Virus record (IMG/VR): IMGVR_UViG_3300028840_001835
DNA length: 64,000 nt
From: a virus
Taxonomy: Duplodnaviria > Caudoviricetes
Direction: 5' to 3' (one strand)
Part shown: positions 1-64,000 of the stretch, piece by piece
Position numbering within the stretch: position 1 is the first letter of the stretch
Layout: the number at the start of each line of letters is the position of its first letter
Translations under genes and position numbers: made by a program
Notes under the pieces: generated by a model
Databases searched by the model: none
Seen by the model: the letters and a program-made list of their open reading frames with translations, nothing else
What the model was told of the DNA's origin: nothing

Positions 1-100
1 TCCTTCGGTACACAAGTCGAATTAAACGCCTCGACACAGGCTGGACATTCTCTCCAGTTCTCACCGTATTCGCAATCTTTAATATGGTTATCCATCTTTG

Positions 101-176
101 TGGTCGGGCACCCGGGAATTGAACCCGGCACCGCTAGCTTATAAGACTAAAGGGATCGACCAGACCTCCGTGCCCA
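101..176 (-). tRNA. tRNA-Ile(UAU)
   Basis: Cloverleaf; anticodon loop CT-TAT-AA; A73, encoded CCA. Confidence 0.85.
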
Positions 177-402
177 ATGTGTATTAAGGTTCTTCTATTC
201 GTTTACTAAACATCATACCTTCTGTCACATAGTTAGGATCATCTAATGTTTGATGAAAAAAGTGAATCCAGACCCTTGAAGAATTGTCCTCTTTTCCTAA
301 CATGGCAAGCCTGGGCGCATAGACACGTTTCTTCTTGACCCAATAGTATCCAGTCCTCTTCGGAATTCGTTTAGTAAATCTCATTTCAATTTCCTTTCAA
401 AT

Positions 403-477
403 TGGTGCAAGGAGTGGGAGTTGAACCCACTACAAGTGGTTTATCAGACCGCTCCGCATTACCGATGCGCTCCTTGC
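403..477 (-). tRNA. tRNA-Ile(GAU)
   Basis: GCAAGGA/TCCTTGC acceptor, loop CT-GAT-AA, CCA. Confidence 0.92.
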
Positions 478-479
478 AA

Positions 480-1205
480 TTATTCTTCCTCTTCCAAACT
501 ATTTAGAAGATCATCTGCGTCTTTAAACTTTACCAGGGGCTCCGTTCCGTTTCGTATTCTCTCAGACGTGTCTCTAAGATCCTGAGCCGCTTTATTTCTA
601 TCCGCGGGTGAACCCATAAAAGATAGTTCCCAGATTATACCGTAAAGAATATGGGCAAAGGAAAACTCTCCCTTATCGTAACTAAACTCCTTAAATCCCG
701 ACTTCTCTTTATGAAGCGATATATCGACCCTATCACGCAATCTGATCTCTATATTGATAAGCTCGTTACAAGGGGTGAACTCTATCGCCCAATGTATTCT
801 ATCGCCCTTCTTACATTCTATTATATCGGTACCTTCAGCATACTTGTCTTTTGGCTGTTCAAAACCAACGCCATGAAAGTCTGGAAACATCATACCTTCC
901 AGAGTCCTTTCACCATCAAACTTCCAAGATTCAAGACACCAGTAAAGTTCTAAGTATTCAATCTCATGATCCCGTCCACCTGGCGAGCCCTTGAGACCTT
1001 CAGCAACCAGTTCATCAACCCAGTTGCCAAATAATACATTGTAAAAAGTTATATCCCGCTGAAGTAGAAGAAACACATCCTTGAGAGTAACTCCTTTTTC
1101 AATCTCACAAGCATAAAATAGAAATCTGGTGGCGAATGGGGTCACATCGTTTTTGCGTTCCGTGTCCCAGAGCAGACCTCCTTTTTTAATCATCACTTTT
1201 GTCAT
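480..1205 (-). CDS. hypothetical protein (241 aa)
   Basis: Long ORF with SD, natural composition; no recognised motif. Confidence 0.8.
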   Translation of the reverse strand: MTKVMIKKGGLLWDTERKNDVTPFATRFLFYACEIEKGVTLKDVFLLLQRDITFYNVLFGNWVDELVAEGLKGSPGGRDHEIEYLELYWCLESWKFDGERTLEGMMFPDFHGVGFEQPKDKYAEGTDIIECKKGDRIHWAIEFTPCNELINIEIRLRDRVDISLHKEKSGFKEFSYDKGEFSFAHILYGIIWELSFMGSPADRNKAAQDLRDTSERIRNGTEPLVKFKDADDLLNSLEEEE

Positions 1206-1374
1206 TGTGCTCCTCTAATATCTTCTTCATTGGCATTCCACATTTTCTACAGACCATATTTTTATAATCTACCACATGAATACAGAATGATTTTCTTTCC
1301 TTTGTTTTGTTCACTGATGGAATATATATCGACCAATCGATCATATCCATCGCAATCTTTCCAAGATCCATTTC

Positions 1375-1518
1375 TTATCCTTTCTTCTTTTTCTTTTTCT
1401 TCTTTCTGACTTCGCCTTTTCTTAGACACCCACAGGGCGAGTATCTGGAACAACCACAGTTATCACATTGATAACTTGGTCTCTTGGCGGTTGACCTTCT
1501 AAATGAGATTCTACCCAT
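1375..1518 (-). CDS. small basic Cys-rich protein (47 aa)
   Basis: MGRISFRRSTAKRPSYQCDNCGCSRYSPCGCLRKGEVRKKKKKKKKG; SD upstream; stop abuts next RBS; below ORF-track cutoff. Confidence 0.75.
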   Translation of the reverse strand: MGRISFRRSTAKRPSYQCDNCGCSRYSPCGCLRKGEVRKKKKKKKKG

Positions 1519-1885
1519 ATATGTTCCACCTTTATTTAATTGACAATCGTTCCTTGACCATTGAATATAATGTTCCTACAATCCATCCTCTTTTTGTTGC
1601 ATAATATTTAATTCTTACAGTAGTTGCTTTCTTATTGATATCAAAGTAACCATCCAACTGACTGGGGTCCAGCTCAAATACATTAAACGCACAAACATCC
1701 TGGGTCCACTGTCGTTCTAAAATCTTTCTAATGTCTTTATTAAATATTATGATGGGATCTTGACCAGAACCAATTGACTCAAGGATGCCCACGGCCTCGC
1801 CAATATTTAAACTAATCATTTCAAAATCCTTTCAAGAGATTGATGCCCTACCTCATTTATAGGGCATCCATATATTTGTTATCTT

Positions 1886-2173
1886 CTATATTAATTTTTG
1901 CAAGTCATCTAAATGTGGTTTTATTTTCTTCTCAAAATCCTTTACGATATTACTATCGCCACCAGGGGTCCAGATTTTAAAATTCTTAGGATCATTAATA
2001 TTAGCAAGTTGTCCATTGCTAATTTTACTTGATGCAAATTCAACCCAAGGACCACCTTTCATTTTCTGTACACCTGTTACTCTAAAACTTGCATCTCCTA
2101 AAACAGTAGATAATAGTTTTTCAATTTTCTTCTTTTGAACCTTTTCGGTCATTAAATAAGATTTCCAGTTCAT
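1886..2173 (-). CDS. putative capsid-internal protein (CTS-like N-terminus)
   Basis: MNWKSYLMTE start; TATAAATA at 2192-2199. Confidence 0.65.
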   Translation of the reverse strand: MNWKSYLMTEKVQKKKIEKLLSTVLGDASFRVTGVQKMKGGPWVEFASSKISNGQLANINDPKNFKIWTPGGDSNIVKDFEKKIKPHLDDLQKLI

Positions 2174-2201
2174 ACAATCCTCCTTTGATTGTATTTATAT
2201 T

Positions 2202-2276
2202 TGGTACCCAGTGAGGGACTCGAACCCCCGTCTGCTGGATGTAAGCCAGATATTCTAGCCGCTGAACTAACCGGGC
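2202..2276 (-). tRNA. tRNA-Val(UAC)
   Basis: Cloverleaf, loop CT-TAC-AT, CCA. Confidence 0.92.
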
Positions 2277-2284
2277 ACAATTAT

Positions 2285-2611
2285 TTATATTCCGTATACC
2301 TTATTTTTAATTTCCTGGATCACCTTTTCATCGACAGGCATGGTCTCGGGTCCAGGTCTCTCAATCTGTCTCCGGGTCCGTCCCTTCATCTCGCAGTAAG
2401 CAATATGATAATGACGGAAGTCCCTTCTCATGCCAAAGAGCTGTCCCTGCTCTCTCCAGACAGCTTCACCTTTTCTCTGCTTATCCCGAAGGTCTCTCTT
2501 AAATCTTCCAAGTCCCTTTGCCTTTAGTTTGATAACCTGCTTTAGTGCCCGAAATCTTTCTTTGGTGCCAATGATTGCGTCCAATCCTTTTTCGTCTATC
2601 ATAAGTTCCAT
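2285..2611 (-). CDS. conserved phage hypothetical protein (RHxHIAY...KGR...QIE)
   Basis: Motif RHYHIAYCEMKGRTRRQIE, which I recall from genes beside phage PTH2-like genes. Confidence 0.65.
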   Translation of the reverse strand: MELMIDEKGLDAIIGTKERFRALKQVIKLKAKGLGRFKRDLRDKQRKGEAVWREQGQLFGMRRDFRHYHIAYCEMKGRTRRQIERPGPETMPVDEKVIQEIKNKVYGI

Positions 2612-2693
2612 AATATATCTCCTTTTAAGTTAGTGTTTAATTGTATCCGTGTTCAATCAATATATTATGGTGGTTTGAATACATGGTTCTAAG

Positions 2694-3026
2694 TCATGCT
2701 CCCTCCCTCATTAGTTTAAGGTTTGAGAACACCTTCCTCTTATCACCCTTAATGGGTGTCGTGGAGAAGGCCGTGATTATGTTACCAATATCCGGTTCCC
2801 TAAATATGTATGTCTTTATCTCTTTCTGTTTCGCCTTATATAATAATTTTTCAATCGTTTGTTCATCGGTGTTACAGAGTACCAAATGTGGATGTGTCTC
2901 TGTACCATTCATATACATTCTTGCCATCTCTATCGCTGCATGACAAGACTGAACACATTGTTGAGGGATAGAAAGATCGTCCCTCACAACAACATAAACG
3001 TATTCGGTTTCCTAGGTATGATTCAT
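2694..3026 (-). CDS. peptidyl-tRNA hydrolase 2-like protein with in-frame TAG at codon 5
   Basis: ATG AAT CAT ACC TAG GAA ACC GAA TAC GTT TAT GTT GTT GTG AGG GAC; PTH2-like motifs YVVVRDDL..Q..Q.CHA, FREPDIGN.ITA. Confidence 0.75.
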
Positions 3027-3027
3027 T

Positions 3028-3285
3028 TTATTTCACCTTCTTTTTAATCAATCGTATACTTGCTTCAATTTGTTTTAACTGCTTTTTCATTACCTGTACA
3101 TTCTCTGTGCCAAGTGCCTGTTCAAAAACTTCAATATTTTGTTTTAAAACATTAACCCTATCTTTCACATAAGCCGCGTATTCTAATCCACCTTCTTTTC
3201 TAGGCTTATATACGCCTCTCTGTTTCATCACTTTCATTACGCCAGCAAAATCGTCACCATCTTTCAAATAGTTTTTATAGTCCAT
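3028..3285 (-). CDS. putative capsid-internal protein (CTS-like N-terminus)
   Basis: MDYKNYLKD start; TATAAATA at 3314-3321. Confidence 0.55.
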   Translation of the reverse strand: MDYKNYLKDGDDFAGVMKVMKQRGVYKPRKEGGLEYAAYVKDRVNVLKQNIEVFEQALGTENVQVMKKQLKQIEASIRLIKKKVK

Positions 3286-3323
3286 ATTGTCGCTCCTAAT
3301 GTTGATACATTAGTATTTATATT

Positions 3324-3399
3324 TGGTGCGTCCGGGTGGACTTGAACCACCAACCAGAGTGTTTAGAATACTCTGCTCTACGAGTTGAGCTACGGACGC
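3324..3399 (-). tRNA. amber suppressor tRNA (CUA)
   Basis: 76-nt cloverleaf GCGTCCG/CGGACGC-A-CCA; anticodon arm GAGTA-TT CTA AA-CACTC. Confidence 0.85.
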
Positions 3400-3400
3400 A

Positions 3401-3478
3401 TGGTGCCCAGAGTGGGATTCGAACCCACACATTAATTGGCTCTCGACCAACCTCCTCTACCAATTGGGATACCTGGAC
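3401..3478 (-). tRNA. tRNA-Leu(GAG), short variable arm, C33
   Basis: Leu-type D arm; loop TC-GAG-AG; CCA. Confidence 0.7.
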
Positions 3479-3492
3479 ATGATTAAAAGTTC

Positions 3493-3567
3493 TGGTGGAG
3501 TCGAGGGGAATCGAACCCCTATCTCCTGGGTGCAAGCCAAGCATGTTTCCGTTGTCACCACGACCCC
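3493..3567 (-). tRNA. tRNA-Ala(UGC)
   Basis: G3:U70, loop CT-TGC-AC, CCA. Confidence 0.92.
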
Positions 3568-3611
3568 TTTAATTTTATTTATATCTAACATGAATGGATT
3601 GGTTTACTGTT

Positions 3612-4028
3612 CTATTTGATTTTCACTTTTCTAGTCTGCGCGGATTCCTTTATAGGAATCTTTATAGTTAGCAGACCATTCTCCAGCTTGGCTTCAAGAT
3701 TGTCAAGTTCAAACTTGGCTCCTATCTTCCAGGCATGGTTGAATGATTTTCTTGTGATATGTCTGGCGATATAGTCTGACTCGGGAATATCCCGGGCCTT
3801 TTTATCGTACTTCACACCAAGGATATCCCCCTCAATGGAAATTTCTATATCGTCCTTCTTCAGACCAAGAGCTGCGATCTGTAGCTCCAATCCATCTGTT
3901 CTTTTGAGTATATCAACCGGGTAACCAATCTTCACAGAACCATCTTGTATCGGACCAAAACCCGTGTGTGATTCAAAAATGTTGCTGAATAGGATGTCGA
4001 ACTCATCCCAGTTAAATAGTGTAGTCAT
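3612..4028 (-). CDS. hsp20: small heat-shock protein Hsp20/IbpA family
   Basis: YPVDI...ALGLKKDDIEI...RHITRKSF...AKLENGLLTIKIP; late promoter 4110-4117. Confidence 0.92.
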   Translation of the reverse strand: MTTLFNWDEFDILFSNIFESHTGFGPIQDGSVKIGYPVDILKRTDGLELQIAALGLKKDDIEISIEGDILGVKYDKKARDIPESDYIARHITRKSFNHAWKIGAKFELDNLEAKLENGLLTIKIPIKESAQTRKVKIK

Positions 4029-4146
4029 ACTTTCCTCCTTGTGCCCTTAGGTCACATTTCAATAATTGTTGAATGGTTATCCAATCCATCCATTCTCTTA
4101 ATGTAGAAATATTTATATCCTTTCGGTAGTATATTTTGGACTTAAT

Positions 4147-4764
4147 TTATCTCAATTTGTCAAACATTCCGATGTTACCTTTACAGTATTCCTTCAACTG
4201 TTTCAACCAGGCGTCTGACTTGATCTTGAACATCATGGGATAGGAGAACTTCTTAGGCCTCTCGGCACCCTTACACACCACACCTTCAAATGTCATCCCC
4301 TCAAGTGTCGAATCCTTCACGCTGTCAACAAAGTCCTTGGTGACCTCTCCTCTATATAGAAGGCGGGCCTCGAACCCAGAGTCCCCAAATAATTTAAGGA
4401 ACTCCTGCGGTGTCATTAACCCCTGCTTATATACACTAACATCAATCAACTTGACCTCATGTATCTCTTTGGTATGCTGACCAAACATTGAATGTTCGCC
4501 TAAGTATTCAAAGAAACAGATAACCTTCTGATATCTCTGTCGTTTGAATATATGATTGAAGTACGGCTCCGTGTTCTTTATCAGCTGCTTTGCCTCACCA
4601 AGAAGCGGATCATTCTCATCTAGTAATCTCCTCCGGGAACCAAACTTCCAGAATCCTTTTCTATGATCCCACTCCGCACGAACATTAGAACCATCGAGTT
4701 TATCAAACGCATAGACCTTGCCTGAATGATTTTTATAATGTGCTATGGTCATATACTCTTTCAT
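4147..4764 (-). CDS. RNA ligase-like nucleotidyltransferase
   Basis: Motif I DKLDGSN, FFEY, EGVV, FKIK. Confidence 0.75.
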   Translation of the reverse strand: MKEYMTIAHYKNHSGKVYAFDKLDGSNVRAEWDHRKGFWKFGSRRRLLDENDPLLGEAKQLIKNTEPYFNHIFKRQRYQKVICFFEYLGEHSMFGQHTKEIHEVKLIDVSVYKQGLMTPQEFLKLFGDSGFEARLLYRGEVTKDFVDSVKDSTLEGMTFEGVVCKGAERPKKFSYPMMFKIKSDAWLKQLKEYCKGNIGMFDKLR

Positions 4765-4767
4765 GAT

Positions 4768-5040
4768 TCACCTTTTTGATTTCTTTATCTTCATGCAGGT
4801 TCCGAATGTTTTCTTCTTACGAATAAACCTAATCCACTTCTGAACTCTCTCATTCTTCAACAATCTTTCCGATGTATTGTAATAATCACGAAGTTCATTA
4901 TTGGTAAATAGTAGATGAACCTGACCATGACAATCTATACATAAAGAGATCGTTTCCTTGCCCTTCTTACAAGCAGGAATGAGATGATGCTCCGTGATGT
5001 AATCATTCGGGGTCTCCCTTTGGCAAATTGGGCACCTCAT
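4768..5040 (-). CDS. HNH endonuclease
   Basis: CPIC...TEHHLIP...LCIDCHGQVH; start refined to MRCPIC. Confidence 0.85.
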   Translation of the reverse strand: MRCPICQRETPNDYITEHHLIPACKKGKETISLCIDCHGQVHLLFTNNELRDYYNTSERLLKNERVQKWIRFIRKKKTFGTCMKIKKSKR

Positions 5041-5854
5041 TTGGATCCTCCTTAAATAGACACGTTCCTTTTGTGTGGTCGACCCTATTCTCGCAACCAA
5101 GTCCGCAGAATGCAAATACAGGTTGGCCATGCCAGAACTTTTGTCCCTCTATCCATTCCGAATATCCACAACCTGCACATATTTCTTCATGTGAAAATAA
5201 ACTCATCTTAGATTTTCTATTCTTTTGAATATATCTATTAGATAAAACTCTGGATCCAGATCTGTTACATTTATACCATATATCTTTTCTATCTTTTCAA
5301 TGGCGTTATCAATATCCTTATCTCTCTGATCCTGTTCGTCCTCATTAAAGGCTATGAAGAAATCCGTAAGCGAGGATTCATCTGTAATCAATACATCACA
5401 ATAGTTCATTCCAATTATCTCTGGAAAGAATCTCTCGGCAACATCGTGATACGAATCAACATCGATCTGAGGAGCAATTTCAATGTCTTTTTTATTGAAT
5501 TTCTTTTTATCCATTATTTTACCTTTAACTTATATTTGTCTACAAAATATTGTATGTCCGATTCGTGGCATTTAATCCATAAGAAATAATCTGGCGCACC
5601 ACTTAGTGTACAAAATCCAATTTCCAAATGCCTTTCAATAAACTTTCGATGTATTATGGTGAAAAGACAGTCATTTGTTAATTTTTTCAATATATCTTCA
5701 AATTCCATTTGAGTTTTCTGTCTCGAAAAACTTATACTACAGTCCAGAGTATCTACCCACCATTCATAACATCGATCTTTGGAATCCCGAAGTAATGTAT
5801 CTTTTTCTTCAATAGATAAATGATCCGTATCAAAAAATGTATTTGTCATTAATT

Positions 5855-5934
5855 TGGAAGCGGGGGCCGGAATCGAACCTGACCATAAGTCCGGGCTTAT
5901 GAAACCCAGTAGCCCACCAGGGCTTGTCCCCGCA
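5855..5934 (-). tRNA. tRNA(CAU), initiator-Met-like
   Basis: TGCGGGG...CCGGCCCCCGCT resembles fMet; unpaired 1:72; GGG/CCC in anticodon stem; loop TT-CAT-AA. Confidence 0.75.
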
Positions 5935-5939
5935 ATTCT

Positions 5940-6248
5940 TTATTTGTATAATCGAAAATATTTAAAAGCCTTTGGCCATTCCTTTCGTGGAGCAAATACC
6001 AATCCAATCTCGGCTCCATCAAAAGCCATTTCTGTAATGGTAATGTAATTGTTGAATTCTTTAGCTTGCTGAAATTCTACCTCTGATACTTTGCAAGTTA
6101 CTTTTCTAAAGTGATTATTTAACCAATCCTGATATATGGGGTCGTTCTTAAATTTCTTGTGTAACATAAGTACACCATGACCGACTCCATTTATCGCATG
6201 GCCGAGGTCAATGTCCTCTTTCATTAGTATATATATTTTCAATGCCAT
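5940..6248 (-). CDS. second PTH2-like protein
   Basis: KIYILMKEDIDLGHA..GVGHG...W....FRKVTCKV...LVFAP. Confidence 0.75.
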   Translation of the reverse strand: MALKIYILMKEDIDLGHAINGVGHGVLMLHKKFKNDPIYQDWLNNHFRKVTCKVSEVEFQQAKEFNNYITITEMAFDGAEIGLVFAPRKEWPKAFKYFRLYK

Positions 6249-6260
6249 TTCAATCCTTTA

Positions 6261-6332
6261 TGGTACCGATGGAGAGACTCGAACTCTCTTGCTAAGGCAT
6301 ATGAGACCTTGCCCTGTCCCACAGTCATCGGC
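6261..6332 (-). tRNA. tRNA(CAU) Met/Ile2 with miniature D loop
   Basis: 72 nt; loop CT-CAT-AT; D arm CTGT-GGG-ACAG; CCA. Confidence 0.7.
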
Positions 6333-6335
6333 TTG

Positions 6336-6665
6336 TTATTTTTTATTATATGTTATCATTACATGAATTTCTTTGTTTCCACCATCAACCGGAAATATTT
6401 GAACATCAGTATTAGTAATCTCAAAGTCCTGATGTAAAAACTTATCATGAATCTTTTTTTGAACTGCCCTACTAACTCTTTGAAAATCAGAATTAGTTGG
6501 GTTTACCTTCTTATATTTAACAATAACATGATTACCATGAGGAACCCACATAGAAAATCTTTTGGGTGTCATAATGGATTTAGTAAAGGTTTTGCCTAGA
6601 AATTTTATAATATCATTTTTAATGTTTATGGAATTACCTTCCCGTAAATACTCTTTCCAACTCAT
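6336..6665 (-). CDS. putative capsid-internal protein (CTS-like)
   Basis: MSWKEYLRE start. Confidence 0.6.
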   Translation of the reverse strand: MSWKEYLREGNSINIKNDIIKFLGKTFTKSIMTPKRFSMWVPHGNHVIVKYKKVNPTNSDFQRVSRAVQKKIHDKFLHQDFEITNTDVQIFPVDGGNKEIHVMITYNKK

Positions 6666-6701
6666 AATGACTCCTATAGTTAATAAAATCCTTTTAACTA
6701 T

Positions 6702-7313
6702 TTAGAATTTGAAATCCTCTCTTATCTGTTTCACGCAATCATCTATGGTATAAAAACTTTTCACTTGACCGTTATTTGAAATCTGACTTGCAAACAACAG
6801 GGTCGAGTTTGCGTTAGTGTTTTTATCATCCGGAAGTATAAGATATATTGGAATTCGAAATAGGAACGCAAATGTGACCTCTATAATCGTTCCGACCATC
6901 TTTGACTCCTTTGGAACATGAGCCACAATGAAGTCAGACCTTACCACGGCCTCACTGTCTCCCCAGTATTGTATCTTCTCAGCATAGTTACCGTCCACGT
7001 ATTTTCTCATCCTGAGATTTCCAAGGAGCTGAATTAGATCCGTGTTCTGTGAGATGGTACCGAACCAAATTCTCCACATCTCATTGAAAAAGATATCCCA
7101 CTGTCCAGCTCGTTTAAGATTCTTTATTCTCTCAATCTGCTCAGTGACCTCCAGACCTCCTTTTTCAGATTCCTGTACAACAGGATTGTATATCATGAGG
7201 TCTGGGTGTTTTAGTTTCTCAGTTATCTCATCTCGCCATCCAGTCATGTCCTCGGTTGTGGAGAACTCCATCGATCCTGCAAGATATGTGGTATACTTGA
7301 ATCTCTTTTTCAT
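6702..7313 (-). CDS. nucleoside 2-deoxyribosyltransferase-like protein
   Basis: YLAGSM...WR...YNP...D...V.RSDFIVA...GTIIEV.FA....P. Confidence 0.8.
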   Translation of the reverse strand: MKKRFKYTTYLAGSMEFSTTEDMTGWRDEITEKLKHPDLMIYNPVVQESEKGGLEVTEQIERIKNLKRAGQWDIFFNEMWRIWFGTISQNTDLIQLLGNLRMRKYVDGNYAEKIQYWGDSEAVVRSDFIVAHVPKESKMVGTIIEVTFAFLFRIPIYLILPDDKNTNANSTLLFASQISNNGQVKSFYTIDDCVKQIREDFKF

Positions 7314-7564
7314 TATACATCTCCGTTCATTAATCTGGCTTCATTCTCTCTGGCGTCTAGCCTTCGTCTACGAAACTCGTCCGCACAATGTGCCGCGGCG
7401 TATACCGTGTCATGTAAATCGGAGTACCTCTCCTCACGGTCGGCCATATATAACTGCATCAATCTATATATGCAAAATTCAAGCTCACCTTTACTTTTCA
7501 TTCTTGGGAGCTTGTCAAGAACAGATTGAAATTTTGATCTATCATTCTGATCAATATAAGGCAT
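7313..7564 (-). CDS. conserved phage hypothetical protein (MPYI...GEL...EFRRR...NGDV)
   Basis: Recognisable phage family pattern. Confidence 0.7.
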   Translation of the reverse strand: MPYIDQNDRSKFQSVLDKLPRMKSKGELEFCIYRLMQLYMADREERYSDLHDTVYAAAHCADEFRRRRLDARENEARLMNGDV

Positions 7565-7577
7565 ACAATCTCCTTAG

Positions 7578-7751
7578 TTAAACCTTGACTCCCCTCTTAT
7601 CGAAGGTACCACACTTACACTCAGCGACCATCTTCCTATTACCAATGGTCACCTTCAAGATCCATTTCTTGAATTCGCCGCAAGCGGGGCAGAGATTTTT
7701 TCTCTCCGCCCCTCTAGCTGCAGGGTTGTTTTTACTTCCTCTTGTTCCCAT
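7578..7751 (-). CDS. small zinc-ribbon protein (57 aa)
   Basis: MGTRGSKNNPAARGAERKNLCPACG...ECKCG; below ORF cutoff. Confidence 0.7.
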   Translation of the reverse strand: MGTRGSKNNPAARGAERKNLCPACGEFKKWILKVTIGNRKMVAECKCGTFDKRGVKV

Positions 7752-7765
7752 ATTACCCTTTTAAG

Positions 7766-8212
7766 TTAAAATTCGATCTTTGGTTTGTCCTCTTCCTTGA
7801 AGTCCTTTAAGCACTTGCCACTATTCACCACCTTCCCTATTGCTGTCTTTGTCCGATACATGAATCGCATCATACGGAGCAAGATGATGTACATAGAAAC
7901 TAACAAGACCCCTGGCCATGCGCCCATCATGACTATTGCCCCCACGCTATATGCAAGAAATACAAACTCCATGTCAACTGTCTGACAGAAATTCGGTCTC
8001 TGGAACTCCTCCAATGTTGCTATCATATTCGGAGTGAACACCTTCTGAAAGAACTTGTGAAATGGATATATCACCGTTGGTCTCTTGTATGGCTTGTCCT
8101 TGATGAAGGACAGATTCCATGCCACGAATAGAGAAAGAAGGATAAAGATCACAACGGCCACCAACGGAGCGGCGCATAATGCACCTATCGTGTAATACAA
8201 TGCTTCAGTCAT
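7766..8212 (-). CDS. membrane protein, KPK(I/L) family paralog 1
   Basis: 2-3 TM; C-terminal LRMMRF.YR.K.AIGK.V..GKCL.D..E.DKPKIEF. Confidence 0.8.
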   Translation of the reverse strand: MTEALYYTIGALCAAPLVAVVIFILLSLFVAWNLSFIKDKPYKRPTVIYPFHKFFQKVFTPNMIATLEEFQRPNFCQTVDMEFVFLAYSVGAIVMMGAWPGVLLVSMYIILLRMMRFMYRTKTAIGKVVNSGKCLKDFKEEDKPKIEF

Positions 8213-8226
8213 ACCTTTCCTTTCAT

Positions 8227-8652
8227 TTAGAAATTAAGTTTAGGTTTGTCCGCCTCGGTGTATTCAGCAAGGCACTTCTTACCATTGACCAGCTTCATCA
8301 GACCTTTCTTCAAGCGGAAGGAGAACCTGAGCATTCTGAGCATTGTGTAATACACACATCCTATTCCTGTCACGGGCCAGAACAATCCTCCAAAGATCGA
8401 TGGCATCAGAATCATGGCGCTGAAGTTACCGTAATCATTATCCTCGAACAGCTCATATTTGATCTCACTGTCGCCGAACGACTTCGCCAGGCTGTTGTAC
8501 ATGGCCACTATGATCTTGGGCCACCTGAACCTTCTCTCGTCAATGTAAGTCATGTTCCATTCAACAAACAGAAGCAGTAATGATAATAACCAGAGTGCCA
8601 CCCCTGGGGCGGCGCAGATGGCAGCGATGATAAAATAGAATCCAAGAGTCAT
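8227..8652 (-). CDS. membrane protein, KPK(I/L) family paralog 2
   Basis: Same C-terminal motif (KKCLAEYTEADKPKLNF). Confidence 0.8.
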   Translation of the reverse strand: MTLGFYFIIAAICAAPGVALWLLSLLLLFVEWNMTYIDERRFRWPKIIVAMYNSLAKSFGDSEIKYELFEDNDYGNFSAMILMPSIFGGLFWPVTGIGCVYYTMLRMLRFSFRLKKGLMKLVNGKKCLAEYTEADKPKLNF

Positions 8653-8669
8653 CCTTCACCACCTTTCAA

Positions 8670-9104
8670 TTAAAGTTCAATCTTGGGCTTGTCCGCGTCC
8701 TCATAGTCCTTCAGACACTTCTTACCGCTAACCAGCTTACCGATGGCACTTTTGATCCTATATGCGAATCTGAGAGTTCTCATCATGCCGTATATTAGAC
8801 CGCCGATAATAAATATGGGCCATATCAACATCACTAAAAAACCAAGTGTAATATATAACATTCCCATCAATCCAACAAGTACATCATCATTGTCAAGGTC
8901 TGCTGCATTCATTTCAACGTCGGGTTGAAATACGTTATAAAAAAATACGGCAAGGTTGACTACAAACCTGGGGTATTTAATCTCTGTTTCTACTATATAG
9001 GACTTGATGAAAGTCCATATTGTTCCAACAAACATCAGGAGACCTAATGACATTATCATGCCTCCAAGTATAAGACCTATTATTCCGTACAAATCCATTT
9101 TCAA
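8670..9104 (-). CDS. membrane protein, KPK(I/L) family paralog 3
   Basis: Same C-terminal motif (KKCLKDYEDADKPKIEL). Confidence 0.8.
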   Translation of the reverse strand: MKMDLYGIIGLILGGMIMSLGLLMFVGTIWTFIKSYIVETEIKYPRFVVNLAVFFYNVFQPDVEMNAADLDNDDVLVGLMGMLYITLGFLVMLIWPIFIIGGLIYGMMRTLRFAYRIKSAIGKLVSGKKCLKDYEDADKPKIEL

Positions 9105-9129
9105 TCCCTTTCAATTTTATGTTAATTTT

Positions 9130-9206
9130 TGGTGACCAGGGTGGGGGTCGAACCCACACTGAACAGGGTTTAAGCCTGATCCCTCTTCCAGTTGGGGTAC
9201 CTGGCC
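9130..9206 (-). tRNA. tRNA-Leu(UAA), short variable arm
   Basis: Loop CT-TAA-AC; CCA. Confidence 0.88.
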
Positions 9207-9216
9207 TTCTAATGAA

Positions 9217-9244
9217 AATATAGTAAAGAAATTCGTTTTGTCAA
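9217..9244 (-). promoter_or_regulatory. sigma70-type promoter
   Basis: TTGACA-N16-TATATT. Confidence 0.7.
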
Positions 9245-10141
9245 CTATCGAATTTTTAGTATTTGGTAACTGAAGTCCTTAACGCCTATGCGTAAACCTT
9301 TCACTTGAAAAATTATATCATTGTAATCCATATCGCTTGTCTCTGGATTGGAGTCCTCCTCAAATCCAAACTCACAGATCGAGTTTGTTGATAGTCCAGC
9401 AACACTAAACGGGCCGCCTGTGTATTTCATCCACCAGCTTGCTGGGTTACCATTCGATGGATGCTCATCCATTCCATCCTCGCACATTTCCGGATCCTTG
9501 ACTTTGTATGTGAAATGTATCGGCTTGTTTTTCGGAATGTCAAAAATACGACTAAGATTCACCTCTGCGCCAGGCTCCACTTCACTTGAAAAGATTCTAT
9601 AAAATCCTATCTTTCCAGATTCGCAATCCTTTAAACATTCGACATAAAAACATCTCTCTGGGTCATCCTCCTTACATTCGTTTCCGCACGTAACCTCATC
9701 ATCATAAGCATATACACATTCCTCGACTGGTTCAAAATCTCTCCATAATTCTGGGTCTAACCAAGGTCCATATATTGCTGGAGGTTCTGGTTCCTCAAAA
9801 GAACATCCGTCCTTCGCAAATATATTGAGTCCCTCCGACGATGCCTTGTCCCAGTAATTATCACAACCCATTCTGCAGTACATCTTATCTTCATTTGAGA
9901 GCTCAGTTCTTCTCTCACAATCGAGGCACATTAGATATAGATCGCCTTGCCACTTTGCCGTCTTATTCTGAAGCCAGACGACCACACTGTCATCGGTCTC
10001 CCTTATGAACTCTGCCCCCTTATATAACTTCTGTGCAGTCCAGAGTCCCTTGTCCTTATCTTCTGGTTGAAACAATCTTGGTTCTTCTGTTGTTCCTATA
10101 CATAGAATGAAGGCAAGTATTAGAAATATTTTCTTAATCAT
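9245..10141 (-). CDS. secreted Cys-rich protein with DUF4114-like C-terminus
   Basis: True start MIKKIFLILAFILCIG (signal peptide); EFGFEED...DMDYNDIIFQV; the ORF-track N-extension overlaps tRNAs. Confidence 0.7.
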   Translation of the reverse strand: MIKKIFLILAFILCIGTTEEPRLFQPEDKDKGLWTAQKLYKGAEFIRETDDSVVVWLQNKTAKWQGDLYLMCLDCERRTELSNEDKMYCRMGCDNYWDKASSEGLNIFAKDGCSFEEPEPPAIYGPWLDPELWRDFEPVEECVYAYDDEVTCGNECKEDDPERCFYVECLKDCESGKIGFYRIFSSEVEPGAEVNLSRIFDIPKNKPIHFTYKVKDPEMCEDGMDEHPSNGNPASWWMKYTGGPFSVAGLSTNSICEFGFEEDSNPETSDMDYNDIIFQVKGLRIGVKDFSYQILKIR

Positions 10142-10152
10142 ATTGATTCTCC

Positions 10153-10227
10153 TGGCAGGTCCGCCCGGACTTGAACCGGAACTAACAGCTTCAAAGGCTG
10201 GTGTGCTGCCAATTACACCACAGACCT
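10153..10227 (-). tRNA. tRNA-Gln(UUG)
   Basis: Loop CT-TTG-AA, G73, CCA. Confidence 0.92.
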
Positions 10228-10237
10228 TCGTATGTAT

Positions 10238-10311
10238 TGGCTGGGGTAAAAGGAATCGAACCTCTATCTCTGCGTTCAGAGCGCAGTGCGCTACCATTGC
10301 ACCATACCCCA
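10238..10311 (-). tRNA. tRNA-Gln(CUG)
   Basis: U1-A72, loop CT-CTG-AA, CCA. Confidence 0.92.
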
Positions 10312-10318
10312 ATATATC

Positions 10319-10392
10319 TGGTAGCGGTACGGGGAATCGAACCCCGGTCTACCGGTAGAAAGCCGGCTGATCTGCCACTGAACTATACCGCC
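10319..10392 (-). tRNA. tRNA-Glu(UUC)
   Basis: Loop CT-TTC-TA, CCA. Confidence 0.88.
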
Positions 10393-10401
10393 TAGTAAAC
10401 T

Positions 10402-10813
10402 TGGTGGAGATGGCGGGAGTCGAACCCGCGTCCAAGAATCCTTCCTTATACACTTCTCCATGCTGAGTCCCCAGAACTTAATCGGTCGGACACCCCTGTG
10501 GACACAAATGCCCTGACCTATTCCTTGATATCCTCTACCACCTGTGTCTAAGGAAACCCTTCAGATGGTGTATCCTCCTTTATAACACCACTCCCCGGGC
10601 GGAGATAACTCCGGGGTAGGCGCCTATGCCCTCAAGCGTAGGTAGGGACTTGTGCCAGCCCGGTGAGAGCAGCGAACTGCATCACGAACTGAAGTCCTGT
10701 ATGATCTACGGTGTTGCCGTCTATCGTGTCTCTGGTTTTTTAAGAGGCCACCAGCACCTCTGCATGCTATGTATAGTTCTGCACCCCTGTCGAAGCCAGT
10801 TGTAAGCATCCCC
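10402..10813 (-). ncRNA. ssrA: tmRNA; tag ORF 10718..10632 = GNTVDHTGLQFVMQFAALTGLAQVPTYA
   Basis: GGGGATG/CATCTCC-ACCA with G3:U70; 5' TTCGAC; 3' GGACGCGGGTTCGACTCCCGCC; ATAGAC-GGCAAC resume context. Confidence 0.92.
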
Positions 10814-10816
10814 ATA

Positions 10817-11929
10817 TTATTTATAAATCAAAGAAGGAGTTTCCTCAGACCTAAATCGTATCACCTTATATGCCCCCAATTTAGTCTGAATAGCCTCCAC
10901 AAACTCATCCTCACTTCCAAATTCCTTCAATTCACCATTCTCCGTGAATCTCCATTCTCCCTCGACATGATCCAGGCAGGTGATCACCAGCTTGGAGAAA
11001 ACATTCGTCCTTAGACAATCATCGGACTCGATTGCATATCTCAACAGATCAAGATCAAGAACTGTCTTACGAAACTCACCCTGATACTCATGCATCTGGT
11101 TGGTCTCGTTTGGGTTGTCCTTTATATCATGATCTATGTGCTCATTTGTCATCGGGCCATTTCCATGCCGTGTCTGATATGCCCGGGTCACCATGTATAT
11201 ATCACGGCCTTCAAGTATCCTATCTGCGTCCTCGATCATCTTTAGAATATTCTTTGTACCCGTGTTTGATCTCGTCACGTGCGGGAAGAACCCTATATCC
11301 TTGTCGAGCAGCAACCCCTGCGAACCCTCAAAGACCTTCTCTCCGTCTGGCATCTCTGCGTTCATCGTTATCCACATTGGCATTAAATCTTCCAATGTAT
11401 CGACCGCTTTATAAAACTCACCAAGGTCCAGATCCTCGAATCCATAATACTTCTGAATCAGGTTCATCTTAATCTTAAGGACCGATGTATTAAACAGGTC
11501 CTTGAACCGTAGAGAGTAAAAGTTCTCCTCCCTCTCTATAGTCGCACCAAACCCGACCCCACAGGTTCCATGTTCCTTAGTCAATGCGCTGTGTTGATTA
11601 AAATGCCTATCAAAAGGTGTCGTTATAGGGCAGTCGGGGTGTATGGTCATATATGGGTCAGCCCCTTTAGCCTTCAGCACATGAAACTCGGTTATTAATG
11701 CCTCGGGATCGACTGTGCAGAATCTCGACCAGTAAGTGGGAATCCCACTCAATGTACCAGAACCGAAATTCGAGAACACATGGCGAACACCATCACGCAC
11801 GACGGTATGCCCTGCCTGGCTCCCTCCCGAGAACCTTACAACAACTGGGCTCTGGGCCTCAGAGCAAAGGTAGTCCGTGAGGATACCCTTGCCCGAGTCA
11901 CCAAAACCTAAGTCTATGACAGCCTTCAT
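10817..11929 (-). CDS. divergent adenylosuccinate synthetase-like (PurA-fold) protein
   Basis: GDSGKG, GGSQAGHT, EGSQGLLLD, PHVTRSNT, RAYQTRHGNGP. Confidence 0.88.
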   Translation of the reverse strand: MKAVIDLGFGDSGKGILTDYLCSEAQSPVVVRFSGGSQAGHTVVRDGVRHVFSNFGSGTLSGIPTYWSRFCTVDPEALITEFHVLKAKGADPYMTIHPDCPITTPFDRHFNQHSALTKEHGTCGVGFGATIEREENFYSLRFKDLFNTSVLKIKMNLIQKYYGFEDLDLGEFYKAVDTLEDLMPMWITMNAEMPDGEKVFEGSQGLLLDKDIGFFPHVTRSNTGTKNILKMIEDADRILEGRDIYMVTRAYQTRHGNGPMTNEHIDHDIKDNPNETNQMHEYQGEFRKTVLDLDLLRYAIESDDCLRTNVFSKLVITCLDHVEGEWRFTENGELKEFGSEDEFVEAIQTKLGAYKVIRFRSEETPSLIYK

Positions 11930-12792
11930 AACATGACTTCTTCCGAGGGCTCCTCGGTCGAACTTTCTTTCTTCCCTGTTACTTTCTGCTGTCCGTTTTC
12001 GTTCTTTGTTACTATGTCAGCGATTATGTCTGAAACCTCTGCATGGTGTTTGACCTCAATCAGGTTCTTACCCATGAGCTGTCTCCAACCTGCGACTGTC
12101 GTAGGATCACTTCCTGCACCAGTTTCCGAGATATGGAGATGATATACATTGTATGTCTCCCTCGCCTTGTCAAGAAGCTGTGCCGCCGTGTACTTTTGAT
12201 ACTGGCCAGGACCCATGATCTTCTGAACCGCTGCCTTCGGAACATCCTTCAATGTAGGCTCATCGCCTATCGTGAAGAGGTATCCCTTTCTCTGGCGTTT
12301 CTCCCAGCAGTCGATGGACGTGTGGTATCCGGCAAAGTACCATGCAAGCAGGTAACTCTCACCGTAGTTCCCCCCACCTCCACCTTCCAGGTATATATCG
12401 GTCAGCCATTTGTCCAACAGCTCATCGCTGGACTCAAACTGTCCCACCTGAAGGGGCGAGTCATCGCACTCATGGTCGCCCACGCCAACGAATAACAGCT
12501 GAGGGTCTTTCACGCCCTTCTGAATGATCCCATCCATGATGTTGGGCAACCCGTCCTTCACAAGGTGATGAGGAACGGAACCCATTGACCCTGTCAGGTC
12601 GAGAGCCAACATGATTGCGACTGAGTTTGGGTGCTCCTTGGAGTCCCTAGCCTCCCTTAGCTTGACGCCATGGGGGTTCATCGCATTGTTGATCTGTCTC
12701 TGGCTAAAAGTCTCATGAACAGACTTTGTGTGATAGCCCAGGTCTTCGGCCCGGGCCATCCGTGTCGTTGTGCAATATGATCCACCTCCCAT
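11926..12792 (-). CDS. vWA-domain protein
   Basis: MIDAS DLTGSM; GVGD; EGGGGGN.GESY; FTIGDE. Confidence 0.85.
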   Translation of the reverse strand: MGGGSYCTTTRMARAEDLGYHTKSVHETFSQRQINNAMNPHGVKLREARDSKEHPNSVAIMLALDLTGSMGSVPHHLVKDGLPNIMDGIIQKGVKDPQLLFVGVGDHECDDSPLQVGQFESSDELLDKWLTDIYLEGGGGGNYGESYLLAWYFAGYHTSIDCWEKRQRKGYLFTIGDEPTLKDVPKAAVQKIMGPGQYQKYTAAQLLDKARETYNVYHLHISETGAGSDPTTVAGWRQLMGKNLIEVKHHAEVSDIIADIVTKNENGQQKVTGKKESSTEEPSEEVML

Positions 12793-13166
12793 TATATTGC
12801 CTCCCCGAACAATCTGAGATACTGCGCCTTTGCAATATCAAGTTCGATGGTCTTGTTGCGGATCTTCACACCGAGATCCAGATCGGTCGCCACGAAGGCA
12901 TCTGGATCAAAATCCGCTGCAACCTTAAGATTCATCGCATTGTCGGGCGACAGGTCGAGCATATTCTCACGCTGTCGATTCAGACGTTTGATGGAAACCT
13001 CAAGATCCTCGATCTTGCGTTTGTATATCAACTGAGCATCCTCAGCGATGGCCTGCGCACGATCTTCACGGATCTTTTTGTTGTTCCGTATAAGGCTATC
13101 AAGAAACGCCCCTGTGGGTTTCGCATCCGCGGCGGGTGCTTCTTGAACCTGTGTATCTTCAGCCAT
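12792..13166 (-). CDS. coiled-coil hypothetical protein, first gene of the vWA/PurA-like operon
   Basis: Helical; stop/start overlap with vWA gene. Confidence 0.75.
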   Translation of the reverse strand: MAEDTQVQEAPAADAKPTGAFLDSLIRNNKKIREDRAQAIAEDAQLIYKRKIEDLEVSIKRLNRQRENMLDLSPDNAMNLKVAADFDPDAFVATDLDLGVKIRNKTIELDIAKAQYLRLFGEAI

Positions 13167-13204
13167 TCTATCTCCTTTTGTTAAAAATGAAAATGGTTAA
13201 ATAC

Positions 13205-13232
13205 AATATAGTAAAATATTTTCAATTGTCAA
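13205..13232 (-). promoter_or_regulatory. sigma70-type promoter of the vWA/PurA-like operon
   Basis: TTGACA-N16-TATATT. Confidence 0.7.
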
Positions 13233-13233
13233 C

Positions 13234-13515
13234 CTACTCTCCATGATACTGCCAAAGGACCGCATTACATTTCGCATGGACCGCGCCAATCGTCATTCCT
13301 GTATTATGATCGTGATGTAAATGTATAGGGTTCTTGAAAAAGCCCCTTGGAAACAAAGTTAAAAGAATCGGCAATTCCCTTATCTGTCTATCAGGCTTCC
13401 CGCTAAGTGACGCACCGCAGTGGCAACATATGTTATTCTGACGCCTTACATATTCCTCTCTAACGAGCCTGCGTTTTGAATAATGTAACCTGTCATAATT
13501 AACCGGAAGCTCCAT
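13234..13515 (-). CDS. endonuclease VII-like (His-Me finger) protein
   Basis: Q...CCHC...HLHHDHNTG...GAVHAKCN. Confidence 0.75.
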   Translation of the reverse strand: MELPVNYDRLHYSKRRLVREEYVRRQNNICCHCGASLSGKPDRQIRELPILLTLFPRGFFKNPIHLHHDHNTGMTIGAVHAKCNAVLWQYHGE

Positions 13516-13534
13516 TCAATTTCCTTTCAAGTTG

Positions 13535-13617
13535 AGGAGGACGGAGGAGTCGAACCCCTAGCCTCTCGGCCACCCCAGGGTTCAAACCTGGTTGCGGACC
13601 ATCCCGCGGCGCCCTCC
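13535..13617 (-). tRNA. tRNA-Ser(UGA), atypical (U73, no encoded CCA)
   Basis: Loop TT-TGA-AC; long variable arm GCC-GAGA-GGC. Confidence 0.75.
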
Positions 13618-13936
13618 TATTCGTTTTCTTCAATCAATTTCTTCAATGTCGATACAATCTATTGACATAAAACAGGTTCCTCAACAAAAAGAACAGTCAC
13701 CTCCGACTCTGGATCGATATATACAGGACCAAGGTCGTTTCCCGTCTTGGAATTAAACTCGTTTCGATACTCACCCATACCTATTCCTAATGGATGTATC
13801 TTTAGGTATGTGGTGTTCTGCTCCTTTCGTGTTACAACCTTCCCATAGTTATAATGCTTCACAACACCCTCATAGGAGAAGATGGTACCAACTGTCAGCT
13901 GTTTTAGTTTTCCTTTCCAGACAGTCATAATCAAGT

Positions 13937-14024
13937 TGGCGGAGGGTAGGCGAATCGAACACCTGCTGGGTTCCCCCAGGCCACCCGGTAGCAGCGGGGC
14001 ACATTACCTCTCTGTCAACCCTCC
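13937..14024 (-). tRNA. tRNA-Ser(GCU)
   Basis: Loop CT-GCT-AC, long variable arm, G73, CCA. Confidence 0.92.
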
Positions 14025-14031
14025 ATATATA

Positions 14032-14397
14032 CTAATCCCTTCTTTCTATGGGACAGCGTTTCTCATCCTTTATTGATAATTTCCTTCCGTAACCTTTAAT
14101 CTTTTTTGGTACACCTTTTCCACTTGTTTTCTTCACCTTTATCACTTTGTCATCGTCTGGTACATCAAAACAATTTACATATCTCCAGTCCACCTTTCCA
14201 CACTTCTTACAGACTCTCTGCCACTTGATGTTGGTGAACCAGTAACCACTGGGTCCCGGCGGGTTCGCGGCCTTCCTCTGCCGCTCCTTGATCTCGTCCT
14301 CGGTCATTACCCGTTCTCTAAGACCTGTCGTTTTATTAACCTCAAAAGTCAATGGTTGAAATTTTTCAAAATCGTGTTTCTTTCTACATCTAGCCAT
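14032..14397 (-). CDS. basic zinc-finger protein
   Basis: Start refined to MARCRKKH; CKKC; Lys-rich tail. Confidence 0.7.
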   Translation of the reverse strand: MARCRKKHDFEKFQPLTFEVNKTTGLRERVMTEDEIKERQRKAANPPGPSGYWFTNIKWQRVCKKCGKVDWRYVNCFDVPDDDKVIKVKKTSGKGVPKKIKGYGRKLSIKDEKRCPIERRD

Positions 14398-14539
14398 CGG
14401 ATTTTCCTTTAATTTCTTTAAGCGCCAACCACACTCCAAGTACCGCACCAACCGCCGCGCCAGGCCAACCAAAGATACAACATGCGCCCGCTCCGATTAT
14501 TGTTAGTCTTACTATCGTATCTATCTTCTCAAAGGTCAT
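14390..14539 (-). CDS. small glycine-zipper membrane protein (49 aa)
   Basis: IIGAGACCIFGWPGAAVGAVLGVWLAL; below ORF cutoff. Confidence 0.65.
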   Translation of the reverse strand: MTFEKIDTIVRLTIIGAGACCIFGWPGAAVGAVLGVWLALKEIKGKSDG

Positions 14540-14546
14540 AATTAGT

Positions 14547-14621
14547 TGGTAGCCCCGGGAGGAGTCGAACCCCCATCGAGCGGTTCGTAGCCGCTAATTC
14601 TATCCATTGAACTACAGGGCC
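14547..14621 (-). tRNA. tRNA-Arg(ACG)
   Basis: Loop CT-ACG-AA, A20, CCA. Confidence 0.92.
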
Positions 14622-14633
14622 ATATGTATTTAG

Positions 14634-14718
14634 TGGTGGAGGATGCGCGGACTTGGACCGCGGTCTTCTGCCTGCGATTACACCAGCAAGCAGACGTTCT
14701 CCATTGAACTACACCCCC
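14634..14718 (-). tRNA. tRNA-Ala-like gene with 11-nt anticodon-loop insertion
   Basis: Ala-type acceptor; stem TCTGC/GCAGA encloses 18 nt; T loop TCCAAGT; CCA. Confidence 0.6.
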
Positions 14719-14721
14719 ATA

Positions 14722-15171
14722 TCATTGTAAACCGTTCTTGAATAAAGTGTCCTTGATCGTCTTGACCGTTATATACTTTAGATGAGTACCTATCTCTATT
14801 CTATTTATCTTATTGTTACAAAAAACATAGGCCGCCCAATGAACATCCTTATTCCATCTACCAGCCCTTGCTTCCTTACGAATAAGAGCATGACCTTCGG
14901 GGAAAAAAGATTTTATATATGTCTCAATCAGTTCAAAACTCTTGAACGGTATGAAATCCTTTATCCGTTCCAACTTATATTTGTTCTCTTTATCAACCTC
15001 TATGATAAATTTAATATGATATGGCTCGGGTTTATATCCTCCATATCTTGCATAGTATTCTGGCCCGTACCTACCATAGTAAGGTTCTTTATCAAATTCA
15101 AGCCCACTTATAAAAAGATATTGACTTACATGCTCCTCGTGGTATGGAGGTATATTAAACACCCGTTTCAT
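14722..15171 (-). CDS. FLxG-family paralog
   Basis: QYLFISGL; tandem duplicate of 15155. Confidence 0.75.
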   Translation of the reverse strand: MKRVFNIPPYHEEHVSQYLFISGLEFDKEPYYGRYGPEYYARYGGYKPEPYHIKFIIEVDKENKYKLERIKDFIPFKSFELIETYIKSFFPEGHALIRKEARAGRWNKDVHWAAYVFCNNKINRIEIGTHLKYITVKTIKDTLFKNGLQ

Positions 15172-15580
15172 CTACGCCTCCTAAGATTATCCCAACGGTT
15201 TCCAATCTCTCTCTCAATCTCTCAAGGGTTAGGTACTTCAGAGCGTCACTGACCTCTATCCTGTTGATCCTCTTGTTGTGATATATGTACATCACTATCC
15301 CACATCCTCTCTCCCGGTTGACCAATATATCACCGGGTGGGAACTGTTCCTGCAAAAACTTTTCAAGCGAACGGGAGGACTTGAATGGTATGAAATCCTT
15401 TATCCGCTCCAGCTTGGGCCTGTCCTCCTTCTTCACATCAAGCTCGAAGATGGCCTCTATAATTCTTTCGCCCCAGTATTCCTTTCTTATTTTCTTATTG
15501 ACAATCTTTATGCCACTAATGAACAGATACTTCTCTGCCTTCTCTGCATTGTACCCAGGGATACTAAACACACGTTTCAT
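15155..15580 (-). CDS. FLxG-family paralog
   Basis: KYLFISGI; shares LERIKDFIPFKS and NRIE with 14722. Confidence 0.75.
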   Translation of the reverse strand: MKRVFSIPGYNAEKAEKYLFISGIKIVNKKIRKEYWGERIIEAIFELDVKKEDRPKLERIKDFIPFKSSRSLEKFLQEQFPPGDILVNRERGCGIVMYIYHNKRINRIEVSDALKYLTLERLRERLETVGIILGGVDETGV

Positions 15581-15602
15581 TTAAACGTCCTTTCAATTGA
15601 AA

Positions 15603-15677
15603 TGGTAGGTCTGCAGGGAGTCGAACCCCGATCTGAACCTTAGGAGGGTACTATTCTATCCATTGAACTACAGACCC
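15603..15677 (-). tRNA. tRNA-Arg(CCU)
   Basis: Loop CT-CCT-AA, CCA. Confidence 0.92.
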
Positions 15678-15684
15678 ATATATT

Positions 15685-15760
15685 TGGTACCCCTGGAAGG
15701 AATCGAACCCTCATCCTGGCGTTAGAAGCGCCGTATTCTAATCCGTTGAACTACAGGGGC
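15685..15760 (-). tRNA. tRNA-Arg(UCU)
   Basis: Loop CT-TCT-AA, CCA. Confidence 0.92.
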
Positions 15761-15766
15761 TAGTTC

Positions 15767-15843
15767 TGGGGTGACCGGCCGGAATCGAACCGGCATTGCT
15801 AGAGTCACAGTCTAGTATCTTAACCAATTAGATGACAGTCACC
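15767..15843 (-). tRNA. tRNA-His(GUG)
   Basis: G-1/C73, loop CT-GTG-AC, CCA. Confidence 0.92.
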
Positions 15844-15960
15844 ATGCACAACGTCCGTGATAAAGAACCCTAACACAAGATGCCATTTCCCGCATCCGAG
15901 GTTTGACCGCCGGGACCATTCATCCTCGACCTTTTGGTGCCTTATCAAAGAGAAACTTTT

Positions 15961-16037
15961 TGGTGACCAGGGTGGGGGTCGAACCCACACTGAACAGGGT
16001 CTAAGCCTGCTCCCTCTTCCAGTTGGGGTACCTGGCC
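15961..16037 (-). tRNA. tRNA-Leu(UAG), short variable arm
   Basis: 75/77 identical to tRNA-Leu(UAA) at 9130. Confidence 0.88.
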
Positions 16038-16461
16038 ATTAAATCTCGTTTAATTCAAATTCAACTATCTTTATGTCAGAAGGATTAATACTTCCAAATC
16101 TTATACCAATATTTATCTTTCCCTGGGTCACCTGAAAGTTGGCAGCTCCTCTCGTCTTGTATAGGTTACCAAACTCCTTCCTGAACCCACCGTTGGTGAA
16201 GAAGGTATTATCCTTCGTGTTCTTGATTGAATAAACAATCATACCAATCCTTTCGGTTACAATCTCTCCACCAAGGTCCAGTTCTTATACTCATCAGGGT
16301 TTGCCCATGTGCTTGTGCCATCGGCATGCTGGACCTTAAAATACTCTTTGGAGGGCGAGGTCTCTATCACCTTCACCTCTTCCATGTTCCAGTTCGGATA
16401 CCTCTTGATTAACATCCGACCTTTTATATCCGTTGCTTTCATTCAATCCTCATTCAAAAGT

Positions 16462-16536
16462 TGGTACCCCCGCTAGGTAACGATCCCAGTTCCCCGAGTT
16501 AAAAGCCCGGTGCATCACCATTAATGCTTCGGAGGC
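16462..16536 (-). tRNA. tRNA-Lys(UUU)
   Basis: Loop CT-TTT-AA; T loop ATCGTTA; CCA. Confidence 0.88.
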
Positions 16537-16542
16537 ATAAAT

Positions 16543-16755
16543 CTATCTTAATGTATCTCCCACATTGTACAGGCTACACGGCGCAACGAAATAAACATAA
16601 TTAATCGGATCGCCAACGGCCCATATATCAAATGAACAAAGGTCCCTTTTAAGATCCTCAATTTCCTTGTTGTTTATGATAAGAGGATGTACTAATTGAT
16701 CACCACATCCCAATAACATCACGCCTAACATAAGTAGGTAAATAAACTTTTTCAT
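16543..16755 (-). CDS. lipoprotein
   Basis: Signal peptide with lipobox LLG-C. Confidence 0.7.
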   Translation of the reverse strand: MKKFIYLLMLGVMLLGCGDQLVHPLIINNKEIEDLKRDLCSFDIWAVGDPINYVYFVAPCSLYNVGDTLR

Positions 16756-16797
16756 GTTCGTTCCTTTCTTGTTTAGTTTTCTTGTTTAGTATATATC

Positions 16798-16873
16798 TGG
16801 TGCCAGCGCCCAGAATCGAACTGGAATCTTCCGGGCTTCAACCGGACGAGTTGACCACGTTTTCCACACTGGC
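16798..16873 (-). tRNA. tRNA-Phe(GAA)
   Basis: Loop TT-GAA-GC, CCA. Confidence 0.88.
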
Positions 16874-16884
16874 ATAAAACTCTT

Positions 16885-16962
16885 TGGAGGCTCCGGTGGG
16901 AATCGAACCCACTACCAACTGGTTAACAACCAGACGCTCTACTCCGGTGAGCTACAGGAGCC
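16885..16962 (-). tRNA. tRNA-Asn(GUU), bulged acceptor, U73
   Basis: Loop TT-GTT-AA, CCA. Confidence 0.75.
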
Positions 16963-16973
16963 TTATTGAATGA

Positions 16974-17246
16974 TTAATATAATATATCTGCGGTCCTTGC
17001 TTCTTTCTTATCAATAAGATGTTGCCCAAGTTTATCAAGTTCACCTTTTCTTTTTGATCTTGTTTCTATTCCTGTTTTTCTATCAAAGGATTGTTCCTTT
17101 GTAATTATTTCCTTTGGGGTTAATTTAATTATCTTAACCCAGCCCATCTGTTCATCATCTGATGAAAAAATCTCAACGTATTTTCCAACTTGTAATTTTT
17201 CATCAGTAAAATCTTTACTCTCATTTAGATATTCTTTAAAATCCAT
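16974..17246 (-). CDS. putative capsid-internal protein (CTS-like)
   Basis: MDFKEYLNE; TATAAATA at 17265-17272. Confidence 0.7.
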   Translation of the reverse strand: MDFKEYLNESKDFTDEKLQVGKYVEIFSSDDEQMGWVKIIKLTPKEIITKEQSFDRKTGIETRSKRKGELDKLGQHLIDKKEARTADILY

Positions 17247-17272
17247 ACAACCTCCGTTTAAGAATATTTATA

Positions 17273-17347
17273 TGAAGCCCCAGGGCAGGAGTCGAACCGC
17301 CGTCGCCTGAGTACGAAACAGGCATTCTACCGTTGAACTACAAGGGC
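17273..17347 (-). tRNA. tRNA-Thr(CGU), ends TCA
   Basis: Loop TT-CGT-AC. Confidence 0.75.
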
Positions 17348-17355
17348 ATAACATC

Positions 17356-17429
17356 TGGAGCTGGAGGACAGAATCGAACTGTCGTCCCCTGCATACCACG
17401 CAGGTGTTCTACCATTTAACTACACCAGC
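17356..17429 (-). tRNA. tRNA-Thr(GGU)
   Basis: Loop GT-GGT-AT, CCA. Confidence 0.88.
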
Positions 17430-17436
17430 AAACATC

Positions 17437-17512
17437 TGGTGGAGAGTATCAGAATCGAACTGATCACACAAACCTTGCAAAAGTTCGTCGCCGCCTTGGC
17501 ACATGACCCCCC
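17437..17512 (-). tRNA. tRNA-Ala(UGC), second copy with atypical D arm
   Basis: G3:U70; loop TT-TGC-AA; CCA. Confidence 0.8.
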
Positions 17513-17519
17513 AAACTCT

Positions 17520-17595
17520 TGGAGCCGGTGAGAGGATTCGAACCCCCAATCTTCTCCTTACAAGGGAGCTGCATCGCCAATTATGCTACACCGGC
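17520..17595 (-). tRNA. tRNA-Thr(UGU)
   Basis: Loop CT-TGT-AA, CCA. Confidence 0.92.
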
Positions 17596-17602
17596 ATATA
17601 TC

Positions 17603-17676
17603 TGGTAGCGGTATGGGGAATCGAACCCCAGTCTGAAGGTTGAGGGCCTCCCGATCTACCACTGAACTATACCGCC
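17603..17676 (-). tRNA. tRNA-Glu(CUC), C33
   Basis: Same body as Glu(UUC) at 10319; loop CC-CTC-AA. Confidence 0.8.
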
Positions 17677-17874
17677 TCAAACTTGTCCTGTTTTATGAAG
17701 TTCAAGAACTACATAATCTTCAAATGTCTTTATATAGGGCAACTCTTTCGCCTCTTGACTTTTCTTAAACAGATTATAAGAATACTTTAGTTCTTTTTTC
17801 GATTTTAAATAAGACTGTTTGAATCTTTTATAAAAATCCTTATCATCCTCATTTACATATGTTCTCCAATCCAT
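17677..17874 (-). CDS. putative capsid-internal protein (CTS-like)
   Basis: MDWRTYVNE start. Confidence 0.6.
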   Translation of the reverse strand: MDWRTYVNEDDKDFYKRFKQSYLKSKKELKYSYNLFKKSQEAKELPYIKTFEDYVVLELHKTGQV

Positions 17875-17890
17875 ATGTTCTCCTTATATT

Positions 17891-17964
17891 TGGAGCGGGC
17901 GAGGGGAATCGAACCCCTGTCTACTGGACGGCAGCCAATCGTAATACCATTATACTACGCCCGC
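17891..17964 (-). tRNA. tRNA-Gly(GCC)
   Basis: Loop CT-GCC-GT, U73, CCA. Confidence 0.92.
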
Positions 17965-17972
17965 TTGAAACT

Positions 17973-18047
17973 TGGCCAGGCCACGGGGAATCGAACCCCG
18001 ATCTGCAGGTCGACAGCCTACTGTTCTAACCGTTGAACTATGACCCG
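17973..18047 (-). tRNA. tRNA-Asp(GUC)
   Basis: Loop CT-GTC-GA, G73, CCA. Confidence 0.9.
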
Positions 18048-18054
18048 AAAACTT

Positions 18055-18129
18055 TGGAGTACCGACTCGGAATCGAACCGAGGATCACTGGGTTGCAGCC
18101 AGCCGCCTTAACCACTTGGCCACCGGTAC
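18055..18129 (-). tRNA. tRNA-Cys(GCA)
   Basis: Loop CT-GCA-AC, U73, CCA. Confidence 0.92.
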
Positions 18130-18153
18130 TTGAATTCTCTTTTAATATTTATA

Positions 18154-18247
18154 TGGTGGGCAGGGAGGGAGTCGAACCCCCGATGTTCACCGCAAAGGGA
18201 AGTGGGTTACAGCCACTCACAGCACAACCGACAGCTGCCTCCTACCC
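18154..18247 (-). tRNA. tRNA-Tyr(GUA)
   Basis: Loop CT-GTA-AC, long variable arm, CCA. Confidence 0.88.
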
Positions 18248-18595
18248 AAATAAAAAACACCAAATCCTTCTTACAGTTCCTACAATAAATGTTATCTTCT
18301 TAAAATATTTACATTTAAAATTCTTATTTAATTGTCCTTGTCCTTGAATTCTTTTCTTTGTTTTTATTATGCCACTTATTTTATCTATCCGACTTCCAAA
18401 CTCCCAACATACTGGATGTTGACACATGGGAATCGTTCCTACATCAGAAACCAGATCAAAACTTAAATCTCTAATTCCTGTTGTATATGTAAAGCCGTTA
18501 ATAAATTCATCCGCTACACTCGATTCAGTACCGTAATAATACCAACAGTCTTTACAAAATTTCAATTTCTTTTCAATATTCATTTTTAAATAACT

Positions 18596-18672
18596 TGGTC
18601 AGGGAGGTGGGATTTGAACCCACGACCTTTTGGTTCCAAACCAAACGACCTACCAGACTGGCCTACACCCTG
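18596..18672 (-). tRNA. tRNA-Pro(UGG)
   Basis: Loop TT-TGG-AA, CCA. Confidence 0.9.
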
Positions 18673-18681
18673 TTTCAATTC

Positions 18682-18760
18682 TGGTCTGGGTTGAGGGATT
18701 CGAACCCCCACGATATTCTTGGCCCCAAACCAAGTGGCCTTCCTAATGGCCCTAACCCAG
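18682..18760 (-). tRNA. tRNA-Pro(UGG), second copy
   Basis: Loop TT-TGG-GG, CCA. Confidence 0.88.
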
Positions 18761-18770
18761 AAAAACTTTA

Positions 18771-18885
18771 TAGATGTGAATGCAGGACTTGAGCCTGCAT
18801 CTCCCATGTTCTCAGATTCCTGTCATCTCGAAGTGACCACCTCCCAGTTGTTCAACTGGGTATGCTACCATTTACACCACAATCT
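18771..18885 (-). pseudogene. tRNA-like element with ~40-nt enlarged variable region
   Basis: D arm GTGT-AAATGGTA-GCAT; stem CCCAG/CTGGG; T arm GCAGG-CTCAAGT-CCTGC; imperfect acceptor, no CCA. Confidence 0.55.
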
Positions 18886-18930
18886 TCTAGCGAACATTTG
18901 CCCCGAAGGCGGGGTGTTCTCCCTATTAAA

Positions 18931-19332
18931 CTAATTCACATCTAAAATTCTATGCACCTCATCCTCATGTATTGGTGAGGTTAAAAACTCGTCCAGCTCC
19001 TTATTATTTATGTTATCACTAGAGTACCCAACTATGAACTCGTCCCCAGTGACCTTAAAGGAGTGCATCTGCTTGTACGTTCGGATCATTCCTGACAGGT
19101 CTATCTTTAATTCTCTCTCCAGATCCAGGGAGAGGAATATGTAATCGTAACCATCGTACCCATTGACCTGCAGGTACATCAAATGTTTAAAGTAACTCAA
19201 CCAATCCTGCGCCTCTTCGATGTTCACCTCGTGATCAGCCCAATCGTATCTTTCCAAGGCCGACCTTAGAACCGCCTTATTTTCAGGATTGCTATCAACC
19301 AACAATACGTTGATGATATCCCCGGTTTGCAT
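18931..19332 (-). CDS. CheY-like (pseudo-)receiver domain protein
   Basis: NVLLVDSN...LRSALE...YDYIFLSL; Ser at the phospho-acceptor Asp position. Confidence 0.6.
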   Translation of the reverse strand: MQTGDIINVLLVDSNPENKAVLRSALERYDWADHEVNIEEAQDWLSYFKHLMYLQVNGYDGYDYIFLSLDLERELKIDLSGMIRTYKQMHSFKVTGDEFIVGYSSDNINNKELDEFLTSPIHEDEVHRILDVN

Positions 19333-19351
19333 GATTCCCCCATGTTATGAT

Positions 19352-19427
19352 TGGCTGGCAGGGAGGGCTTCGAACCCCCATCTTCCCGGTTAACAGCCGA
19401 GCGCATTACCAGTTATACTACCTGCCA
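19352..19427 (-). tRNA. tRNA-Asn(GUU)
   Basis: Loop CT-GTT-AA, G73, CCA. Confidence 0.92.
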
Positions 19428-19577
19428 TTTATTATATATATAATTCTAGGAGGTTTTATGTTTGAACACGCTAATGAGATAACCCCTCAGCTTCCAACCC
19501 AGAAAAAAACCAACCAGAAGAGCTATCAGTAATGGTAGCATTTTTATCCTTTCTGTTTAGTCAAGCATATTTGATTA

Positions 19578-19606
19578 ATTGTACTATACTTTTAAACCGC
19601 TGTCAA
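19578..19606 (-). promoter_or_regulatory. sigma70-type promoter heading the tRNA array
   Basis: TTGACA-N17-TACAAT. Confidence 0.8.
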
Positions 19607-19644
19607 GTATTTTTTTAAATTTATTGGACTTTTATTTTAGAAAA

Positions 19645-19678
19645 CAAAAGAAAAGTCCGGGAATTACCTCCCCGGACT
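19645..19678 (-). terminator. intrinsic terminator
   Basis: AGTCCGGG-gaggtaatt-CCCGGACT then TTTCTTTT. Confidence 0.8.
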
Positions 19679-19990
19679 CATCTCCCAATAAAGATTATTC
19701 TTATACAATGGCACCTTAAACCTAGGAGAACAACTTGGTGAAGGGTGTTTTTAAACCTTTGGTTTATAGCGCCCGTCCTTCTATATCGTATTATTAATTC
19801 CCTACCTCCCTGATGCTATCCATCTATAATTTAGTTCTCAGAGCCCCGACCAACTACATGGCACCGGGGTTGTTCTGAAAGACAGTAAAAAGGATTATCC
19901 GGAACCCCTAGATACTATCTACTTGTTGGGACTGGTGGGAAACCAACACCGTTGTTGACTCCTATTTCACATACGTTAATATATGAAACT
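19645..19990 (-). ncRNA. candidate ~340-nt structured ncRNA
   Basis: ORF-free; TATAAATA at 19997-20004; terminator; long-range pairings. Confidence 0.55.
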
Positions 19991-19999
19991 CTATTTTAT

Positions 20000-20422
20000 T
20001 TATAAATCAAATATATGAGGCAGATCAGTTCTCATGTAACGCCACCTCTTATATTTCTTTTCGTATTCCTGAAACGTCATCTCCCTAAAGGGTATGGACT
20101 TTTCATCGAAAAACCTTTTCTTTAATTTTATGAGTGATTCATACTGATACCCAAAATATACCTGAGGAAGTTCATCAGACTCGTTTCTACAATATCTTTT
20201 AAACCGATCAAATTCATTTTGATTTGCCATTGTCCTTGTCCAGAATATGAATGGGTTCTCGGTCGTCCCACCAAAATCCAAAACAAAGAAACAGCGCCAT
20301 TTTTCCTCGGGCGTATTCCATGTGTGTTTGTCTGCCTCATCCTTGGTCAGATAGAAATAATTATTACCAGCCATCCAGGCCTTGAGATATGCGACACCGA
20401 AAAATCTAACATCTATAATCAT
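20000..20422 (-). CDS. EFFG-family paralog
   Basis: DVRFFGVAY...FFVLDFGG..PFIFW...LK.RFF...IP. Confidence 0.75.
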   Translation of the reverse strand: MIIDVRFFGVAYLKAWMAGNNYFYLTKDEADKHTWNTPEEKWRCFFVLDFGGTTENPFIFWTRTMANQNEFDRFKRYCRNESDELPQVYFGYQYESLIKLKKRFFDEKSIPFREMTFQEYEKKYKRWRYMRTDLPHIFDL

Positions 20423-20437
20423 TCAAAATCCTTTCAC

Positions 20438-20869
20438 TCAAACATGCGGAACCGTGTTTTGACAGAAATCCAATTTCTTATATCTCCTCTCCCATTCTTT
20501 AATGGTGAGATTCCTAATCGGTACATCTTTTGTGCCAAACAATTTGAGTTTTAGTTCCATTATCATTTTCTCTACGTTACTAAATTTGCTATAACATTTA
20601 TGTATCTTATCACGATTGATCAATGCAACGCCCGCATTCTTACAGATGTTTCTCATCTTCTTTATAGTACCTGGCGTTCTATATCTCATCGACCAGAACA
20701 GATGTGGTTGTGTTGTTCCGGCACCAAAATCCATAACAAAATAACAGTACCAATACTTCTTAAAAGCAGGACCTTCTTGCTTGTCAGATACATCCTTGCC
20801 AGCCCAGGCATTCTGCGATGCCCAACACTCTAGGATTGCCAGACCAAAAAACTCAACATCTATCTTCAT
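20438..20869 (-). CDS. EFFG-family paralog
   Basis: DVEFFGLA...YFVMDFG...HLFW...LKLKLFG...PI. Confidence 0.75.
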   Translation of the reverse strand: MKIDVEFFGLAILECWASQNAWAGKDVSDKQEGPAFKKYWYCYFVMDFGAGTTQPHLFWSMRYRTPGTIKKMRNICKNAGVALINRDKIHKCYSKFSNVEKMIMELKLKLFGTKDVPIRNLTIKEWERRYKKLDFCQNTVPHV

Positions 20870-20885
20870 TTGAAAAACCTTTCAC

Positions 20886-21332
20886 TTAAATTTCATTTGG
20901 TATTTTCTGCATTGTATCTCTTAAATTTCTATACCTATTTAACCATTCATCCTTGGTCAGATATTTTATAGGTATTGGTTCGTTTCCAAATTTCATCTTT
21001 AAGGTCGTCACCATTTTCTCTGCGATGGAAAGCTTGCCTTGTGTATTCAATGATCTCTGATTCATTAATGCCAACCCCGGGTTCTCACATATGGCGATTA
21101 ATTTCCTTACCGGATCTTGATTGGCGTACTTCTTTGACCAGAACAATATAGGGCTCTTGGTATTCCTTCCAAGATCCAGAACAAAATAACAACGACTAAT
21201 CACCTGAATCGGACCATAGTAATTATGTTTATGCTGTTCAGCACTCTCCTCTGTATCATAAACCTCATAATTACCAAACTGACCATATCCTTTATATATG
21301 GCAAACCCAAAAAACTCAACGTCTAAATTCAT
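20886..21332 (-). CDS. EFFG-family paralog
   Basis: DVEFFGFA...YFVLDLG...PILFW...LKMKFG..PIPI. Confidence 0.75.
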   Translation of the reverse strand: MNLDVEFFGFAIYKGYGQFGNYEVYDTEESAEQHKHNYYGPIQVISRCYFVLDLGRNTKSPILFWSKKYANQDPVRKLIAICENPGLALMNQRSLNTQGKLSIAEKMVTTLKMKFGNEPIPIKYLTKDEWLNRYRNLRDTMQKIPNEI

Positions 21333-21589
21333 GTCTTATCCGCTTTCCTTCTTAACACGATATAATGTCTATGTTTTGAACACCAGAACACCAGATCCCC
21401 AATACCCATATATATGATATTGGTCGAGACCACATATCCATTATCCAACACCAATATTGATAGATCCTTCTCCGTTGGAACAATATGAAACGTGGAAATC
21501 CTGCCAATATATTCCTTGCCACATTCCTTTTTGATACATCCCATGAACAATAGGGCGGACAACAAAAACATATACATCATTCCTCGCAT
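21329..21589 (-). CDS. lipoprotein
   Basis: Lipobox FMG-C. Confidence 0.65.
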   Translation of the reverse strand: MRGMMYMFLLSALLFMGCIKKECGKEYIGRISTFHIVPTEKDLSILVLDNGYVVSTNIIYMGIGDLVFWCSKHRHYIVLRRKADKT

Positions 21590-21942
21590 TCAAACACCTT
21601 CTTTATCTTGTAATAATCAAATGTAATCTCTTTAAATTCAAAAGCATCCTGAAGTATCCTCATCACCTGCAACCATTGTTTGAATGTATATATGTGATAC
21701 CTATAAACATCATTGACTATTATGAAATCCAGGTTCTTCAGTAAAAACAACTTCCTTGCCTTAATGATCCCCTCAGCCAGTTCCAGAGTTCTATACTCAA
21801 ACGGGTTCTTCTCAAAGAATGAAAATATAATAAAACCCTTATCCTCCCTGGTCTTGGCTATGTCATAACCCCAAGACGAAAAATTTGATTTAGTATCCGC
21901 CATGAGCCTATTCTCAATCAACATCAGAAATGACTTACTCAT
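21577..21942 (-). CDS. FLxG-family paralog
   Basis: RKLFLLKNL. Confidence 0.6.
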   Translation of the reverse strand: MSKSFLMLIENRLMADTKSNFSSWGYDIAKTREDKGFIIFSFFEKNPFEYRTLELAEGIIKARKLFLLKNLDFIIVNDVYRYHIYTFKQWLQVMRILQDAFEFKEITFDYYKIKKVFECEE

Positions 21943-22343
21943 AATCCGGCATTTTTATTGACTTTCCAATCCTCGGTGATACTCTTGACATTAAACGGAG
22001 AGAAATATTCATCTATAAACTGTTGCTCCCCATAATGTTTATCCCCATGTTCATTGATGAAGGTTGTCTTATCCATGAACTGATATATCTTTCCCTCTTT
22101 GGCCTCGATTGTACCATCTGACATAACTAGGGTCCTTTTACACATCTTTTTAAACTCTGACGACATCCACTCTCCTCCATCGACCGCCGTTAATCTTTGG
22201 ATTGGATCTTATCTCCGACGCATGCTTGTCGCAGTAGTAGAATGTCTTATATCTTCCACTAACTTGTCGAACCTTGTAGTTCTCCCACATGACCCTTGCC
22301 ACACATCTGCGAGTATGACCAATATTACTACACGATCTCCGTC

Positions 22344-22649
22344 TCATCTATTCCTTATATCACTAAGTGCGTGTTTTATATCCTTCTCCCTAAACTTTTC
22401 CCCAATCTGATCTTCCACGATCTTGACAAACCGCTTGAATGTCTTTTTCGATCTGAACTCAATCCTTACATACTGTTTAGTCACCCTATATTTCATGCCC
22501 GAGATAAGAATCATCCTTTCAACCAATTCAAAGAAACTAAGGTTCATATCTATATGTGGAATAATTCTTTTTCCATACAATATATGAAATTGATTCTTTC
22601 CAGAATCTGTGTTCACACAGGTTATTAACTTTCTATTTTTTAAAAACAT
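22344..22649 (-). CDS. FLxG-family paralog
   Basis: ERMILISGM. Confidence 0.65.
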   Translation of the reverse strand: MFLKNRKLITCVNTDSGKNQFHILYGKRIIPHIDMNLSFFELVERMILISGMKYRVTKQYVRIEFRSKKTFKRFVKIVEDQIGEKFREKDIKHALSDIRNR

Positions 22650-22659
22650 AATCTATCTC

Positions 22660-23157
22660 TTAATTCTCATCTCGAAACCATGGATGATCAAGACTTTTAG
22701 GCCTACTATTTTTCCTAGCCTCATAATCCTCCGAGACAAACTTTTTGTATCCATCGGGATATATTATAATTATCCTCTTTCCTTTCTTAACCGCATATCT
22801 TATGGTTGCCCATGTTCCCGATCTCAATCTATTGGCAATACCATCGGGAGTTGCGATCAGAAGTGATGAACCATCCACTATATCACGATTACGATCAAGA
22901 TATGGTTTTTCATCAAGTGTTACAACCCTTTCATTCTTGGGTTCCTTGAATCTCTTTCTTGCGACAACAGGTGGATGTAATATCACTCTATTGTTCTCAT
23001 TGATGGCAAGGGTTATTAGATACGCCTCATGGTCAGCACCAATACATTGACCATTTCTCAAGGTTATATCCTGATTAGCTATCATATCGGAAAAGACCTT
23101 TAGTTGCTTTTTAGTCATACCCTTCTGGGTTCCTGTGAAACCAATAGTAACCATCAC
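22660..23157 (-). CDS. SLOG-superfamily (DprA/Smf/YspA-like) protein
   Basis: IGFTGTQKG...GQCIGAD...YLDRNRDIVD...SGTWATIRYA. Confidence 0.8.
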   Translation of the reverse strand: MMVTIGFTGTQKGMTKKQLKVFSDMIANQDITLRNGQCIGADHEAYLITLAINENNRVILHPPVVARKRFKEPKNERVVTLDEKPYLDRNRDIVDGSSLLIATPDGIANRLRSGTWATIRYAVKKGKRIIIIYPDGYKKFVSEDYEARKNSRPKSLDHPWFRDEN

Positions 23158-23501
23158 ATATTCTCAAATATTTCCTCGCCGGTATCCTTTCTCCAGACCC
23201 GACCAGAGCCATTCATCTTCATGGTGATTCTATTCTTGGGAAACAAGTTTTCAAGAAAAACGATTCCATGAAGTAGATGACCAAGTATCGGAACCTCACC
23301 TGCACGGTCGAGGGTATCCTTTATCTTATTCACCTTAAGATAGTCCTCCATGGTGAGAAGGTTGGAGCCACACTTAGGACATTCCATGTTGACCCATTTA
23401 TAATATTCATCGAGAGGAACCTCCATGTTCTCCCAATTACATCCTTTGGCATCACATTGAATACCAGCGACCTTCATAACCTTTTCAGATAACGGTCTCA
23501 T
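23154..23501 (-). CDS. zinc-finger phage protein
   Basis: IQCDAKGC...ECPKCGSNLLT.ED. Confidence 0.7.
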   Translation of the reverse strand: MRPLSEKVMKVAGIQCDAKGCNWENMEVPLDEYYKWVNMECPKCGSNLLTMEDYLKVNKIKDTLDRAGEVPILGHLLHGIVFLENLFPKNRITMKMNGSGRVWRKDTGEEIFENM

Positions 23502-23536
23502 GATTCATCCTTTCTTTTTTATTTCCGTTCAACACA

Positions 23537-23565
23537 AATATAGTAAAAAGTTTTCTATCTGTCAA
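23537..23565 (-). promoter_or_regulatory. sigma70-type promoter
   Basis: TTGACA-N17-TATATT. Confidence 0.75.
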
Positions 23566-23884
23566 CCATTTCATCTAACCTCTCCTTCACCAAACTAATA
23601 TCATTTTTGTCAAGAGTACATCTATAACCAGGCTCAAAACAATAGATAAATTCATCAAAAGCCTCTGTTGTTGGGAATTGAAAAATATATGTTCCTGGCT
23701 CTTTAATATATTTTAAACCTTTAAGAAATACCAATTTAGAAAAACCAAATTCAGGATCTTCATACCAACTTCTGGCGATTGTAATATAAGGAATCTCCCT
23801 ATCAAAAGATACATCGAAACAAGGTCCTGTTGAACCGACCGTTATGTCAGAACGATTCTTCATGTCACCAATCCATAATTTCAA
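23555..23884 (-). CDS. FLxG-family paralog
   Basis: SKLVFLKGL. Confidence 0.75.
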   Translation of the reverse strand: MKLWIGDMKNRSDITVGSTGPCFDVSFDREIPYITIARSWYEDPEFGFSKLVFLKGLKYIKEPGTYIFQFPTTEAFDEFIYCFEPGYRCTLDKNDISLVKERLDEMVDR

Positions 23885-24149
23885 TTATTTCATTTTGTGA
23901 ATCTATTTCAAATTCAATATCCCAGACCTTTTCCAGTAAATCAACCACAATGACAAACTCTTCCGGAGTCTTGATGAATATACTACAATCTTTACCAAAT
24001 CGTTTTTCCTCTATCTTTGATAGAAATATTAGATTATAAAATTTAATATTTCTTCCAATCGACCATTGAAAATTCAAAAGAAGATATCCATCCTCTTTAC
24101 GAAAAGCAATATGATAATCACCATCCGTGGTATGTAACTTTAAATTCAT
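23865..24149 (-). CDS. FLxG-family paralog
   Basis: YNLIFLSKI. Confidence 0.6.
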   Translation of the reverse strand: MNLKLHTTDGDYHIAFRKEDGYLLLNFQWSIGRNIKFYNLIFLSKIEEKRFGKDCSIFIKTPEEFVIVVDLLEKVWDIEFEIDSQNEIIEIMDW

Positions 24150-24383
24150 TTATTAGAATGTAAAAGATATACCCTCGGACTGGTCCACCTTACCACGTTC
24201 CACGGGTGCGAAACTGGCACCGTTCCACGTCATCTGCTCATATGTGCCATTCGGTGAGAGTCTTATTATATCGAGCAGTCCATTCTTGACGGCTTTAATA
24301 TCTCCCTCAGGTATCGCTTGATGTGAGACCTGTTTAATCGTTCCATCGTCAAAAACATAAATGTATAACATACCTTCCTCCTT

Positions 24384-24677
24384 TTACCATGCCATCTCTG
24401 TTATCACCTTTTGGATATCTTCCACTCTACTTTTATCATTTAGATGTTTGTCTGAGAATTGAATAAACTTTAAAAACTCCTCACGGTTGAAAATGCTAAC
24501 ATACGTCCAACCTTTACGTTTAAATAATTTATAATTCGCAAGAAATAACCACTTTATTATTCTATCGTGTGTACCTTGATTCCGTGAAGCAATCCTAATT
24601 CTTAATCGTTTACTATTCACCTTTCGAAATAGTGTACGATTAGTTTTGCCGTGTACATGAAATGTTTTCATCGCCAC
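24384..24677 (-). CDS. FLxG-family paralog
   Basis: IKWLFLANY. Confidence 0.65.
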   Translation of the reverse strand: MAMKTFHVHGKTNRTLFRKVNSKRLRIRIASRNQGTHDRIIKWLFLANYKLFKRKGWTYVSIFNREEFLKFIQFSDKHLNDKSRVEDIQKVITEMAW

Positions 24678-24964
24678 CCCATCGCCTGTGACAAGGCCAC
24701 CACATCATTGGCCATTGTGTTAGTCTTGAATTCATGATGAAATGAAAATATCTTAAAGAACTTTCTAAGCTCGTTTTCGTTATAGACAAAAAACCTAGTC
24801 AACCCCTCCTGCCTGAATGATTCAATACCAGATAGAAACAACAACCTCAATAACTGGACATGGATGTTACTTATATCAATGTATATGTAACCCTCCAGAT
24901 GTCCAGTATAAGAGAAGTCCGTTAGATGAGGATCTCTTGCATAGAATTTACAAGCGTCCCTCAT
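24668..24964 (-). CDS. FLxG-family paralog
   Basis: LRLLFLSGI. Confidence 0.75.
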   Translation of the reverse strand: MRDACKFYARDPHLTDFSYTGHLEGYIYIDISNIHVQLLRLLFLSGIESFRQEGLTRFFVYNENELRKFFKIFSFHHEFKTNTMANDVVALSQAMGWR

Positions 24965-25361
24965 CCGTTCTGTTCTTTCAATGTTGGTTGTAAACCTTGA
25001 CTATATGCCACATTCAAGAGATACATATACTCTGTCCATATTGTCTTGGGTTTCCATGCATCTGCAGACAACCACGGCGTTCTATTACAACCAACTCTAC
25101 CAGTGTCCAAACGAATAGGACAACCAATACAATGATCTTTATTGGATATATTCTGGTCATGCACAAACACGTTACAATAAGCACAATCCTCACCGCGTTT
25201 TGAGAATCCACCATTAACGGTTGACCAGAGCTTAACCTCGCAACCCGTCTCCTTCGCCTCTTCGGAGAGAATCACATTTCTTCTCCAATGTTTGAGAACC
25301 CTACGGGTAAGAGAACGCATTCTGCGTTCCCCTACCTTTCGCGGCTTTTTTGTTTTATCCT

Positions 25362-25658
25362 TCATTCCCATCCCCATGCTCTTTGAGCACGCCAGGCGCT
25401 ATCATTACAATTCGGTTTCAACCTAATCGGCTCCATGGTCTCAAACCCGAATATGATTACCGGGGCCACTATGGTCTCGACCAGGATGACGCCCCAGACG
25501 ATGTTACCAATAGATGCCGAATAATCGACACAGTCCGATCTGTACTCTCCAGAATCGAACAGGCCATAGGTCTCATACTTGAAACCATCAAGCACCTTTG
25601 GATCGGCGCATGCTGTAAGCAGGACCACGGCAACCAGAATGGTTAAAATCTTTTTCAT
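25362..25658 (-). CDS. phage lipoprotein
   Basis: Lipobox LTA-C; YETYG...NIVWGVILVETIVAP. Confidence 0.75.
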   Translation of the reverse strand: MKKILTILVAVVLLTACADPKVLDGFKYETYGLFDSGEYRSDCVDYSASIGNIVWGVILVETIVAPVIIFGFETMEPIRLKPNCNDSAWRAQRAWGWE

Positions 25659-25682
25659 TTCTTTCTCCTTTGTTAAGTGTGG

Positions 25683-26051
25683 TTACCAGTTAATCTTTTT
25701 TATGAATGTTTCAATGAGTTTCTTATCATATTTTATTTTTTCATTATTAAATCCTACATGGCAAGCGTAACAATATTTCCTAAGATCATCTGCAGTCTTA
25801 ATGTATACGATTGTCATATCCTCCGCTTCTTCATGTTCAAGATTTGATAAAAAGAACATTCTTGAAAATGTACAATCCGACTTTACCCATGAACTATTAA
25901 CATAGGTTTCCCAATGATCCCGCTTGGGATCAAACCTAAGATCAATAGTGACAGATAGACCGATTGATACCTCCACTGAGAAATCTGGATCAGATCGTTC
26001 CTCCGATCTAAGTGCTTCAAAGAAACCGTTGGACATTAAACTCCCACTCAA
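25683..26051 (-). CDS. FLxG-family paralog
   Basis: SRMFFLSNL. Confidence 0.65.
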   Translation of the reverse strand: MSGSLMSNGFFEALRSEERSDPDFSVEVSIGLSVTIDLRFDPKRDHWETYVNSSWVKSDCTFSRMFFLSNLEHEEAEDMTIVYIKTADDLRKYCYACHVGFNNEKIKYDKKLIETFIKKINW

Positions 26052-26292
26052 AAGGTCCTGTCAAGACCATACCATTATCGGCCATCACATCATATAAGGT
26101 CTTTACAATCTTCATATCAAATTCAAAACAATGTTCATACCAAGACTTTGTAAATTTGTTTGTCGGTCTAATACCAAGAAGAAATAATTGTCGAAACAAT
26201 CTTGCTCTCATATCAAGATATGTCATATGTGCCATAATTCCACCTGGCTGTGGATATGAACATTTACCCAACAGTTTAGACATACCTCTCAT
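26017..26292 (-). CDS. FLxG-family paralog
   Basis: FRQLFLLGI. Confidence 0.7.
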   Translation of the reverse strand: MRGMSKLLGKCSYPQPGGIMAHMTYLDMRARLFRQLFLLGIRPTNKFTKSWYEHCFEFDMKIVKTLYDVMADNGMVLTGPFEWEFNVQRFL

Positions 26293-26552
26293 TCTCCTTC
26301 ATCGTAATACTGGTCACTCTCTGGAACAAAGCAAAGTTCATCCAACCTTCGTATCATCTTCTTATCTCTTTCGGACTCTTTGTTGTATAGGACGACATAT
26401 GTGGTGGCCGTTCCCACCCATCCATGAAGACCAGTCAGCAAAACAAGACTGACAAATCTCTCCATGTTATATGTTCTATATCTTTTCATCCATCGTTCCA
26501 TATATCTATCCCAGTTTCGGAGCCTCACGATCTGAAAAATATATGACATCAA
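26289..26552 (-). CDS. FLxG-family paralog (WLSG subgroup)
   Basis: SLVLLTGLHGW...Y..ES.RD..MI.RL. Confidence 0.7.
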   Translation of the reverse strand: MMSYIFQIVRLRNWDRYMERWMKRYRTYNMERFVSLVLLTGLHGWVGTATTYVVLYNKESERDKKMIRRLDELCFVPESDQYYDEGE

Positions 26553-26754
26553 TCACTGGATATGCATTCTTATTCCACTCCTGAATAGCCAGGTCGTTCA
26601 ATCTTTTCAACATCCACTTTTCCCTCTCGGACCTTGAATCATATCTCACAGAGAAAGAGACAGAGTTCTCTTCCCACCCCTTCAATCCGGATAACCAGAC
26701 CAATCTTCTGAAGGCGGTTATATCATAAACTCTAAATGTCCTAATCCTCTTCAT
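26506..26754 (-). CDS. FLxG-family paralog (WLSG subgroup)
   Basis: FRRLVWLSGLKGW. Confidence 0.75.
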   Translation of the reverse strand: MKRIRTFRVYDITAFRRLVWLSGLKGWEENSVSFSVRYDSRSEREKWMLKRLNDLAIQEWNKNAYPVIDVIYFSDREAPKLG

Positions 26755-26756
26755 AT

Positions 26757-26972
26757 CTAGGGTAACCCGGAGTCCTCATCAACAAAAATGGCAAGGGTAT
26801 CTAATCTCTCTATCATCTTCGTATCCCTTTTAGAATCCTTATCATAACGAACAGCAAATGTATAGTAACTTTCCCTCCATCCCTTCAGCCCAGACAACCA
26901 GACCAATCTTCTAAAATTTTCCATGTCCGCCGCCAGATCGCCGGTCCTATAGACCCTCACCCGCTTGTTCAT
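26757..26972 (-). CDS. FLxG-family paralog (WLSG subgroup)
   Basis: FRRLVWLSGLKGW. Confidence 0.75.
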   Translation of the reverse strand: MNKRVRVYRTGDLAADMENFRRLVWLSGLKGWRESYYTFAVRYDKDSKRDTKMIERLDTLAIFVDEDSGLP

Positions 26973-26979
26973 GATCCCC

Positions 26980-27276
26980 CTAGGGCACCCAGATATGATC
27001 ATCCCGTGCCCTCATCTCTTCCTTAAATGATCTCAATCTTCTTAGGGCCCCCAGACAGTTTCGATGTTCGATCTTCCCGTGAACATATCGGATCATAAAC
27101 CTTCCCTTCCATCCACTCTCCAGATGCCGCATACCCGAAAGAAACATATATGCCTTCGCCCTCTTTGAATCAGGACCCATGTTGACTGTGAAAATCATAT
27201 CCATATCATTTCCTTCTATACAAATTTTTGAACCAAAGCCTAGTATCGGGGTGATAACTAAATCTTCTCCTTCCAA
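26980..27276 (-). CDS. FLxG-family paralog
   Basis: KAYMFLSGM. Confidence 0.7.
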   Translation of the reverse strand: MEGEDLVITPILGFGSKICIEGNDMDMIFTVNMGPDSKRAKAYMFLSGMRHLESGWKGRFMIRYVHGKIEHRNCLGALRRLRSFKEEMRARDDHIWVP

Positions 27277-27583
27277 TTATCCTTATCTTGATCGTCTTTA
27301 AAATAAACTCCAGCTGTTTCCTATCAACAAGATAACATGGATCGTCATCCTTATCAATCGCAACCTGTTCAATATTCTTTAGAAAAAGCAAAGTATTCAT
27401 AGGGCTATCCTGCGGTAGACAGACCAAGAACTTATGATGGCTCTTATAGAACGTCAGAATTATAAACCCTCGATGCATTGTCCCTTTCCTTTTCATAAAA
27501 TGAAGTGCACCAACAAGATTCGCTGAATCATGCGTATTAAAACTTTCCAAAATTCGTTCTCCTGTTTCTAAGAAGATATCCAA
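27206..27583 (-). CDS. FLxG-family paralog
   Basis: NTLLFLKNI...DDDPCYLVD. Confidence 0.7.
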   Translation of the reverse strand: MDIFLETGERILESFNTHDSANLVGALHFMKRKGTMHRGFIILTFYKSHHKFLVCLPQDSPMNTLLFLKNIEQVAIDKDDDPCYLVDRKQLEFILKTIKIRIIGRRRFSYHPDTRLWFKNLYRRK

Positions 27584-27780
27584 TGTACCAGGCTATGCCT
27601 TCGCAGGGCATGATGCTTCGCTCGGTCCTTCTTATCATCAAGATCCAGACCCTCCACCACAAAGACTGAGGGAAGTGTTTCTGGTACCACGAACCATGCT
27701 TTCAATTGTGAGAGAAAAAGAACCTTCTCAAATGCCTCCCGTCGGTCTGGCATGACCCTATAACGAACATCATATTTCAT
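27568..27780 (-). CDS. FLxG-family paralog
   Basis: EKVLFLSQL. Confidence 0.65.
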   Translation of the reverse strand: MKYDVRYRVMPDRREAFEKVLFLSQLKAWFVVPETLPSVFVVEGLDLDDKKDRAKHHALRRHSLVHWISS

Positions 27781-27788
27781 TTTTCTTG

Positions 27789-28110
27789 TTCCAGAATCCT
27801 AAGTTATCATACCCGTTCCAAGATTCTCTCAAAAAACAGGCCATTAAGGCATACCCGTATAAGAATAACAATCCTTGATCAATGACTTTAATAATCTGGT
27901 ATGGGTTCTATTCCCTGGATCATAAATGACATGATAAGACCCTCCTCCAGATGCCCGAAACTCTATACCAGAGATGAATAACATCTTTCTCATACCTTCG
28001 CCTTTCAGAATATCAATAAATATACTAATGTGGAAGGTGGCCTCCTTATATCCGGGTCTTACCTTAATCATTTATTTTTGTTCCATATTCCAGAATCCTA
28101 AGTTATCATA
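27789..28110 (-). repeat. 23-bp direct repeat (27789-27811, 28088-28110), promoter/leader-like
   Basis: TATGATAACTTAGGATTCTGGAA just upstream of two consecutive start codons. Confidence 0.85.
27844..28071 (-). CDS. FLxG-family paralog
   Basis: RKMLFISGI. Confidence 0.75.
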   Translation of the reverse strand: MIKVRPGYKEATFHISIFIDILKGEGMRKMLFISGIEFRASGGGSYHVIYDPGNRTHTRLLKSLIKDCYSYTGMP

Positions 28111-28159
28111 TGGACCGGGGTCTGTCCAGAAAAAAGAGGGTATTAAGACGATGAGGGGG

Positions 28160-28245
28160 TCTGGGTTTTGGGTCTGGGTCCCTCCTGCAAGGCAAGACGT
28201 TTCTGGGTCCGGGTCTGGGTCCCTCGCAAAGCAAGACCATTTCAC
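28160..28245. repeat. imperfect tandem repeat, ~41 bp x2
   Basis: GGGTCTGGGTCCCTC..GCAA.GCAAGAC..TTTC twice. Confidence 0.7.
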
Positions 28246-28292
28246 GACCGCCGAAGAGAACTCTAAACGGTCCCTCCTTTTTCAAAAACGGC

Positions 28293-28479
28293 TTAATTCA
28301 GGGTATCTCTCACGACCACCCCGCTGTCAGGTTCATAGCATGGACCTATGGACCTCTCAATCCTCATCCGTTCTGTATGCTGTTCGGTGTCGTGTTTTAT
28401 ACATTCGGCGATCACGATCAAACAGACCACCCCCCAGGACGCCAGCAATCACATAAGACATTACCTCCTCCCAGTCCAT
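28293..28479 (-). pseudogene. membrane-anchored protein gene frameshifted in a G6 tract
   Basis: G5 would give MDWEEVMSYVIAGVLGVVCLIVIAEC...(61 aa), similar to the upstream neighbour. Confidence 0.6.
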
Positions 28480-28637
28480 CATGGCCCTCCTGTGGTGTCG
28501 ATGGGGAATGTGCAGTGGCGGAGCCGCTCCTCGAGCACTTTTATTTGAATCTCGCGGTTGTTACACTCGCTTACGAATATCATCACCACGGCGAACAGGA
28601 TTACAATCCATGCTATGATTAAATCAGATTTAGTCAT
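28479..28637 (-). CDS. small membrane-anchored protein (52 aa)
   Basis: MTKSDLIIAWIVILFAVVMIFVSECNNRE...; strong SD. Confidence 0.7.
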   Translation of the reverse strand: MTKSDLIIAWIVILFAVVMIFVSECNNREIQIKVLEERLRHCTFPIDTTGGP

Positions 28638-28668
28638 TCCTTCCTTTCATGTTTTGTTCTCAATTGAA

Positions 28669-28696
28669 AATATACTAAAGTTTTGGACTTTGTCAA
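28669..28696 (-). promoter_or_regulatory. left-arm sigma70-type promoter (twin of 33078)
   Basis: TTGACA-N16-TATATT. Confidence 0.8.
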
Positions 28697-28911
28697 CCAC
28701 CGGATGCTGGGGCCTTGGCGGGGTGGTGGCCGGGCTCTGGGTTGTGTTTTTGATTAAAAAGAAAGGGACCGGGGTGCCTGAATGTAGGGGGTTGGAGGTG
28801 GCAGCCCGGTCCCGGTGGGTGCGGGTGTCGTTCAGTATATCTCCTAGAACGCTTTCATGCCACCCTTTGGCGGGCACCCGCTGATGTGAGATAGGATCTT
28901 CCTCGACCTTC

Positions 28912-29109
28912 TCACCATCCTATCTTCTTTGAAATTACGGCTTTCATGCCGGGGGGTAATCTGGACCCTTTTTCTTCCATCACTTGGATGAAGTATTCGC
29001 CCGTGTCCCCGATGAACATAGAATCTCCAGACGGGGCGAAGCGGACGAGCCTAAGCATGACCTCATAGTCCATGTTGTCTATTGCCTTTTTTGTGTCTGG
29101 CGCTATCAT
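28912..29109 (-). CDS. conserved phage hypothetical protein
   Basis: IDNMDYE.MLR..RFAP.G..MF.G..GEYF...SKKIGW. Confidence 0.7.
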   Translation of the reverse strand: MIAPDTKKAIDNMDYEVMLRLVRFAPSGDSMFIGDTGEYFIQVMEEKGSRLPPGMKAVISKKIGW

Positions 29110-29121
29110 GTGATCTCCTTT

Positions 29122-29165
29122 TTAAAAGAAAAGATAAGGGATGAGGGAGCGACCCTCATCCCTGA
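29122..29165 (-). terminator. intrinsic terminator
   Basis: GGGATGAGGG/CCCTCATCCC stem followed by TTATCTTTTCTTTT. Confidence 0.8.
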
Positions 29166-29391
29166 ACCATGTTACGTTGGTGGGAGGGACGGATCAATTG
29201 ACTGCACAGTGCTTAACGATTATCGAGAGTCTAATGTTACAACGTGTGCACCACCCAGAGTAATCATGGTCACCGCTTTGTGAGCGGCTACTTGGTCGCC
29301 TCATCATGAACCCGCGAAAGCGGGCAGATAATAGGAAGTTTAATTATACCCCCAACTAACGACCAAGATTCCTTAAACAGAGAAAGGCCCC

Positions 29392-29571
29392 CTAGTGGAG
29401 GGAGCCATCTCGTCTTTGATACTTTCCATTACGCCGCAGAACCTCATGATAGGTCCTGGACAGCTTTTTGCCATTCTTGATAGTGGCGGTCTCCAAAACC
29501 ATCCGCTTGACGGCTACGGGAAACCCCTTCTTCATTGTCTTGGAAATAACCTTTGTCTCTATTGTTGCCAT
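29392..29571 (-). CDS. small basic protein (59 aa)
   Basis: MATIETKVISKTMKKG...; GGAGG SD; below ORF cutoff. Confidence 0.7.
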   Translation of the reverse strand: MATIETKVISKTMKKGFPVAVKRMVLETATIKNGKKLSRTYHEVLRRNGKYQRRDGSLH

Positions 29572-29827
29572 TCACTTAACCTCCGTTGATGTTTAATACC
29601 CCTAAAAAGACCGTTCTATATTTAGCCCACCGAACGGCAGGCGGGCCCTATTTGTCAACCGCGGGGCCGCGGCGTCCCGATTTGTTTTGTCTGGTCAGGG
29701 TGCCCAGAATTCTTTTAAATAATTAACGGCCCCCGTTAAGGTGGGGGCGAAACCTTGTCCACATTCAGGGCGGGACACACCTCTTATAAAGGGCCGTTGC
29801 CCCTTCGATGCTCTATCTACCACCAGT

Positions 29828-29858
29828 GCCCCGCCGACAAGAGCGATGTCGGCGGGGC
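29828..29858. repeat. perfect 12-bp inverted repeat
   Basis: GCCCCGCCGACA-N7-TGTCGGCGGGGC. Confidence 0.85.
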
Positions 29859-29882
29859 GATTTGACTGGGCAGTGGCGTCCG

Positions 29883-30290
29883 CTATTTCAGGTCAGCGGT
29901 GCCCAGGTAGTTCAGGTGCTCCTCGCAGAACCTGATATTCTCACCAGAGAGGCTGGAGGCACGAACCTTGGGAACGTGGGTGAGAACCTTGTAGGCACGC
30001 CGGGCCTGGGCGCCAGAAAACTTCTGGGTCACGCCGTTGGCCGTCAGGCTAATAGTGTAACGAGGATGCTTCAGAGCCTTGGACTCTTCCTGCCGCACCT
30101 CGATCACGGCGCCAGTTTTGGTTTTCTGGGAAACGAACCGCAGTCCGCTAAGGGCATTCCCGTCCTTGTCCTTGCCCGTGACTTTCTGGGCCTTGCCCAT
30201 CACGATGGTCTTGGCCTTGATGCCGTCCACGATCATCTTGGCATACTTCTGAGCGGCGGACAGGGGTTTGGGGGTTGACTTGTTGGCCAT
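29883..30290 (-). CDS. basic early protein (135 aa)
   Basis: GGAGG SD; first gene of the leftward operon; GC-rich codons. Confidence 0.75.
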   Translation of the reverse strand: MANKSTPKPLSAAQKYAKMIVDGIKAKTIVMGKAQKVTGKDKDGNALSGLRFVSQKTKTGAVIEVRQEESKALKHPRYTISLTANGVTQKFSGAQARRAYKVLTHVPKVRASSLSGENIRFCEEHLNYLGTADLK

Positions 30291-30352
30291 GTTGGCCTCC
30301 TTTCGGATAAAGGGTGGTTGATGAAAAAACTAATTAACTAACTGTTACTATA

Positions 30353-30381
30353 ATTATAACACGAAAAACCCTTTCCGTCAA
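30353..30381 (-). promoter_or_regulatory. leftward divergent promoter
   Basis: TTGACG-N17-TATAAT with extended -10. Confidence 0.85.
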
Positions 30382-30579
30382 GAAAAAAATGGACTTTCTC
30401 CAAAAATAATTAACCCTTATTCTAGACCGTAAACCGGGGACCTGTTTCATTCATCATAACCCGTTGATCTATAAGGGCTTAGAAGGATCGGGCTCGGGCC
30501 CCGGAAATTAGCGGAATTTCGGGACCTTCTAGATTCCTGTTTTTGATTCAAATACCGTGATCTGGGGCAGGTTTTTCCC

Positions 30580-30608
30580 TTGAGGTTTATTCAGAAGGTT
30601 GTTATAAT
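30580..30608 (+). promoter_or_regulatory. rightward divergent promoter
   Basis: TTGAGG-N17-TATAAT; shares TGTTATAATTATAGT with the leftward promoter. Confidence 0.8.
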
Positions 30609-30645
30609 TATAGTATAAACAACAGGTTAACAAAGGAAGGAAATA

Positions 30646-32877
30646 ATGAAACTTGAACTTAACAGCATCCTCGAATGGACCACCGACTCAGGCGATAGCC
30701 AGGGAATCGTTGCCAGCCCCTTGTTTGAATATGATTTCAATAATTACCCCGATGACGCCTTTATCCCCTGCTACAAACTCAAGAGCCTGCGCAGCACCCG
30801 GACCCGTCACTGGATTGAGGTCAAGGTGATGAAGAAAAATCTCAAATGGGCGGGGTTCTACTCGAAACTTGAAAAGATACTCAATGATAGAATGGAGTAT
30901 AATCGCCAGCGGGCCGCCCAACGGAGACAGGCACGGAGACGGGATTTCGACCCCGCTGCTTTCACAAGGGCTCTGAACAACACCATCAAGAAATTCAATC
31001 TGGACTAATCAAATGAAAGATTTTTCAATAACTATGATCGGGTTCGGGGTTGCCGCTTCTATAGGTCTCGCCGTGCCCTTCATGGTTATGTACCACGATG
31101 TTTATTTCTGTAAAATGATTTTAACTTTAATTCAAATTAAACTCAAAACAAGGAGAGCGTAATGAAAGAACTGGCTAAAATAGTTTCCAAGAATCTGATC
31201 GAGATGGGGGCGGACGGGTTCACCATCGTGATCGAAAATGACTCGATTCATGTGACCAAGACCGTGGGGTTGGTGGCTTGGATTCTTATAGTCGTGCCCC
31301 AGGCTTATTCGTTAGTCAGGCGATATGACATGAATGTGATTCCCCTTGAACCCGAGACCGTCAAGTGCACTGGTTGTATCAAAGAGGCCATTGCCTACTA
31401 CACCGGGGCCGTAATGATAGGGGGTAAATAATGGACTTTGAACTTGAGGAAAGAAAAGAGAAGGTCAGGAACGCCCAGCGTAACCCCAACACCCTGGGGC
31501 CCAACGGGGGCTTCAAGTTAATCTGGGGCTGGGTCAAACAGGGGGCCATTGACTTCAAACAGTATTTGGAGCTGATCGATGCGGCAACCCCTACCACGGA
31601 GCTTTACGAATACAACTGCCCCGCCTGTAAATGTACGACCACTTTAAAATGTGACCACTGCGGGGACATTATCTTAATTAAAGGGAGGCAGATATGAGAA
31701 AACCAACAATCTATGACATAGCCAGGGCGACCGAGGAGAAGCAGCCCCATTTCTTCACCCGAAAAACTCTCAAGTTCTTCAACCAGACTATGAGGGATTT
31801 CTCAGTCTGGAAGCAGGACGGTCGGGTGTTCATCACCGCCCCAATGAAAGATGGCCGCGGGCACATAATCGGTTATACTCACCGCGAGTTCACCGGGGAT
31901 GATCTTATTCATTTTAACCCAGAGGAGGTATAACATGAACCTGAAAGTTAAAGCAAAGGTGGGGATCGGTTATGATTACAAAAAGAATGAATATGTGGAG
32001 GGGATGAAGGAGGTCGAGGTCCTGACCATCCATTTCGAGAAGAACACGATGCGGGTCCGCTATAAGGCAGACTTCTGGGGGGATGGTGTGAGGACCCATG
32101 TGGACAACATCCCCGCGGACCCGTTCTTTGAGCAGTATCAAATAAACAAAAAGGAGGCGTAAAATGATGACACCAAGAGACCCTGATTTTCTGGACCCCG
32201 AAATAACCCCAGACCCCATGCAGCCCGAGTTCTTATTGAGGGCTGGCATGAGCCCCACCCGGACCCCGAAGCTCTGGAGCCTCTTTACGGGCGAGACCCA
32301 GGGGAGCCGGGAGCGCGGTCACATCACAAGGGACGACATGACCAACCTCAAGATATCCCTGGGCATCACCGAGTCTGTGGATGATTTTCTCAAACAATTA
32401 AACTAAGGGGATCAAAATGGAAACAATAATCTGGTATAGTATAAGAAATGGTGGGGATGGTTCTGCATTTCCCATCTTTTTTGAATCAAAAGAACTTGCC
32501 GAGATCGACCAGGAATATCTGGACGAAGGATGGGGCGAGTCTTGCGTTGGTCCCTTGATGATAACTTCCGATGGTCCCATCTCAATAAAGCCGTTCATGA
32601 CCCAGGAAGATTACATTAAAGAGATCGAGGAAGAACTGGAGTATGCGGAATCAGGAAAACTAAGAGAGAAACTTCAGAAAGTAATCGACCTTTATTAAAG
32701 GAGAACATCATGACAAAAGAAGAGGCTATTAATTACTGTTATAATCACAGGGATGAATACATTCGGGACTCCGAAAACATTGATCAGGGGATCCGGCAAT
32801 TCGATTGTCTTATCGCCTGCCTCGAGTCCGGGACCATAACCCCAGAACAGCTCCCGGACTACGGAATGGAATACTAA
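30646..32877 (+). other. operon of ~9 small hypothetical early genes (30646-31008, 31162-31431, 31431-31697 Zn finger, 31694-31933, 31935-32162, 32164-32406, 32417-32698, 32710-32877)
   Basis: Tightly packed ORFs with SD sites; GC-richer than the flanks. Confidence 0.75.
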
Positions 32878-33077
32878 TCGACCTATAATCTAAAGACCCA
32901 CACACCGCTGATACGCCTCGTATCAGCGGCCGGGAGCCCGCGCCCCGACCACCATCATTTAAAGCAAGACTCCCCACCCAGAGCCCGGCCACACCCGCAG
33001 TTCTCGCTATGGGGACCCCCTTTAAAACGACCAGCTTTCAACGATTAGGTCCAAAAGTGAGGTCCAAAGAAACTAGC

Positions 33078-33105
33078 TTGACAAAGTCCAAATCTTTACT
33101 ATGTT
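33078..33105 (+). promoter_or_regulatory. right-arm sigma70-type promoter (twin of 28669)
   Basis: TTGACA-N16-TATGTT; 29/32 identical to the left twin. Confidence 0.8.
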
Positions 33106-33129
33106 TTCATTAAGAAAGGAGAACCCGTT

Positions 33130-33405
33130 ATGACAAACGAAAAAGATCCATGCAACCCGGGTTGCAGTTCATGCAGAAGCAACGATACTGGTCGCTGTAA
33201 AAAAACCGCATTCATTGTACATAGACCCCATGGCGATGAAACTGTGATGCACTATTGCAGGGATGCGAACAAGAATCGCCAGTGCAAGGACTGGGAGCCA
33301 CGGACCGTCATGCAGAAACTCGGGCCCGTCTTAGGGGCCATTGGTCTCTTTGTCGGCGTCCCCGGTGTAATAGTATTATTCTCAGTTCTTGTGGCAGGGC
33401 TCTGA
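33130..33405 (+). CDS. Cys-rich protein with C-terminal TM
   Basis: C..C..C...C...C...N....C..W, hydrophobic tail. Confidence 0.7.
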   Translation: MTNEKDPCNPGCSSCRSNDTGRCKKTAFIVHRPHGDETVMHYCRDANKNRQCKDWEPRTVMQKLGPVLGAIGLFVGVPGVIVLFSVLVAGL

Positions 33406-33592
33406 GATTCAGGGGTGGTCTCGCAAAATATGGCCCTCGCCGGAGACACGCCGAAATGGTACCGTGGCCGCAGTCATTTCACCCTGATATCCCGGTCCAG
33501 GGCAGCCCAGGGCGGTCCTCCGGGATATGGACTGATCGGACAGCCGCCGGACCGGTTATTTGGGGTTTTGAGTTATTGAAAGGAGATTCATC

Positions 33593-33904
33593 TTGATTCC
33601 TGATTTAAGATTTAAAGTAGTCACGGCCACAAGCTGGTTCTTTTACACGGGTTCTGGTTTATGGAGATTGGAGGCTACTTATGAACTCTCTAAACTCTTG
33701 TTCCTTAAGGGTATGGGATCTGGGAGACCCTCAAAAATATCAACATTTTACATATACAATAATCTTGAGGTTGATATGATGCTTGAGATTATTATTCTTT
33801 TTCATGAAACGGGTATTACTATATTCTCTGGAGGGGGACATTGGGTTCCTTCTTTTATTTCTGCTTATAAACGGCTGGGTGAATGTGAATATGGCACACT
33901 TTGA
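33593..33904 (+). CDS. FLxG-family paralog
   Basis: SKLLFLKGM. Confidence 0.75.
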   Translation: MIPDLRFKVVTATSWFFYTGSGLWRLEATYELSKLLFLKGMGSGRPSKISTFYIYNNLEVDMMLEIIILFHETGITIFSGGGHWVPSFISAYKRLGECEYGTL

Positions 33905-34202
33905 TATAAGTTGGGACGATGGAAGGATTGATGCAACACGGATGCTCTATGTGAGGTCTAATTATGATGGGGGCTTTATGATTATCTGTTTCGATGAGAG
34001 GGTGGGGAGATTGGCTTTTCTAAAGGGGTTCCGGGTTGGTTCAAGGAGACAGCGATGGGCAAGATATGATTTGAATTACGATGAGATGTTAGAGATGGTG
34101 GGGTTCTGTCGTCTTGTCTGTCCCGGGGTCTATCTCGCAGATGGAGAATATGGGACGGGGCTGGGGAGGGCCCTGCGGGCCGCCCTGGGAGGGCGGATCT
34201 AG
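33891..34202 (+). CDS. FLxG-family paralog
   Basis: GRLAFLKGF. Confidence 0.75.
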   Translation: MAHFDISWDDGRIDATRMLYVRSNYDGGFMIICFDERVGRLAFLKGFRVGSRRQRWARYDLNYDEMLEMVGFCRLVCPGVYLADGEYGTGLGRALRAALGGRI

Positions 34203-34312
34203 GGGGGGTCTATGCAAGTGGGAGCGGGAGACTGAGACCTTTATGGAGAAGCGGAAGAGGGAGAAGGCGATTAATAAGAAACTGAAGTATCGGGCGATCT
34301 CTGAGAGGAGTT

Positions 34313-34630
34313 GTGAGGGTGCCACAGAGACGGGTTCACAAGAATAACGCCGAGATATATTTGGACATATTCGATAGAGAATGGAACTGGGTGGCTACAC
34401 TGTTCCCGTGGATTGGGGAGCATGGTGTCATAAGGGTCGGTCATGGTGCGGCTCGGGAACCTCTGAGGCGTATCTGTTTTCTACGAGGTCTGAAGTATGA
34501 TGATAGAATTGATTACCCGATGGACATATACCTGAAGGAGGGGCATGGTATCAAAAAATTTCTTAGTGATGTAAGATGGACTTATAAAGGAGAAAAAAGA
34601 ATTGATGGAAAGGAGATGAAAAATGATTGA
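34313..34630 (+). CDS. FLxG-family paralog
   Basis: RRICFLRGL. Confidence 0.75.
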   Translation: MRVPQRRVHKNNAEIYLDIFDREWNWVATLFPWIGEHGVIRVGHGAAREPLRRICFLRGLKYDDRIDYPMDIYLKEGHGIKKFLSDVRWTYKGEKRIDGKEMKND

Positions 34631-34823
34631 TTTTCTATTAGTTATGGGAATTCTCATAGGAGCTCAGTGGTTGATGGTGACCCTCTTTACCTTATTCGAT
34701 GCGTTAGATGAGTTCGATTCAGCGATAAAAACACGGAAGGAATTATTGAGACTATACATTCCGCTTGTCTGGGTCGTCTGGTATGCCATAAAGGTGATTA
34801 GATATTATAGGAGCCTAGGCTGA
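34623..34823 (+). CDS. small 2-TM protein (IPLVWVV pair)
   Basis: Paralog of 36039. Confidence 0.7.
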   Translation: MIDFLLVMGILIGAQWLMVTLFTLFDALDEFDSAIKTRKELLRLYIPLVWVVWYAIKVIRYYRSLG

Positions 34824-34863
34824 TGTCACGAGGCATAGAGATAACAGTCGAAAGAGAGAAGTT

Positions 34864-35286
34864 TTGATGAAAAAGAGAAAGAAAGTTAAGGCCTATGGAA
34901 ATTCATTCACGAAGTTTCTACTCGGTAATGGATTTACGGATAACATGAAATGGATAATTCGAGCAGAAAGTCCAGTCATAACAGATATAGATATCTTTGG
35001 GCTCACTTCAAATGTTGGTCGGCTATGGACAAACCGATATGATGAGGCATTAAGTAGAATGTTATTTCTACTTGGGTTTGGAAAGAATAAAGTATTGACT
35101 ACCAAGATGCATATCTGTTATAGTATCAATTGTAAGGATCTTCAAAAGTTTCTCTATTGCTATCTAAAGATGGTGAAGGCCAGAGGTTTTGTACAGTTGA
35201 CGATATGTTTTAATGATGAAGAAAGTCATAATTTTAAACAGATACCAGTGTGGTGGGAAGATCGCTGTTTAAAGGAGATTTTATGA
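34864..35286 (+). CDS. FLxG-family paralog
   Basis: SRMLFLLGF. Confidence 0.75.
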   Translation: MMKKRKKVKAYGNSFTKFLLGNGFTDNMKWIIRAESPVITDIDIFGLTSNVGRLWTNRYDEALSRMLFLLGFGKNKVLTTKMHICYSINCKDLQKFLYCYLKMVKARGFVQLTICFNDEESHNFKQIPVWWEDRCLKEIL

Positions 35287-35687
35287 GAGCTTTCATAGAG
35301 AGATCCGAACTAGGTTATTACAAATGTAATGTAGATGAAATTCCAGGAATGTTGGAGAAAAAAGGAACTGATGAGATATTTCTTTCAAGATTTCCATTTC
35401 GAACCCTAACTGATGTTTGGGTTCGAATTGAAAAATCGGTCAACAATAGATATAAGATATTTGTACTGGAAGGAGAACTTTCACGATTACTATTTCTTAA
35501 AAATCTCAAACCATTTAGATCAAAAAACGAAAGTGAAAAAGTAGTTGGATACATGATTGAGGAAAAGGACATACGGACGGTGGTGAAGATGCTTCAGTTA
35601 ATAATGAGAAAGAAAAATGTTGAAGTCGGTCTCTTTCAGGCCGATCCAAGAATCGTGTCTTGTGGAGAGGTGGATAATGTCGAGTGA
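35283..35687 (+). CDS. FLxG-family paralog
   Basis: SRLLFLKNL. Confidence 0.75.
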   Translation: MRAFIERSELGYYKCNVDEIPGMLEKKGTDEIFLSRFPFRTLTDVWVRIEKSVNNRYKIFVLEGELSRLLFLKNLKPFRSKNESEKVVGYMIEEKDIRTVVKMLQLIMRKKNVEVGLFQADPRIVSCGEVDNVE

Positions 35688-36033
35688 ATCATATTTTGAA
35701 TTATGCGAGGATAAACAAATCGGTTGTTTCTTGTGTGCCGCCTTTGTTAAAGGTAAATGGAATGTCATCTGTTGCTCTGAGAGAATCGTCAAATACTCTT
35801 TTCTAAAAGGAATATATGGAGAACTTCCGAACGAAAATGAACGTGGTATACGGAGATATAGATTAAATACAAAACAGGTTTCCCGTATGATAGAGATATC
35901 AAAGATTGAGTTTTCTAAACTTTCCTGGAACGGTTCGTATCTACCATGGGAGGTCAACGAAGCTCTTCAAGGAATAAGGTTCAACAATCGTGATGAATAT
36001 GACGAGGATGCCGTTGATTGTTATGAAAAATAA
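35677..36033 (+). CDS. FLxG-family paralog
   Basis: VKYSFLKGI. Confidence 0.7.
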   Translation: MSSESYFELCEDKQIGCFLCAAFVKGKWNVICCSERIVKYSFLKGIYGELPNENERGIRRYRLNTKQVSRMIEISKIEFSKLSWNGSYLPWEVNEALQGIRFNNRDEYDEDAVDCYEK

Positions 36034-36038
36034 GTCAA

Positions 36039-36254
36039 TTGAAAGGAGATAAGATGAGTGAAGTATTTGGATTTATCATGGCATTATATATTGTACAACT
36101 ATTTCTTGTATTCATGGCAGTCATCATTCAAACTCTTTTGAATGAAGATATATTCAGAAGTATTCGACATATACTATTCTGGTGTATACCTCTCGTATGG
36201 GTTGTCCTTATTGTACGTACTATAATTAAAAATCTAAAGAAGCTCGGCTGGTAA
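36039..36254 (+). CDS. small 2-TM protein (IPLVWVV pair)
   Basis: Paralog of 34623. Confidence 0.7.
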   Translation: MKGDKMSEVFGFIMALYIVQLFLVFMAVIIQTLLNEDIFRSIRHILFWCIPLVWVVLIVRTIIKNLKKLGW

Positions 36255-36284
36255 GAAACGCTGGAACGATGAACTTGTAAATGG

Positions 36285-36686
36285 ATGGTTACGAGGATTT
36301 ATGGGTTGCCCGATATGAAAGACGGAATGACTATAATAAATAGAGAGACTAAATATTTCATTGCGAGCGTAATGTTAAATTCGCCAACAGGTGGCTATCA
36401 TTCTATTGCATGGATTAGATATTGGAGAAAGAAGTTTATTGTTTGTGTCAACATTCGTTCTGAGAGAATTTCTAGATTATTATTTCTTAAAGGCATCAAG
36501 AAATGGTGTATTGATTATGATGGTGACTTTTGTTATCTTCTCGATTGGAATAAACTTAGGATGTTTCTTAAACTTATAAAATTGATGGATAAAAATATAG
36601 ACATTTATGAGTGTAAATATCAATGGTTTCTTAGAGAAATTAGAGCGTTAGGTTTTGAGACTAAATGGGATAGCCCTAAGCCATGA
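36285..36686 (+). CDS. FLxG-family paralog
   Basis: SRLLFLKGI. Confidence 0.8.
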   Translation: MVTRIYGLPDMKDGMTIINRETKYFIASVMLNSPTGGYHSIAWIRYWRKKFIVCVNIRSERISRLLFLKGIKKWCIDYDGDFCYLLDWNKLRMFLKLIKLMDKNIDIYECKYQWFLREIRALGFETKWDSPKP

Positions 36687-36934
36687 TACTTGATCTGATA
36701 CTGGCCCTATGTAGCCTAACGTTTGCTATGTCGATCCTTCCTCAGATAATAAGAGTGTATCGAATGAAGAAGGTTGATCAACTATCCTTCATGTTTCTAA
36801 TACCCACGACGGTGGCGTTATTTGTATCGGTGGTTGTGTTATTCATACTCGGTTTATACTTCACAATGGCCATGAACGCATTACAGTTTATTGAATATAT
36901 CATACTGGTTTCACTAAGGATGTATTATGGGTGA
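36683..36934 (+). CDS. SemiSWEET/PQ-loop family protein
   Basis: 3 TM, 83 aa, ILPQIIRVYRMKKVDQLS. Confidence 0.75.
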   Translation: MILDLILALCSLTFAMSILPQIIRVYRMKKVDQLSFMFLIPTTVALFVSVVVLFILGLYFTMAMNALQFIEYIILVSLRMYYG

Positions 36935-37289
36935 ATACGAATATTGGTCTGATCGTGATTGTACAGATATTCTATTTGGTATCTATTATGAAAGAAGGGA
37001 ACTCATAGAATATGATTACGGGCATGAAATACTTGTCAAGAAATGGAAAGAACAATGGCTAATGTGTATTAATAGGAATTGTGAATCAATGAATAAGATC
37101 ATGTTTCTAAAGGGGTTTAGGGTGTTTGATTATGATGAGGATCAGGATCCAAACTACATTGTCACATTTGAACAGATTTTCATGATTCTCAAAGAGTTAT
37201 TTAGAATAAATCATAATCGTGTACCTAATTTTCATGAGGAAGGCAAATGGTGGTTTTTAAAGATACTGGGGTCAATATATGAGTTTTAA
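36927..37289 (+). CDS. FLxG-family paralog
   Basis: NKIMFLKGF. Confidence 0.8.
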   Translation: MGEYEYWSDRDCTDILFGIYYERRELIEYDYGHEILVKKWKEQWLMCINRNCESMNKIMFLKGFRVFDYDEDQDPNYIVTFEQIFMILKELFRINHNRVPNFHEEGKWWFLKILGSIYEF

Positions 37290-37677
37290 AATAAGGCCCG
37301 TGGACATGGAACAACATCGGGAAGATAGAACGTGTAAACTTGTTAGGGGCACAAAAAAGCCAGTTAAGGATATATGGACATTTGGAAACTCCCGTAATCC
37401 GACTTTCTTTTTAACGGTTGATGTGAAGGTAAAAATATACGAACATATTTACATATGTATCTATGAGGAGACATTTGAAAAATTAATCTTTCTAAAGAAC
37501 ATAAGGTTTGAGAACAAAGAATTTCTACAGAATGGAATATTGTATCGGATAGATACAAAAGCATTATGGGAAATTCTTGAACTTTATCTTGAACATACAT
37601 GGTCAAAGAAACTTGATGTATATTGTAGAAGTACAACCAGATTTCCTGGAGCGTTACTGGTGACGGGGATAGAATGA
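37279..37677 (+). CDS. FLxG-family paralog
   Basis: EKLIFLKNI. Confidence 0.75.
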   Translation: MSFKIRPVDMEQHREDRTCKLVRGTKKPVKDIWTFGNSRNPTFFLTVDVKVKIYEHIYICIYEETFEKLIFLKNIRFENKEFLQNGILYRIDTKALWEILELYLEHTWSKKLDVYCRSTTRFPGALLVTGIE

Positions 37678-38024
37678 AATTTAAACATTCATTACAATAC
37701 TATGATCAAACATTTGGTTCAAAACGAATCTGGGCTATACATTCTACAGAGTGTGGGGTCTACATTGTACGAATTGGATCTTACTATAATGTATGGCACG
37801 ATTCTGAGAAACTTCATAAACTACTATTTCTAAAGAGATTAGATGATAATTGGGCAAATTTAGAGGATAAGGAAAATGGTCATATTTACTGTCTTAGATA
37901 CATAACTAAGAAGGATCTTATTAATGTTCTCAAAATGTATAAGGCTTCTTATGATACGATGAATATGCATCCTTGTTCAGACACACCAAAATGGATATAC
38001 AAATTATTGGAGATTGAATATTGA
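37674..38024 (+). CDS. FLxG-family paralog
   Basis: HKLLFLKRL. Confidence 0.75.
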   Translation: MKFKHSLQYYDQTFGSKRIWAIHSTECGVYIVRIGSYYNVWHDSEKLHKLLFLKRLDDNWANLEDKENGHIYCLRYITKKDLINVLKMYKASYDTMNMHPCSDTPKWIYKLLEIEY

Positions 38025-38389
38025 GTGATTTTTTCAATGGAGATAAGTCTGTTAATGAGATTGGATTTATTCTCGGATTACATTCTAGAAAACACATGAA
38101 CTTGTTTCGTGACTTCTGTCTATTGGTTCGAAGATTTAGAAAGAAGTTTTTAATAAGTGTTCCTGAAGAACATGAGAGGGCGAACAGATTGATATTTCTA
38201 AAAGGATACAAGATATTTGGTAGGGGTTCCTATAATGACCCGCTTTACTATGTGGACTGGTGGATGGTGGAACTTCTAATCAAGGACATGATAATGATAG
38301 ATAAAGGTTTGGCTATGAACAATCACACTGCACAATGGATAAAGAGGGATCTACTTGCATTAAACCCACATCTCGTGGATAACATATAA
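38021..38389 (+). CDS. FLxG-family paralog
   Basis: NRLIFLKGY. Confidence 0.8.
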   Translation: MSDFFNGDKSVNEIGFILGLHSRKHMNLFRDFCLLVRRFRKKFLISVPEEHERANRLIFLKGYKIFGRGSYNDPLYYVDWWMVELLIKDMIMIDKGLAMNNHTAQWIKRDLLALNPHLVDNI

Positions 38390-38730
38390 TGAGAAAGACA
38401 TATATATTACATACAAATGATGGATTTGTCTGCTTCGATAGGGACACCTTTCTTGGATGGCGGTTGTCATACACATCTGAAAGGATCGACAGGTTGATAT
38501 TTCTTAGAGGTATACAGAAGATAAACAACACAAACGATTACTATACCCCTGGAAAGCATTGCACCCGAAGGTTTCGCACATACAAGGAGTTCAAGAGGAT
38601 GGTGATACCATGTATTAGAATGGCATTTAGGGGTACATATGTAGCACAGCATCAGGACTTCCCGAGGAAACTTAATAGGGATCTTGGTTTTGTGGGGTTT
38701 GATTTTGACTATAGAAGGGCGATGTTATGA
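38389..38730 (+). CDS. FLxG-family paralog
   Basis: DRLIFLRGI. Confidence 0.8.
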   Translation: MRKTYILHTNDGFVCFDRDTFLGWRLSYTSERIDRLIFLRGIQKINNTNDYYTPGKHCTRRFRTYKEFKRMVIPCIRMAFRGTYVAQHQDFPRKLNRDLGFVGFDFDYRRAML

Positions 38731-39089
38731 TTAACCCTAATGAAATAAACAGTGATCGAATAATCGCTGACTATATGTTTCTAAGAATGGATCCTCTCAG
38801 GGACGCATGTTGGGCAGTGTTCTTTCAAGAGAATGAAAAGATCAGTTATGTAGCATTTAGAGACATTAATGCAGGAGACTTTATAATGACAGTAAACTCC
38901 GAGAAGATAGGTAAGCTGGTTTTACTTGGCGGTTTTAAAGAGAGAAAACGAACTAACAAACTCCCTCAGTTCGTGATTTCATTCATTGGTCTTTGCACAG
39001 TTGCTGAGTTTGTAAGAAAGCACTGCGATGATATACATTTTGTTGAGGGCGTTCCGCCCTGGTTTGTGGAGCTGGTAAAATGCGGATGA
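38727..39089 (+). CDS. FLxG-family paralog
   Basis: GKLVLLGGF. Confidence 0.7.
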   Translation: MINPNEINSDRIIADYMFLRMDPLRDACWAVFFQENEKISYVAFRDINAGDFIMTVNSEKIGKLVLLGGFKERKRTNKLPQFVISFIGLCTVAEFVRKHCDDIHFVEGVPPWFVELVKCG

Positions 39090-39445
39090 CGGACACGATG
39101 GGGTCGTTGGAATCTAAGGATATCTGGGAAGTGTCCCTCCATGACAAGGGAATAATTGGAGGACACGTTGCGACAGTGTTTAGGCGACTGGGTGGTTACT
39201 ATGATCTATGGTTCACGCCCGAGATGGCTGGTCTATCGGGAATTCTGCTCCTTAAGGGTCTTCGACCCAGGATGAGGTTGTGCGAGACCACAAAATATGT
39301 TGGGGACGACTTGTGGTGGTACATGGGACGATTGAGAAAGCATGAGCTGAAGAAGATATTAGGAATGTTGGGGTTCGTTCTCAGGACAAAAAAGATAGCC
39401 GTCTGTTCCGACACACCTGAGTGGATAAAGGACATTATTACATGA
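39080..39445 (+). CDS. FLxG-family paralog
   Basis: SGILLLKGL. Confidence 0.7.
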   Translation: MRMTDTMGSLESKDIWEVSLHDKGIIGGHVATVFRRLGGYYDLWFTPEMAGLSGILLLKGLRPRMRLCETTKYVGDDLWWYMGRLRKHELKKILGMLGFVLRTKKIAVCSDTPEWIKDIIT

Positions 39446-39813
39446 TAGGAAATTATCAACTATTGCAAGAAATGCTTAACGATGGAAATATAATACATTT
39501 TCATCTAAATCGTACTGAATTTATTGATATATTTAGAATCTGCAACGATAGATATAGTGTCTGGTTTAATATAGAAGGTCTTAGTCGTGTATTGTTACTA
39601 AAAGGTTATAACATTCAATTTGATCAAGATACTAATGCTTGGGTAGTGGAGGGTCTAAGTAATCCTAAAGTACATCAACTTATTAAAGAGGTTGTCTTTC
39701 TGTGGAGAAATATTAAAGCAAACATAAGTAGATCAACTAACATTCCCGATTGGGGAACTAAGTTTGTGAACACATTTTATAGAGAAATAAAAAAGGTACA
39801 GCAATGTTTATGA
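39421..39813 (+). CDS. FLxG-family paralog
   Basis: SRVLLLKGY. Confidence 0.75.
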   Translation: MDKGHYYMIGNYQLLQEMLNDGNIIHFHLNRTEFIDIFRICNDRYSVWFNIEGLSRVLLLKGYNIQFDQDTNAWVVEGLSNPKVHQLIKEVVFLWRNIKANISRSTNIPDWGTKFVNTFYREIKKVQQCL

Positions 39814-40241
39814 AGGACGAATTAATTGGTACGATTGAGGGAACATACATCGGCGGATTCGTTATACATAATCGAATTGAGGGTCTAATTGAGGCGGTAC
39901 ATTATGAGAAGATCATATTCTCTCGAAATATTCATAATAAATATCTGATGTATTTTGAGTGTGCGGAACTTGGTAAGTTGGTGTTTCTAAAGAACGTGAA
40001 CTATGATGTGCTGGAACGTGGACCCCGACCTTTTTTCGTTTCAACATCGGTCGCGCAAACGGCGACTACCTGGACAGACAATAATCTATTCAAGACTAAG
40101 CAGATACATACAAAGGAAAAGATTTATGAACTTATAAAAGTGATATTTCATAAATACAAGGACATGATAATTTATATTGATGAAGATTCTGAATCATGGT
40201 TAATAAACAAGTTCGAGAAACTAACGAATGAAAATAGGTAA
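39804..40241 (+). CDS. FLxG-family paralog
   Basis: GKLVFLKNV. Confidence 0.75.
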   Translation: MFMKDELIGTIEGTYIGGFVIHNRIEGLIEAVHYEKIIFSRNIHNKYLMYFECAELGKLVFLKNVNYDVLERGPRPFFVSTSVAQTATTWTDNNLFKTKQIHTKEKIYELIKVIFHKYKDMIIYIDEDSESWLINKFEKLTNENR

Positions 40242-40572
40242 GATGCCCTGGCTAGGGTTGACGCAGATGGGTATAGGATACGAACATGATGCATCATCGT
40301 ATCTTGAATGTAAAGATTCTGCCCAGGGTTCTAAGGAGATCATAATTGGTGGAAAGTGGGGAGACTCCCTTGCAAGGTTATTGTTTTTATCGCCAGGTAA
40401 GATCAAATACGAGAAACATGATAAGTATGGACATGGTCATTACAAATTCTACTTGACAACATGGGAACAATTGAATATATTTTTAAAGTGTATCTTCTTA
40501 ATTTACAAGGAAAGTAAATCTATAAGATTGATAGATTATGCTAACAGACAAATATTGTACAGGAGACGATGA
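40228..40572 (+). CDS. FLxG-family paralog
   Basis: ARLLFLSPG. Confidence 0.7.
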   Translation: MKIGKMPWLGLTQMGIGYEHDASSYLECKDSAQGSKEIIIGGKWGDSLARLLFLSPGKIKYEKHDKYGHGHYKFYLTTWEQLNIFLKCIFLIYKESKSIRLIDYANRQILYRRR

Positions 40573-40951
40573 AGTGGCTATTTTTCGAGTGTTAAAAGGT
40601 TCTGATATACCTCTTATTAGCGGCAGACTTAAGGTCGAGTATGTACATACCAGTTCTAGTTTTAATGGAAAAGATCATTATAGATATGGAGATGAATATT
40701 TTCCTAGAACCGATGTATATCCCTTAGATAAAGCAGGAGCGGGCGGATTAATATACTTTGGATTCAATAAAGACTCGGCGTTTTATAGAATCGCTTTCCT
40801 TCGTGGCATTGCTCTACCAAGCAAATATCCCGGCCATTATCTAGTCCATATACATACATCGGAAGATTTTGATAAATTTGTTGAGGTCATATGTATGATC
40901 TATAGAGGAACACAAAGATTTCAGATAACATATTCTTGTCCGACTAAATGA
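40538..40951 (+). CDS. FLxG-family paralog
   Basis: YRIAFLRGI. Confidence 0.75.
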   Translation: MLTDKYCTGDDEVAIFRVLKGSDIPLISGRLKVEYVHTSSSFNGKDHYRYGDEYFPRTDVYPLDKAGAGGLIYFGFNKDSAFYRIAFLRGIALPSKYPGHYLVHIHTSEDFDKFVEVICMIYRGTQRFQITYSCPTK

Positions 40952-41295
40952 TGTTACCAGCGAAAGGAAGAGGAATGTTTGAGATTGGAATGAATCTCAA
41001 GGATGATGATTGGACACTTGAGGGTGTATATTTAACAGATGTAAGGGTCACGGATTATGGACCTTGGATAAATCTAGAATTTAGTGATGATACACTAAAG
41101 AGATTGGTATTTCTTAAAGGAATAAAAACGTTTGAAGATAGGGGAAAGTTTTTGACAAATGTATACATAACAGAGGATCAGATCAAGGACTTTCGTGAGG
41201 CCTTGATGTTGGCGTTCAAGGGTAGACCGATCATATACACAGGGTCTATGTATCTTGGTCAGAAATTTGATTTTGATGTCTATGAAAAGAATTGA
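40948..41295 (+). CDS. FLxG-family paralog
   Basis: KRLVFLKGI. Confidence 0.8.
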   Translation: MMLPAKGRGMFEIGMNLKDDDWTLEGVYLTDVRVTDYGPWINLEFSDDTLKRLVFLKGIKTFEDRGKFLTNVYITEDQIKDFREALMLAFKGRPIIYTGSMYLGQKFDFDVYEKN

Positions 41296-41587
41296 ATTTA
41301 TATTTGTATATGAACGTGGAATATTAGGATATTCCAATCATCAGATAGAGACAGCATGGACTCCAGAACTTGGTCTGATCTTCAAACTGCCGCCATACTT
41401 AGGTAGACGAACACAGGACCATCTATTACTTGCTGGGTTTGATGTTAAGATCGATAGAATATACATACAATCCAGAAGTCAGTTAAAGAAGGCGTGTGAT
41501 GTATTGGCCGCATCGACACCCAACCTTAGACAGATAAGATTTAGACCGGAGAACGCAGTTGATAAAATCTTTCCTAAAAAAACATAG
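41255..41587 (+). CDS. FLxG-family paralog
   Basis: DHLLLAGF. Confidence 0.6.
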   Translation: MVRNLILMSMKRIEFIFVYERGILGYSNHQIETAWTPELGLIFKLPPYLGRRTQDHLLLAGFDVKIDRIYIQSRSQLKKACDVLAASTPNLRQIRFRPENAVDKIFPKKT

Positions 41588-41918
41588 ACCAAAACGAGGC
41601 ACTCTCTCGATAAAAATAAATCTATATGGTGAAATAATGACTAAGCCTTATTATTTTTTAAATGACAATGAAGCGATAGAAATAGAAAAAAGACGGATTG
41701 GAGCAAGAATAAAAATCACCCATCCGAAATTAGTTGATCTACTATTTCTAAGAAAGAAACAAGAACTATATCAAAACAAAGAGGGAGGTTATTTCATAGT
41801 GGCCAAAACCCCCATGGAGATCAATCAGTTTCTATACATATGGAATTTGGTATACAAGAATACTCCAAAGGATTTATCAAAAATTAGACAGGCACTTATA
41901 AGAGAGATAACATGGTAG
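41559..41918 (+). CDS. FLxG-family paralog
   Basis: VDLLFLRKK. Confidence 0.65.
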   Translation: MIKSFLKKHRPKRGTLSIKINLYGEIMTKPYYFLNDNEAIEIEKRRIGARIKITHPKLVDLLFLRKKQELYQNKEGGYFIVAKTPMEINQFLYIWNLVYKNTPKDLSKIRQALIREITW

Positions 41919-42241
41919 ATAGAGTATTCGTAACAATACATTCGCATGATGGTATTTCTGAGGAAAAGTCATTTGAATTTAAAAAGGATCATCTACCAAT
42001 ATATGTATCTGGAGATAAATTAAAAAAACTCTTATTTCTAAAGGGAGTGAATGTAGAAAACGCACCCGGTTTGTTTAGTACCGATAGAGGTCTTGTGAGA
42101 TGTAAGACCAAGAAAGATTTTGATCTAATTGCGAGTATGGTCAAATTAGTAGGAGATCCCGTGGTTGAAATAACCTATGATCATCAGATGTTCGCCGAAG
42201 CATTTAAAGAATTAAACAAAAAGAAAGGAAAGAAATCATGA
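41912..42241 (+). CDS. FLxG-family paralog
   Basis: KKLLFLKGV. Confidence 0.8.
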   Translation: MVDRVFVTIHSHDGISEEKSFEFKKDHLPIYVSGDKLKKLLFLKGVNVENAPGLFSTDRGLVRCKTKKDFDLIASMVKLVGDPVVEITYDHQMFAEAFKELNKKKGKKS

Positions 42242-43263
42242 AACTTATTCAGAATATTACAATGGTGTGCAGAAAACCAGAGAAGGATGGTACCATGCAT
42301 GCGTATCCTATTGAGAAGGGCAACACAAAGGCATTAAAGAGTGCCAAATGGTGGGCTACTCAATATCGATCAAATAAACCAGGACCCATTGTGGATATAC
42401 ATGGCGTCACCAATAATGTGAAAGTTATTGACTATAATCATAGAAAATCTAATACTGTGTTTAAGGTATTGGTAAATGATAAGTACATCATGGATCTTCG
42501 TGATAGACATCTACTTGAGATTATGCAAACCAATGGTATACATAAAGGTGGAATTGTTATGGGCGATCTTGTTTTCTGCATGGATCATAGTATAGGACTA
42601 ATACCCGATCATGGAACGATGTATGAAAAGGCATTGTTAGACTCCAAACGTTCAGTTGCCAAGTTTATCCCATTCACTCAGATGTCACCAGGAAATACAT
42701 ATGTCATGCGATCTGGAAAGGAGGAATTGTATCTAGGAAACTGGAAGATCCTCCGTGCAAAAGTCGAGAGAATTTGGGATAGAAATATGATGTATACACC
42801 AAGCTCAGGAAGAGATGGCGGCTTCAATCTAAAGGGAGTTGTCAATAGTAAATCTGCCAAGGTGTTTCTTGACAAATGGAGATCCAACTCTGATGTTACA
42901 AGATTAAGAAATCTGAAGAGTCCTACGTCCGATAACATAGAGGAAATGGTTCTAAAATCAAGTAGTTCATTTATAGAATGTAAAAAAGGTAAAATAAAAC
43001 CAAATCCAAAGGACATTCGTGAGGGAGTCTTTAAAAGGTTTCTGGAGAATGCTATTCTTAAAGATAGGGAGTCATATAAAGACTATAAAGGTGTAACAAG
43101 AAAGTCATCAGAGATTAGATTATGGAATATGTATTTTCGTATCATACCTTTCTCAAAGGACGAGGATGTGGCGATTCCTAGAACAGTGTTCGATGAGATG
43201 AAAAGACGTTTCCCTCACAACGCCCAGGAAATTGATAAACATTATAGTAAATATGTGATCTAG
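42238..43263 (+). CDS. hypothetical protein (341 aa) interrupting the array
   Basis: Long ORF; no recognised catalytic motif. Confidence 0.8.
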   Translation: MKLIQNITMVCRKPEKDGTMHAYPIEKGNTKALKSAKWWATQYRSNKPGPIVDIHGVTNNVKVIDYNHRKSNTVFKVLVNDKYIMDLRDRHLLEIMQTNGIHKGGIVMGDLVFCMDHSIGLIPDHGTMYEKALLDSKRSVAKFIPFTQMSPGNTYVMRSGKEELYLGNWKILRAKVERIWDRNMMYTPSSGRDGGFNLKGVVNSKSAKVFLDKWRSNSDVTRLRNLKSPTSDNIEEMVLKSSSSFIECKKGKIKPNPKDIREGVFKRFLENAILKDRESYKDYKGVTRKSSEIRLWNMYFRIIPFSKDEDVAIPRTVFDEMKRRFPHNAQEIDKHYSKYVI

Positions 43264-43265
43264 AC

Positions 43266-43568
43266 ATGCTTACATTGTTATTAAAGAATAAGGGTTCGGG
43301 TGTGGGCAAGTTCATATTCTCAGGCGATGGAAAAGGTGCCTGGTTGATTAAGGATGAGAAGGTGCAGAACCTTTTATTTCTAAGAGGATATAAAATAATA
43401 AATAATGACGGAGGATATTTCTTTGTGAGATTTCCAAAAAGTCATCGAGCAGCCTTCGTTAAATTCATTCTAAAAGCATACGGTAAAAGATATACATCAG
43501 TTAGGGTAACAAGGGAGATTCAGAAATCAGACATTGATAGAATGATTCAAAGAATAGGTGAAATTTAA
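43266..43568 (+). CDS. FLxG-family paralog
   Basis: QNLLFLRGY. Confidence 0.8.
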   Translation: MLTLLLKNKGSGVGKFIFSGDGKGAWLIKDEKVQNLLFLRGYKIINNDGGYFFVRFPKSHRAAFVKFILKAYGKRYTSVRVTREIQKSDIDRMIQRIGEI

Positions 43569-43571
43569 TTG

Positions 43572-43600
43572 TTGACAAACAATCAGTTCTTTTCTATATT
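43572..43600 (+). promoter_or_regulatory. internal sigma70-type promoter
   Basis: TTGACA-N17-TATATT. Confidence 0.75.
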
Positions 43601-43607
43601 TAGGAAT

Positions 43608-43886
43608 ATGGAAGAAAACAAATATCCTATACAGGTCTCGCTGTGGTACGGAATACATTTTGAGAAGGCCTCAAAATTGTTTCTACTGTCGGCCATTGAG
43701 CATAACATGAGTCAGGATAGGATAACTGTAATACTAAACACAAAGAAACAATTGAATAGGTTTGTGGACATACTAAATATTGATCTAAATAAAGGGATAC
43801 TTCCATTTGTAGTTCGCCCTACTGATGTACTTAACGAGCATTTTATGTTTCCGGTCAATCATGACAGAGAAAAAAGACATAGTTAG
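43608..43886 (+). CDS. FLxG-family paralog
   Basis: SKLFLLSAI. Confidence 0.7.
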   Translation: MEENKYPIQVSLWYGIHFEKASKLFLLSAIEHNMSQDRITVILNTKKQLNRFVDILNIDLNKGILPFVVRPTDVLNEHFMFPVNHDREKRHS

Positions 43887-44196
43887 TATTTCTTCGGTGT
43901 GGCCGAACACTAATGAGGTCGTACTTCTGGCGCCTCAAGGAAAGATATCTGGTCTATTATTAATCTCCGCAATTGATTTTGAGATTATAGAGATGGGATC
44001 AACGAATGAGGTAATTCGTGTGTATCTGAAGACCCTCAAAGACTATCAGAGGTTGATATATCTAATAAGGAAGTATGTTAGCACAAAGACATGGGGAACT
44101 CTTAGAAACAATCATATAAAGAAAGAACTAAAGCATATAAAACATCAACTTGAAGCAACGGAGTATTATGGGCAGTGTGAAACTGAAGGCACTTGA
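43861..44196 (+). CDS. FLxG-family paralog
   Basis: SGLLLISAI. Confidence 0.65.
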   Translation: MTEKKDIVSISSVWPNTNEVVLLAPQGKISGLLLISAIDFEIIEMGSTNEVIRVYLKTLKDYQRLIYLIRKYVSTKTWGTLRNNHIKKELKHIKHQLEATEYYGQCETEGT

Positions 44197-44485
44197 TCCT
44201 GAAAAGTTCAAGATGGTAATAGAGATCGCTGACGAGGAAGAAGTCGATAAGGTTCTTCGGTTGTTATTTGTTGCCGGTATAAAACACACCAAGCCGAAGG
44301 GTTCGTATTCTGTAGAGATAAAATGCACTGTGAACACGGAGGAGAAGTACGAAAGGATAATTAGATGTCTTGCGGATTGGCTCGGGACAACGGAAGGTAT
44401 GATAATGAGTTCACCAATATTCAAACGATATCTACGGAGAATACATGAAAAAGCAAATAAATCCAACAGACGTCGCACAAGCTAA
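44150..44485 (+). CDS. FLxG-family paralog
   Basis: LRLLFVAGI. Confidence 0.75.
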   Translation: MKQRSIMGSVKLKALDPEKFKMVIEIADEEEVDKVLRLLFVAGIKHTKPKGSYSVEIKCTVNTEEKYERIIRCLADWLGTTEGMIMSSPIFKRYLRRIHEKANKSNRRRTS

Positions 44486-44966
44486 ACTGTTTAAAACTAT
44501 ACATAGTATGCTGAATAGCCGTTTCGATGAATTGACTAAACCTAAAGAGAAAAAGACCTTCCTTAGTATGTTCATCCAAGCGATAACAAGTAAGGAAAAG
44601 TTAAAAGAGTTTAGAAACATAAAGAGACTTGACAAGGTGGTGAATGGTCTCTATGAGATTGAATGTACATTCAAAGTTAAAATTGGTAGTCAGTGGGTGG
44701 ATCATGAACTAATCAAAGCACTAACTATAGACGGGGATGATACACAAAGAAATTTGGATAACTTTAAGAAGATGTGCTTTATAGCAGGTATCGAATTTGA
44801 TAGACCACTAACTGATACCGCGGGAGGATTTGAGAGATTCTCTGTGACCATAAAGTCAAAAAAGCACTTGAAAGTTTTAAGGCATTTAACAGATGGAAAT
44901 ATAAGACTTGAGAAATGGAAGTACGGTAAGAGGAAAGTGGACAATGTTTGTGAGCCAGATACTTGA
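44445..44966 (+). CDS. FLxG-family paralog with N-terminal helical extension
   Basis: KKMCFIAGI. Confidence 0.7.
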   Translation: MKKQINPTDVAQAKLFKTIHSMLNSRFDELTKPKEKKTFLSMFIQAITSKEKLKEFRNIKRLDKVVNGLYEIECTFKVKIGSQWVDHELIKALTIDGDDTQRNLDNFKKMCFIAGIEFDRPLTDTAGGFERFSVTIKSKKHLKVLRHLTDGNIRLEKWKYGKRKVDNVCEPDT

Positions 44967-45219
44967 AATAAGGACGTATCAGGTTGATTCAGGCAAGACT
45001 GTGTGCAAGTTACATACATTCATACCAAATGATCACATTGATAAGTTTAACAAATTATTCTTTCTTCATCAGATGCCATACTTTATTGGAAGTAGATCAA
45101 CGGATGGTGTGTTTTGTAATTTTGTTCTTGATAACGAGAAAAGGTATAAGACATTCAGGTCTTTTTTAATAAGAAATAATGTGGCGGGTGCAGAGAATTT
45201 GACAAAGGAACTTGAATGA
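44908..45219 (+). CDS. FLxG-family paralog
   Basis: NKLFFLHQM. Confidence 0.65.
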   Translation: MRNGSTVRGKWTMFVSQILEIRTYQVDSGKTVCKLHTFIPNDHIDKFNKLFFLHQMPYFIGSRSTDGVFCNFVLDNEKRYKTFRSFLIRNNVAGAENLTKELE

Positions 45220-45416
45220 CCATTTTACTAATTTACGGATTGTTCATGGGGTCTCTTGGTCTATTAAATTGCCTGATCTTTTTAACAACATTATCAACGC
45301 TTAATGCTATAAGTACATTATTCTGTACTTACATATTCTGGAAGACAGGTGGTATGAATTTTATTCTTGACTGGTACAGGGATATACGAAATAGAATTTA
45401 CTTATGGTAACAAGAG

Positions 45417-45638
45417 ATGTGGAAAGTTAAACCAGGATTAAAAAAGATGAGAGACCCAAATAGAATTCCAGAAATAATTAGTCTGTTATATCAAGTTTGG
45501 AAAAAACATCCAGACTCTAGACTTGGACAACTTTTATGTAATGCCGTCTCATTTAACGGATTCATGTCAGGAACTCACATATTTAGTATTGAAGATAAAG
45601 ACCTTGTGGAGGGTTTGAAGAAACTATTAGAATTATAA
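45417..45638 (+). CDS. YihD/DUF1040-like protein
   Basis: RDPNRI..I..LL...W..HPDSRLGQL. Confidence 0.7.
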   Translation: MWKVKPGLKKMRDPNRIPEIISLLYQVWKKHPDSRLGQLLCNAVSFNGFMSGTHIFSIEDKDLVEGLKKLLEL

Positions 45639-45772
45639 CTACATATGAGGGTCCCATGCCCACGGACCCATCGGTTACGCCGCCAGGCAACCAAGGGAAG
45701 AGATTATACGTCAATACATCCTCACTAATAATCCCTTCCCTAAAACAACCATTTAGATGAAAGGAAATTGAA

Positions 45773-46981
45773 ATGTTTTCATTTATAGTTCCGGGGTTCA
45801 TAGCATGGGTTACTATTATTGCTGCCTTTTTATTTTTAGTGTCATTCTTGACACGAAACAATAAGTCATTATCTGATGTCTTTTTTGCATTAAGTCTTGT
45901 AACAATAGCCTTTTGCACTATCATTGGGATAGTATCTAATCATCACAAGATACATAGGGTTTATTATCCAGTAGAGATCGTAAGGTCTCAGACAGCCATA
46001 ATGCTTAGGGATACGGATGACAAATTTGTTAGAACAATCGAGATGAAATTTAAAGACGAACCAGATTCATTGTTATGTATCAAACATCGTAAGGCCTATA
46101 GTCCCCTTGGCGTAAATACGATAGATGAGAAAACAGTTGTCTTTTGCGATGTATTTGGAGGCGAATAATGTTCGTCGGTGAGTTTTTTGCAATTGGATTC
46201 TTTTTTACCTTTGGAGCCATATTTTGTTTTGAGGGTATTCTATTTATTTTCGGACTTCTATTCGACTCTGACAATCTTTCCTTATTTGTGGTGCTCTCAT
46301 TTCTTGTTACGCTTGTAATCTTTATAGTTTGGTCGACTGAAGATAATAGAAGGGCAACTCGGTTACTGGAGGGTGAGAACGTATGGAGAACCAAACATAA
46401 TATTTACGTAGAGAAGAAAGGTATAGTCGTCGGAACGGTTGACATGGCGTTTGTCGATTTGCATGATAGTTCATTCTGTATTGAAAGTAGTCTTGATTAT
46501 ACATATTGGGGATATACAAATAAAAAACCAAAGTACAATGTCATTAAATGTCCGGAGGAATGGACGAAAGGAGAACAGGATGTTTGTAGGTGAGTATTTC
46601 ATACTAGGGTACTTCATCGGTTGGGGACTCGGTATACTTGCGTTTATTGCTCTAGCATTACTTATCTCTATTTTAACTGATGCAGGGGAACCTGTTGCGA
46701 TAGGTATATTGGTTGGTACATTCTGGTTTTTTGGAATCACCATGAACGGATTGGTCTCAGAAAAGACAGAGAACTCCAGATTATTGCCAGCACATAATGT
46801 GATGAGGTCAGATTTTCAAATTGTCGTGGAGCATGAAGAGGTATCCGTCTCAACAGATGAGATACGATTTACCATCGAACCTGACTCAAATCTCTGCATA
46901 AAACAGTCGGTCTGGTTCAATCATTTTGGATATAACAACGAAGAACCTGTAAATGAAGTTCATAAATGCGATTCTTTCTAA
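45773..46981 (+). other. three tandem paralogous 2-TM proteins (45773-46168, 46168-46593, 46580-46981)
   Basis: N-terminal TM pair plus soluble domain with (P/H)DS..CI and G(V/Y)(N/T). Confidence 0.75.
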
Positions 46982-47041
46982 CCCGTGTCGGCGGTTTTAA
47001 AGGTGGTTTAAGGCCGTCAAATTCTGGGCGTTTTACGAAAC

Positions 47042-47049
47042 TATAAATA
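47042..47049 (+). promoter_or_regulatory. T4-like late promoter
   Basis: TATAAATA upstream of 47089. Confidence 0.65.
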
Positions 47050-47050
47050 G

Positions 47051-47074
47051 AAAAAAGGGGCGCTACGGCGCCCC
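47051..47074 (-). terminator. intrinsic terminator for minus-strand transcripts
   Basis: GGGGCGC-CGTA-GCGCCCC-TTTTTT. Confidence 0.8.
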
Positions 47075-47088
47075 ATACTGATGAAGAG

Positions 47089-47433
47089 GTGGTTATGAAT
47101 AACAAGATCATATTTACATTCCTGAAATGCTCAGGAAATCCCGAAGAGAGTATACTGACCAATGTATCAATTGTCCAAATTCAGGAGAGAGGAATACAGG
47201 TCAAAAAGAATTATCCTATTCCAAAGATACTTCATAAAAAGTTCTACATGAACAAATTTGTAAAGCACCTGGAAGGCCATCTTAATAATCTTTTGATGGA
47301 TGGTGGACAACTCCTATTGGCCATGAAGTCAAAGGACGAGTTCCCTAGGGCCCTCGCCTTGTTCCTCTATAGGATTCAATCTACTTTTAAGGGGAAAATT
47401 GATGGTGTTATTTGTGGTGTCGAGGACGTCTGA
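47089..47433 (+). CDS. hypothetical late protein
   Basis: ORF with SD; stop abuts the convergent gene. Confidence 0.65.
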   Translation: MVMNNKIIFTFLKCSGNPEESILTNVSIVQIQERGIQVKKNYPIPKILHKKFYMNKFVKHLEGHLNNLLMDGGQLLLAMKSKDEFPRALALFLYRIQSTFKGKIDGVICGVEDV

Positions 47434-47889
47434 TTACTTGTTACGCCACGAGTCCTCAAACATATAACACAGTGCTGGTCTATCATTCCAGTGTTGAGCA
47501 CTAAACCTATCAATCTCTTCCTCAGTAAGTGCTTTGATAGGTATATCGGCATTACCAAAAAACTTAACTTTGTAATTGGCCAACTCACGTATGGCCTTTA
47601 TCTGTTTCGGGTCTCTCATAAGAACAAGGGCCTTTGCAGGATTGGTCCGAATCTGTTCTATCCTATCCATCGCCCATTTTGCCTTATAGTCACCCGTCCA
47701 GAAAATAATAGGTTTCGTTATCTGCTTGGATAACTGAAGATATAGATAATACCTTCTTTTCTTAATCTCTTTGATTTGGGATGCAACATCCCTCCAACCA
47801 AATGGTGTTTTTTGACGTTTGCATCCAATGATTTTCTGGCCAATGATTGTATGATAACCCAGACCGAAGAATTCCACCTCACACTTCAT
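47434..47889 (-). CDS. EFFG-family paralog
   Basis: EVEFFGLGY...PIIFW...KVKFFG...IPIK. Confidence 0.75.
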   Translation of the reverse strand: MKCEVEFFGLGYHTIIGQKIIGCKRQKTPFGWRDVASQIKEIKKRRYYLYLQLSKQITKPIIFWTGDYKAKWAMDRIEQIRTNPAKALVLMRDPKQIKAIRELANYKVKFFGNADIPIKALTEEEIDRFSAQHWNDRPALCYMFEDSWRNK

Positions 47890-50219
47890 TGTTGCCTCCT
47901 TTTATAAACTTAAGGAATTCCTTGAATCTTTCCTTGTTAAAGGCCAACTTCATTTCGGCCACATAGAAAGTCTTTCCATCTGAACCCTTTTGACTATAGG
48001 CTCGGGTCCCGGAGTTTAGTCTAACATATGATTCAGTAGATGATATCTTTACATGATCAATTTTCATCTCATCTAATAGACCTTGTAGTTCTATTAACAA
48101 TATATTGTTTACCTTTTCCTCTCTCTCAGCCTTCTGTTTCTTTAACTGAAGTATCTTTATACTTTCATATATGGCCTTCTTGACAGCCTGTATGTACTGT
48201 TCATCTGAGTTGTAGTTATTAGAACAGACTATAGTGTTGTTACCAGGACGCCAAACTTTGACCATATCTTCATAGATAACAAACTCGACAGCAGTCTTGG
48301 TACCACCAATATAGGGGAGAATGATTTCTCCCCTTTTATCGTGCTTCATCTTAACGCCATGGAATCTACTCTTTATAACGTTAATTAATTTCTTCTCCCT
48401 ATTCTTCATACTTGAATACACCTGCATTGATGAATCCCGTGATAATCTCCTTTAATTGAAATTTATCAAGGGAGAGTTCCAGACCGGAGTATCTAGCCGG
48501 AAGCCGGATATAGGTCTCGTATCGTGTACCCTCTTTAAGATCCCTTGGTGTGATCTTTATAGATAACTGTTTTCGAGAGTCCTTCTTGATGGCGTCCTTA
48601 GAACCTTTTATTCTAAGTTCACCCTCATCGATCTCTACATTGAAACCTATGTCGGCCGAGACCTTTCCTGCGAGAGCCATAAGGGCAAACTCATCTTTCT
48701 TCTTTTGGATGGCTGCCTGTTTCTCCATCTCGGCCTTGGTCTCTGCAAACTTCTCAATAGACTCGATCAACTTACTGACATTCAACCTACCCTTGGTCTT
48801 TTTCTTCTCTGAGATCCTGAGATATTTATCCTTGTCGGCCGTACCAAAATCATATTCGCTTCGTGCGACCATGACCTTAATCCTCGAGCAAGAACGGTAA
48901 TAAGAATTTGGTTCACTAACCCTATCAAACCTCAAAAACACTGTGGCGTTCTTAACCGTTAGTTTCCCTCTACTCTCATCATACTTGGGACCATACTTAC
49001 CCTTAAAGAAGGCCTTGACTTTTTGCTTACGACCGCCGTAACCATCGTCATCAGTAAACTCGATGTAGGTATGCTTATAGGTATGTAATAGTTTTATCAC
49101 CAACTCTGGTTCTTTTGTTTTGGACATTAGAATCTCCTTTCTCTGGATTGCCTTCATTTAAAATTTATAAAAACCCAAAGATTTGTCAAACTTTTTTGTT
49201 CTCTTTTTCCAAAAAGTCGACCATCATATTGAAGGTTCTTGTCCTAAGGAGTACAGTTGAGGAAATCACCAAACCAAAAGGCCATAGAGTTGTTGCCAAC
49301 ATTGAAAACCCTAACAAGGTAAATAACCATCTTGATATGGTATCAAAAAATCCGGAGGCGCCCTCTGCGTTTAAATACTTTTCAAATAACTGTTTGGTTT
49401 TCTCTATTAACTCCTCAGTTATATCTGCAGAGGAGTTTTTGACTCTTATTATTTCCGTTAGACTTCTCCAGACAAATACATGAATAAAGAAAAACACCAT
49501 ACATGATACCGAATGAATTATGAGTAATGTTAGACAGAGGCCTGTAGCAAAAGGTGATAGTGGAACACTAAACACAATACTAAACACATAGGCCAGCATC
49601 AGCAGATTAATAAGTATTATGATCTTTTTATTTATCATTCTTTGTTTAAAACTATGCCAGTTGAATTACTATTGGAGTAGAACTTTGGTTTATTTGCAAA
49701 CTCCTTCTCCTGGATCGCATCAAAGAACTTCTGAACGTCATCAATAGACGTTTGTTTCTCCTTCTTCTTTCCGCCGGTTTGCCAGATGGCTTTTTCGGCC
49801 TCATGTGCCTTTTCATTAAACTCCTCAACCTTGTTAAGAAGATCCAGCCAGGTTGAATATTGAGCAAAGTTGGTCTGTGGAACTTCATCCAGAAACATAC
49901 TCGCCTTGGTCTCAGCAAAACTTCTAACATCAGGATGAACCTCTCGACCAAGATTGACTGCACAGACTGACTTGTTTCTGGAGGTTTCAAATATTTGTCT
50001 GGCAACCTCGGAACTACAACCTTTTCTATTCCACTTCCAGCTGAACGCCCCTTTCTTGTCAAACTCAATTATAAACTCTATATCACAAGACCCTTTTGTT
50101 GTTCCATTCTTTACGGTTGGAAAGAAATGTAACTTTATACTCTGTGCCGATATCTTTACCTTCTCAATCTGTTTCTTTTTTGCCTTTGGTTTGGGTGTGA
50201 TGTTTTTTGCCATATACAT
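47879..50219 (-). other. four hypothetical genes (47879-48427, 48399-49157, 49186-49638 membrane, 49635-50219)
   Basis: Overlapping ORFs with natural composition. Confidence 0.75.
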
Positions 50220-50230
50220 ATCTCCAATTA

Positions 50231-50623
50231 TTATTTTATTTTCTTTTTGAACCTGACAAACTCTTTTTTAAAGTTATCACGAACCTCATTAAACACCCGT
50301 GACTCATTAATATATTTAATGATTATATTTCCTGGATTCTTTGGTGTCATGTCAGGAAACATATCTATCTTTAATTTTGCGAGAAAGCCTAGTGTTGTAT
50401 TGTCTTTATTTATCAGGGCGGTACCCTTGTCAGATATTATCTTAAAGGCGATCTCCAATTCATTCACATGAATCTTTCTACCAAACAACTGAATATGTTT
50501 ACCACCAAAATCAGCAAGAAGATAAAACCCGACAACATCACTATCCTTTGGCGGTCTTACCATATCTATACAGGTGATATCCACCCATAGATTATTACAG
50601 AATACCTGTTCTCTGTTGTTCAT
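50231..50623 (-). CDS. divergent EFFG-family paralog
   Basis: FYLLADFGG...ALI...LAKLKIDMFP. Confidence 0.6.
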   Translation of the reverse strand: MNNREQVFCNNLWVDITCIDMVRPPKDSDVVGFYLLADFGGKHIQLFGRKIHVNELEIAFKIISDKGTALINKDNTTLGFLAKLKIDMFPDMTPKNPGNIIIKYINESRVFNEVRDNFKKEFVRFKKKIK

Positions 50624-51048
50624 ACCTTTTTCTTGAACATATCAAACTTTTTATTAAATATCTTGATCTCATCTTGCCATTTATCATTAAGCTCCTTGCC
50701 CGCCTTAGTAAGATGGATGAGCTCCTTTATACAGTTGATTGGAATGGAATCTGGAAAATGGTTAACCTTTAATTTTGCCAACTCACCAAGATCCTTATCG
50801 TCCTTGAATAACAAGGCCTTCTCCTTCTTAGTGATGACCTCAAGCACATCACCCAATCTGGATGTAAGAAACTTCTTTTTATACATGATGTTTGGCACCT
50901 TATCTATCTTATAACAGACAGCAATCTCCGTCATTGAGCTTGACTCCAACTTTAGATCGGTACCTACCAGATCAATGTACATCCGTTTACAGATGATTGT
51001 ATATTTGGGCATTAGACCTCTCTCTTTGTGCCATGTATCCATTTGCAA
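50620..51048 (-). CDS. divergent EFFG-family paralog
   Basis: ALLF...LAKLKVNHFP..IPI. Confidence 0.55.
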   Translation of the reverse strand: MQMDTWHKERGLMPKYTIICKRMYIDLVGTDLKLESSSMTEIAVCYKIDKVPNIMYKKKFLTSRLGDVLEVITKKEKALLFKDDKDLGELAKLKVNHFPDSIPINCIKELIHLTKAGKELNDKWQDEIKIFNKKFDMFKKKV

Positions 51049-52307
51049 GTCGGAAATCTTAGAGAGACCTTACCCTCTTTGTTTCTTGACTCCTCAAAAT
51101 ATTGAACAGTGATCATCTTACCAACTATCAGTTTTGGATCGTGATAACAATTCACACGCTGTTCAATTGTGAATCCTGAGCCAACACTAACCCTCTCACC
51201 TTTATGCTCTATTATGACATTGGTCATACATTCGGTGATCTCCTGACCCTGACCCTTGATTGTATGCTGAAAAGGTCCTGTCTCAATGTCAAGCACCTTG
51301 TACTCGGCATCATAAAACTTCTTGACCTTAAGAAGATCATTAGACCTCTTGCCCTTGTATCCACTATCCTTTCTGAGCATAAGACCCTCCCATCCTTTCT
51401 TGGCAGACTCATCCTGTAATCTGGCAAAGGACTTCTCTGTGAGTTTTTCCTGTTCAAGAAATGATATGGTCTTGAAACTCTTACCCTTAAAGGCAGACTT
51501 CAATGTCGCAAGTCTGGCACTAAGATTTGTATTGCCTGCCTTGTTATCAAATTCATCTTCAGTGAGAACATCAAATACCTTGAACATTGGGTTCTCGATG
51601 GTGTAATCCTTCTTCCTTATCAGCTTCATGATCGACTGAAAATCCTCATCGCCGTTTTCATCCATTATACAAATCTCTCCGTCAAGGACAAAGTCTCCGC
51701 CAATGCGTAACTTCTGAAGTTCTGGAATCAGGTTATCAAGTGTATAAAAAGGTTTGCCCTTCCTTGAAAAGAACAGGAAGCCGTTACCCTTCTTCATAAC
51801 TATACATCTGCAACCGTCGAGCTTTCGGCTAACCAACCAAGAACCATCAAACGTGACATGCTTGGCTGTCTTTTTATCATATGGATAAGCCAGCGCCACA
51901 TCAAATGTCGGAATGGTATTTGGTAAGGCCTTGTTTATTGTAGATGAAGAAATGCCAACATTAAGATTCCTTCCAAGTATGTTCTCAATAATCTCCTGAG
52001 ACTCCTCATCAAAACCGTTTAGTAAAACCTCGATCTCATTTAAGGCATCATGACCTCTAACAGACCTAGCAGATAGCCTGGATAAAAGATCCTCAACAAC
52101 CTTAAAATCTTTAGGATTGTCTATAGACCTCTTTCCGACCTCTGTGGGTTCTGGAATCTGCTTGGCATAAAAGTTCAGTTGTTTGTTATAAGTCCACTTC
52201 AGAATCTTTACAAGAACCTTATTGGAGGCGTTATCACTAAGGATCTCCTCCTTGTCTAACTTACTGGCCGTATTCTCCAGTTCGTCAAGTATATCAACTA
52301 TTCTCAT
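51012..52307 (-). CDS. lig: ATP-dependent DNA ligase
   Basis: SRKLDGCRC, LDGEI, VFDV, EGLMLR, KVK; OB-fold tail RFP. Confidence 0.95.
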   Translation of the reverse strand: MRIVDILDELENTASKLDKEEILSDNASNKVLVKILKWTYNKQLNFYAKQIPEPTEVGKRSIDNPKDFKVVEDLLSRLSARSVRGHDALNEIEVLLNGFDEESQEIIENILGRNLNVGISSSTINKALPNTIPTFDVALAYPYDKKTAKHVTFDGSWLVSRKLDGCRCIVMKKGNGFLFFSRKGKPFYTLDNLIPELQKLRIGGDFVLDGEICIMDENGDEDFQSIMKLIRKKDYTIENPMFKVFDVLTEDEFDNKAGNTNLSARLATLKSAFKGKSFKTISFLEQEKLTEKSFARLQDESAKKGWEGLMLRKDSGYKGKRSNDLLKVKKFYDAEYKVLDIETGPFQHTIKGQGQEITECMTNVIIEHKGERVSVGSGFTIEQRVNCYHDPKLIVGKMITVQYFEESRNKEGKVSLRFPTCKWIHGTKREV

Positions 52308-52846
52308 GCTTTTCTCCCGCTGAGTGCTGTGGAAAAAGTTTCATCTGTTCCGACCTTGGAGTCTTTTATAACATCGGTCAGGAACTTATCGACAAAATCC
52401 TTGGTGAACCGAAACACACTATCATCCCCGGCCTTATCTATCTTACCTGAGATGTGCAAGGTCTCGATCTTGTTCTTCTGAATGAAGTCGACCATCATCC
52501 TTGGGGAGCTTGGTGACTGGATGGAGATATTAAATATGGGCTTTCTCGCCCTATCGCACATATCTCTCACAAACTGTTCCGGTTTTGTTATGTCATTCTC
52601 AGACCCTATGAACAGTACAGTTCCCTGGGAGTTCTCAATGTTCTGCGCAACGGCGTGCGGAAACTTCTCGGTCTTCATCTCTGTCAATCCAAAGACCTTC
52701 AGCTTGGGCTGATCACCATGCGCAGTTCTATAATCCTTTGGTATAAAACCGCCCGTCGGACAATCCTTCAAAAAAGCCGCCGCCAGAGCTCCCTGCTCTG
52801 CACCTTCCTGTCCACTATTCACAATCTTCTTTAAACAAAGGTTCAT
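52304..52846 (-). CDS. SLOG-family (MoCo-carrier/YpsA-like) protein
   Basis: KIVNSGQEGAEQGAL...TGGFIPK...N...S.GT. Confidence 0.75.
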   Translation of the reverse strand: MNLCLKKIVNSGQEGAEQGALAAAFLKDCPTGGFIPKDYRTAHGDQPKLKVFGLTEMKTEKFPHAVAQNIENSQGTVLFIGSENDITKPEQFVRDMCDRARKPIFNISIQSPSSPRMMVDFIQKNKIETLHISGKIDKAGDDSVFRFTKDFVDKFLTDVIKDSKVGTDETFSTALSGRKA

Positions 52847-52882
52847 GATCTATCCTTTCATTCTGTGGTACTTTTCGATTAA

Positions 52883-52910
52883 AATGTAGTAAATATTTTT
52901 ACTTTGTCAA
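52883..52910 (-). promoter_or_regulatory. sigma70-type promoter for the ligase operon
   Basis: TTGACA-N16-TACATT. Confidence 0.7.
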
Positions 52911-53468
52911 GTTGTTTTTTTTGACGAATCGGTCCCTGGTCTTTTTATCCCAGGAATGAAAGTAGGTATAAAACCTCTTCTCTGAACATTGATTTGGAGA
53001 ATGGAATCTCTCCTTCACCCATTCAAACCTCTCATTATCAATTAGGCCTAAACAGTACGGGTTTATAATATAAATGCAAAGTATATCGGCCAGCTCCTCA
53101 TCATAGTTATCACTGGACTGTGGTGTTAGGTAACAATGTTGATTAGAAAATCCTGCCTTCCTGTATTGTTTTATTAGGTCTGTCTTATGATTTATTAGGT
53201 GGGCGTACTCATGTATAAGAACAGAGAAAAGACTATAATCCTCAGGATGCCCAATTCTAACAGGATCGTTCTCATCGAAGTTAAGTGGATTGATGTATAT
53301 GTTGGTATCTTCTGGATGTTTATCGACACGGACGAATCCGAGAAACTTTGAATTAAAGTTGAATTTAATTTCAACCTTAAATGAAAGAAGGTTCCTCTTC
53401 TGGAACCTTTCTATCAGTCTGTAAGCTCTCTTATAGACCCCTGGTGTATTAACGAGTTCAATCCTCAT
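52899..53468 (-). CDS. HEXXH zinc metallopeptidase-like protein
   Basis: LIHEYAH...EELAD. Confidence 0.75.
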   Translation of the reverse strand: MRIELVNTPGVYKRAYRLIERFQKRNLLSFKVEIKFNFNSKFLGFVRVDKHPEDTNIYINPLNFDENDPVRIGHPEDYSLFSVLIHEYAHLINHKTDLIKQYRKAGFSNQHCYLTPQSSDNYDEELADILCIYIINPYCLGLIDNERFEWVKERFHSPNQCSEKRFYTYFHSWDKKTRDRFVKKNNLTK

Positions 53469-53480
53469 GTAACTCCCGGT

Positions 53481-54017
53481 CTATTTGGTCAGCTTCTGTA
53501 TCTCCTTCCCAATGTCGATCAAGGACTTCTTATCGAATTCCTTTTTTAGTTTCTTTTCATCAAATTTCTTCTTGGCCTTCTTTAACGCCTCTATGTATTT
53601 CTTCCAGAGCTTGTCTTTCTGCTTCGGATTTAGTTTACCAACTGTAGTTGACTCCTCAAGGGGTTCCATGTCCATAGTCATTTCCCCTTCATCTCCACCA
53701 AATACATCGGTCGTGAATATACGGAAACTCTGAGCCTCATGTCCAAACATCTGTCCTGCAGGATCGGGTCCTAAATCAAGATACTCGTCCTGATTGCCAG
53801 AGAAGGAAATGGTAATGTGGTCGACATTCCATCTATGGTTTGTGATAAACTCAGCAAGTGTTCCCTTGGTGATACCAAGTATTTGAACAAACTCGTCAGT
53901 GGTGTATTGAACGCCCCAATCAAGGAGCTCTGCTTCCACGTTGTTATGTATCGCATCGACTATCTGTTGATGTGTAGGAGTGTTCATCTCCTCATTAAGT
54001 AGGTGCTTAAACTTCAT
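53481..54017 (-). CDS. putative capsid-internal protein (CTS-like)
   Basis: MKFKHLLNE. Confidence 0.65.
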   Translation of the reverse strand: MKFKHLLNEEMNTPTHQQIVDAIHNNVEAELLDWGVQYTTDEFVQILGITKGTLAEFITNHRWNVDHITISFSGNQDEYLDLGPDPAGQMFGHEAQSFRIFTTDVFGGDEGEMTMDMEPLEESTTVGKLNPKQKDKLWKKYIEALKKAKKKFDEKKLKKEFDKKSLIDIGKEIQKLTK

Positions 54018-54030
54018 GTATCTACTCCTT

Positions 54031-54258
54031 TTAGTATTTCAGTAGTGCCTTTTTGAAATTGATAATTCCTTTTTGAATATCATCATAAGCCTTACTAGCT
54101 GCTTTAAAATGGCGTACCATTTTTGAATCTTCCTCTGACGCCATTTCGAATCCTGGAAGTATGTCCTCCATAAAATCAATTAGAGGATCTGCTTTCTTTT
54201 GAAAATCCTGAGCCTCTTGTTTGTTCTCACCTAAAAACTCTTTAAATGTATCTGCCAT
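54031..54258 (-). CDS. putative capsid-internal protein (CTS-like)
   Basis: MADTFKEFLGE. Confidence 0.7.
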   Translation of the reverse strand: MADTFKEFLGENKQEAQDFQKKADPLIDFMEDILPGFEMASEEDSKMVRHFKAASKAYDDIQKGIINFKKALLKY

Positions 54259-54264
54259 GATATT

Positions 54265-54501
54265 CTACTCCCATTTTATTCTACCAACAACCTTCTTGAA
54301 TTGAGCAAATTGTTTTTGAAGTTTCTCCCAGCTATTGTCAACTATTTTATAAATTGATCTTAGATTAGGATCCTCATCCTTATCCAGTTCAAGTTCGCCA
54401 ACTATTGTATCAGCTTGCTCTGCAAAAGCAGTCCATGCCTTATCGAGTTTCTTAATATCCTCTTTGTCCTCTTTGACGAAATCTTTAAATGTGTCTGCCA
54501 T
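54265..54501 (-). CDS. putative capsid-internal protein (CTS-like)
   Basis: MADTFKDFVKE; TATAAATA at 54528-54535. Confidence 0.7.
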   Translation of the reverse strand: MADTFKDFVKEDKEDIKKLDKAWTAFAEQADTIVGELELDKDEDPNLRSIYKIVDNSWEKLQKQFAQFKKVVGRIKWE

Positions 54502-54538
54502 AATATTCTCCTTTAGGCCTTTTCATATATTTATATTT

Positions 54539-55054
54539 TCAGGTGATCCCCAAGATCCTGAATATCTCGTCAATATGAATAGGTTTGTAACGGGTATTCT
54601 CTATAGAAACATTAAACCCACACCTCACATCGGGGTCCCCATTATTATGGACATGACCATAGAGCAGAATGTCACCGTGGTAATCTGGAAGGGGGAAATG
54701 GGACAGAACTATGTCCTTTTCTCTGTATCGGACTGTGATATTCTGACGGCAATTTGTCGTCAATACATCCTCACTAAATTTGCCCAATCTCTTATCGTGA
54801 TTTCCGTGAAGAAAATACTTCTCGCCGTTTAGGGCTTCCCAAATCTTTTTGGCATTTGTTTTTCTTCCGAAAATAAAATCACCTAGAAAGAATATCACGT
54901 CCTCATTAGACACAGTTCTGTTCCAGTTTGCAAATAGTACGGCGTTCATCTCCTCCACGGACTTGAACGGTCTATCACAATATTCAATAATGTTTCTATG
55001 AAAAAGATGAAGATCACTTGTAACATAGAAACCTTTTTCATCGATCTCTACCAT
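54539..55054 (-). CDS. calcineurin-like metallophosphoesterase
   Basis: SDLH, LGD, GNHD, SH, GHVH. Confidence 0.92.
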   Translation of the reverse strand: MVEIDEKGFYVTSDLHLFHRNIIEYCDRPFKSVEEMNAVLFANWNRTVSNEDVIFFLGDFIFGRKTNAKKIWEALNGEKYFLHGNHDKRLGKFSEDVLTTNCRQNITVRYREKDIVLSHFPLPDYHGDILLYGHVHNNGDPDVRCGFNVSIENTRYKPIHIDEIFRILGIT

Positions 55055-55073
55055 AAACTATCTTTCAATTGAA

Positions 55074-56066
55074 TTAGAATTCTTCCAGCATATATAGGTA
55101 CTCGGCCAGGGAGCTACTCTCCTTTAGCCTGTCCTTCCTTGCTAATTCTTTTGACTTGGTGAATAGGTCTGTGATGACCTTGAACATCCTACCGTTTGAT
55201 AGGTTGATTACTATACCTTCCATCTCGGAGCCCCATTTACCCGTAACGAATGAACCACGGATCTTGTTGGCAACCTTTTTCTGGAACTTTAATATCTCCG
55301 CCTTTATCTCTTTCCTCTTCTGAACGGCAGGGCGCTTCCTAGACTTATCAAGGAGTACATCCTTGATCTTCTGTTTGTGTTTCTTCTCTATAACGTCAAC
55401 CGCTTTCTTTATCTGCTTGATCTCATTCTTTAATGTAACCTTCTTAAACACCTTTACTATGGTGTCATCAAAAATAATATTCTTATCACTAATAGCTTTT
55501 ATTTCGGATATTATCTTTTTGGATTTAGGATGCTGATGGCCCTCCCCATCCTGTACATCAATCAGTATGAACGATGCCCAGTTACCAAGTAGATCACGTT
55601 TATATTGTATTGCCACAAACTTCACGTCCTGGGACACTGGTGTTTTAGACTTACCGTTCGGAAGATAGAATGCCTCGCAAATTATCTTTATACCCGTCGG
55701 TGTATTATACTTTCTAAGTATATCAAGTAATTTCTTAAACTTACTTAACCTCTCCAGTATATCATCATAACCTTTACTTATCTCATTGGCCGTGCCGAAT
55801 TTCTTTTTGGTATAAGCAGCAAAGGCCCCTACATCAAAGACGGGGCCTGAGTGCGAGGACTCTATGAAAAACTTTCCTTTCTCATCTAGACCAAAACGTA
55901 ATCCAAAACCGTCGGCCTTCTCGGTCACCGATGCAATTTCCGGTGTTATACTGGAGTCGTTCTTCTCTATGAAATTTATTATGTCAAGAAAGTCTGTGGT
56001 CTTGATCCCCATGACCTCCTTGTCCAAATGCGGGACCCCTGCCCGTTTTGTCTTTTGAATTGGCAT
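55074..56066 (-). CDS. ligase-fold nucleotidyltransferase-like protein
   Basis: TEKADG, E(AFY), EGIV, FKV. Confidence 0.7.
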   Translation of the reverse strand: MPIQKTKRAGVPHLDKEVMGIKTTDFLDIINFIEKNDSSITPEIASVTEKADGFGLRFGLDEKGKFFIESSHSGPVFDVGAFAAYTKKKFGTANEISKGYDDILERLSKFKKLLDILRKYNTPTGIKIICEAFYLPNGKSKTPVSQDVKFVAIQYKRDLLGNWASFILIDVQDGEGHQHPKSKKIISEIKAISDKNIIFDDTIVKVFKKVTLKNEIKQIKKAVDVIEKKHKQKIKDVLLDKSRKRPAVQKRKEIKAEILKFQKKVANKIRGSFVTGKWGSEMEGIVINLSNGRMFKVITDLFTKSKELARKDRLKESSSLAEYLYMLEEF

Positions 56067-57211
56067 TAAGTCATCCTATACTTGCTGTAGTATTCCTCGA
56101 TCATTTTCTTGATCTCTGGCTCATGTTTCTTTAGGAAAGGGAACACCTTGAGGAACTCCTTATAGGCGGCCATCTTTATGTTCTTATCCTCGGCCGGGTT
56201 GTTTCTCTCTATTCCCTGAGACCCCTTACTCCATAGTAATCTAATAAAAAGCCAGAAAATCTGCTCGACTTTTTGGACTTTAAATTCTTTCTTCATTATC
56301 TTTAAAGTCTTAGCAAATGACTTCAGGTCTCGCCTCTCTGCTCCCTTTGGCAACCTGCCAAACATGAACTCGAATATCTTTGGTATGTCCGTCACGAACT
56401 TTGCACCCTTTGATGGTATCTCTCTATAGGTAGGCAGCCCGTCGGTCTGAATGATTTTTCCCTTATCATCAAGTACAGGTTCCAGTTTCTTTCTGAAGCC
56501 CCTGTCCACACTGAACCCAAAGAAGGAAACGGTGTCTGGACGTTGGAGGCGTTTACCCTTCTTACCTACTATGGCGACCTCTCCCCGTTGTATAGAGGAT
56601 GTTATGGCCCTCACAAGATACTTGATGAATAGACCTTTAATGCCTTTCTGTATGTCTGTCCATGAGCTGGAGTGACCGAACGTTGCGAACTCTGTTGGCT
56701 CATTGTTTGAGAACTCCGTACCCTCAAAGTCGACCTGTATATACTTTATTATGTCGTGCCATTCTGGTGTAGTCTCAAGTATACCATTAAACTGAAGTCC
56801 CGCGGAGGTGAAGCCGCGCCATTTGAAGTTACCAACCTTCTTACCTTTTAAACCTTCAAGAACACTACGAAGGTCTCCCATATAGGAGACCGGAACCTGG
56901 AGATCCATATCTCCAACTTTCTTCTTAACCTTTGAAAAAGATTTCAATGGTTTGTTAAAGAACAGCCGTGTCGAGCCAGAGAATATCATACCCGAGGAGA
57001 CCAGTTTCTTGAAGTCGGCCCAGAGGGGTTTCTTTGCTTTACGATTGAAGGCATCATTAAAACCCTTAAAGGAGCGCATTAGCTCCTCCTTAAGTTTCTT
57101 GAACTTAGGTTCATCTAACCTATCCATGGGTATCTTCTGAGCCTGCTCACCATCAACTATGACGTTGCCGCCCTCATTTAGTGTCATGTAGAAATCTTTA
57201 AAACTTCTCAT
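56066..57211 (-). CDS. Pol beta-fold nucleotidyltransferase-like protein with CTS-like N-terminus
   Basis: FSGS...GDMD...QVDF; MRSFKDFYMTLNE. Confidence 0.65.
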   Translation of the reverse strand: MRSFKDFYMTLNEGGNVIVDGEQAQKIPMDRLDEPKFKKLKEELMRSFKGFNDAFNRKAKKPLWADFKKLVSSGMIFSGSTRLFFNKPLKSFSKVKKKVGDMDLQVPVSYMGDLRSVLEGLKGKKVGNFKWRGFTSAGLQFNGILETTPEWHDIIKYIQVDFEGTEFSNNEPTEFATFGHSSSWTDIQKGIKGLFIKYLVRAITSSIQRGEVAIVGKKGKRLQRPDTVSFFGFSVDRGFRKKLEPVLDDKGKIIQTDGLPTYREIPSKGAKFVTDIPKIFEFMFGRLPKGAERRDLKSFAKTLKIMKKEFKVQKVEQIFWLFIRLLWSKGSQGIERNNPAEDKNIKMAAYKEFLKVFPFLKKHEPEIKKMIEEYYSKYRMT

Positions 57212-57864
57212 AGCCAGGTCTCTGCCTCCTTAACAACCTTGTTCTTCTTTAGCATGTCTCTCATATATCTCCACATGGATACATCGTAACCAGTCATCTT
57301 GATAAATGTATCCATATCATTATCGACCAGGGCCTTTCTTATCTTGGTGCCAGAGGTCTCGTTTCTCTTGACGACCATCATCTCCCCCATACCGAACTTC
57401 TTATTATTTGGATCTCGGACCCCCTTGTTCTTCTTATTATAGTTGATAAAGACCTTCCCGAACTCCTTCTTCCTGTCGCCCCCAATCAAAAACACCGGTC
57501 TGGTGATCCCTTCATTCAGAAGCTCCGTAAACATGCGCACTGGGATGGTTGCCTTCACATTCAGGAACTTCTCCTTTGTCGCCCTTTTGACTATCTCTCC
57601 CCTCTGCTCTGGTGAGAATATGTTGGCTCCATACTTACCCTTTTTCTCCGTCTTGGTGCGTAACGGGGAGACGACCATCACATTCTTGAATTTCTTCTTT
57701 GCTTCAGTAATTAGCCTTCCGTGGCCATTGGGTCCTGTCCATGGAGAGAACTTACCGAATATGACGGCGGTTGGTTCGGCCTTTTCGTCTATAACGTATC
57801 TTTTTAACGTGACCTGTTTGGTAGGGTCCTTTCTATCTTGAACCTGTATGTCTATGAGTGGCAT
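57208..57864 (-). CDS. HIGH-class (cytidylyltransferase-like) nucleotidyltransferase
   Basis: FGKFSPWTGPNGHGRL...GGDR...SGTKIRKA. Confidence 0.8.
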   Translation of the reverse strand: MPLIDIQVQDRKDPTKQVTLKRYVIDEKAEPTAVIFGKFSPWTGPNGHGRLITEAKKKFKNVMVVSPLRTKTEKKGKYGANIFSPEQRGEIVKRATKEKFLNVKATIPVRMFTELLNEGITRPVFLIGGDRKKEFGKVFINYNKKNKGVRDPNNKKFGMGEMMVVKRNETSGTKIRKALVDNDMDTFIKMTGYDVSMWRYMRDMLKKNKVVKEAETWL

Positions 57865-57879
57865 CTATGTATGGGCTCC

Positions 57880-58209
57880 TTAATTCTTTTCCCCGAGCAA
57901 CCAGGTCTTCTGAATGGTTTCAAACTTTCCAGACCTCACATATACATTTGCCTTCTTTCCCCCGACAACATCCTCTGCGAACTTCTTATAGTCTATCTGT
58001 CCCATTGTCTTTGGTCTTGAACCCGGCGTAGCTCCGAGGTCCTCAAGAAATCTCTGCATTGTTGTTATGGCATCCTTTTCACTAACCTTAATGTAATTGA
58101 GCTTACCAGTCTCTGTATTTCTAAATGACCAGCGGGACTCGTTCTTCTTTATAGTGAACACCATCCAAGGATTTCTACCCTCATAGTATGTATCTATAAA
58201 TCTTCCCAT
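57880..58209 (-). CDS. hypothetical protein (weak CTS-like start)
   Basis: MGRFIDTYYE. Confidence 0.6.
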   Translation of the reverse strand: MGRFIDTYYEGRNPWMVFTIKKNESRWSFRNTETGKLNYIKVSEKDAITTMQRFLEDLGATPGSRPKTMGQIDYKKFAEDVVGGKKANVYVRSGKFETIQKTWLLGEKN

Positions 58210-58218
58210 GAGGCCCCC

Positions 58219-58722
58219 TTATTTCTTTAGTCCAAACGTGGCTCTCTTTCTCTTTGAGATTGCCCGTTTGATTCTGGCGGTTGCCTGCTTTGCTTTTCTC
58301 TTTATGGCGCCGAGCTTCTGAGACTTCTTACGTTTACGAACTTCAGCGGCCTTCATTCTTACCTCTTTGGGTCTACCTGTTGAAGGGTCGAGCACCACCC
58401 TATAGCCAGGTCTATCCGATTTGAACTTCTTGATTTTCTTCCCGCCCCGAACAACGATCTTTTTGAATAGCCGTTCATTAAGGTCGGCGTCCTCACAATC
58501 CTGCTCAGAGAACACCGCAGTTCCTTCCTCTTCCTCGATTTGATCATCGAGGATATTGGATATCTTACCAAGGGTCTTCTCAGAAAGGTTCTCATACTTC
58601 TCAATTAGTTCCTCTTCAGAAAGTTCATTCTCGACATCCTTTATAATGTTAGCCATAACATCATTAATGATCTCTTCCTCAGCCTTCGTTTCCTGGAGGT
58701 AAAATTCTTTGAAATTTCTCAT
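58219..58722 (-). CDS. T4 gp68-like prohead core protein
   Basis: Acidic N-half, very basic C-tail (VRGGK...RKRKK...KRKRATFGL); CTS-like start; late promoter. Confidence 0.65.
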   Translation of the reverse strand: MRNFKEFYLQETKAEEEIINDVMANIIKDVENELSEEELIEKYENLSEKTLGKISNILDDQIEEEEGTAVFSEQDCEDADLNERLFKKIVVRGGKKIKKFKSDRPGYRVVLDPSTGRPKEVRMKAAEVRKRKKSQKLGAIKRKAKQATARIKRAISKRKRATFGLKK

Positions 58723-58752
58723 CCTATTCTCCTTGCTAGCCTTTTTATATAT

Positions 58753-58902
58753 TTATAAAAAGAACTCTGGATGTGTAAAGTCTAATTCTCTGGGCTCATC
58801 GTCATCAGTCTCATCTCCAATCACCTGATACTCATCCTCCATAGTCTCAAACTCGCCATCATCCGGAAAGTCCAGAAGTTCTCTATCGTGATAACCTCCC
58901 AT
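58753..58902 (-). CDS. small acidic protein (49 aa)
   Basis: MGGYHDRELLDFPDDGEFETMEDEY...; AGGAGG SD. Confidence 0.7.
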   Translation of the reverse strand: MGGYHDRELLDFPDDGEFETMEDEYQVIGDETDDDEPRELDFTHPEFFL

Positions 58903-58911
58903 ACATTCCTC

Positions 58912-59313
58912 CTAATCTACGACCTCAACATCATTTACATTGAATTTATGGGAGATCACCCATTTATACTTCTCCTTAAAGGGAAGAACATACACAAACT
59001 TGTCGTGCTTCTCAATGTCATCCTCATTAACCACGTCAATTAGACCCCAGTTTTTCAAACAAAAAATAATCGAGTTCTTGCGCTCGATATCTTCATCACT
59101 TATGTTATTGTAACCATTATCTCGGGTCAGTATAAACATCTCTTTAAAATGGACAATGTAATACTCCTCAAAATTCTGATAGAGGTAACATGATGGATAA
59201 AGTATCTTCTGCCGTTTGTTGGCGATACCTATTCGTGTGAGGGTTTCTTTGATGATCTTAATGTCGGTCTTTGGTACAACCTGTACCATATGCTTAATCT
59301 CTTTCATAATCAC
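58912..59313 (-). CDS. regA: RegA translational repressor
   Basis: KETLTRIGIA...LYPSC...YIVHFKEMF...R.N.I...L.NWGLI. Confidence 0.92.
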   Translation of the reverse strand: MIMKEIKHMVQVVPKTDIKIIKETLTRIGIANKRQKILYPSCYLYQNFEEYYIVHFKEMFILTRDNGYNNISDEDIERKNSIIFCLKNWGLIDVVNEDDIEKHDKFVYVLPFKEKYKWVISHKFNVNDVEVVD

Positions 59314-59367
59314 TCACGGTTTAAATGAACAAACTTTCGATAAAATCTCAATACAAATGTATTTATA

Positions 59368-59841
59368 TTAACGCCTAGTTTTTGGCTTGGTTTTTTTCTT
59401 TGGAAGTTTTCCTTCTGCGTATTTTTTAATGTCATATCGTTTTAGAGGATTGCTAACTGTTCGTGGATATGTTACCCAAAGATGTGTTGCTTTCGGAAAT
59501 AACTCATAAAATTTCTTGAAAATCTGTTGAATATTTTTTGACTTCATATTTATTTTATGCGTCCAGATGATCCTGTTATCTCCATCATAACCAAAACCGA
59601 TATCAAAATCTAACTTTCGTTCCATAAAACGATGTTCAATACTGGCGTCCCAAGCATAAAAGATTGGACGTGTTTTATCAACAATCCCGCCGCGAACCGA
59701 ATCGTACAGATTATCTTTCTCTAATTCTCTCACTTCACTTGCTGAAGGATTGACAAAAATTTCAACCGTTTGAGGGGAGCCCCACGTTGCAACCCGGACT
59801 GTCTTCATAAACTTTTCATCCAAGATATCTCTAAATTTCAT
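59368..59841 (-). CDS. putative capsid-internal protein (CTS-like)
   Basis: MKFRDILDE. Confidence 0.6.
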   Translation of the reverse strand: MKFRDILDEKFMKTVRVATWGSPQTVEIFVNPSASEVRELEKDNLYDSVRGGIVDKTRPIFYAWDASIEHRFMERKLDFDIGFGYDGDNRIIWTHKINMKSKNIQQIFKKFYELFPKATHLWVTYPRTVSNPLKRYDIKKYAEGKLPKKKTKPKTRR

Positions 59842-59849
59842 ACAATACC

Positions 59850-60386
59850 TTAATTGTTAAGGACCTTGGTCGTGGACACTATGTTAAAATCATCGAAAGC
59901 AAATGTACAACTAAACTGAAGCTCCTCTGAACTTCCGAATACAAGTGATAACGAACTTAATGAAACAAGAAAACATCTATCAAATGTTAGGGTGTTTGTT
60001 TTTCTACTTTGATTGTCCAACATTATAACACTTATCACATCAATCACTGTGTCTGATGACGCCCTTCCGTCAGCGTTATTACCGCATCCATATCTAAGTA
60101 ACTTCATCCAATCAAAGAATGCCTTATAGTTCGACAAATCCTCGTCGGCGAAAAACTCTATTGTGAGCTGGGAGAGATCGTTGTTATATTTGGAGATTGG
60201 ATAACGCCTCACTATGTTCATAAACTCAGACTGTGTTAATTCTATACTGGAATCTGGTAGTGTTATCGATCTAACAAAGTTATTAAATATCTCCATATCT
60301 ATCCTGGTCGTCCTGGTGTCGGGCATTGGGATATTGGAGAACACCGCCTTAAATCGATCTGAATTTGCCTGGTTTACTGTTGACAT
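59850..60386 (-). CDS. T4 gp3/gp19-like tail completion (tube-fold) protein
   Basis: V.SITLP...LTIEF..DEDL.NY....DWM...L.F..CF..SLS; late promoter 60406-60413. Confidence 0.8.
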   Translation of the reverse strand: MSTVNQANSDRFKAVFSNIPMPDTRTTRIDMEIFNNFVRSITLPDSSIELTQSEFMNIVRRYPISKYNNDLSQLTIEFFADEDLSNYKAFFDWMKLLRYGCGNNADGRASSDTVIDVISVIMLDNQSRKTNTLTFDRCFLVSLSSLSLVFGSSEELQFSCTFAFDDFNIVSTTKVLNN

Positions 60387-60408
60387 ATACTTCTCCTATT
60401 TGAAGTAT

Positions 60409-61026
60409 TTATACTTCTGTCTCCATGTATCCGGGTGTCTTTGTCTTGTTGGAATTGTGCATTCTGTAACGATAAAGTGGCAATCTAAGATGATGAATAT
60501 TATAAAATCCGCCCAATCTCTTTCTAAGCTCCTCTTCCTCTCTATGTCTAAAACTCTCATTGTAGCCATTCACCTTGAGTAGAAGATCCTTTCTATACAT
60601 TATGCCGCAGGATATGTTATCCCTCTCTGCGTATTTTCTCTCAATCTTATTCTCAAACTCGTCCACCAGAATGTAATCACAGGACACACCGAACGCATCA
60701 CGATTGTTCTGAAGATAGAAATGAAGAAAGAAACACAAGTCCTCATTTATGTAATCATCTGCGTCAACCCTCACGACAAACCTACCCTTGGCATTCATTA
60801 TACCAACATTAGACGCTCCTGCAACTCCAACATTCTCAGAGGTCTGAAAGAATGAAATCTCATTCAAGAACGGTCGAATTATCTCTTGGGTGTTGTCGGT
60901 GCTACAATCGTCCACAAGTATTACCTCATAAGTAATCCGTCTTTGTTTTAGACATGACCTTAAACAACGATCAAGATAACGACCGTAATTATAATTTGTT
61001 ACTATTATGGATATATCTGGAATCAT
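60409..61026 (-). CDS. GT2-family glycosyltransferase
   Basis: ISIIVTNYN...VDD.STD...GVAGA.N.G...RVDADD. Confidence 0.92.
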   Translation of the reverse strand: MIPDISIIVTNYNYGRYLDRCLRSCLKQRRITYEVILVDDCSTDNTQEIIRPFLNEISFFQTSENVGVAGASNVGIMNAKGRFVVRVDADDYINEDLCFFLHFYLQNNRDAFGVSCDYILVDEFENKIERKYAERDNISCGIMYRKDLLLKVNGYNESFRHREEEELRKRLGGFYNIHHLRLPLYRYRMHNSNKTKTPGYMETEV

Positions 61027-61786
61027 ATGTATCTACCTCATAATTCTCATAATCAAAAAACTCATTATTTGTATTCACAGGATCTTTATTTGAGTATATC
61101 GTCTTGAATGCCTCGTCTGCATCCACACGACTCTTATCCTCGAATTCCTGTAGTCTTAATTCATCACCATGCAGTATTGAGAACTGTCTGGCATCAACCC
61201 TATCTGCGGGATTTATTTCCCTAAGACCCATTAACTTTAAACGATGAAATAGATCATCGTCATCGCCACCATAATGACTCACCTTCTCATCCCATCCGCC
61301 GATGGATGCAAAGTCACTATTATAGACAATAATATTTCCGTAATTAACCTCTGGTGAAATTCTTTTTGATTGATGTGCCATGGACTCTTGGACTCGGGTA
61401 ACAAAAAACGTCTCCTCATATTTCACTCGTTTACACCAGTGACTTAGATAATCCATTGATAGAAATGTATCGGCATCAGAAAAAGCCAACATATAACTAC
61501 CACTACTTCTCGACACTCTGGCTCCAAGATTCTTAACCTTTCTTGGATTATATTGTAAATTTTCCTTGATGTTTATCACTCGCACTTCTTGAAGATCACG
61601 TGGAGCGATACCAACCATCATGTTTAGATGTGACTTGAAAACTTCTTCAAAGTTATCTACTGAAAAGAAGTTAACCAAGATTAGTTCATATGGAATGCCA
61701 ACCTGGGACAACATGAATGGAAGAGTCCGATCAAGATGTTGTGCCCGATTCTTAACACCAACTATTAATGAAACTTCTGGACGCAT
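60989..61786 (-). CDS. GT-A glycosyltransferase (GT2/GT7-like)
   Basis: FSDAD, GGWDE...YGGDDDDL. Confidence 0.85.
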   Translation of the reverse strand: MRPEVSLIVGVKNRAQHLDRTLPFMLSQVGIPYELILVNFFSVDNFEEVFKSHLNMMVGIAPRDLQEVRVINIKENLQYNPRKVKNLGARVSRSSGSYMLAFSDADTFLSMDYLSHWCKRVKYEETFFVTRVQESMAHQSKRISPEVNYGNIIVYNSDFASIGGWDEKVSHYGGDDDDLFHRLKLMGLREINPADRVDARQFSILHGDELRLQEFEDKSRVDADEAFKTIYSNKDPVNTNNEFFDYENYEVDTYDSRYIHNSNKL

Positions 61787-62484
61787 ATTCTATCAACCTC
61801 TTTTCTCAACATTCTAAGTTCATCAAAATTCATAGAGCAGGTATGAGCTCCCTCTGTGTCAGACTGTAGTGCATGATCAGTAGTAAAATGTTTTTCTATG
61901 TATCTGGCGCCTCGTTTCACAGCCTCTATACTCGCATCTATCCCGACTGAATGATCACTAAATCCTTCTATCTCATCGAACTTTTCTGGCATTAACTCGA
62001 TGGCCCTCTCAAAACTATGCGGATATTCTGCAACACAATGAAAGTAGGTAACATTATCGTTGGTAAATGGTAAACCCTTTTTATTAAGATCCCATACTCC
62101 CAAAGATATGAATATATTTTCAAACATATCCAGACTCTGTTTACATAAATCAAATTTAAATTCCAACATCATACTGGCGATCTTAAATGTATTCGTTCCG
62201 ATGGAATGAAGATATGAAATTCTATTTCTATCAAACGCTGAGGCAAAAAAATCAATATTAAGATTCTCCGAGAACTTCTTTAATCTCAATAACTGTTCAT
62301 GGGTCATTGATAGATACTCCCACCTCTCTCTGTTCTCTCCTGGAAGCTGGTAGGTGTCATAAAACTGAACCTTCACCGCATCTGCTCCCGCTATCTTGGA
62401 CTGAAGTATCATCTGCTCAGCACGACTAATAGAACCACCCCATTGACCGCAAAGCTCTGACACTATGTATACACTATCTTCCAT
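61765..62484 (-). CDS. neuB: NeuB-family nonulosonate synthase
   Basis: SELC..W.G...GADAVKVQ...FKIAS...HCVAEYP...GFSDHSVG...IEKHFT. Confidence 0.9.
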   Translation of the reverse strand: MEDSVYIVSELCGQWGGSISRAEQMILQSKIAGADAVKVQFYDTYQLPGENRERWEYLSMTHEQLLRLKKFSENLNIDFFASAFDRNRISYLHSIGTNTFKIASMMLEFKFDLCKQSLDMFENIFISLGVWDLNKKGLPFTNDNVTYFHCVAEYPHSFERAIELMPEKFDEIEGFSDHSVGIDASIEAVKRGARYIEKHFTTDHALQSDTEGAHTCSMNFDELRMLRKEVDRICVQKFH

Positions 62485-63028
62485 TTTCTTCTAATCTCCT
62501 TACATCGTCAATGTCATGCACGTCCATTAAGTCGCAAACAACAACCCCGCAGTTGGTACTTAGGTCTTTCTGAAAAACATAGTCACCCCTAAACACACGG
62601 AACGCTGCGTTCTGCATGAGATTACTGTTGACACTAAACACCTCATCTCTGTCATATTTATTTAACGTATCAATCGCCTGATCAAGGTATCCCCCTTTAA
62701 TCTCTGGGGAGTTCGGCTGAAGTGATATCCAGATACTTGGATTATATCTTAGTGATATGAATTTCGCTGCGTCCCGGATGACGGCCTGCTTCGGTGTGTC
62801 ATCGTTTGACAATCCAGATCCTCTATCTATAGTCTGTATTCCTAGACCAATACAACAATCAATAACCTCAACACTATTGGTGCTCACAAATGTATGTATC
62901 TGGAACCTGGAATCCTGGCAGGCCTTCCACGCCCAGTATAACATCGGCTTACCCCAGATAGGATGAATGTTCTTTTTCGGCAATCTTCTGGATTGTCCCT
63001 TTGCGGGTATGATGGCAACAATATCCAA
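62474..63028 (-). CDS. neuA: NeuA-family CMP-nonulosonate synthetase
   Basis: AIIPAKGQSRRLPKKNI...VST...LQP.SP...DV...DD. Confidence 0.88.
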   Translation of the reverse strand: MDIVAIIPAKGQSRRLPKKNIHPIWGKPMLYWAWKACQDSRFQIHTFVSTNSVEVIDCCIGLGIQTIDRGSGLSNDDTPKQAVIRDAAKFISLRYNPSIWISLQPNSPEIKGGYLDQAIDTLNKYDRDEVFSVNSNLMQNAAFRVFRGDYVFQKDLSTNCGVVVCDLMDVHDIDDVRRLEENGR

Positions 63029-63029
63029 A

Positions 63030-63587
63030 TCAAAACTCCTTTACAAAATACCAAGAGGCGTCCTCGGGTATGAGAATGTTTAACGTTATTGGTTTACCTA
63101 TAATGTATTCGTCAATTGCCCTCTTTACTCCAAACGAACCAAGTTCGTTCTCCATGTTGAAATAATCATGTCCGGCGAACACCCCTCCTTTCTTGACCTT
63201 AGGAACCCATGCCTCTATATCCATTTTAGCATGTTCGTAACTATGATCACCATCAAGGTATATGAAATCAAACGATCCGTCCTGAAACTTATCAATGGTA
63301 TCCTCGGAACGTGCTCTTATTATCTCGACAGAATCATCATTCTCAAAGTATGCTCTGACCCCTTGATGTATCTCCTCAAACTCATCATTTGATTTCTCAT
63401 TCATGGCATCCCTGTAACCCTCAAGCTGTCTCCATGGATCGAGAAGATATAACTTCTTATGTATATTCCATGAATGTATAATACGGGAGAATCTTCCACG
63501 CCATACACCTATCTCAAGATATGTACCATTGTCAAGACCAAGGTTTTTTAATAGCACATCAAAGTCGTTTCTAACAAATATCTTCAT
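63030..63587 (-). CDS. class I SAM-dependent methyltransferase
   Basis: LEIGVWRG...FDFIYLDGDHSYE...GG..AGHDY. Confidence 0.9.
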   Translation of the reverse strand: MKIFVRNDFDVLLKNLGLDNGTYLEIGVWRGRFSRIIHSWNIHKKLYLLDPWRQLEGYRDAMNEKSNDEFEEIHQGVRAYFENDDSVEIIRARSEDTIDKFQDGSFDFIYLDGDHSYEHAKMDIEAWVPKVKKGGVFAGHDYFNMENELGSFGVKRAIDEYIIGKPITLNILIPEDASWYFVKEF

Positions 63588-64000
63588 AAACTATATTCAA
63601 TACCTCCTTTGAGATACCTCGACAAATAGAAAGGCTCTCAGATATGGCCGTCTTAAAATTAAACTTATTTTCAATTAGATACATAATTACTCCACGTATC
63701 TGTTCCTTTGTGAAATTGGTCGGCATCTTTCTACAAAAATCATATTCATAAAGAAAAGGAAATATTAATCCAAATGGTTTTATGTTAAAATTAATAACAG
63801 GTCTTTCGCACATAACTATTTCTTCAATTGAAGTAGAATTAAAATTAACGGCAAGTCTTGACACCGAAAGTAACTCCATAGTCGTATGTGGAAACACCGT
63901 CGAATCATAAAACAATCTATCTCCTGGATGATTACATACGTCTTTCTTCCTTGATTTGACCAGCACCCTTAATCCGCATCCTTTTAAATGTTCATATAGC
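63571..64000 (-). CDS. C-terminus of a probable polysaccharide/glycosyl transferase (partial)
   Basis: Frame open to the window edge; STSIEE....RPVINF. Confidence 0.45.
   Translation of the reverse strand, partial: LYEHLKGCGLRVLVKSRKKDVCNHPGDRLFYDSTVFPHTTMELLSVSRLAVNFNSTSIEEIVMCERPVINFNIKPFGLIFPFLYEYDFCRKMPTNFTKEQIRGVIMYLIENKFNFKTAISESLSICRGISKEVLNIVYEDIC

Follow-up and report, generated by a model that had tools for sequence, protein, structure and literature searches.

GOLLD and ROOL are RNAs of phages and prophages that are often encoded beside tRNA islands and whose function is unknown, and the level of GOLLD rises late, during lysis (PMC12286853). RNAC and RNAD of bacteriophage T4 are late RNAs that originate from the tRNA region and have no known biological role (PMC3014915, PMC9697503). 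A further structured RNA, the Polynucleobacter-1 motif, is catalogued as RF01718 (Weinberg et al. 2010, PMC2864571).

Here, a candidate RNA of approximately 345 nt was analyzed, which is encoded on the minus strand within a gene-free interval of approximately 350 bases (19645-20004). The window, that is, the whole stretch of 64,000 nucleotides that was analyzed, is a gene-dense part of a contig of ~202.5 kb. Similar to GOLLD and ROOL, the candidate RNA is phage-encoded and lies near a tRNA island; however, those two RNAs are ~580-800+ nt in length and have conserved multi-pseudoknot architectures. Like T4 RNAC and RNAD, which are stable RNAs (species 1 and 2 RNAs; rnaC, 139 nt and rnaD, 119 nt), it is non-coding and is encoded by a T4-type phage within its tRNA region. 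However, the T4 RNAs are 2.5-3 times smaller and lie next to tRNA-Arg at the distal end of their tRNA cluster, whereas the candidate stands at the head of the array. In addition, no promoter or terminator is annotated between rnaC and rnaD, whereas the candidate RNA has predicted ones of its own.

The 3'-UTR-type small RNAs of bacteria, such as DapZ and MicL, use an internal promoter, are 80-300 nt in length, and act through a short seed without a large closed core. Their promoter lies over the end of the upstream gene and their terminator is common with the upstream operon, as is the case for the candidate RNA, which also shares with them an open A/U-rich stretch, here an (ARN)3 run, before the terminator hairpin and U-tail. 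In contrast to these small RNAs, the candidate is predicted to have a large core and shows no target complementarity in the window.

Locus, coding content, and transcription signals

The tRNA island of the phage comprises 33 tRNA genes and a tmRNA gene, all on the minus strand and spanning positions 101-19427 (ARAGORN), together with RNA-repair genes. Within this setting, the gene-free interval lies immediately upstream of the first tRNA of the array, tRNA-Asn (19352-19427). The phage also encodes a suppressor tRNA with a CUA anticodon. In marine metagenomes, relatives with 44-52% identity to its T4-type ATP-dependent DNA ligase number in the thousands. The stretch is present in two DNA metagenome runs, one from sediment and one from seawater, both of which are flagged as possible origins of this DNA, and no RNA run was listed as containing it. 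Together with the late-promoter word described below, these features fit an uncultured marine T4-like phage.

The interval had been described as free of open reading frames, and this was borne out. On the transcribed strand of 19645-20004, no ORF of at least 25 aa was present, and only frames of 12-18 codons with GTG or TTG starts were found. Because the phage has a tRNA with a CUA anticodon, the interval was re-read with code 4 and with TAG as Gln. The code 4 re-reading opened no frame, and the TAG re-reading opened a single 58-aa frame, which is considered below. A tblastn comparison of 323 window ORFs with the region returned noise only; therefore, the region is not a recognizable dead gene. 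The G+C content of the RNA (0.41) is not raised above the window mean (0.41), with a value of 0.44 in the core of the RNA, as opposed to 0.29 in the intergenic spacer 19428-19644. No complementarity to the candidate RNA longer than 12 nt was detected within the window (E of at least 1), and action by long antisense pairing is accordingly unlikely.

The T4-type late promoter word TATAAATA is present at 19997-20004 on the minus strand, where it overlaps the TAA stop codon of the upstream gene (20000-20422). The word occurs 14 times in the window versus 4.9 expected, and no shuffled sequence reached this count; 13 of the 14 copies are on the minus strand, which is the gene strand. It precedes stable-RNA genes at short distances (tRNA-Val by 5 nt, tRNA-Ala by 8 nt, and the tmRNA gene by 4 nt), and it also occurs 15-25 nt ahead of an SD-ATG in at least six genes. 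Since the motif is enriched and placed before tRNAs and the tmRNA, the phage uses T4-type late promoters directly before stable-RNA genes, and the copy at 20004 fits this pattern. By chance, ~2-3 of the 13 minus-strand copies are expected, and the copy at 20004 lies in an A+T-rich gene end. With the distance from promoter to start taken from T4 late promoters, transcription is predicted to start at approximately 19989-19992. From the promoter motif alone, the RNA is predicted to be expressed late.

The other boundary of the unit is an intrinsic terminator (19643-19679, minus strand) with an 11-bp stem including 6 G-C pairs, a GGUAA loop, and a subsequent U-run. The hairpin proper extends from 19679 to 19653 and is followed by UUUUCUUUUGUUUU. 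Thus, both boundaries named in the earlier note, the word at 19997-20004 and the terminator, were recovered. After the long array of minus-strand genes, which ends at 20000, no other terminator precedes this one. Outside the RNA, a sigma-70-like promoter (TTGACA-17-TACAAT, matching in 11 of 12 positions) is located at 19578-19606 on the minus strand. Downstream of it are an ORF of 31 aa with a hydrophobic, membrane-like product (19446-19541) and tRNA-Asn, which this promoter is predicted to drive.

Predicted fold of the candidate RNA

In the following, position 1 of the RNA corresponds to window position 19995, and all elements are on the minus strand. The minimum free energy (MFE) fold and the pair probabilities predicted a 5' clamp hairpin, UUUCAUAUAU paired with GUAUGUGAAA around a UAAC loop (19966-19988), directly after the predicted start. 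It is followed by a core domain of 241 nt (19724-19964), which is closed by an interrupted stem of ~15 bp and encloses four hairpins. The closing stem is formed by AGGAG..AACAAC..GGUG with CACC..GUUGUUCUCCU, that is, by the pairings AGGAG/CUCCU, AACAAC/GUUGUU, and GGUG/CACC.

The first of the four internal hairpins (19881-19919) has the loop CCGGAU, with the palindrome UCCGGA, a candidate kissing site, at its tip, and pair probabilities of ~0.9. In the second (19837-19880), UCAGA..CCCCG pairs with CGGGG..UCUGA, and the loop holds box 1, GGUGCCAU (19858-19865). The third is the small hairpin GAUG-GAUAG-CAUC (19812-19824), which is flanked by CUAAAU and AGGGAGG. This order loosely resembles the arrangement CUAaAc-hairpin-GGGAuG of RF01718, and the RF01718 model gives no score here. 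The fourth, GACGGG..AAACC-AAA-GGUUU..CCCUUC (19740-19777), showed lower pair probabilities, and its AAACCAA may alternatively pair with UUGGUUU at 19941-19947.

The core is followed by a mostly single-stranded 3' tail of ~45 nt (19680-19723), which contains box 2, GGUGCCAU (19708-19715), the A-rich run AAGAAUAAU (19694-19702), and UUGGGA (19683-19688). The last of these could form a pseudoknot with UCCCAA (19926-19931). All the pairings that had been drawn by hand, including UUUCAUAU/AUGUGAAA, UCAGA..CCCCG/CGGGG..UCUGA, and UUGGUUU/AAACCAA, were located on the minus strand at the positions given for them, and the sequence complement for the suggested pseudoknot UCCCAA/UUGGGA is likewise present, so that this pairing is possible.

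The 351-nt sequence 19645-19995 (minus strand) folded at -113 kcal/mol with a z-score of -4.30, and none of 100 dinucleotide shuffles was as good, whereas the plus strand of the same interval had a z-score of -2.63. The 241-nt core without the 5' hairpin and terminator retained a z-score of -2.82 (0 of 200 shuffles as good). The MFE fold contains 118 pairs, of which 17 are G-U, and the minus strand is therefore favored as the folded strand. The ensemble diversity was 42.6; shuffled sequences gave 83 +/- 26, with 2 of 40 reaching a value this low, and coding windows gave 85 +/- 27, with 2 of 26 doing so. In the control of 26 coding windows of the same length, the z-score was -0.21 +/- 1.40, and one window (25300-25650) reached -3.99. 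The fold is thus unusual and not unique (empirical P ~0.04-0.08); because one of the 26 coding controls came close, it is supportive and not decisive alone.

The repeated elements are within chance. The duplicated box reported as GGTGCCAT does exist, as the two copies of GGUGCCAU given above, but it carries no statistical weight (P ~0.18). Three repeated 8-mers (GGUGCCAU, GGGAGGUA, and AGGUUUAA) were found in the RNA versus 1.33 expected (P 0.18), and GGAG occurred 4 times versus 2.0 expected (P 0.12). Two further observations might hint at a mechanism but also have no statistical weight: the GGAGG-type motifs (three, including one in the terminator loop) and the complementarity of the boxes to the phage tRNA-Phe at its 3' end (..CUGGCACCA).

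Known RNA classes and search for relatives

The whole window was searched with Rfam 15 at the gathering threshold, and tRNAs and the tmRNA alone were detected. Permissive searches (E up to 10) on 701 nt and 161 nt of the region gave chance-level matches only; the best of them was L20_leader, with 21.7 bits versus a cut-off of 58.7, and was driven by the terminator. No model match was obtained for GOLLD, ROOL, OLE, raiA, T-box, RNase P RNA, 6S RNA, or the other catalogued classes of Rfam 15. The models for GOLLD (RF01998) and ROOL (RF03087) did not match even at E up to 10. Accordingly, the candidate is neither of these two RNAs, whose frequent location near phage tRNA clusters the earlier note had stated correctly (PMC12286853). 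A covariance model of the 241-nt core of the candidate (R2) was also run with filters off on T4 positions 69000-75000; nothing was found over rnaC or rnaD, and the best match was 6.8 bits elsewhere. The initial impression that no known class is represented is supported by the lack of a match to Rfam 15, RF01718, or T4 rnaC and rnaD.

Membership in the family of the Polynucleobacter-1 motif was examined in the same manner. The RF01718 consensus was read off a weak alignment and converted into a pattern, and the scan of IMG/VR with it yielded 18 loci; 14 of the 16 loci tested scored 100-123 bits with RF01718 (gathering score 37), which served as a positive control. The extensions of these loci were aligned, and a scan with the conserved 3' core yielded 120 loci. 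Two identical 7-mers in the context CUC(box)...UCU(box) were present at 109 of 114 loci, in 11 box variants. This large twin-box RNA family is real, and its 5' part is the Polynucleobacter-1 motif. A covariance model of the twin-box 3' domain (R1; 44 sequences, 147 positions) scored 7.1 bits (E 10) on the candidate region, and its best match in the window, 13.7 bits, was elsewhere. RF01718 did not match the candidate region at E up to 10 in either 701 nt or 161 nt, and R2 found nothing in 58 loci of the twin-box family. The core word of the family (GAGGUACNGG...ACCGCCU) occurred nowhere in the window, even when 3 mismatches were allowed, and the repeat GGUGCCAU of the candidate, itself expected by chance at P 0.18, stands in CCG/AAG contexts and not in the CUC/UCU contexts of the family. 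Membership was rejected on the basis of RF01718, R1, R2, the core word, and the box context. The twin-box RNA is like the candidate in being an orphan, densely folded RNA in a gene-free gap of an aquatic T4-like phage, with a short box occurring twice. However, it is ~400-500 nt in length, its 7-mer boxes covary in a fixed context, and it follows the end of a coding gene, whereas the candidate has a single pair of 8-mers and heads a tRNA array.

No relative of the candidate RNA was found. A blastn search of the RNA against 50,697 GenBank phages gave no match, and megablast of 10 kb against GenBank phages returned a tRNA-Leu fragment only. In pattern scans of IMG/VR, the box-1 hairpin gave 0 matches and AACTAAA..AGGGAGGTAGGG gave 1 match, attributable to chance; a scan of JGI metagenomes with an 18-mer of the RNA gave 8 matches, all by chance. 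The other contigs carrying the locus belonged to the same phage, and the one that was examined was identical across the RNA and thus offered no population variation.

The flanking and marker genes were also used as anchors. A word search for the upstream protein P0001 retrieved only itself, and the flanking adenylosuccinate synthetase had no close relative in IMG/VR. Alignment of the ligase provided 80 related IMG/VR contigs with 42-47% identity. In 60 of them (~4 Mb, including three complete genomes), R2 detected only its own sequence and nothing else at E up to 1. Searches with BLAST and RF01718 in 30 to 60 of these contigs did not reveal the RNA, with short chance matches only in BLAST. Among the ORF-free gaps of two complete relatives, one was an unannotated tmRNA-like gene and the others were unstructured.

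P0001 has two tandem paralogues, and a profile search with its family in 1.84 billion representatives yielded 15 remote homologues. Nine homologue contigs were examined, and one syntenic locus, L255 (ENA, 9.6 kb), was identified, in which a P0001-family gene is followed by a 280-nt gap, two tRNA-Asn genes, and tRNA-Pro. The gap contains a sigma-70-type promoter, a small Cys-rich, zinc-ribbon-like ORF, and TATAAATA directly before tRNA-Asn. It had no match to R2 and folded at a z-score of -1.1, and the candidate RNA is absent there. In other relatives, a PNKP-like gene directly follows the P0001-family gene. Consequently, the RNA is an orphan across the collections searched and is not conserved at the sole syntenic site found, which argues against a widespread class. 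Since no homologue was found, no base pair is backed by covariation.

Interpretation of the locus

With a late promoter of its own, a core that folds well, and a strong terminator, the stretch probably specifies a stable non-coding RNA. We consider the chance to be about even that a stable, highly folded ncRNA of ~345 nt, made late in infection, is encoded here by a gene of its own. In such a scheme, the late form of the RNA polymerase would start at ~19990 and stop at ~19645, and the 5' clamp and terminator hairpin would shield the ends of the RNA. The RNA would then accumulate with the phage tRNAs and tmRNA, which have the same promoter type. It may act in trans as a folded particle, serving late in infection as a platform that binds a protein or ribosomal component, or as a decoy for one. 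As for the earlier proposal of a structured late ncRNA, the anatomy of a separate late unit, the strand-asymmetric fold, and the lack of coding content speak for it, but no homologue was found for the structure drawn by hand.

The same signals could instead belong to a cis-acting element, either a structured 3' UTR with the common terminator of an upstream early operon or a late leader with conditional read-through to the small ORF, tRNA-Asn, and two tRNA-Pro genes. The position of the terminator as the first one after the gene array ending at 20000 agrees with this, as does the lack of TATAAATA between the terminator and tRNA-Asn, for which late transcription of tRNA-Asn would need to cross the terminator; at the syntenic L255 locus, TATAAATA stands directly before tRNA-Asn. 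Box 2, just before the terminator, is moreover complementary to the 3' end of tRNA-Phe (..CUGGCACCA). However, the acceptor stem would have to open before the tRNA could pair and the box repeat is within chance, the terminator is strong with no convincing competing antiterminator helix found, the downstream genes are served by the sigma-70-like promoter (11 of 12), and no riboswitch or T-box model matched at E up to 10, so that a cis-acting role is considered unlikely. The other main rival, which we regard as equally unlikely, is a functionless spacer, in which a late promoter-like word at a gene end and an operon terminator bracket ~320 nt of drifting sequence, for instance what is left of a lost gene, and the fold stands out by chance. 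The orphan status in every collection searched, the absence of the RNA at L255, the coding control window with a z-score of -3.99, the insignificant repeats, and the G+C content, which is not raised, are all compatible with drift. Nevertheless, other spacers are far more A+T-rich (0.29 for 19428-19644 versus 0.44 for the core) and no trace of a decayed ORF similar to a protein of the window turned up, while fold stability, a defined ensemble, strand asymmetry, and the 5' hairpin and terminator coincide here as they do in stable RNAs.

A very diverged member of the twin-box/Polynucleobacter-1 family would explain why both occur in the same setting (a gene-free gap of 350-450 nt in an uncultured aquatic T4-like phage), why a short box is repeated with one copy in a hairpin loop, and why the order of a hairpin, CUAAA, a small hairpin, and GGGA(G/Y)G (here GGGAGG) is loosely similar. 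With RF01718 giving no match, R1 scoring 7.1 bits (E 10), R2 finding nil in 58 loci, the core word missing at 3 mismatches, and the boxes lying outside the CUC../UCU.. context, this relationship is largely refuted and very improbable. It is equally hard to credit that the interval encodes a small protein read with the amber-suppressor tRNA. The phage does have a tRNA with a CUA anticodon, and reading TAG as Gln opens the one 58-aa frame (19794-19970), which has a GTG start and four in-frame TAGs. However, the start has no ribosome-binding site, four TAGs per 58 codons is a very high density, and the frame spans half of the interval and crosses the predicted helices; by a rough, uncomputed estimate, chance should open one frame of this kind among the six in A+T-rich DNA.

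Returning to the ncRNA gene, a late ncRNA gene confined to a single genome is a plausible description of the candidate. In a more far-reaching version, which we hold to be somewhat unlikely, the RNA would found a new class of large phage RNA, switched on late with the phage tRNAs and tmRNA and functionally a counterpart of ROOL, GOLLD, or T4 RNAC and RNAD. As a folded particle, it would bind a component of the translation or RNA-repair machinery during take-over, and it would so far be known from one deep-branching marine T4-like lineage because relatives are barely sampled.

As a single-genome orphan, the RNA adds a candidate and no new principle, and its value hinges on expression data or relatives; the clean promoter and terminator make it easy to synthesize and probe. 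Phage tRNA islands have repeatedly been found to hold large RNAs of unknown role, namely T4 RNAC and RNAD, GOLLD, and ROOL. If real, the RNA described here would be another, unrelated RNA of a tRNA island, in a phage that invests heavily in translation RNAs, with 33 tRNAs, a tmRNA, and a suppressor tRNA.

A protein family next to the candidate RNA

Three tandem paralogues of 140, 143 and 148 amino acids are encoded on the minus strand between positions 20000 and 21332, and the gene at 20000-20422 lies directly upstream of the candidate late ncRNA (19645-20004). The three proteins share 31-33% identity and matched nothing in Pfam or PHROG; they represent an undescribed small protein family. A weak match at 47434-47889 is a fourth candidate relative within the window, and metagenomic contigs yielded 15 remote homologues. 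In three of these contigs, the family gene adjoins a PNKP-like gene (KTI12/AAA_33/HAD_PNKP), which is followed in two of the three by a sigma-70-like gene.

Between the terminator and tRNA-Asn lies a hydrophobic ORF of 31 amino acids (19446-19541, minus strand) with a good ribosome-binding site and a near-consensus sigma-70-type promoter at 19606-19578.

Folded and ORF-free regions in the window and in other phages

Among the coding control windows, the minus-strand segment 25300-25650, located within an array of small paralogues, folded with unusual stability (-126.8 kcal/mol, z -3.99), which could reflect an inverted duplication or else a structured element. A second stretch of the window without an ORF of at least 45 amino acids, 30291-30645, folded weakly (z -2.0 and -1.5).

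In the related contig IMGVR_UViG_3300032242_002454, an ORF-free, well-folding gap (about 142040-142390, plus strand) directly 3' of tRNA-Ile resembles, on visual inspection, a tmRNA gene missed by ARAGORN, with the acceptor stem GGGCUAG/CUAGUCC, the 5' motif GGUAUCGACAGG and the T-arm GGCAG-UUCGACU-CUGCC. The syntenic relative lacking the candidate ncRNA (ENA ERZ26694059 ctg45370, 2795-8443) carries duplicate tRNA genes for Asn, Pro, Lys and Glu (two each) and a gene for RtcB ligase. At two more sites, 6348-6421 and 6437-6540 (the latter with a long insert), it matches the tRNA model without an ARAGORN call.

Loci of the twin-box RNA of aquatic T4-like phages (L131-L250, IMG/VR) were readily collected with GAGGTACNGGNNNACCGCCT. 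Two identical 7-mers, in the contexts CUC.. and UCU.., were kept in 109 of the 114 loci, and 11 variants of the 7-mer occurred, such as GGAUAAU, AGAUGAA and GCAUAAU.

tRNA 3' ends and late promoters

The repeated GGUGCCA box of the candidate ncRNA (19708-19715 and 19858-19865) is exactly complementary to UGGCACC within the 3'-terminal part of the phage's tRNA-Phe (16798-16873; ..CUGGCACCA), a complementarity that may be coincidental; tRNA-Leu(GAG) has six of these bases in common.

T4-type late promoters (TATAAATA) were located on the minus strand at 2282-2289, 3576-3583 and 10818-10825. Only 4-8 nt separate these three copies from the mature 5' termini of tRNA-Val, tRNA-Ala and the tmRNA, so that these stable RNAs would be expected to be late products with next to no 5' leader. 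Further copies of TATAAATA occur in the window immediately 3' of tRNAs and upstream of SD-ATG genes.

Follow-up and report, generated by a model that had tools for sequence, protein, structure and literature searches.

Gene content and composition of the hub

The window analysed here, the whole of a 64,000-nucleotide stretch of DNA, belongs to a large uncultured marine phage. It contains a 4.4-kb block, termed the hub, where two long gene arms diverge. Four predicted strong promoters of bacterial type are arranged in mirror image within this block. All four score 10-11/12 against the sigma-70 consensus and point in the directions given by a first-pass annotation. Judged by their sequences, they are credible sigma-70-type promoters heading divergent units. 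The repeats reported in the same annotation are all present where it placed them and exceed chance: within a 10-kb region, there are three exact inverted pairs of at least 16 nt, compared to 0.02 in shuffles. The proposed mirror image applies to the order of the elements but not to their distances, as the outer promoters lie ~1.8 kb to the left and ~2.6 kb to the right of the centre. It results from the divergent layout and the reuse of one promoter consensus.

The core had also been described as GC-richer than its surroundings. Its GC content is 0.495, compared to 0.36-0.39 in the arms, but the GC-rich zone extends over ~28.25-34.5 kb and the repeats are not its borders. The words GACC, ACCC and GGTC are enriched as described, alongside GGGG and CCCC runs, although only modestly (37, 37 and 22 copies versus 17, 17 and 16 expected). 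GGGACC is clustered locally, with 11 of its 20 window copies within 28.2-33.0 kb. The word ACCCAGA[GC]CCC occurs 11 times versus 1.0 expected; its copies cluster on the left arm, 500-580 bp further out than the left copy of the 17-base repeat described below. The non-coding fraction of the hub is unusually large (32%). The arms themselves are arrays of orphan paralogs, with a cross-arm protein identity of only 25-36% and a gene order that is not mirrored.

The two inner promoters lie back-to-back at the centre of the hub, 198 bp apart. The left one (30353..30381, minus strand) consists of TTGACG, a 17-nt spacer and the extended -10 element TGTTATAAT, and scores 11/12 with the TG present. Its counterpart on the right (30580..30608, plus strand) has TTGAGG, again with a 17-nt spacer, an extended -10 of TGTTATAAT and the TG, and scores 10/12. 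In line with the shared sequence noted in the annotation, the pair has an exact 16-mer inverted repeat (30346-30361 and 30600-30615) that contains TGTTATAAT. This 16-mer corresponds to the extended -10 element plus the discriminator (TGTTATAATTATAGTA). Initiation is predicted at ~30346 and ~30615.

The left inner operon begins with a gene for a 135-aa protein (29883..30290, minus strand) that belongs to a small undescribed family, with homologues that are 63-65% identical. Its AF2 model has a pLDDT of 85 and matches no known fold, DNA-binding folds included. Two orphan genes on the same strand lack matches to Pfam or PHROG families. One encodes a basic 59-aa protein (29392..29571), has a GGAGG ribosome-binding site and is followed by a predicted terminator at 29386-29406. 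The other encodes a 65-aa protein (28912..29109) and has an AGGAG ribosome-binding site. Between them lies a structured non-coding stretch of 213 nt (29128..29340, minus strand; MFE -74.5 kcal/mol, z -4.5) with a predicted strong intrinsic terminator (29137-29163) at its end. This stretch is a candidate small RNA or leader, and an Rfam search with it returned no match. The right inner operon (30646..32877, plus strand) comprises nine tightly packed small genes encoding proteins of 49-120 aa, most of them with their own ribosome-binding site. The only family match among the scanned proteins of this operon is DUF7447, for the gene at 31694-31933. The protein family scan covered ten hub and arm-head proteins, including those of eight of the twelve core genes; it took 31936-32162 from an upstream start, included the first right-arm gene, and left out 31013-31162, 32710-32877 and 28479-28637. 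No recognisable DNA-binding domain, helix-turn-helix or other, was found among the hub proteins scanned.

Outer promoters and boundary spacers

Each paralog arm is headed by an outer promoter of a second type. On the left (28665..28696, minus strand), a -35 TTGACA at 28691-28696 and a -10 TATATT at 28669-28674 are separated by a 16-nt spacer, giving a score of 11/12 to consensus. At 31 nt beyond this -10 are the AAAGGAAGGA ribosome-binding site and the ATG of the gene at 28479-28637. On the right (33078..33109, plus strand), TTGACA, a 16-nt spacer and TATGTT precede the ribosome-binding site and ATG of the gene at 33130-33405, which lie 24 nt past the -10. The predicted initiation points are 28662 and 33112. 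The two promoters form a 32-nt inverted repeat (28665-28696 and 33078-33109) that is 29/32 complementary, in agreement with their earlier description as twins. However, they are not a special pair, because most of what they share is the consensus of a promoter family with members throughout the window. Each twin is 24-26/32 identical to family copies at 9244 and 52910, which are ~20 kb away.

The consensus of this family is TTGACA-N16/17-(TAC)TATATT, and the arm promoters conform to TTGACA-N16-(TAC)TATATT(TTCA). The window contains six copies of TTGACA-N16/17-TATATT versus 0.04 expected, or eight versus 0.11 when the -10 is relaxed to TAYRTT, and pairwise identities within the family are 20-29/32. 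All ten listed copies are co-oriented with their genes. For copies that precede protein genes, the distance from the -10 to the ribosome-binding site and start codon is 24-38 nt, and the copy at 9244 is directly 5' of a tRNA-Leu gene.

The spacers that close the short operons are 200-215 bp long and highly structured, and their outward sense strand is rich in C. Over most of the length of each spacer, this strand has 24-31 C versus 6-14 G per 60 nt, and the corresponding plus-strand skews are +0.23 on the left and -0.29 on the right. Folding predicts that the left inner operon closes with a terminator-like hairpin (28756..28813, minus strand), which has a 9+4 bp stem and a 21-nt loop and is followed by a U-run. 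Folding z-scores are -3.6 to -4.4 for 120-nt windows around this hairpin and -2.6 for the left spacer as a whole. The right spacer (200 nt) has a z-score of -5.0. Here, the last gene of the operon is followed by a predicted 11-bp perfect hairpin that has no U-run (32905..32929, plus strand), and terminator prediction made no intrinsic-terminator call at this site. With no canonical intrinsic terminator in the right spacer, insulation is uncertain on that side. The hairpins end 58 nt upstream of the -35 on the left, and ~150 and 52 nt upstream of it on the right.

A probable divergence point for early transcription units

The motif TATAAATA, which defines T4-type late promoters, occurs 14 times on the gene strand in the window, compared to 4.9 expected. 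The tentative T4-like assignment of this phage rests on that enrichment, and T4 core genes are absent from the window. There are no copies of TATAAATA between 20005 and 47041, an interval that includes the hub and both arms, and an early region is therefore plausible. The first-pass annotation had gone further and proposed a first-expressed, or pre-early, region. Early expression is in keeping with the missing late promoters, but nothing shows that the hub fires first. Both kinds of hub promoter resemble host sigma-70 promoters. The only relative locus, L009, carries two copies of the TTGACA-16/17-TATATT type. One of these precedes the orthologue of the 135-aa gene, also at a divergent junction. 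The orthologue of the main hub gene would thus be driven by the TATATT type there. A pre-early region or terminus of the T5 type was rejected, since the hub is not in a terminal repeat at a genome end.

It is fairly likely that the hub is the point at which early units diverge in a large uncultured T4-like phage, and that it is built from ordinary parts. At its centre, two back-to-back promoters of near-consensus sigma-70 type, identical in extended -10 and discriminator, would serve two short operons in which the genes are small orphans. On the left, these would be the 135-aa conserved protein, the 59-aa protein, the structured RNA and the 65-aa protein. The spacers that close these operons probably stop or damp read-through, using a hairpin and U-run on the left and hairpins only on the right. 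The family promoter after each spacer would then restart transcription into the long paralog arm.

Early promoters with a phage-specific consensus number in the dozens in T4-like phages, where the downstream genes are novel ORFs or encode tRNAs (Nolan et al. 2006, PMC1524935). The window likewise has many copies of a host-type promoter with a consensus extending beyond the hexamers, correctly oriented 5' of small novel ORFs and a tRNA gene, and a separate late motif, TATAAATA. Repetition with an extended consensus and gene-oriented 5' placement characterise the promoter family as they do T4-like early promoters. The T4 early form is GTTTAC...TATAAT (PMC1524935), in contrast to TTGACA-N16-(TAC)TATATT here. 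A further difference is that, in the hub, two mirrored copies flank a core whose own promoter pair is of another kind.

Cassettes that combine a promoter with a stem-loop also occur in the hyperplastic regions of T4-like phages (PMC2839356, PMC4122927). These promoter-early stem-loop (PeSL) elements (Arbiol et al. 2010, PMC2839356; Comeau et al. 2014, PMC4122927) share with the hub a repeated early promoter, a G/C-rich stem-loop ending upstream transcription, and short identical patches that are potential recombination points. They also share a location among orphan genes of plastic regions, as the hub proteins scanned lack family matches except for DUF7447. However, PeSL stem-loops lie between the hexamers, overlap them or sit in the adjoining AT-rich tract upstream, whereas the hub hairpins are 52-150 nt upstream of the -35 and none is inside a promoter. 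PeSLs have an AT-rich tract upstream of the -35. In the hub, the 29 nt that precede the left -35 are GC-rich, while AT-richness on the right is moderate. A stem-loop is missing from most family promoters in the window; a clear one is found upstream of only three of about ten, and the cassette idea therefore does not generalise. Nor do PeSLs have a counterpart of the extra 17-mer in the hub. The hub architecture is otherwise of an ordinary kind, with this 17-base inverted repeat as the exception.

The 17-base inverted repeat

Read on the outward sense strand, the 17-mer is ACCCAGAGCCCGGCCAC. Its left copy is at 28726..28742 (minus strand), 29 bp upstream of the -35. The right copy is at 32976..32992 (plus strand), 85 bp upstream of the -35. 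As the first-pass annotation stated, the two form an exact inverted repeat, and a motif scan of the kind that it suggested, run in the window, confines exact copies to this pair. When up to three mismatches are allowed, there are three matches in the window versus 0.04 expected. The third is a possible degenerate copy with 14/17 identity (33391..33407, minus strand; shuffle expectation 0.01-0.04 at this threshold). Its orientation is opposite to that of the right copy, and it overlaps the stop codon at which the first right-arm gene ends.

The 17-mer lacks dyad symmetry, does not overlap a promoter, and keeps no fixed distance to promoter or hairpin. No RNA structure is conserved at both copies: the left one is unpaired in the centroid RNA fold, and the right one is inside a predicted 69-nt hairpin (32958-33026). 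The copies are identical at 17/17 positions, while their flanks have ~50% identity or are unalignable. Because the flanks can no longer be aligned and the proteins of the two arms share just 25-36% identity, the 17-mer has on balance probably been kept by selection, as a separate, hub-specific element of the boundary spacers. It would be a putative sequence-specific site at the boundary between operon and arm, acting either as protein-binding DNA or as a signal in read-through RNA.

The repeat might instead have no function. Perhaps the boundary cassettes are copies of one mobile, PeSL-like promoter/terminator cassette, with identical patches left by duplication or by short-patch gene conversion between cassettes. 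T4-like phages do recombine between repeated promoter cassettes in hyperplastic regions, events with which GGGC/GCCC motifs have been associated (PMC2839356). The hub sits between two orphan-paralog arrays, and weak similarity reaches ~25 nt upstream of the 17-mer. Yet the 17-nt and 32-nt patches are parted by unalignable DNA of differing length, so that two events, or a later indel and fast decay in between, are needed. The arm genes are also very old duplicates, and no third cassette in the window contains the 17-mer. Slightly less credible is an operator, as had been proposed originally, at which one phage or host regulator binds both 17-mers and co-regulates the outer promoters and paralog arms, possibly by looping. 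An exact 17/17 repeat that is hub-specific, stands amid diverged DNA and has the same orientation relative to each arm would suit this role, as would the possible 14/17 copy 415 bp downstream of the right copy, which brackets the right promoter, and the clustering of related ACCCAGA[GC]CCC words on the left arm. Against an operator are the missing dyad, the position clear of promoters at unequal distances from the -35 hexamers, the lack of a recognisable DNA-binding domain in any hub protein scanned, and the model of the 135-aa protein, which resembles no DNA-binding fold. Rather improbable is a signal read at the RNA level, with the 17-mer serving in read-through transcripts as part of a Rho-loading (rut) region, as a processing site or as a nut-like antitermination site, comparable to lambda nutL/nutR, which mirror each other across a pair of divergent early operons. 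Both copies read alike on the outward sense strand, the spacers around them are rich in C and poor in G, and a variable distance to the promoter is normal for RNA signals. However, the left copy follows a hairpin and U-run, and most transcripts may therefore not contain it. The two copies share no hairpin or other structure, rut regions do not require an exact 17-nt sequence, and these spacers, unlike typical rut sites, are highly structured.

Two other readings concern the hub as a whole. It is unlikely that the strand switch marks an origin of replication or a terminus of the genome. The cumulative GC skew is lowest at 28-33 kb, the non-coding fraction is large, iteron-like direct repeats are found at 28156-28225, and T4 origins are promoter-dependent. 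But GC skew, on which the case for an origin relies, carries the sign of the coding strand throughout and switches back at 47 kb, together with gene orientation. DnaA-box clusters are absent, as is an initiator-like gene among the proteins scanned. As to a terminus, at least 28 kb separate the hub from each window end, the sequence to either side is continuous and unique, and long direct repeats are absent. T4-like genomes are circularly permuted, which together with the internal position of the hub makes a terminus very unlikely. It is more doubtful still that the inverted repeats are crossover sites at which the 4.3-kb core flips. Invertible DNA segments such as those of Gin, Hin and Cin and the shufflons also have short inverted repeats around a segment of a few kilobases, as the exact 17-nt and 29/32 repeats do here. 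Unlike these systems, the hub has no recombinase domain in any of its ten proteins scanned, arm heads included, and its repeats lack a dyad core. Target-site duplications are absent as well. The outer promoters face outward and would not be affected by a flip, and inversion would thus switch nothing obvious.

The divergent early operons of lambda have mirrored OL/OR operators and nutL/nutR sites. They resemble the hub in carrying short, near-identical inverted elements in two divergent early units at differing distances from the promoter. However, the hub yielded neither a repressor or N-like protein nor a boxB-type hairpin, and the 17-mer lies beyond the inner-operon hairpins but ahead of the arm promoters. 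Operator control of the lambda type does not fit, because the 17-mer is not a promoter-overlapping dyad and the hub proteins scanned include no DNA-binding family.

A more speculative reading is that the 17-mers, perhaps with 33391-33407 and the ACCCAGA[GC]CCC and GTCCAAA words, form a binding array for an undescribed regulator encoded in the hub. This has a small chance of being correct, and the candidates are the 135-aa and 59-aa orphan proteins. If it is true, such a regulator would gate the boundary between inner operon and arm, and one switch would govern ~44 copies of a single early gene family.

A smaller repeat lies beside the right outer promoter. Two GGTCCAAA words, 13 nt apart at 33048..33068 (plus strand), are the only copies in the window, and they echo AGTCCAAA, which is present in the spacer of both outer promoters.

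A probable divergent promoter hub built from a reused consensus

The block at 28661-33112, which spans the strand switch, is best read as a divergent early-promoter hub of an ordinary kind, belonging to a novel phage and made from a reused promoter consensus. Minus-strand genes fill the window as far as ~30.3 kb, genes from 30.6 to ~47 kb are on the plus strand, and the orientation then returns to minus. Two long arrays of paralogous genes, the arms, diverge on either side of the hub. Each arm starts at a predicted outer promoter (28665-28696, minus strand; 33078-33109, plus strand), and each of two back-to-back inner promoters (30353-30381, minus; 30580-30608, plus) would drive a short inner operon. 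All four predicted promoters score 10-11 out of 12 as sigma-70 sites, and those of the inner pair have TG extensions.

The repeats that the first-pass annotation reported here are real. The outer promoters form an inverted repeat of 32 nt that is complementary at 29 positions. The inner promoters, whose -35 hexamers are 198 bp apart, share TGTTATAATTATAGTA in an exact 16-mer inverted repeat (30346-30361 and 30600-30615). An exact inverted 17-mer occurs at 28726-28742 and 32976-32992. Exact inverted pairs of at least 16 nt number three in a 10-kb region, compared to 0.02 in shuffled sequences. The mirror-image arrangement proposed for these elements applies to their order but not to their distances, since the left and right outer promoters are 1.8 and 2.6 kb, respectively, from the centre, and the two copies of the 17-mer are 29 and 85 bp from the adjacent -35 hexamers.

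The outer promoters had also been singled out as twins. They are instead members of a promoter family that extends across the window. A scan with pattern counts finds six exact copies of the class TTGACA-N16/17-TATATT where 0.04 are expected, and permitting TAYRTT as the -10 element enlarges the family to eight copies where 0.11 are expected. Members usually carry TTTAC 5' of the -10 element and TT(CA) 3' of it. Every copy is co-oriented with the local genes, and those that precede protein genes are followed 24-38 nt downstream by a ribosome-binding site and start codon. Each outer promoter also agrees at 24-26 of 32 positions with the members at 9244 and 52910, which lie at a distance of more than 19 kb. 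The part specific to the pair is mainly the spacer word AGTCCAAA; two additional GGTCCAAA words lie just upstream of the right outer promoter, and the window contains no others. The exact outer-promoter pattern has no match in IMG/VR. The spacer word recurs in a promoter-like TTGAGA-16-TATACT sequence at 4128-4155 (minus strand), where it adjoins the -10 element, a placement that differs from that in the outer hub promoters.

In T4-like phages, early promoters that share a phage-specific consensus number in the dozens and are located 5' of novel ORFs and tRNA genes (PMC1524935). The outer promoters show the features of such a family for which they were tested, and the hub architecture, as it stands, is ordinary for T4-like early regions. 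For an uncultured phage lineage, its elements yield a usable consensus of early promoters, TTGACA-N16-(TAC)TATATT. The hub probably sets expression of the two arrays, which occupy approximately one-fifth of the window. Because ~44 diverged copies of a single orphan early protein are encoded in these arrays, the hub is the natural place to seek the control of that family.

Timing, composition and rejected readings

The T4 late-promoter motif TATAAATA occurs 14 times in the window, compared to 4.9 expected, and 13 of these copies are on the local gene strand. Going by this motif, the phage may be T4-like. No copy is found between 20005 and 47041, so the hub and both arms constitute a block free of late promoters. 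This distribution supports an early region at the hub and arms; nothing favors the suggested pre-early, first-expressed role.

The suggested roles as replication origin or genome terminus are not upheld. The cumulative GC-skew minimum at the hub falls at the strand switch, a further flip of the skew at 47 kb again accompanies a change in gene orientation, and the coding strand is G-rich everywhere. Thus, the skew contains no independent replication signal, and the apparent origin signal is an effect of coding-strand composition. The hub has no cluster of DnaA boxes, and searches of Pfam and PHROGs reveal no initiator-like gene among the scanned hub proteins. A terminus is contradicted by the internal location of the hub within continuous sequence.

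The core is GC-richer than its surroundings, as claimed, with a GC content of 0.495 and essentially no skew (+0.02), compared to 0.36-0.39 and skews of -0.26 and +0.21 in the arms. However, the GC-rich zone extends over ~28.25-34.5 kb, and the repeats are therefore not its borders. The reported richness in short words is confirmed at approximately two-fold for GACC and ACCC but is weak for GGTC, and runs of G and of C are enriched as well. GGGACC and ACCCAGA[GC]CCC are locally clustered. At 28150-28230 (minus strand), two copies of GAGGGACCCAGACCC lie 41 nt apart, and a further two ACCCAGA words are close by; these words are similar to the 17-mer in its first half. The stretch is non-coding or else a low-complexity, proline-rich ORF. 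A 9-bp dyad in the central spacer (30501-30523) is at chance level, with an estimated ~0.2 per region.

Several other readings of the hub were considered. Lambda-type operators, nut sites, an invertible segment and a T5-type pre-early region each have a defining feature that the hub lacks, and a mobile element is ruled out by the absence of target-site duplications and a transposase. Nor is there support for an origin of the arms by inverted segmental duplication, as just four weak BLASTP matches connect the arms and gene order is not clearly mirrored.

Inner operons, boundary spacers and the 17-mer

Coding sequence makes up 68% of the core. The left inner operon (minus strand) begins with a gene for a 135-aa protein (29883-30290), followed by GC-rich hairpins, a 59-aa gene with its own terminator, a structured non-coding stretch of 213 nt and a 65-aa gene. 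The right inner operon (30646-32877, plus strand) consists of nine small, tightly packed genes. The non-coding stretch (29128-29340, minus strand) lies between two terminators and has a minimum free energy of -74.5 kcal/mol, with a z score of -4.5 relative to shuffled sequences. A strong intrinsic terminator closes it just 5' of the ribosome-binding site of the 65-aa gene, and the stretch may represent a small RNA or an attenuating leader. There are no Rfam matches in the 28.3-33.3 kb interval.

Each inner unit ends in a spacer of 200-215 bp that is unusually structured (z scores of -2.6 on the left and -5.0 on the right) and is C-rich and G-poor on its outward sense strand. The left spacer is predicted to form a hairpin followed by a U-run (28756-28813, minus strand). 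The right one contains a perfect 11-bp hairpin lacking a U-run, and a second hairpin that encloses the 17-mer. Each spacer is followed by a family promoter and a gene for a small membrane protein, beyond which the arm extends. The second-tier spacers at 28095-28295 and 33400-33600 exhibit neither mutual similarity nor unusual structure. These boundary units recall PeSL cassettes, in which a stem-loop terminator precedes an early promoter among orphan genes (PMC2839356, PMC4122927), as a predicted stem-loop terminator and then an early promoter also occur amid orphan genes at the hub. However, the hub stem-loop is neither within nor adjoining the promoter, and AT-richness is missing from the upstream tract. 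Given these two differences, the units are not classed as PeSLs.

Allowing up to three mismatches, three matches to the 17-mer are found in the window, compared to 0.04 expected. The third is a 14/17 copy in opposite orientation at 33391-33407; there are no further exact copies in the window. Related ACCCAGACCC words are repeated at 28156-28225. The 17-mer has no dyad symmetry, and folding reveals no common RNA structure around its two copies. A coding explanation for the repeats was rejected, as the promoter copies appear by eye to be in different frames relative to the 17-mer, and such ORFs as span the 17-mer are implausible.

Sequence identity drops from 17/17 to ~50% at the edges of the 17-mer, and no alignment is possible for the DNA that separates it from the promoter. 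Paralogous proteins are 25-36% identical from arm to arm, and their order is not mirrored. Such sharp islands of identity point to selection on a discrete element or to recent short-patch conversion. The 17-mer may be a functional site that acts on DNA or in RNA, a tentative assignment with somewhat under an even chance of being correct. That it is instead a neutral remnant without function seems somewhat less likely. Eight exact matches exist in IMG/VR, each a single copy in an unrelated contig and mostly within coding sequence. Seven of these contigs are GC-rich (0.59-0.67) and one has a GC content of 0.47; the matches are at chance level. The 17-mer is absent from L009, a 4.4-kb metagenome locus encoding a homologue of the 135-aa protein, which is too distant and too short to weigh against it. 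As a candidate cis-element, the 17-mer is small, well defined and amenable to testing.

Two side features are located in the left arm. Its second gene (28293-28482, minus strand) appears split over two frames at a C6/G6 run (28430-28435) into ORFs of 41 aa (28357-28482) and 51 aa (28293-28448) that, when joined, would yield one membrane protein. The split reflects a frameshift or, alternatively, an error in sequencing the homopolymer. In addition, a 30-nt direct repeat with 90% identity (27782-27811 and 28081-28110) at the starts of adjacent genes is a sign of recent local duplication.

The 135-aa protein and the phage lineage

The 135-aa protein has three close homologues, and among its relatives are two that are 65% and 63% identical; an identical protein is encoded on two other contigs. 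Its family is small and undescribed, with 26 representatives at E < 0.001. The ~26 sequence clusters (94-161 aa) conserve an N-terminal AKxIVxxIK helix and the motifs KNPRY and FSGxxARxAY. IMG/VR scans with the protein and three alignments recover no relatives, and a search of bacterial and archaeal genomes likewise yields no match. Pfam, PHROGs, a PDB profile search and the ESM Atlas give nothing usable on hub protein function. AF2 models of two hub proteins have pLDDT values of 78 and 85, the latter for the 135-aa protein, and Foldseek finds no significant fold relatives for either in PDB or BFVD (E > 0.001). An anti-sigma factor was the best hit by VIA (Z 5.9, rmsd 5.2 A), a match that is within noise.

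The L009 homologue (2422-2805) is 48% identical to the 135-aa protein. Its gene is again at a divergent junction, with a TTGACA-16-TATATT promoter, and adjoins a sigma-70-family gene. This arrangement suggests that the divergent core is ancestral to the lineage and the TATATT promoter type conserved; the hub consensus is shared with this relative. It also suggests that the two kinds of hub promoter do not necessarily reflect separate time classes. A similarity between L009 796-1212 and window positions 32164-32406 (E 0.002 as a single comparison) is lost under multiple testing.

The 28-34 kb region has no DNA relatives by blastn among 50,697 phage records, and the DNA ligase encoded in the window is at most 35% identical to that of any cultured phage. 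The window also carries 34 tRNA genes and one tmRNA gene on the minus strand. A family-type promoter at 9217-9244 (minus strand) lies immediately 5' of tRNA-Leu (9130-9206), so at least part of the tRNA array has an early-type promoter.
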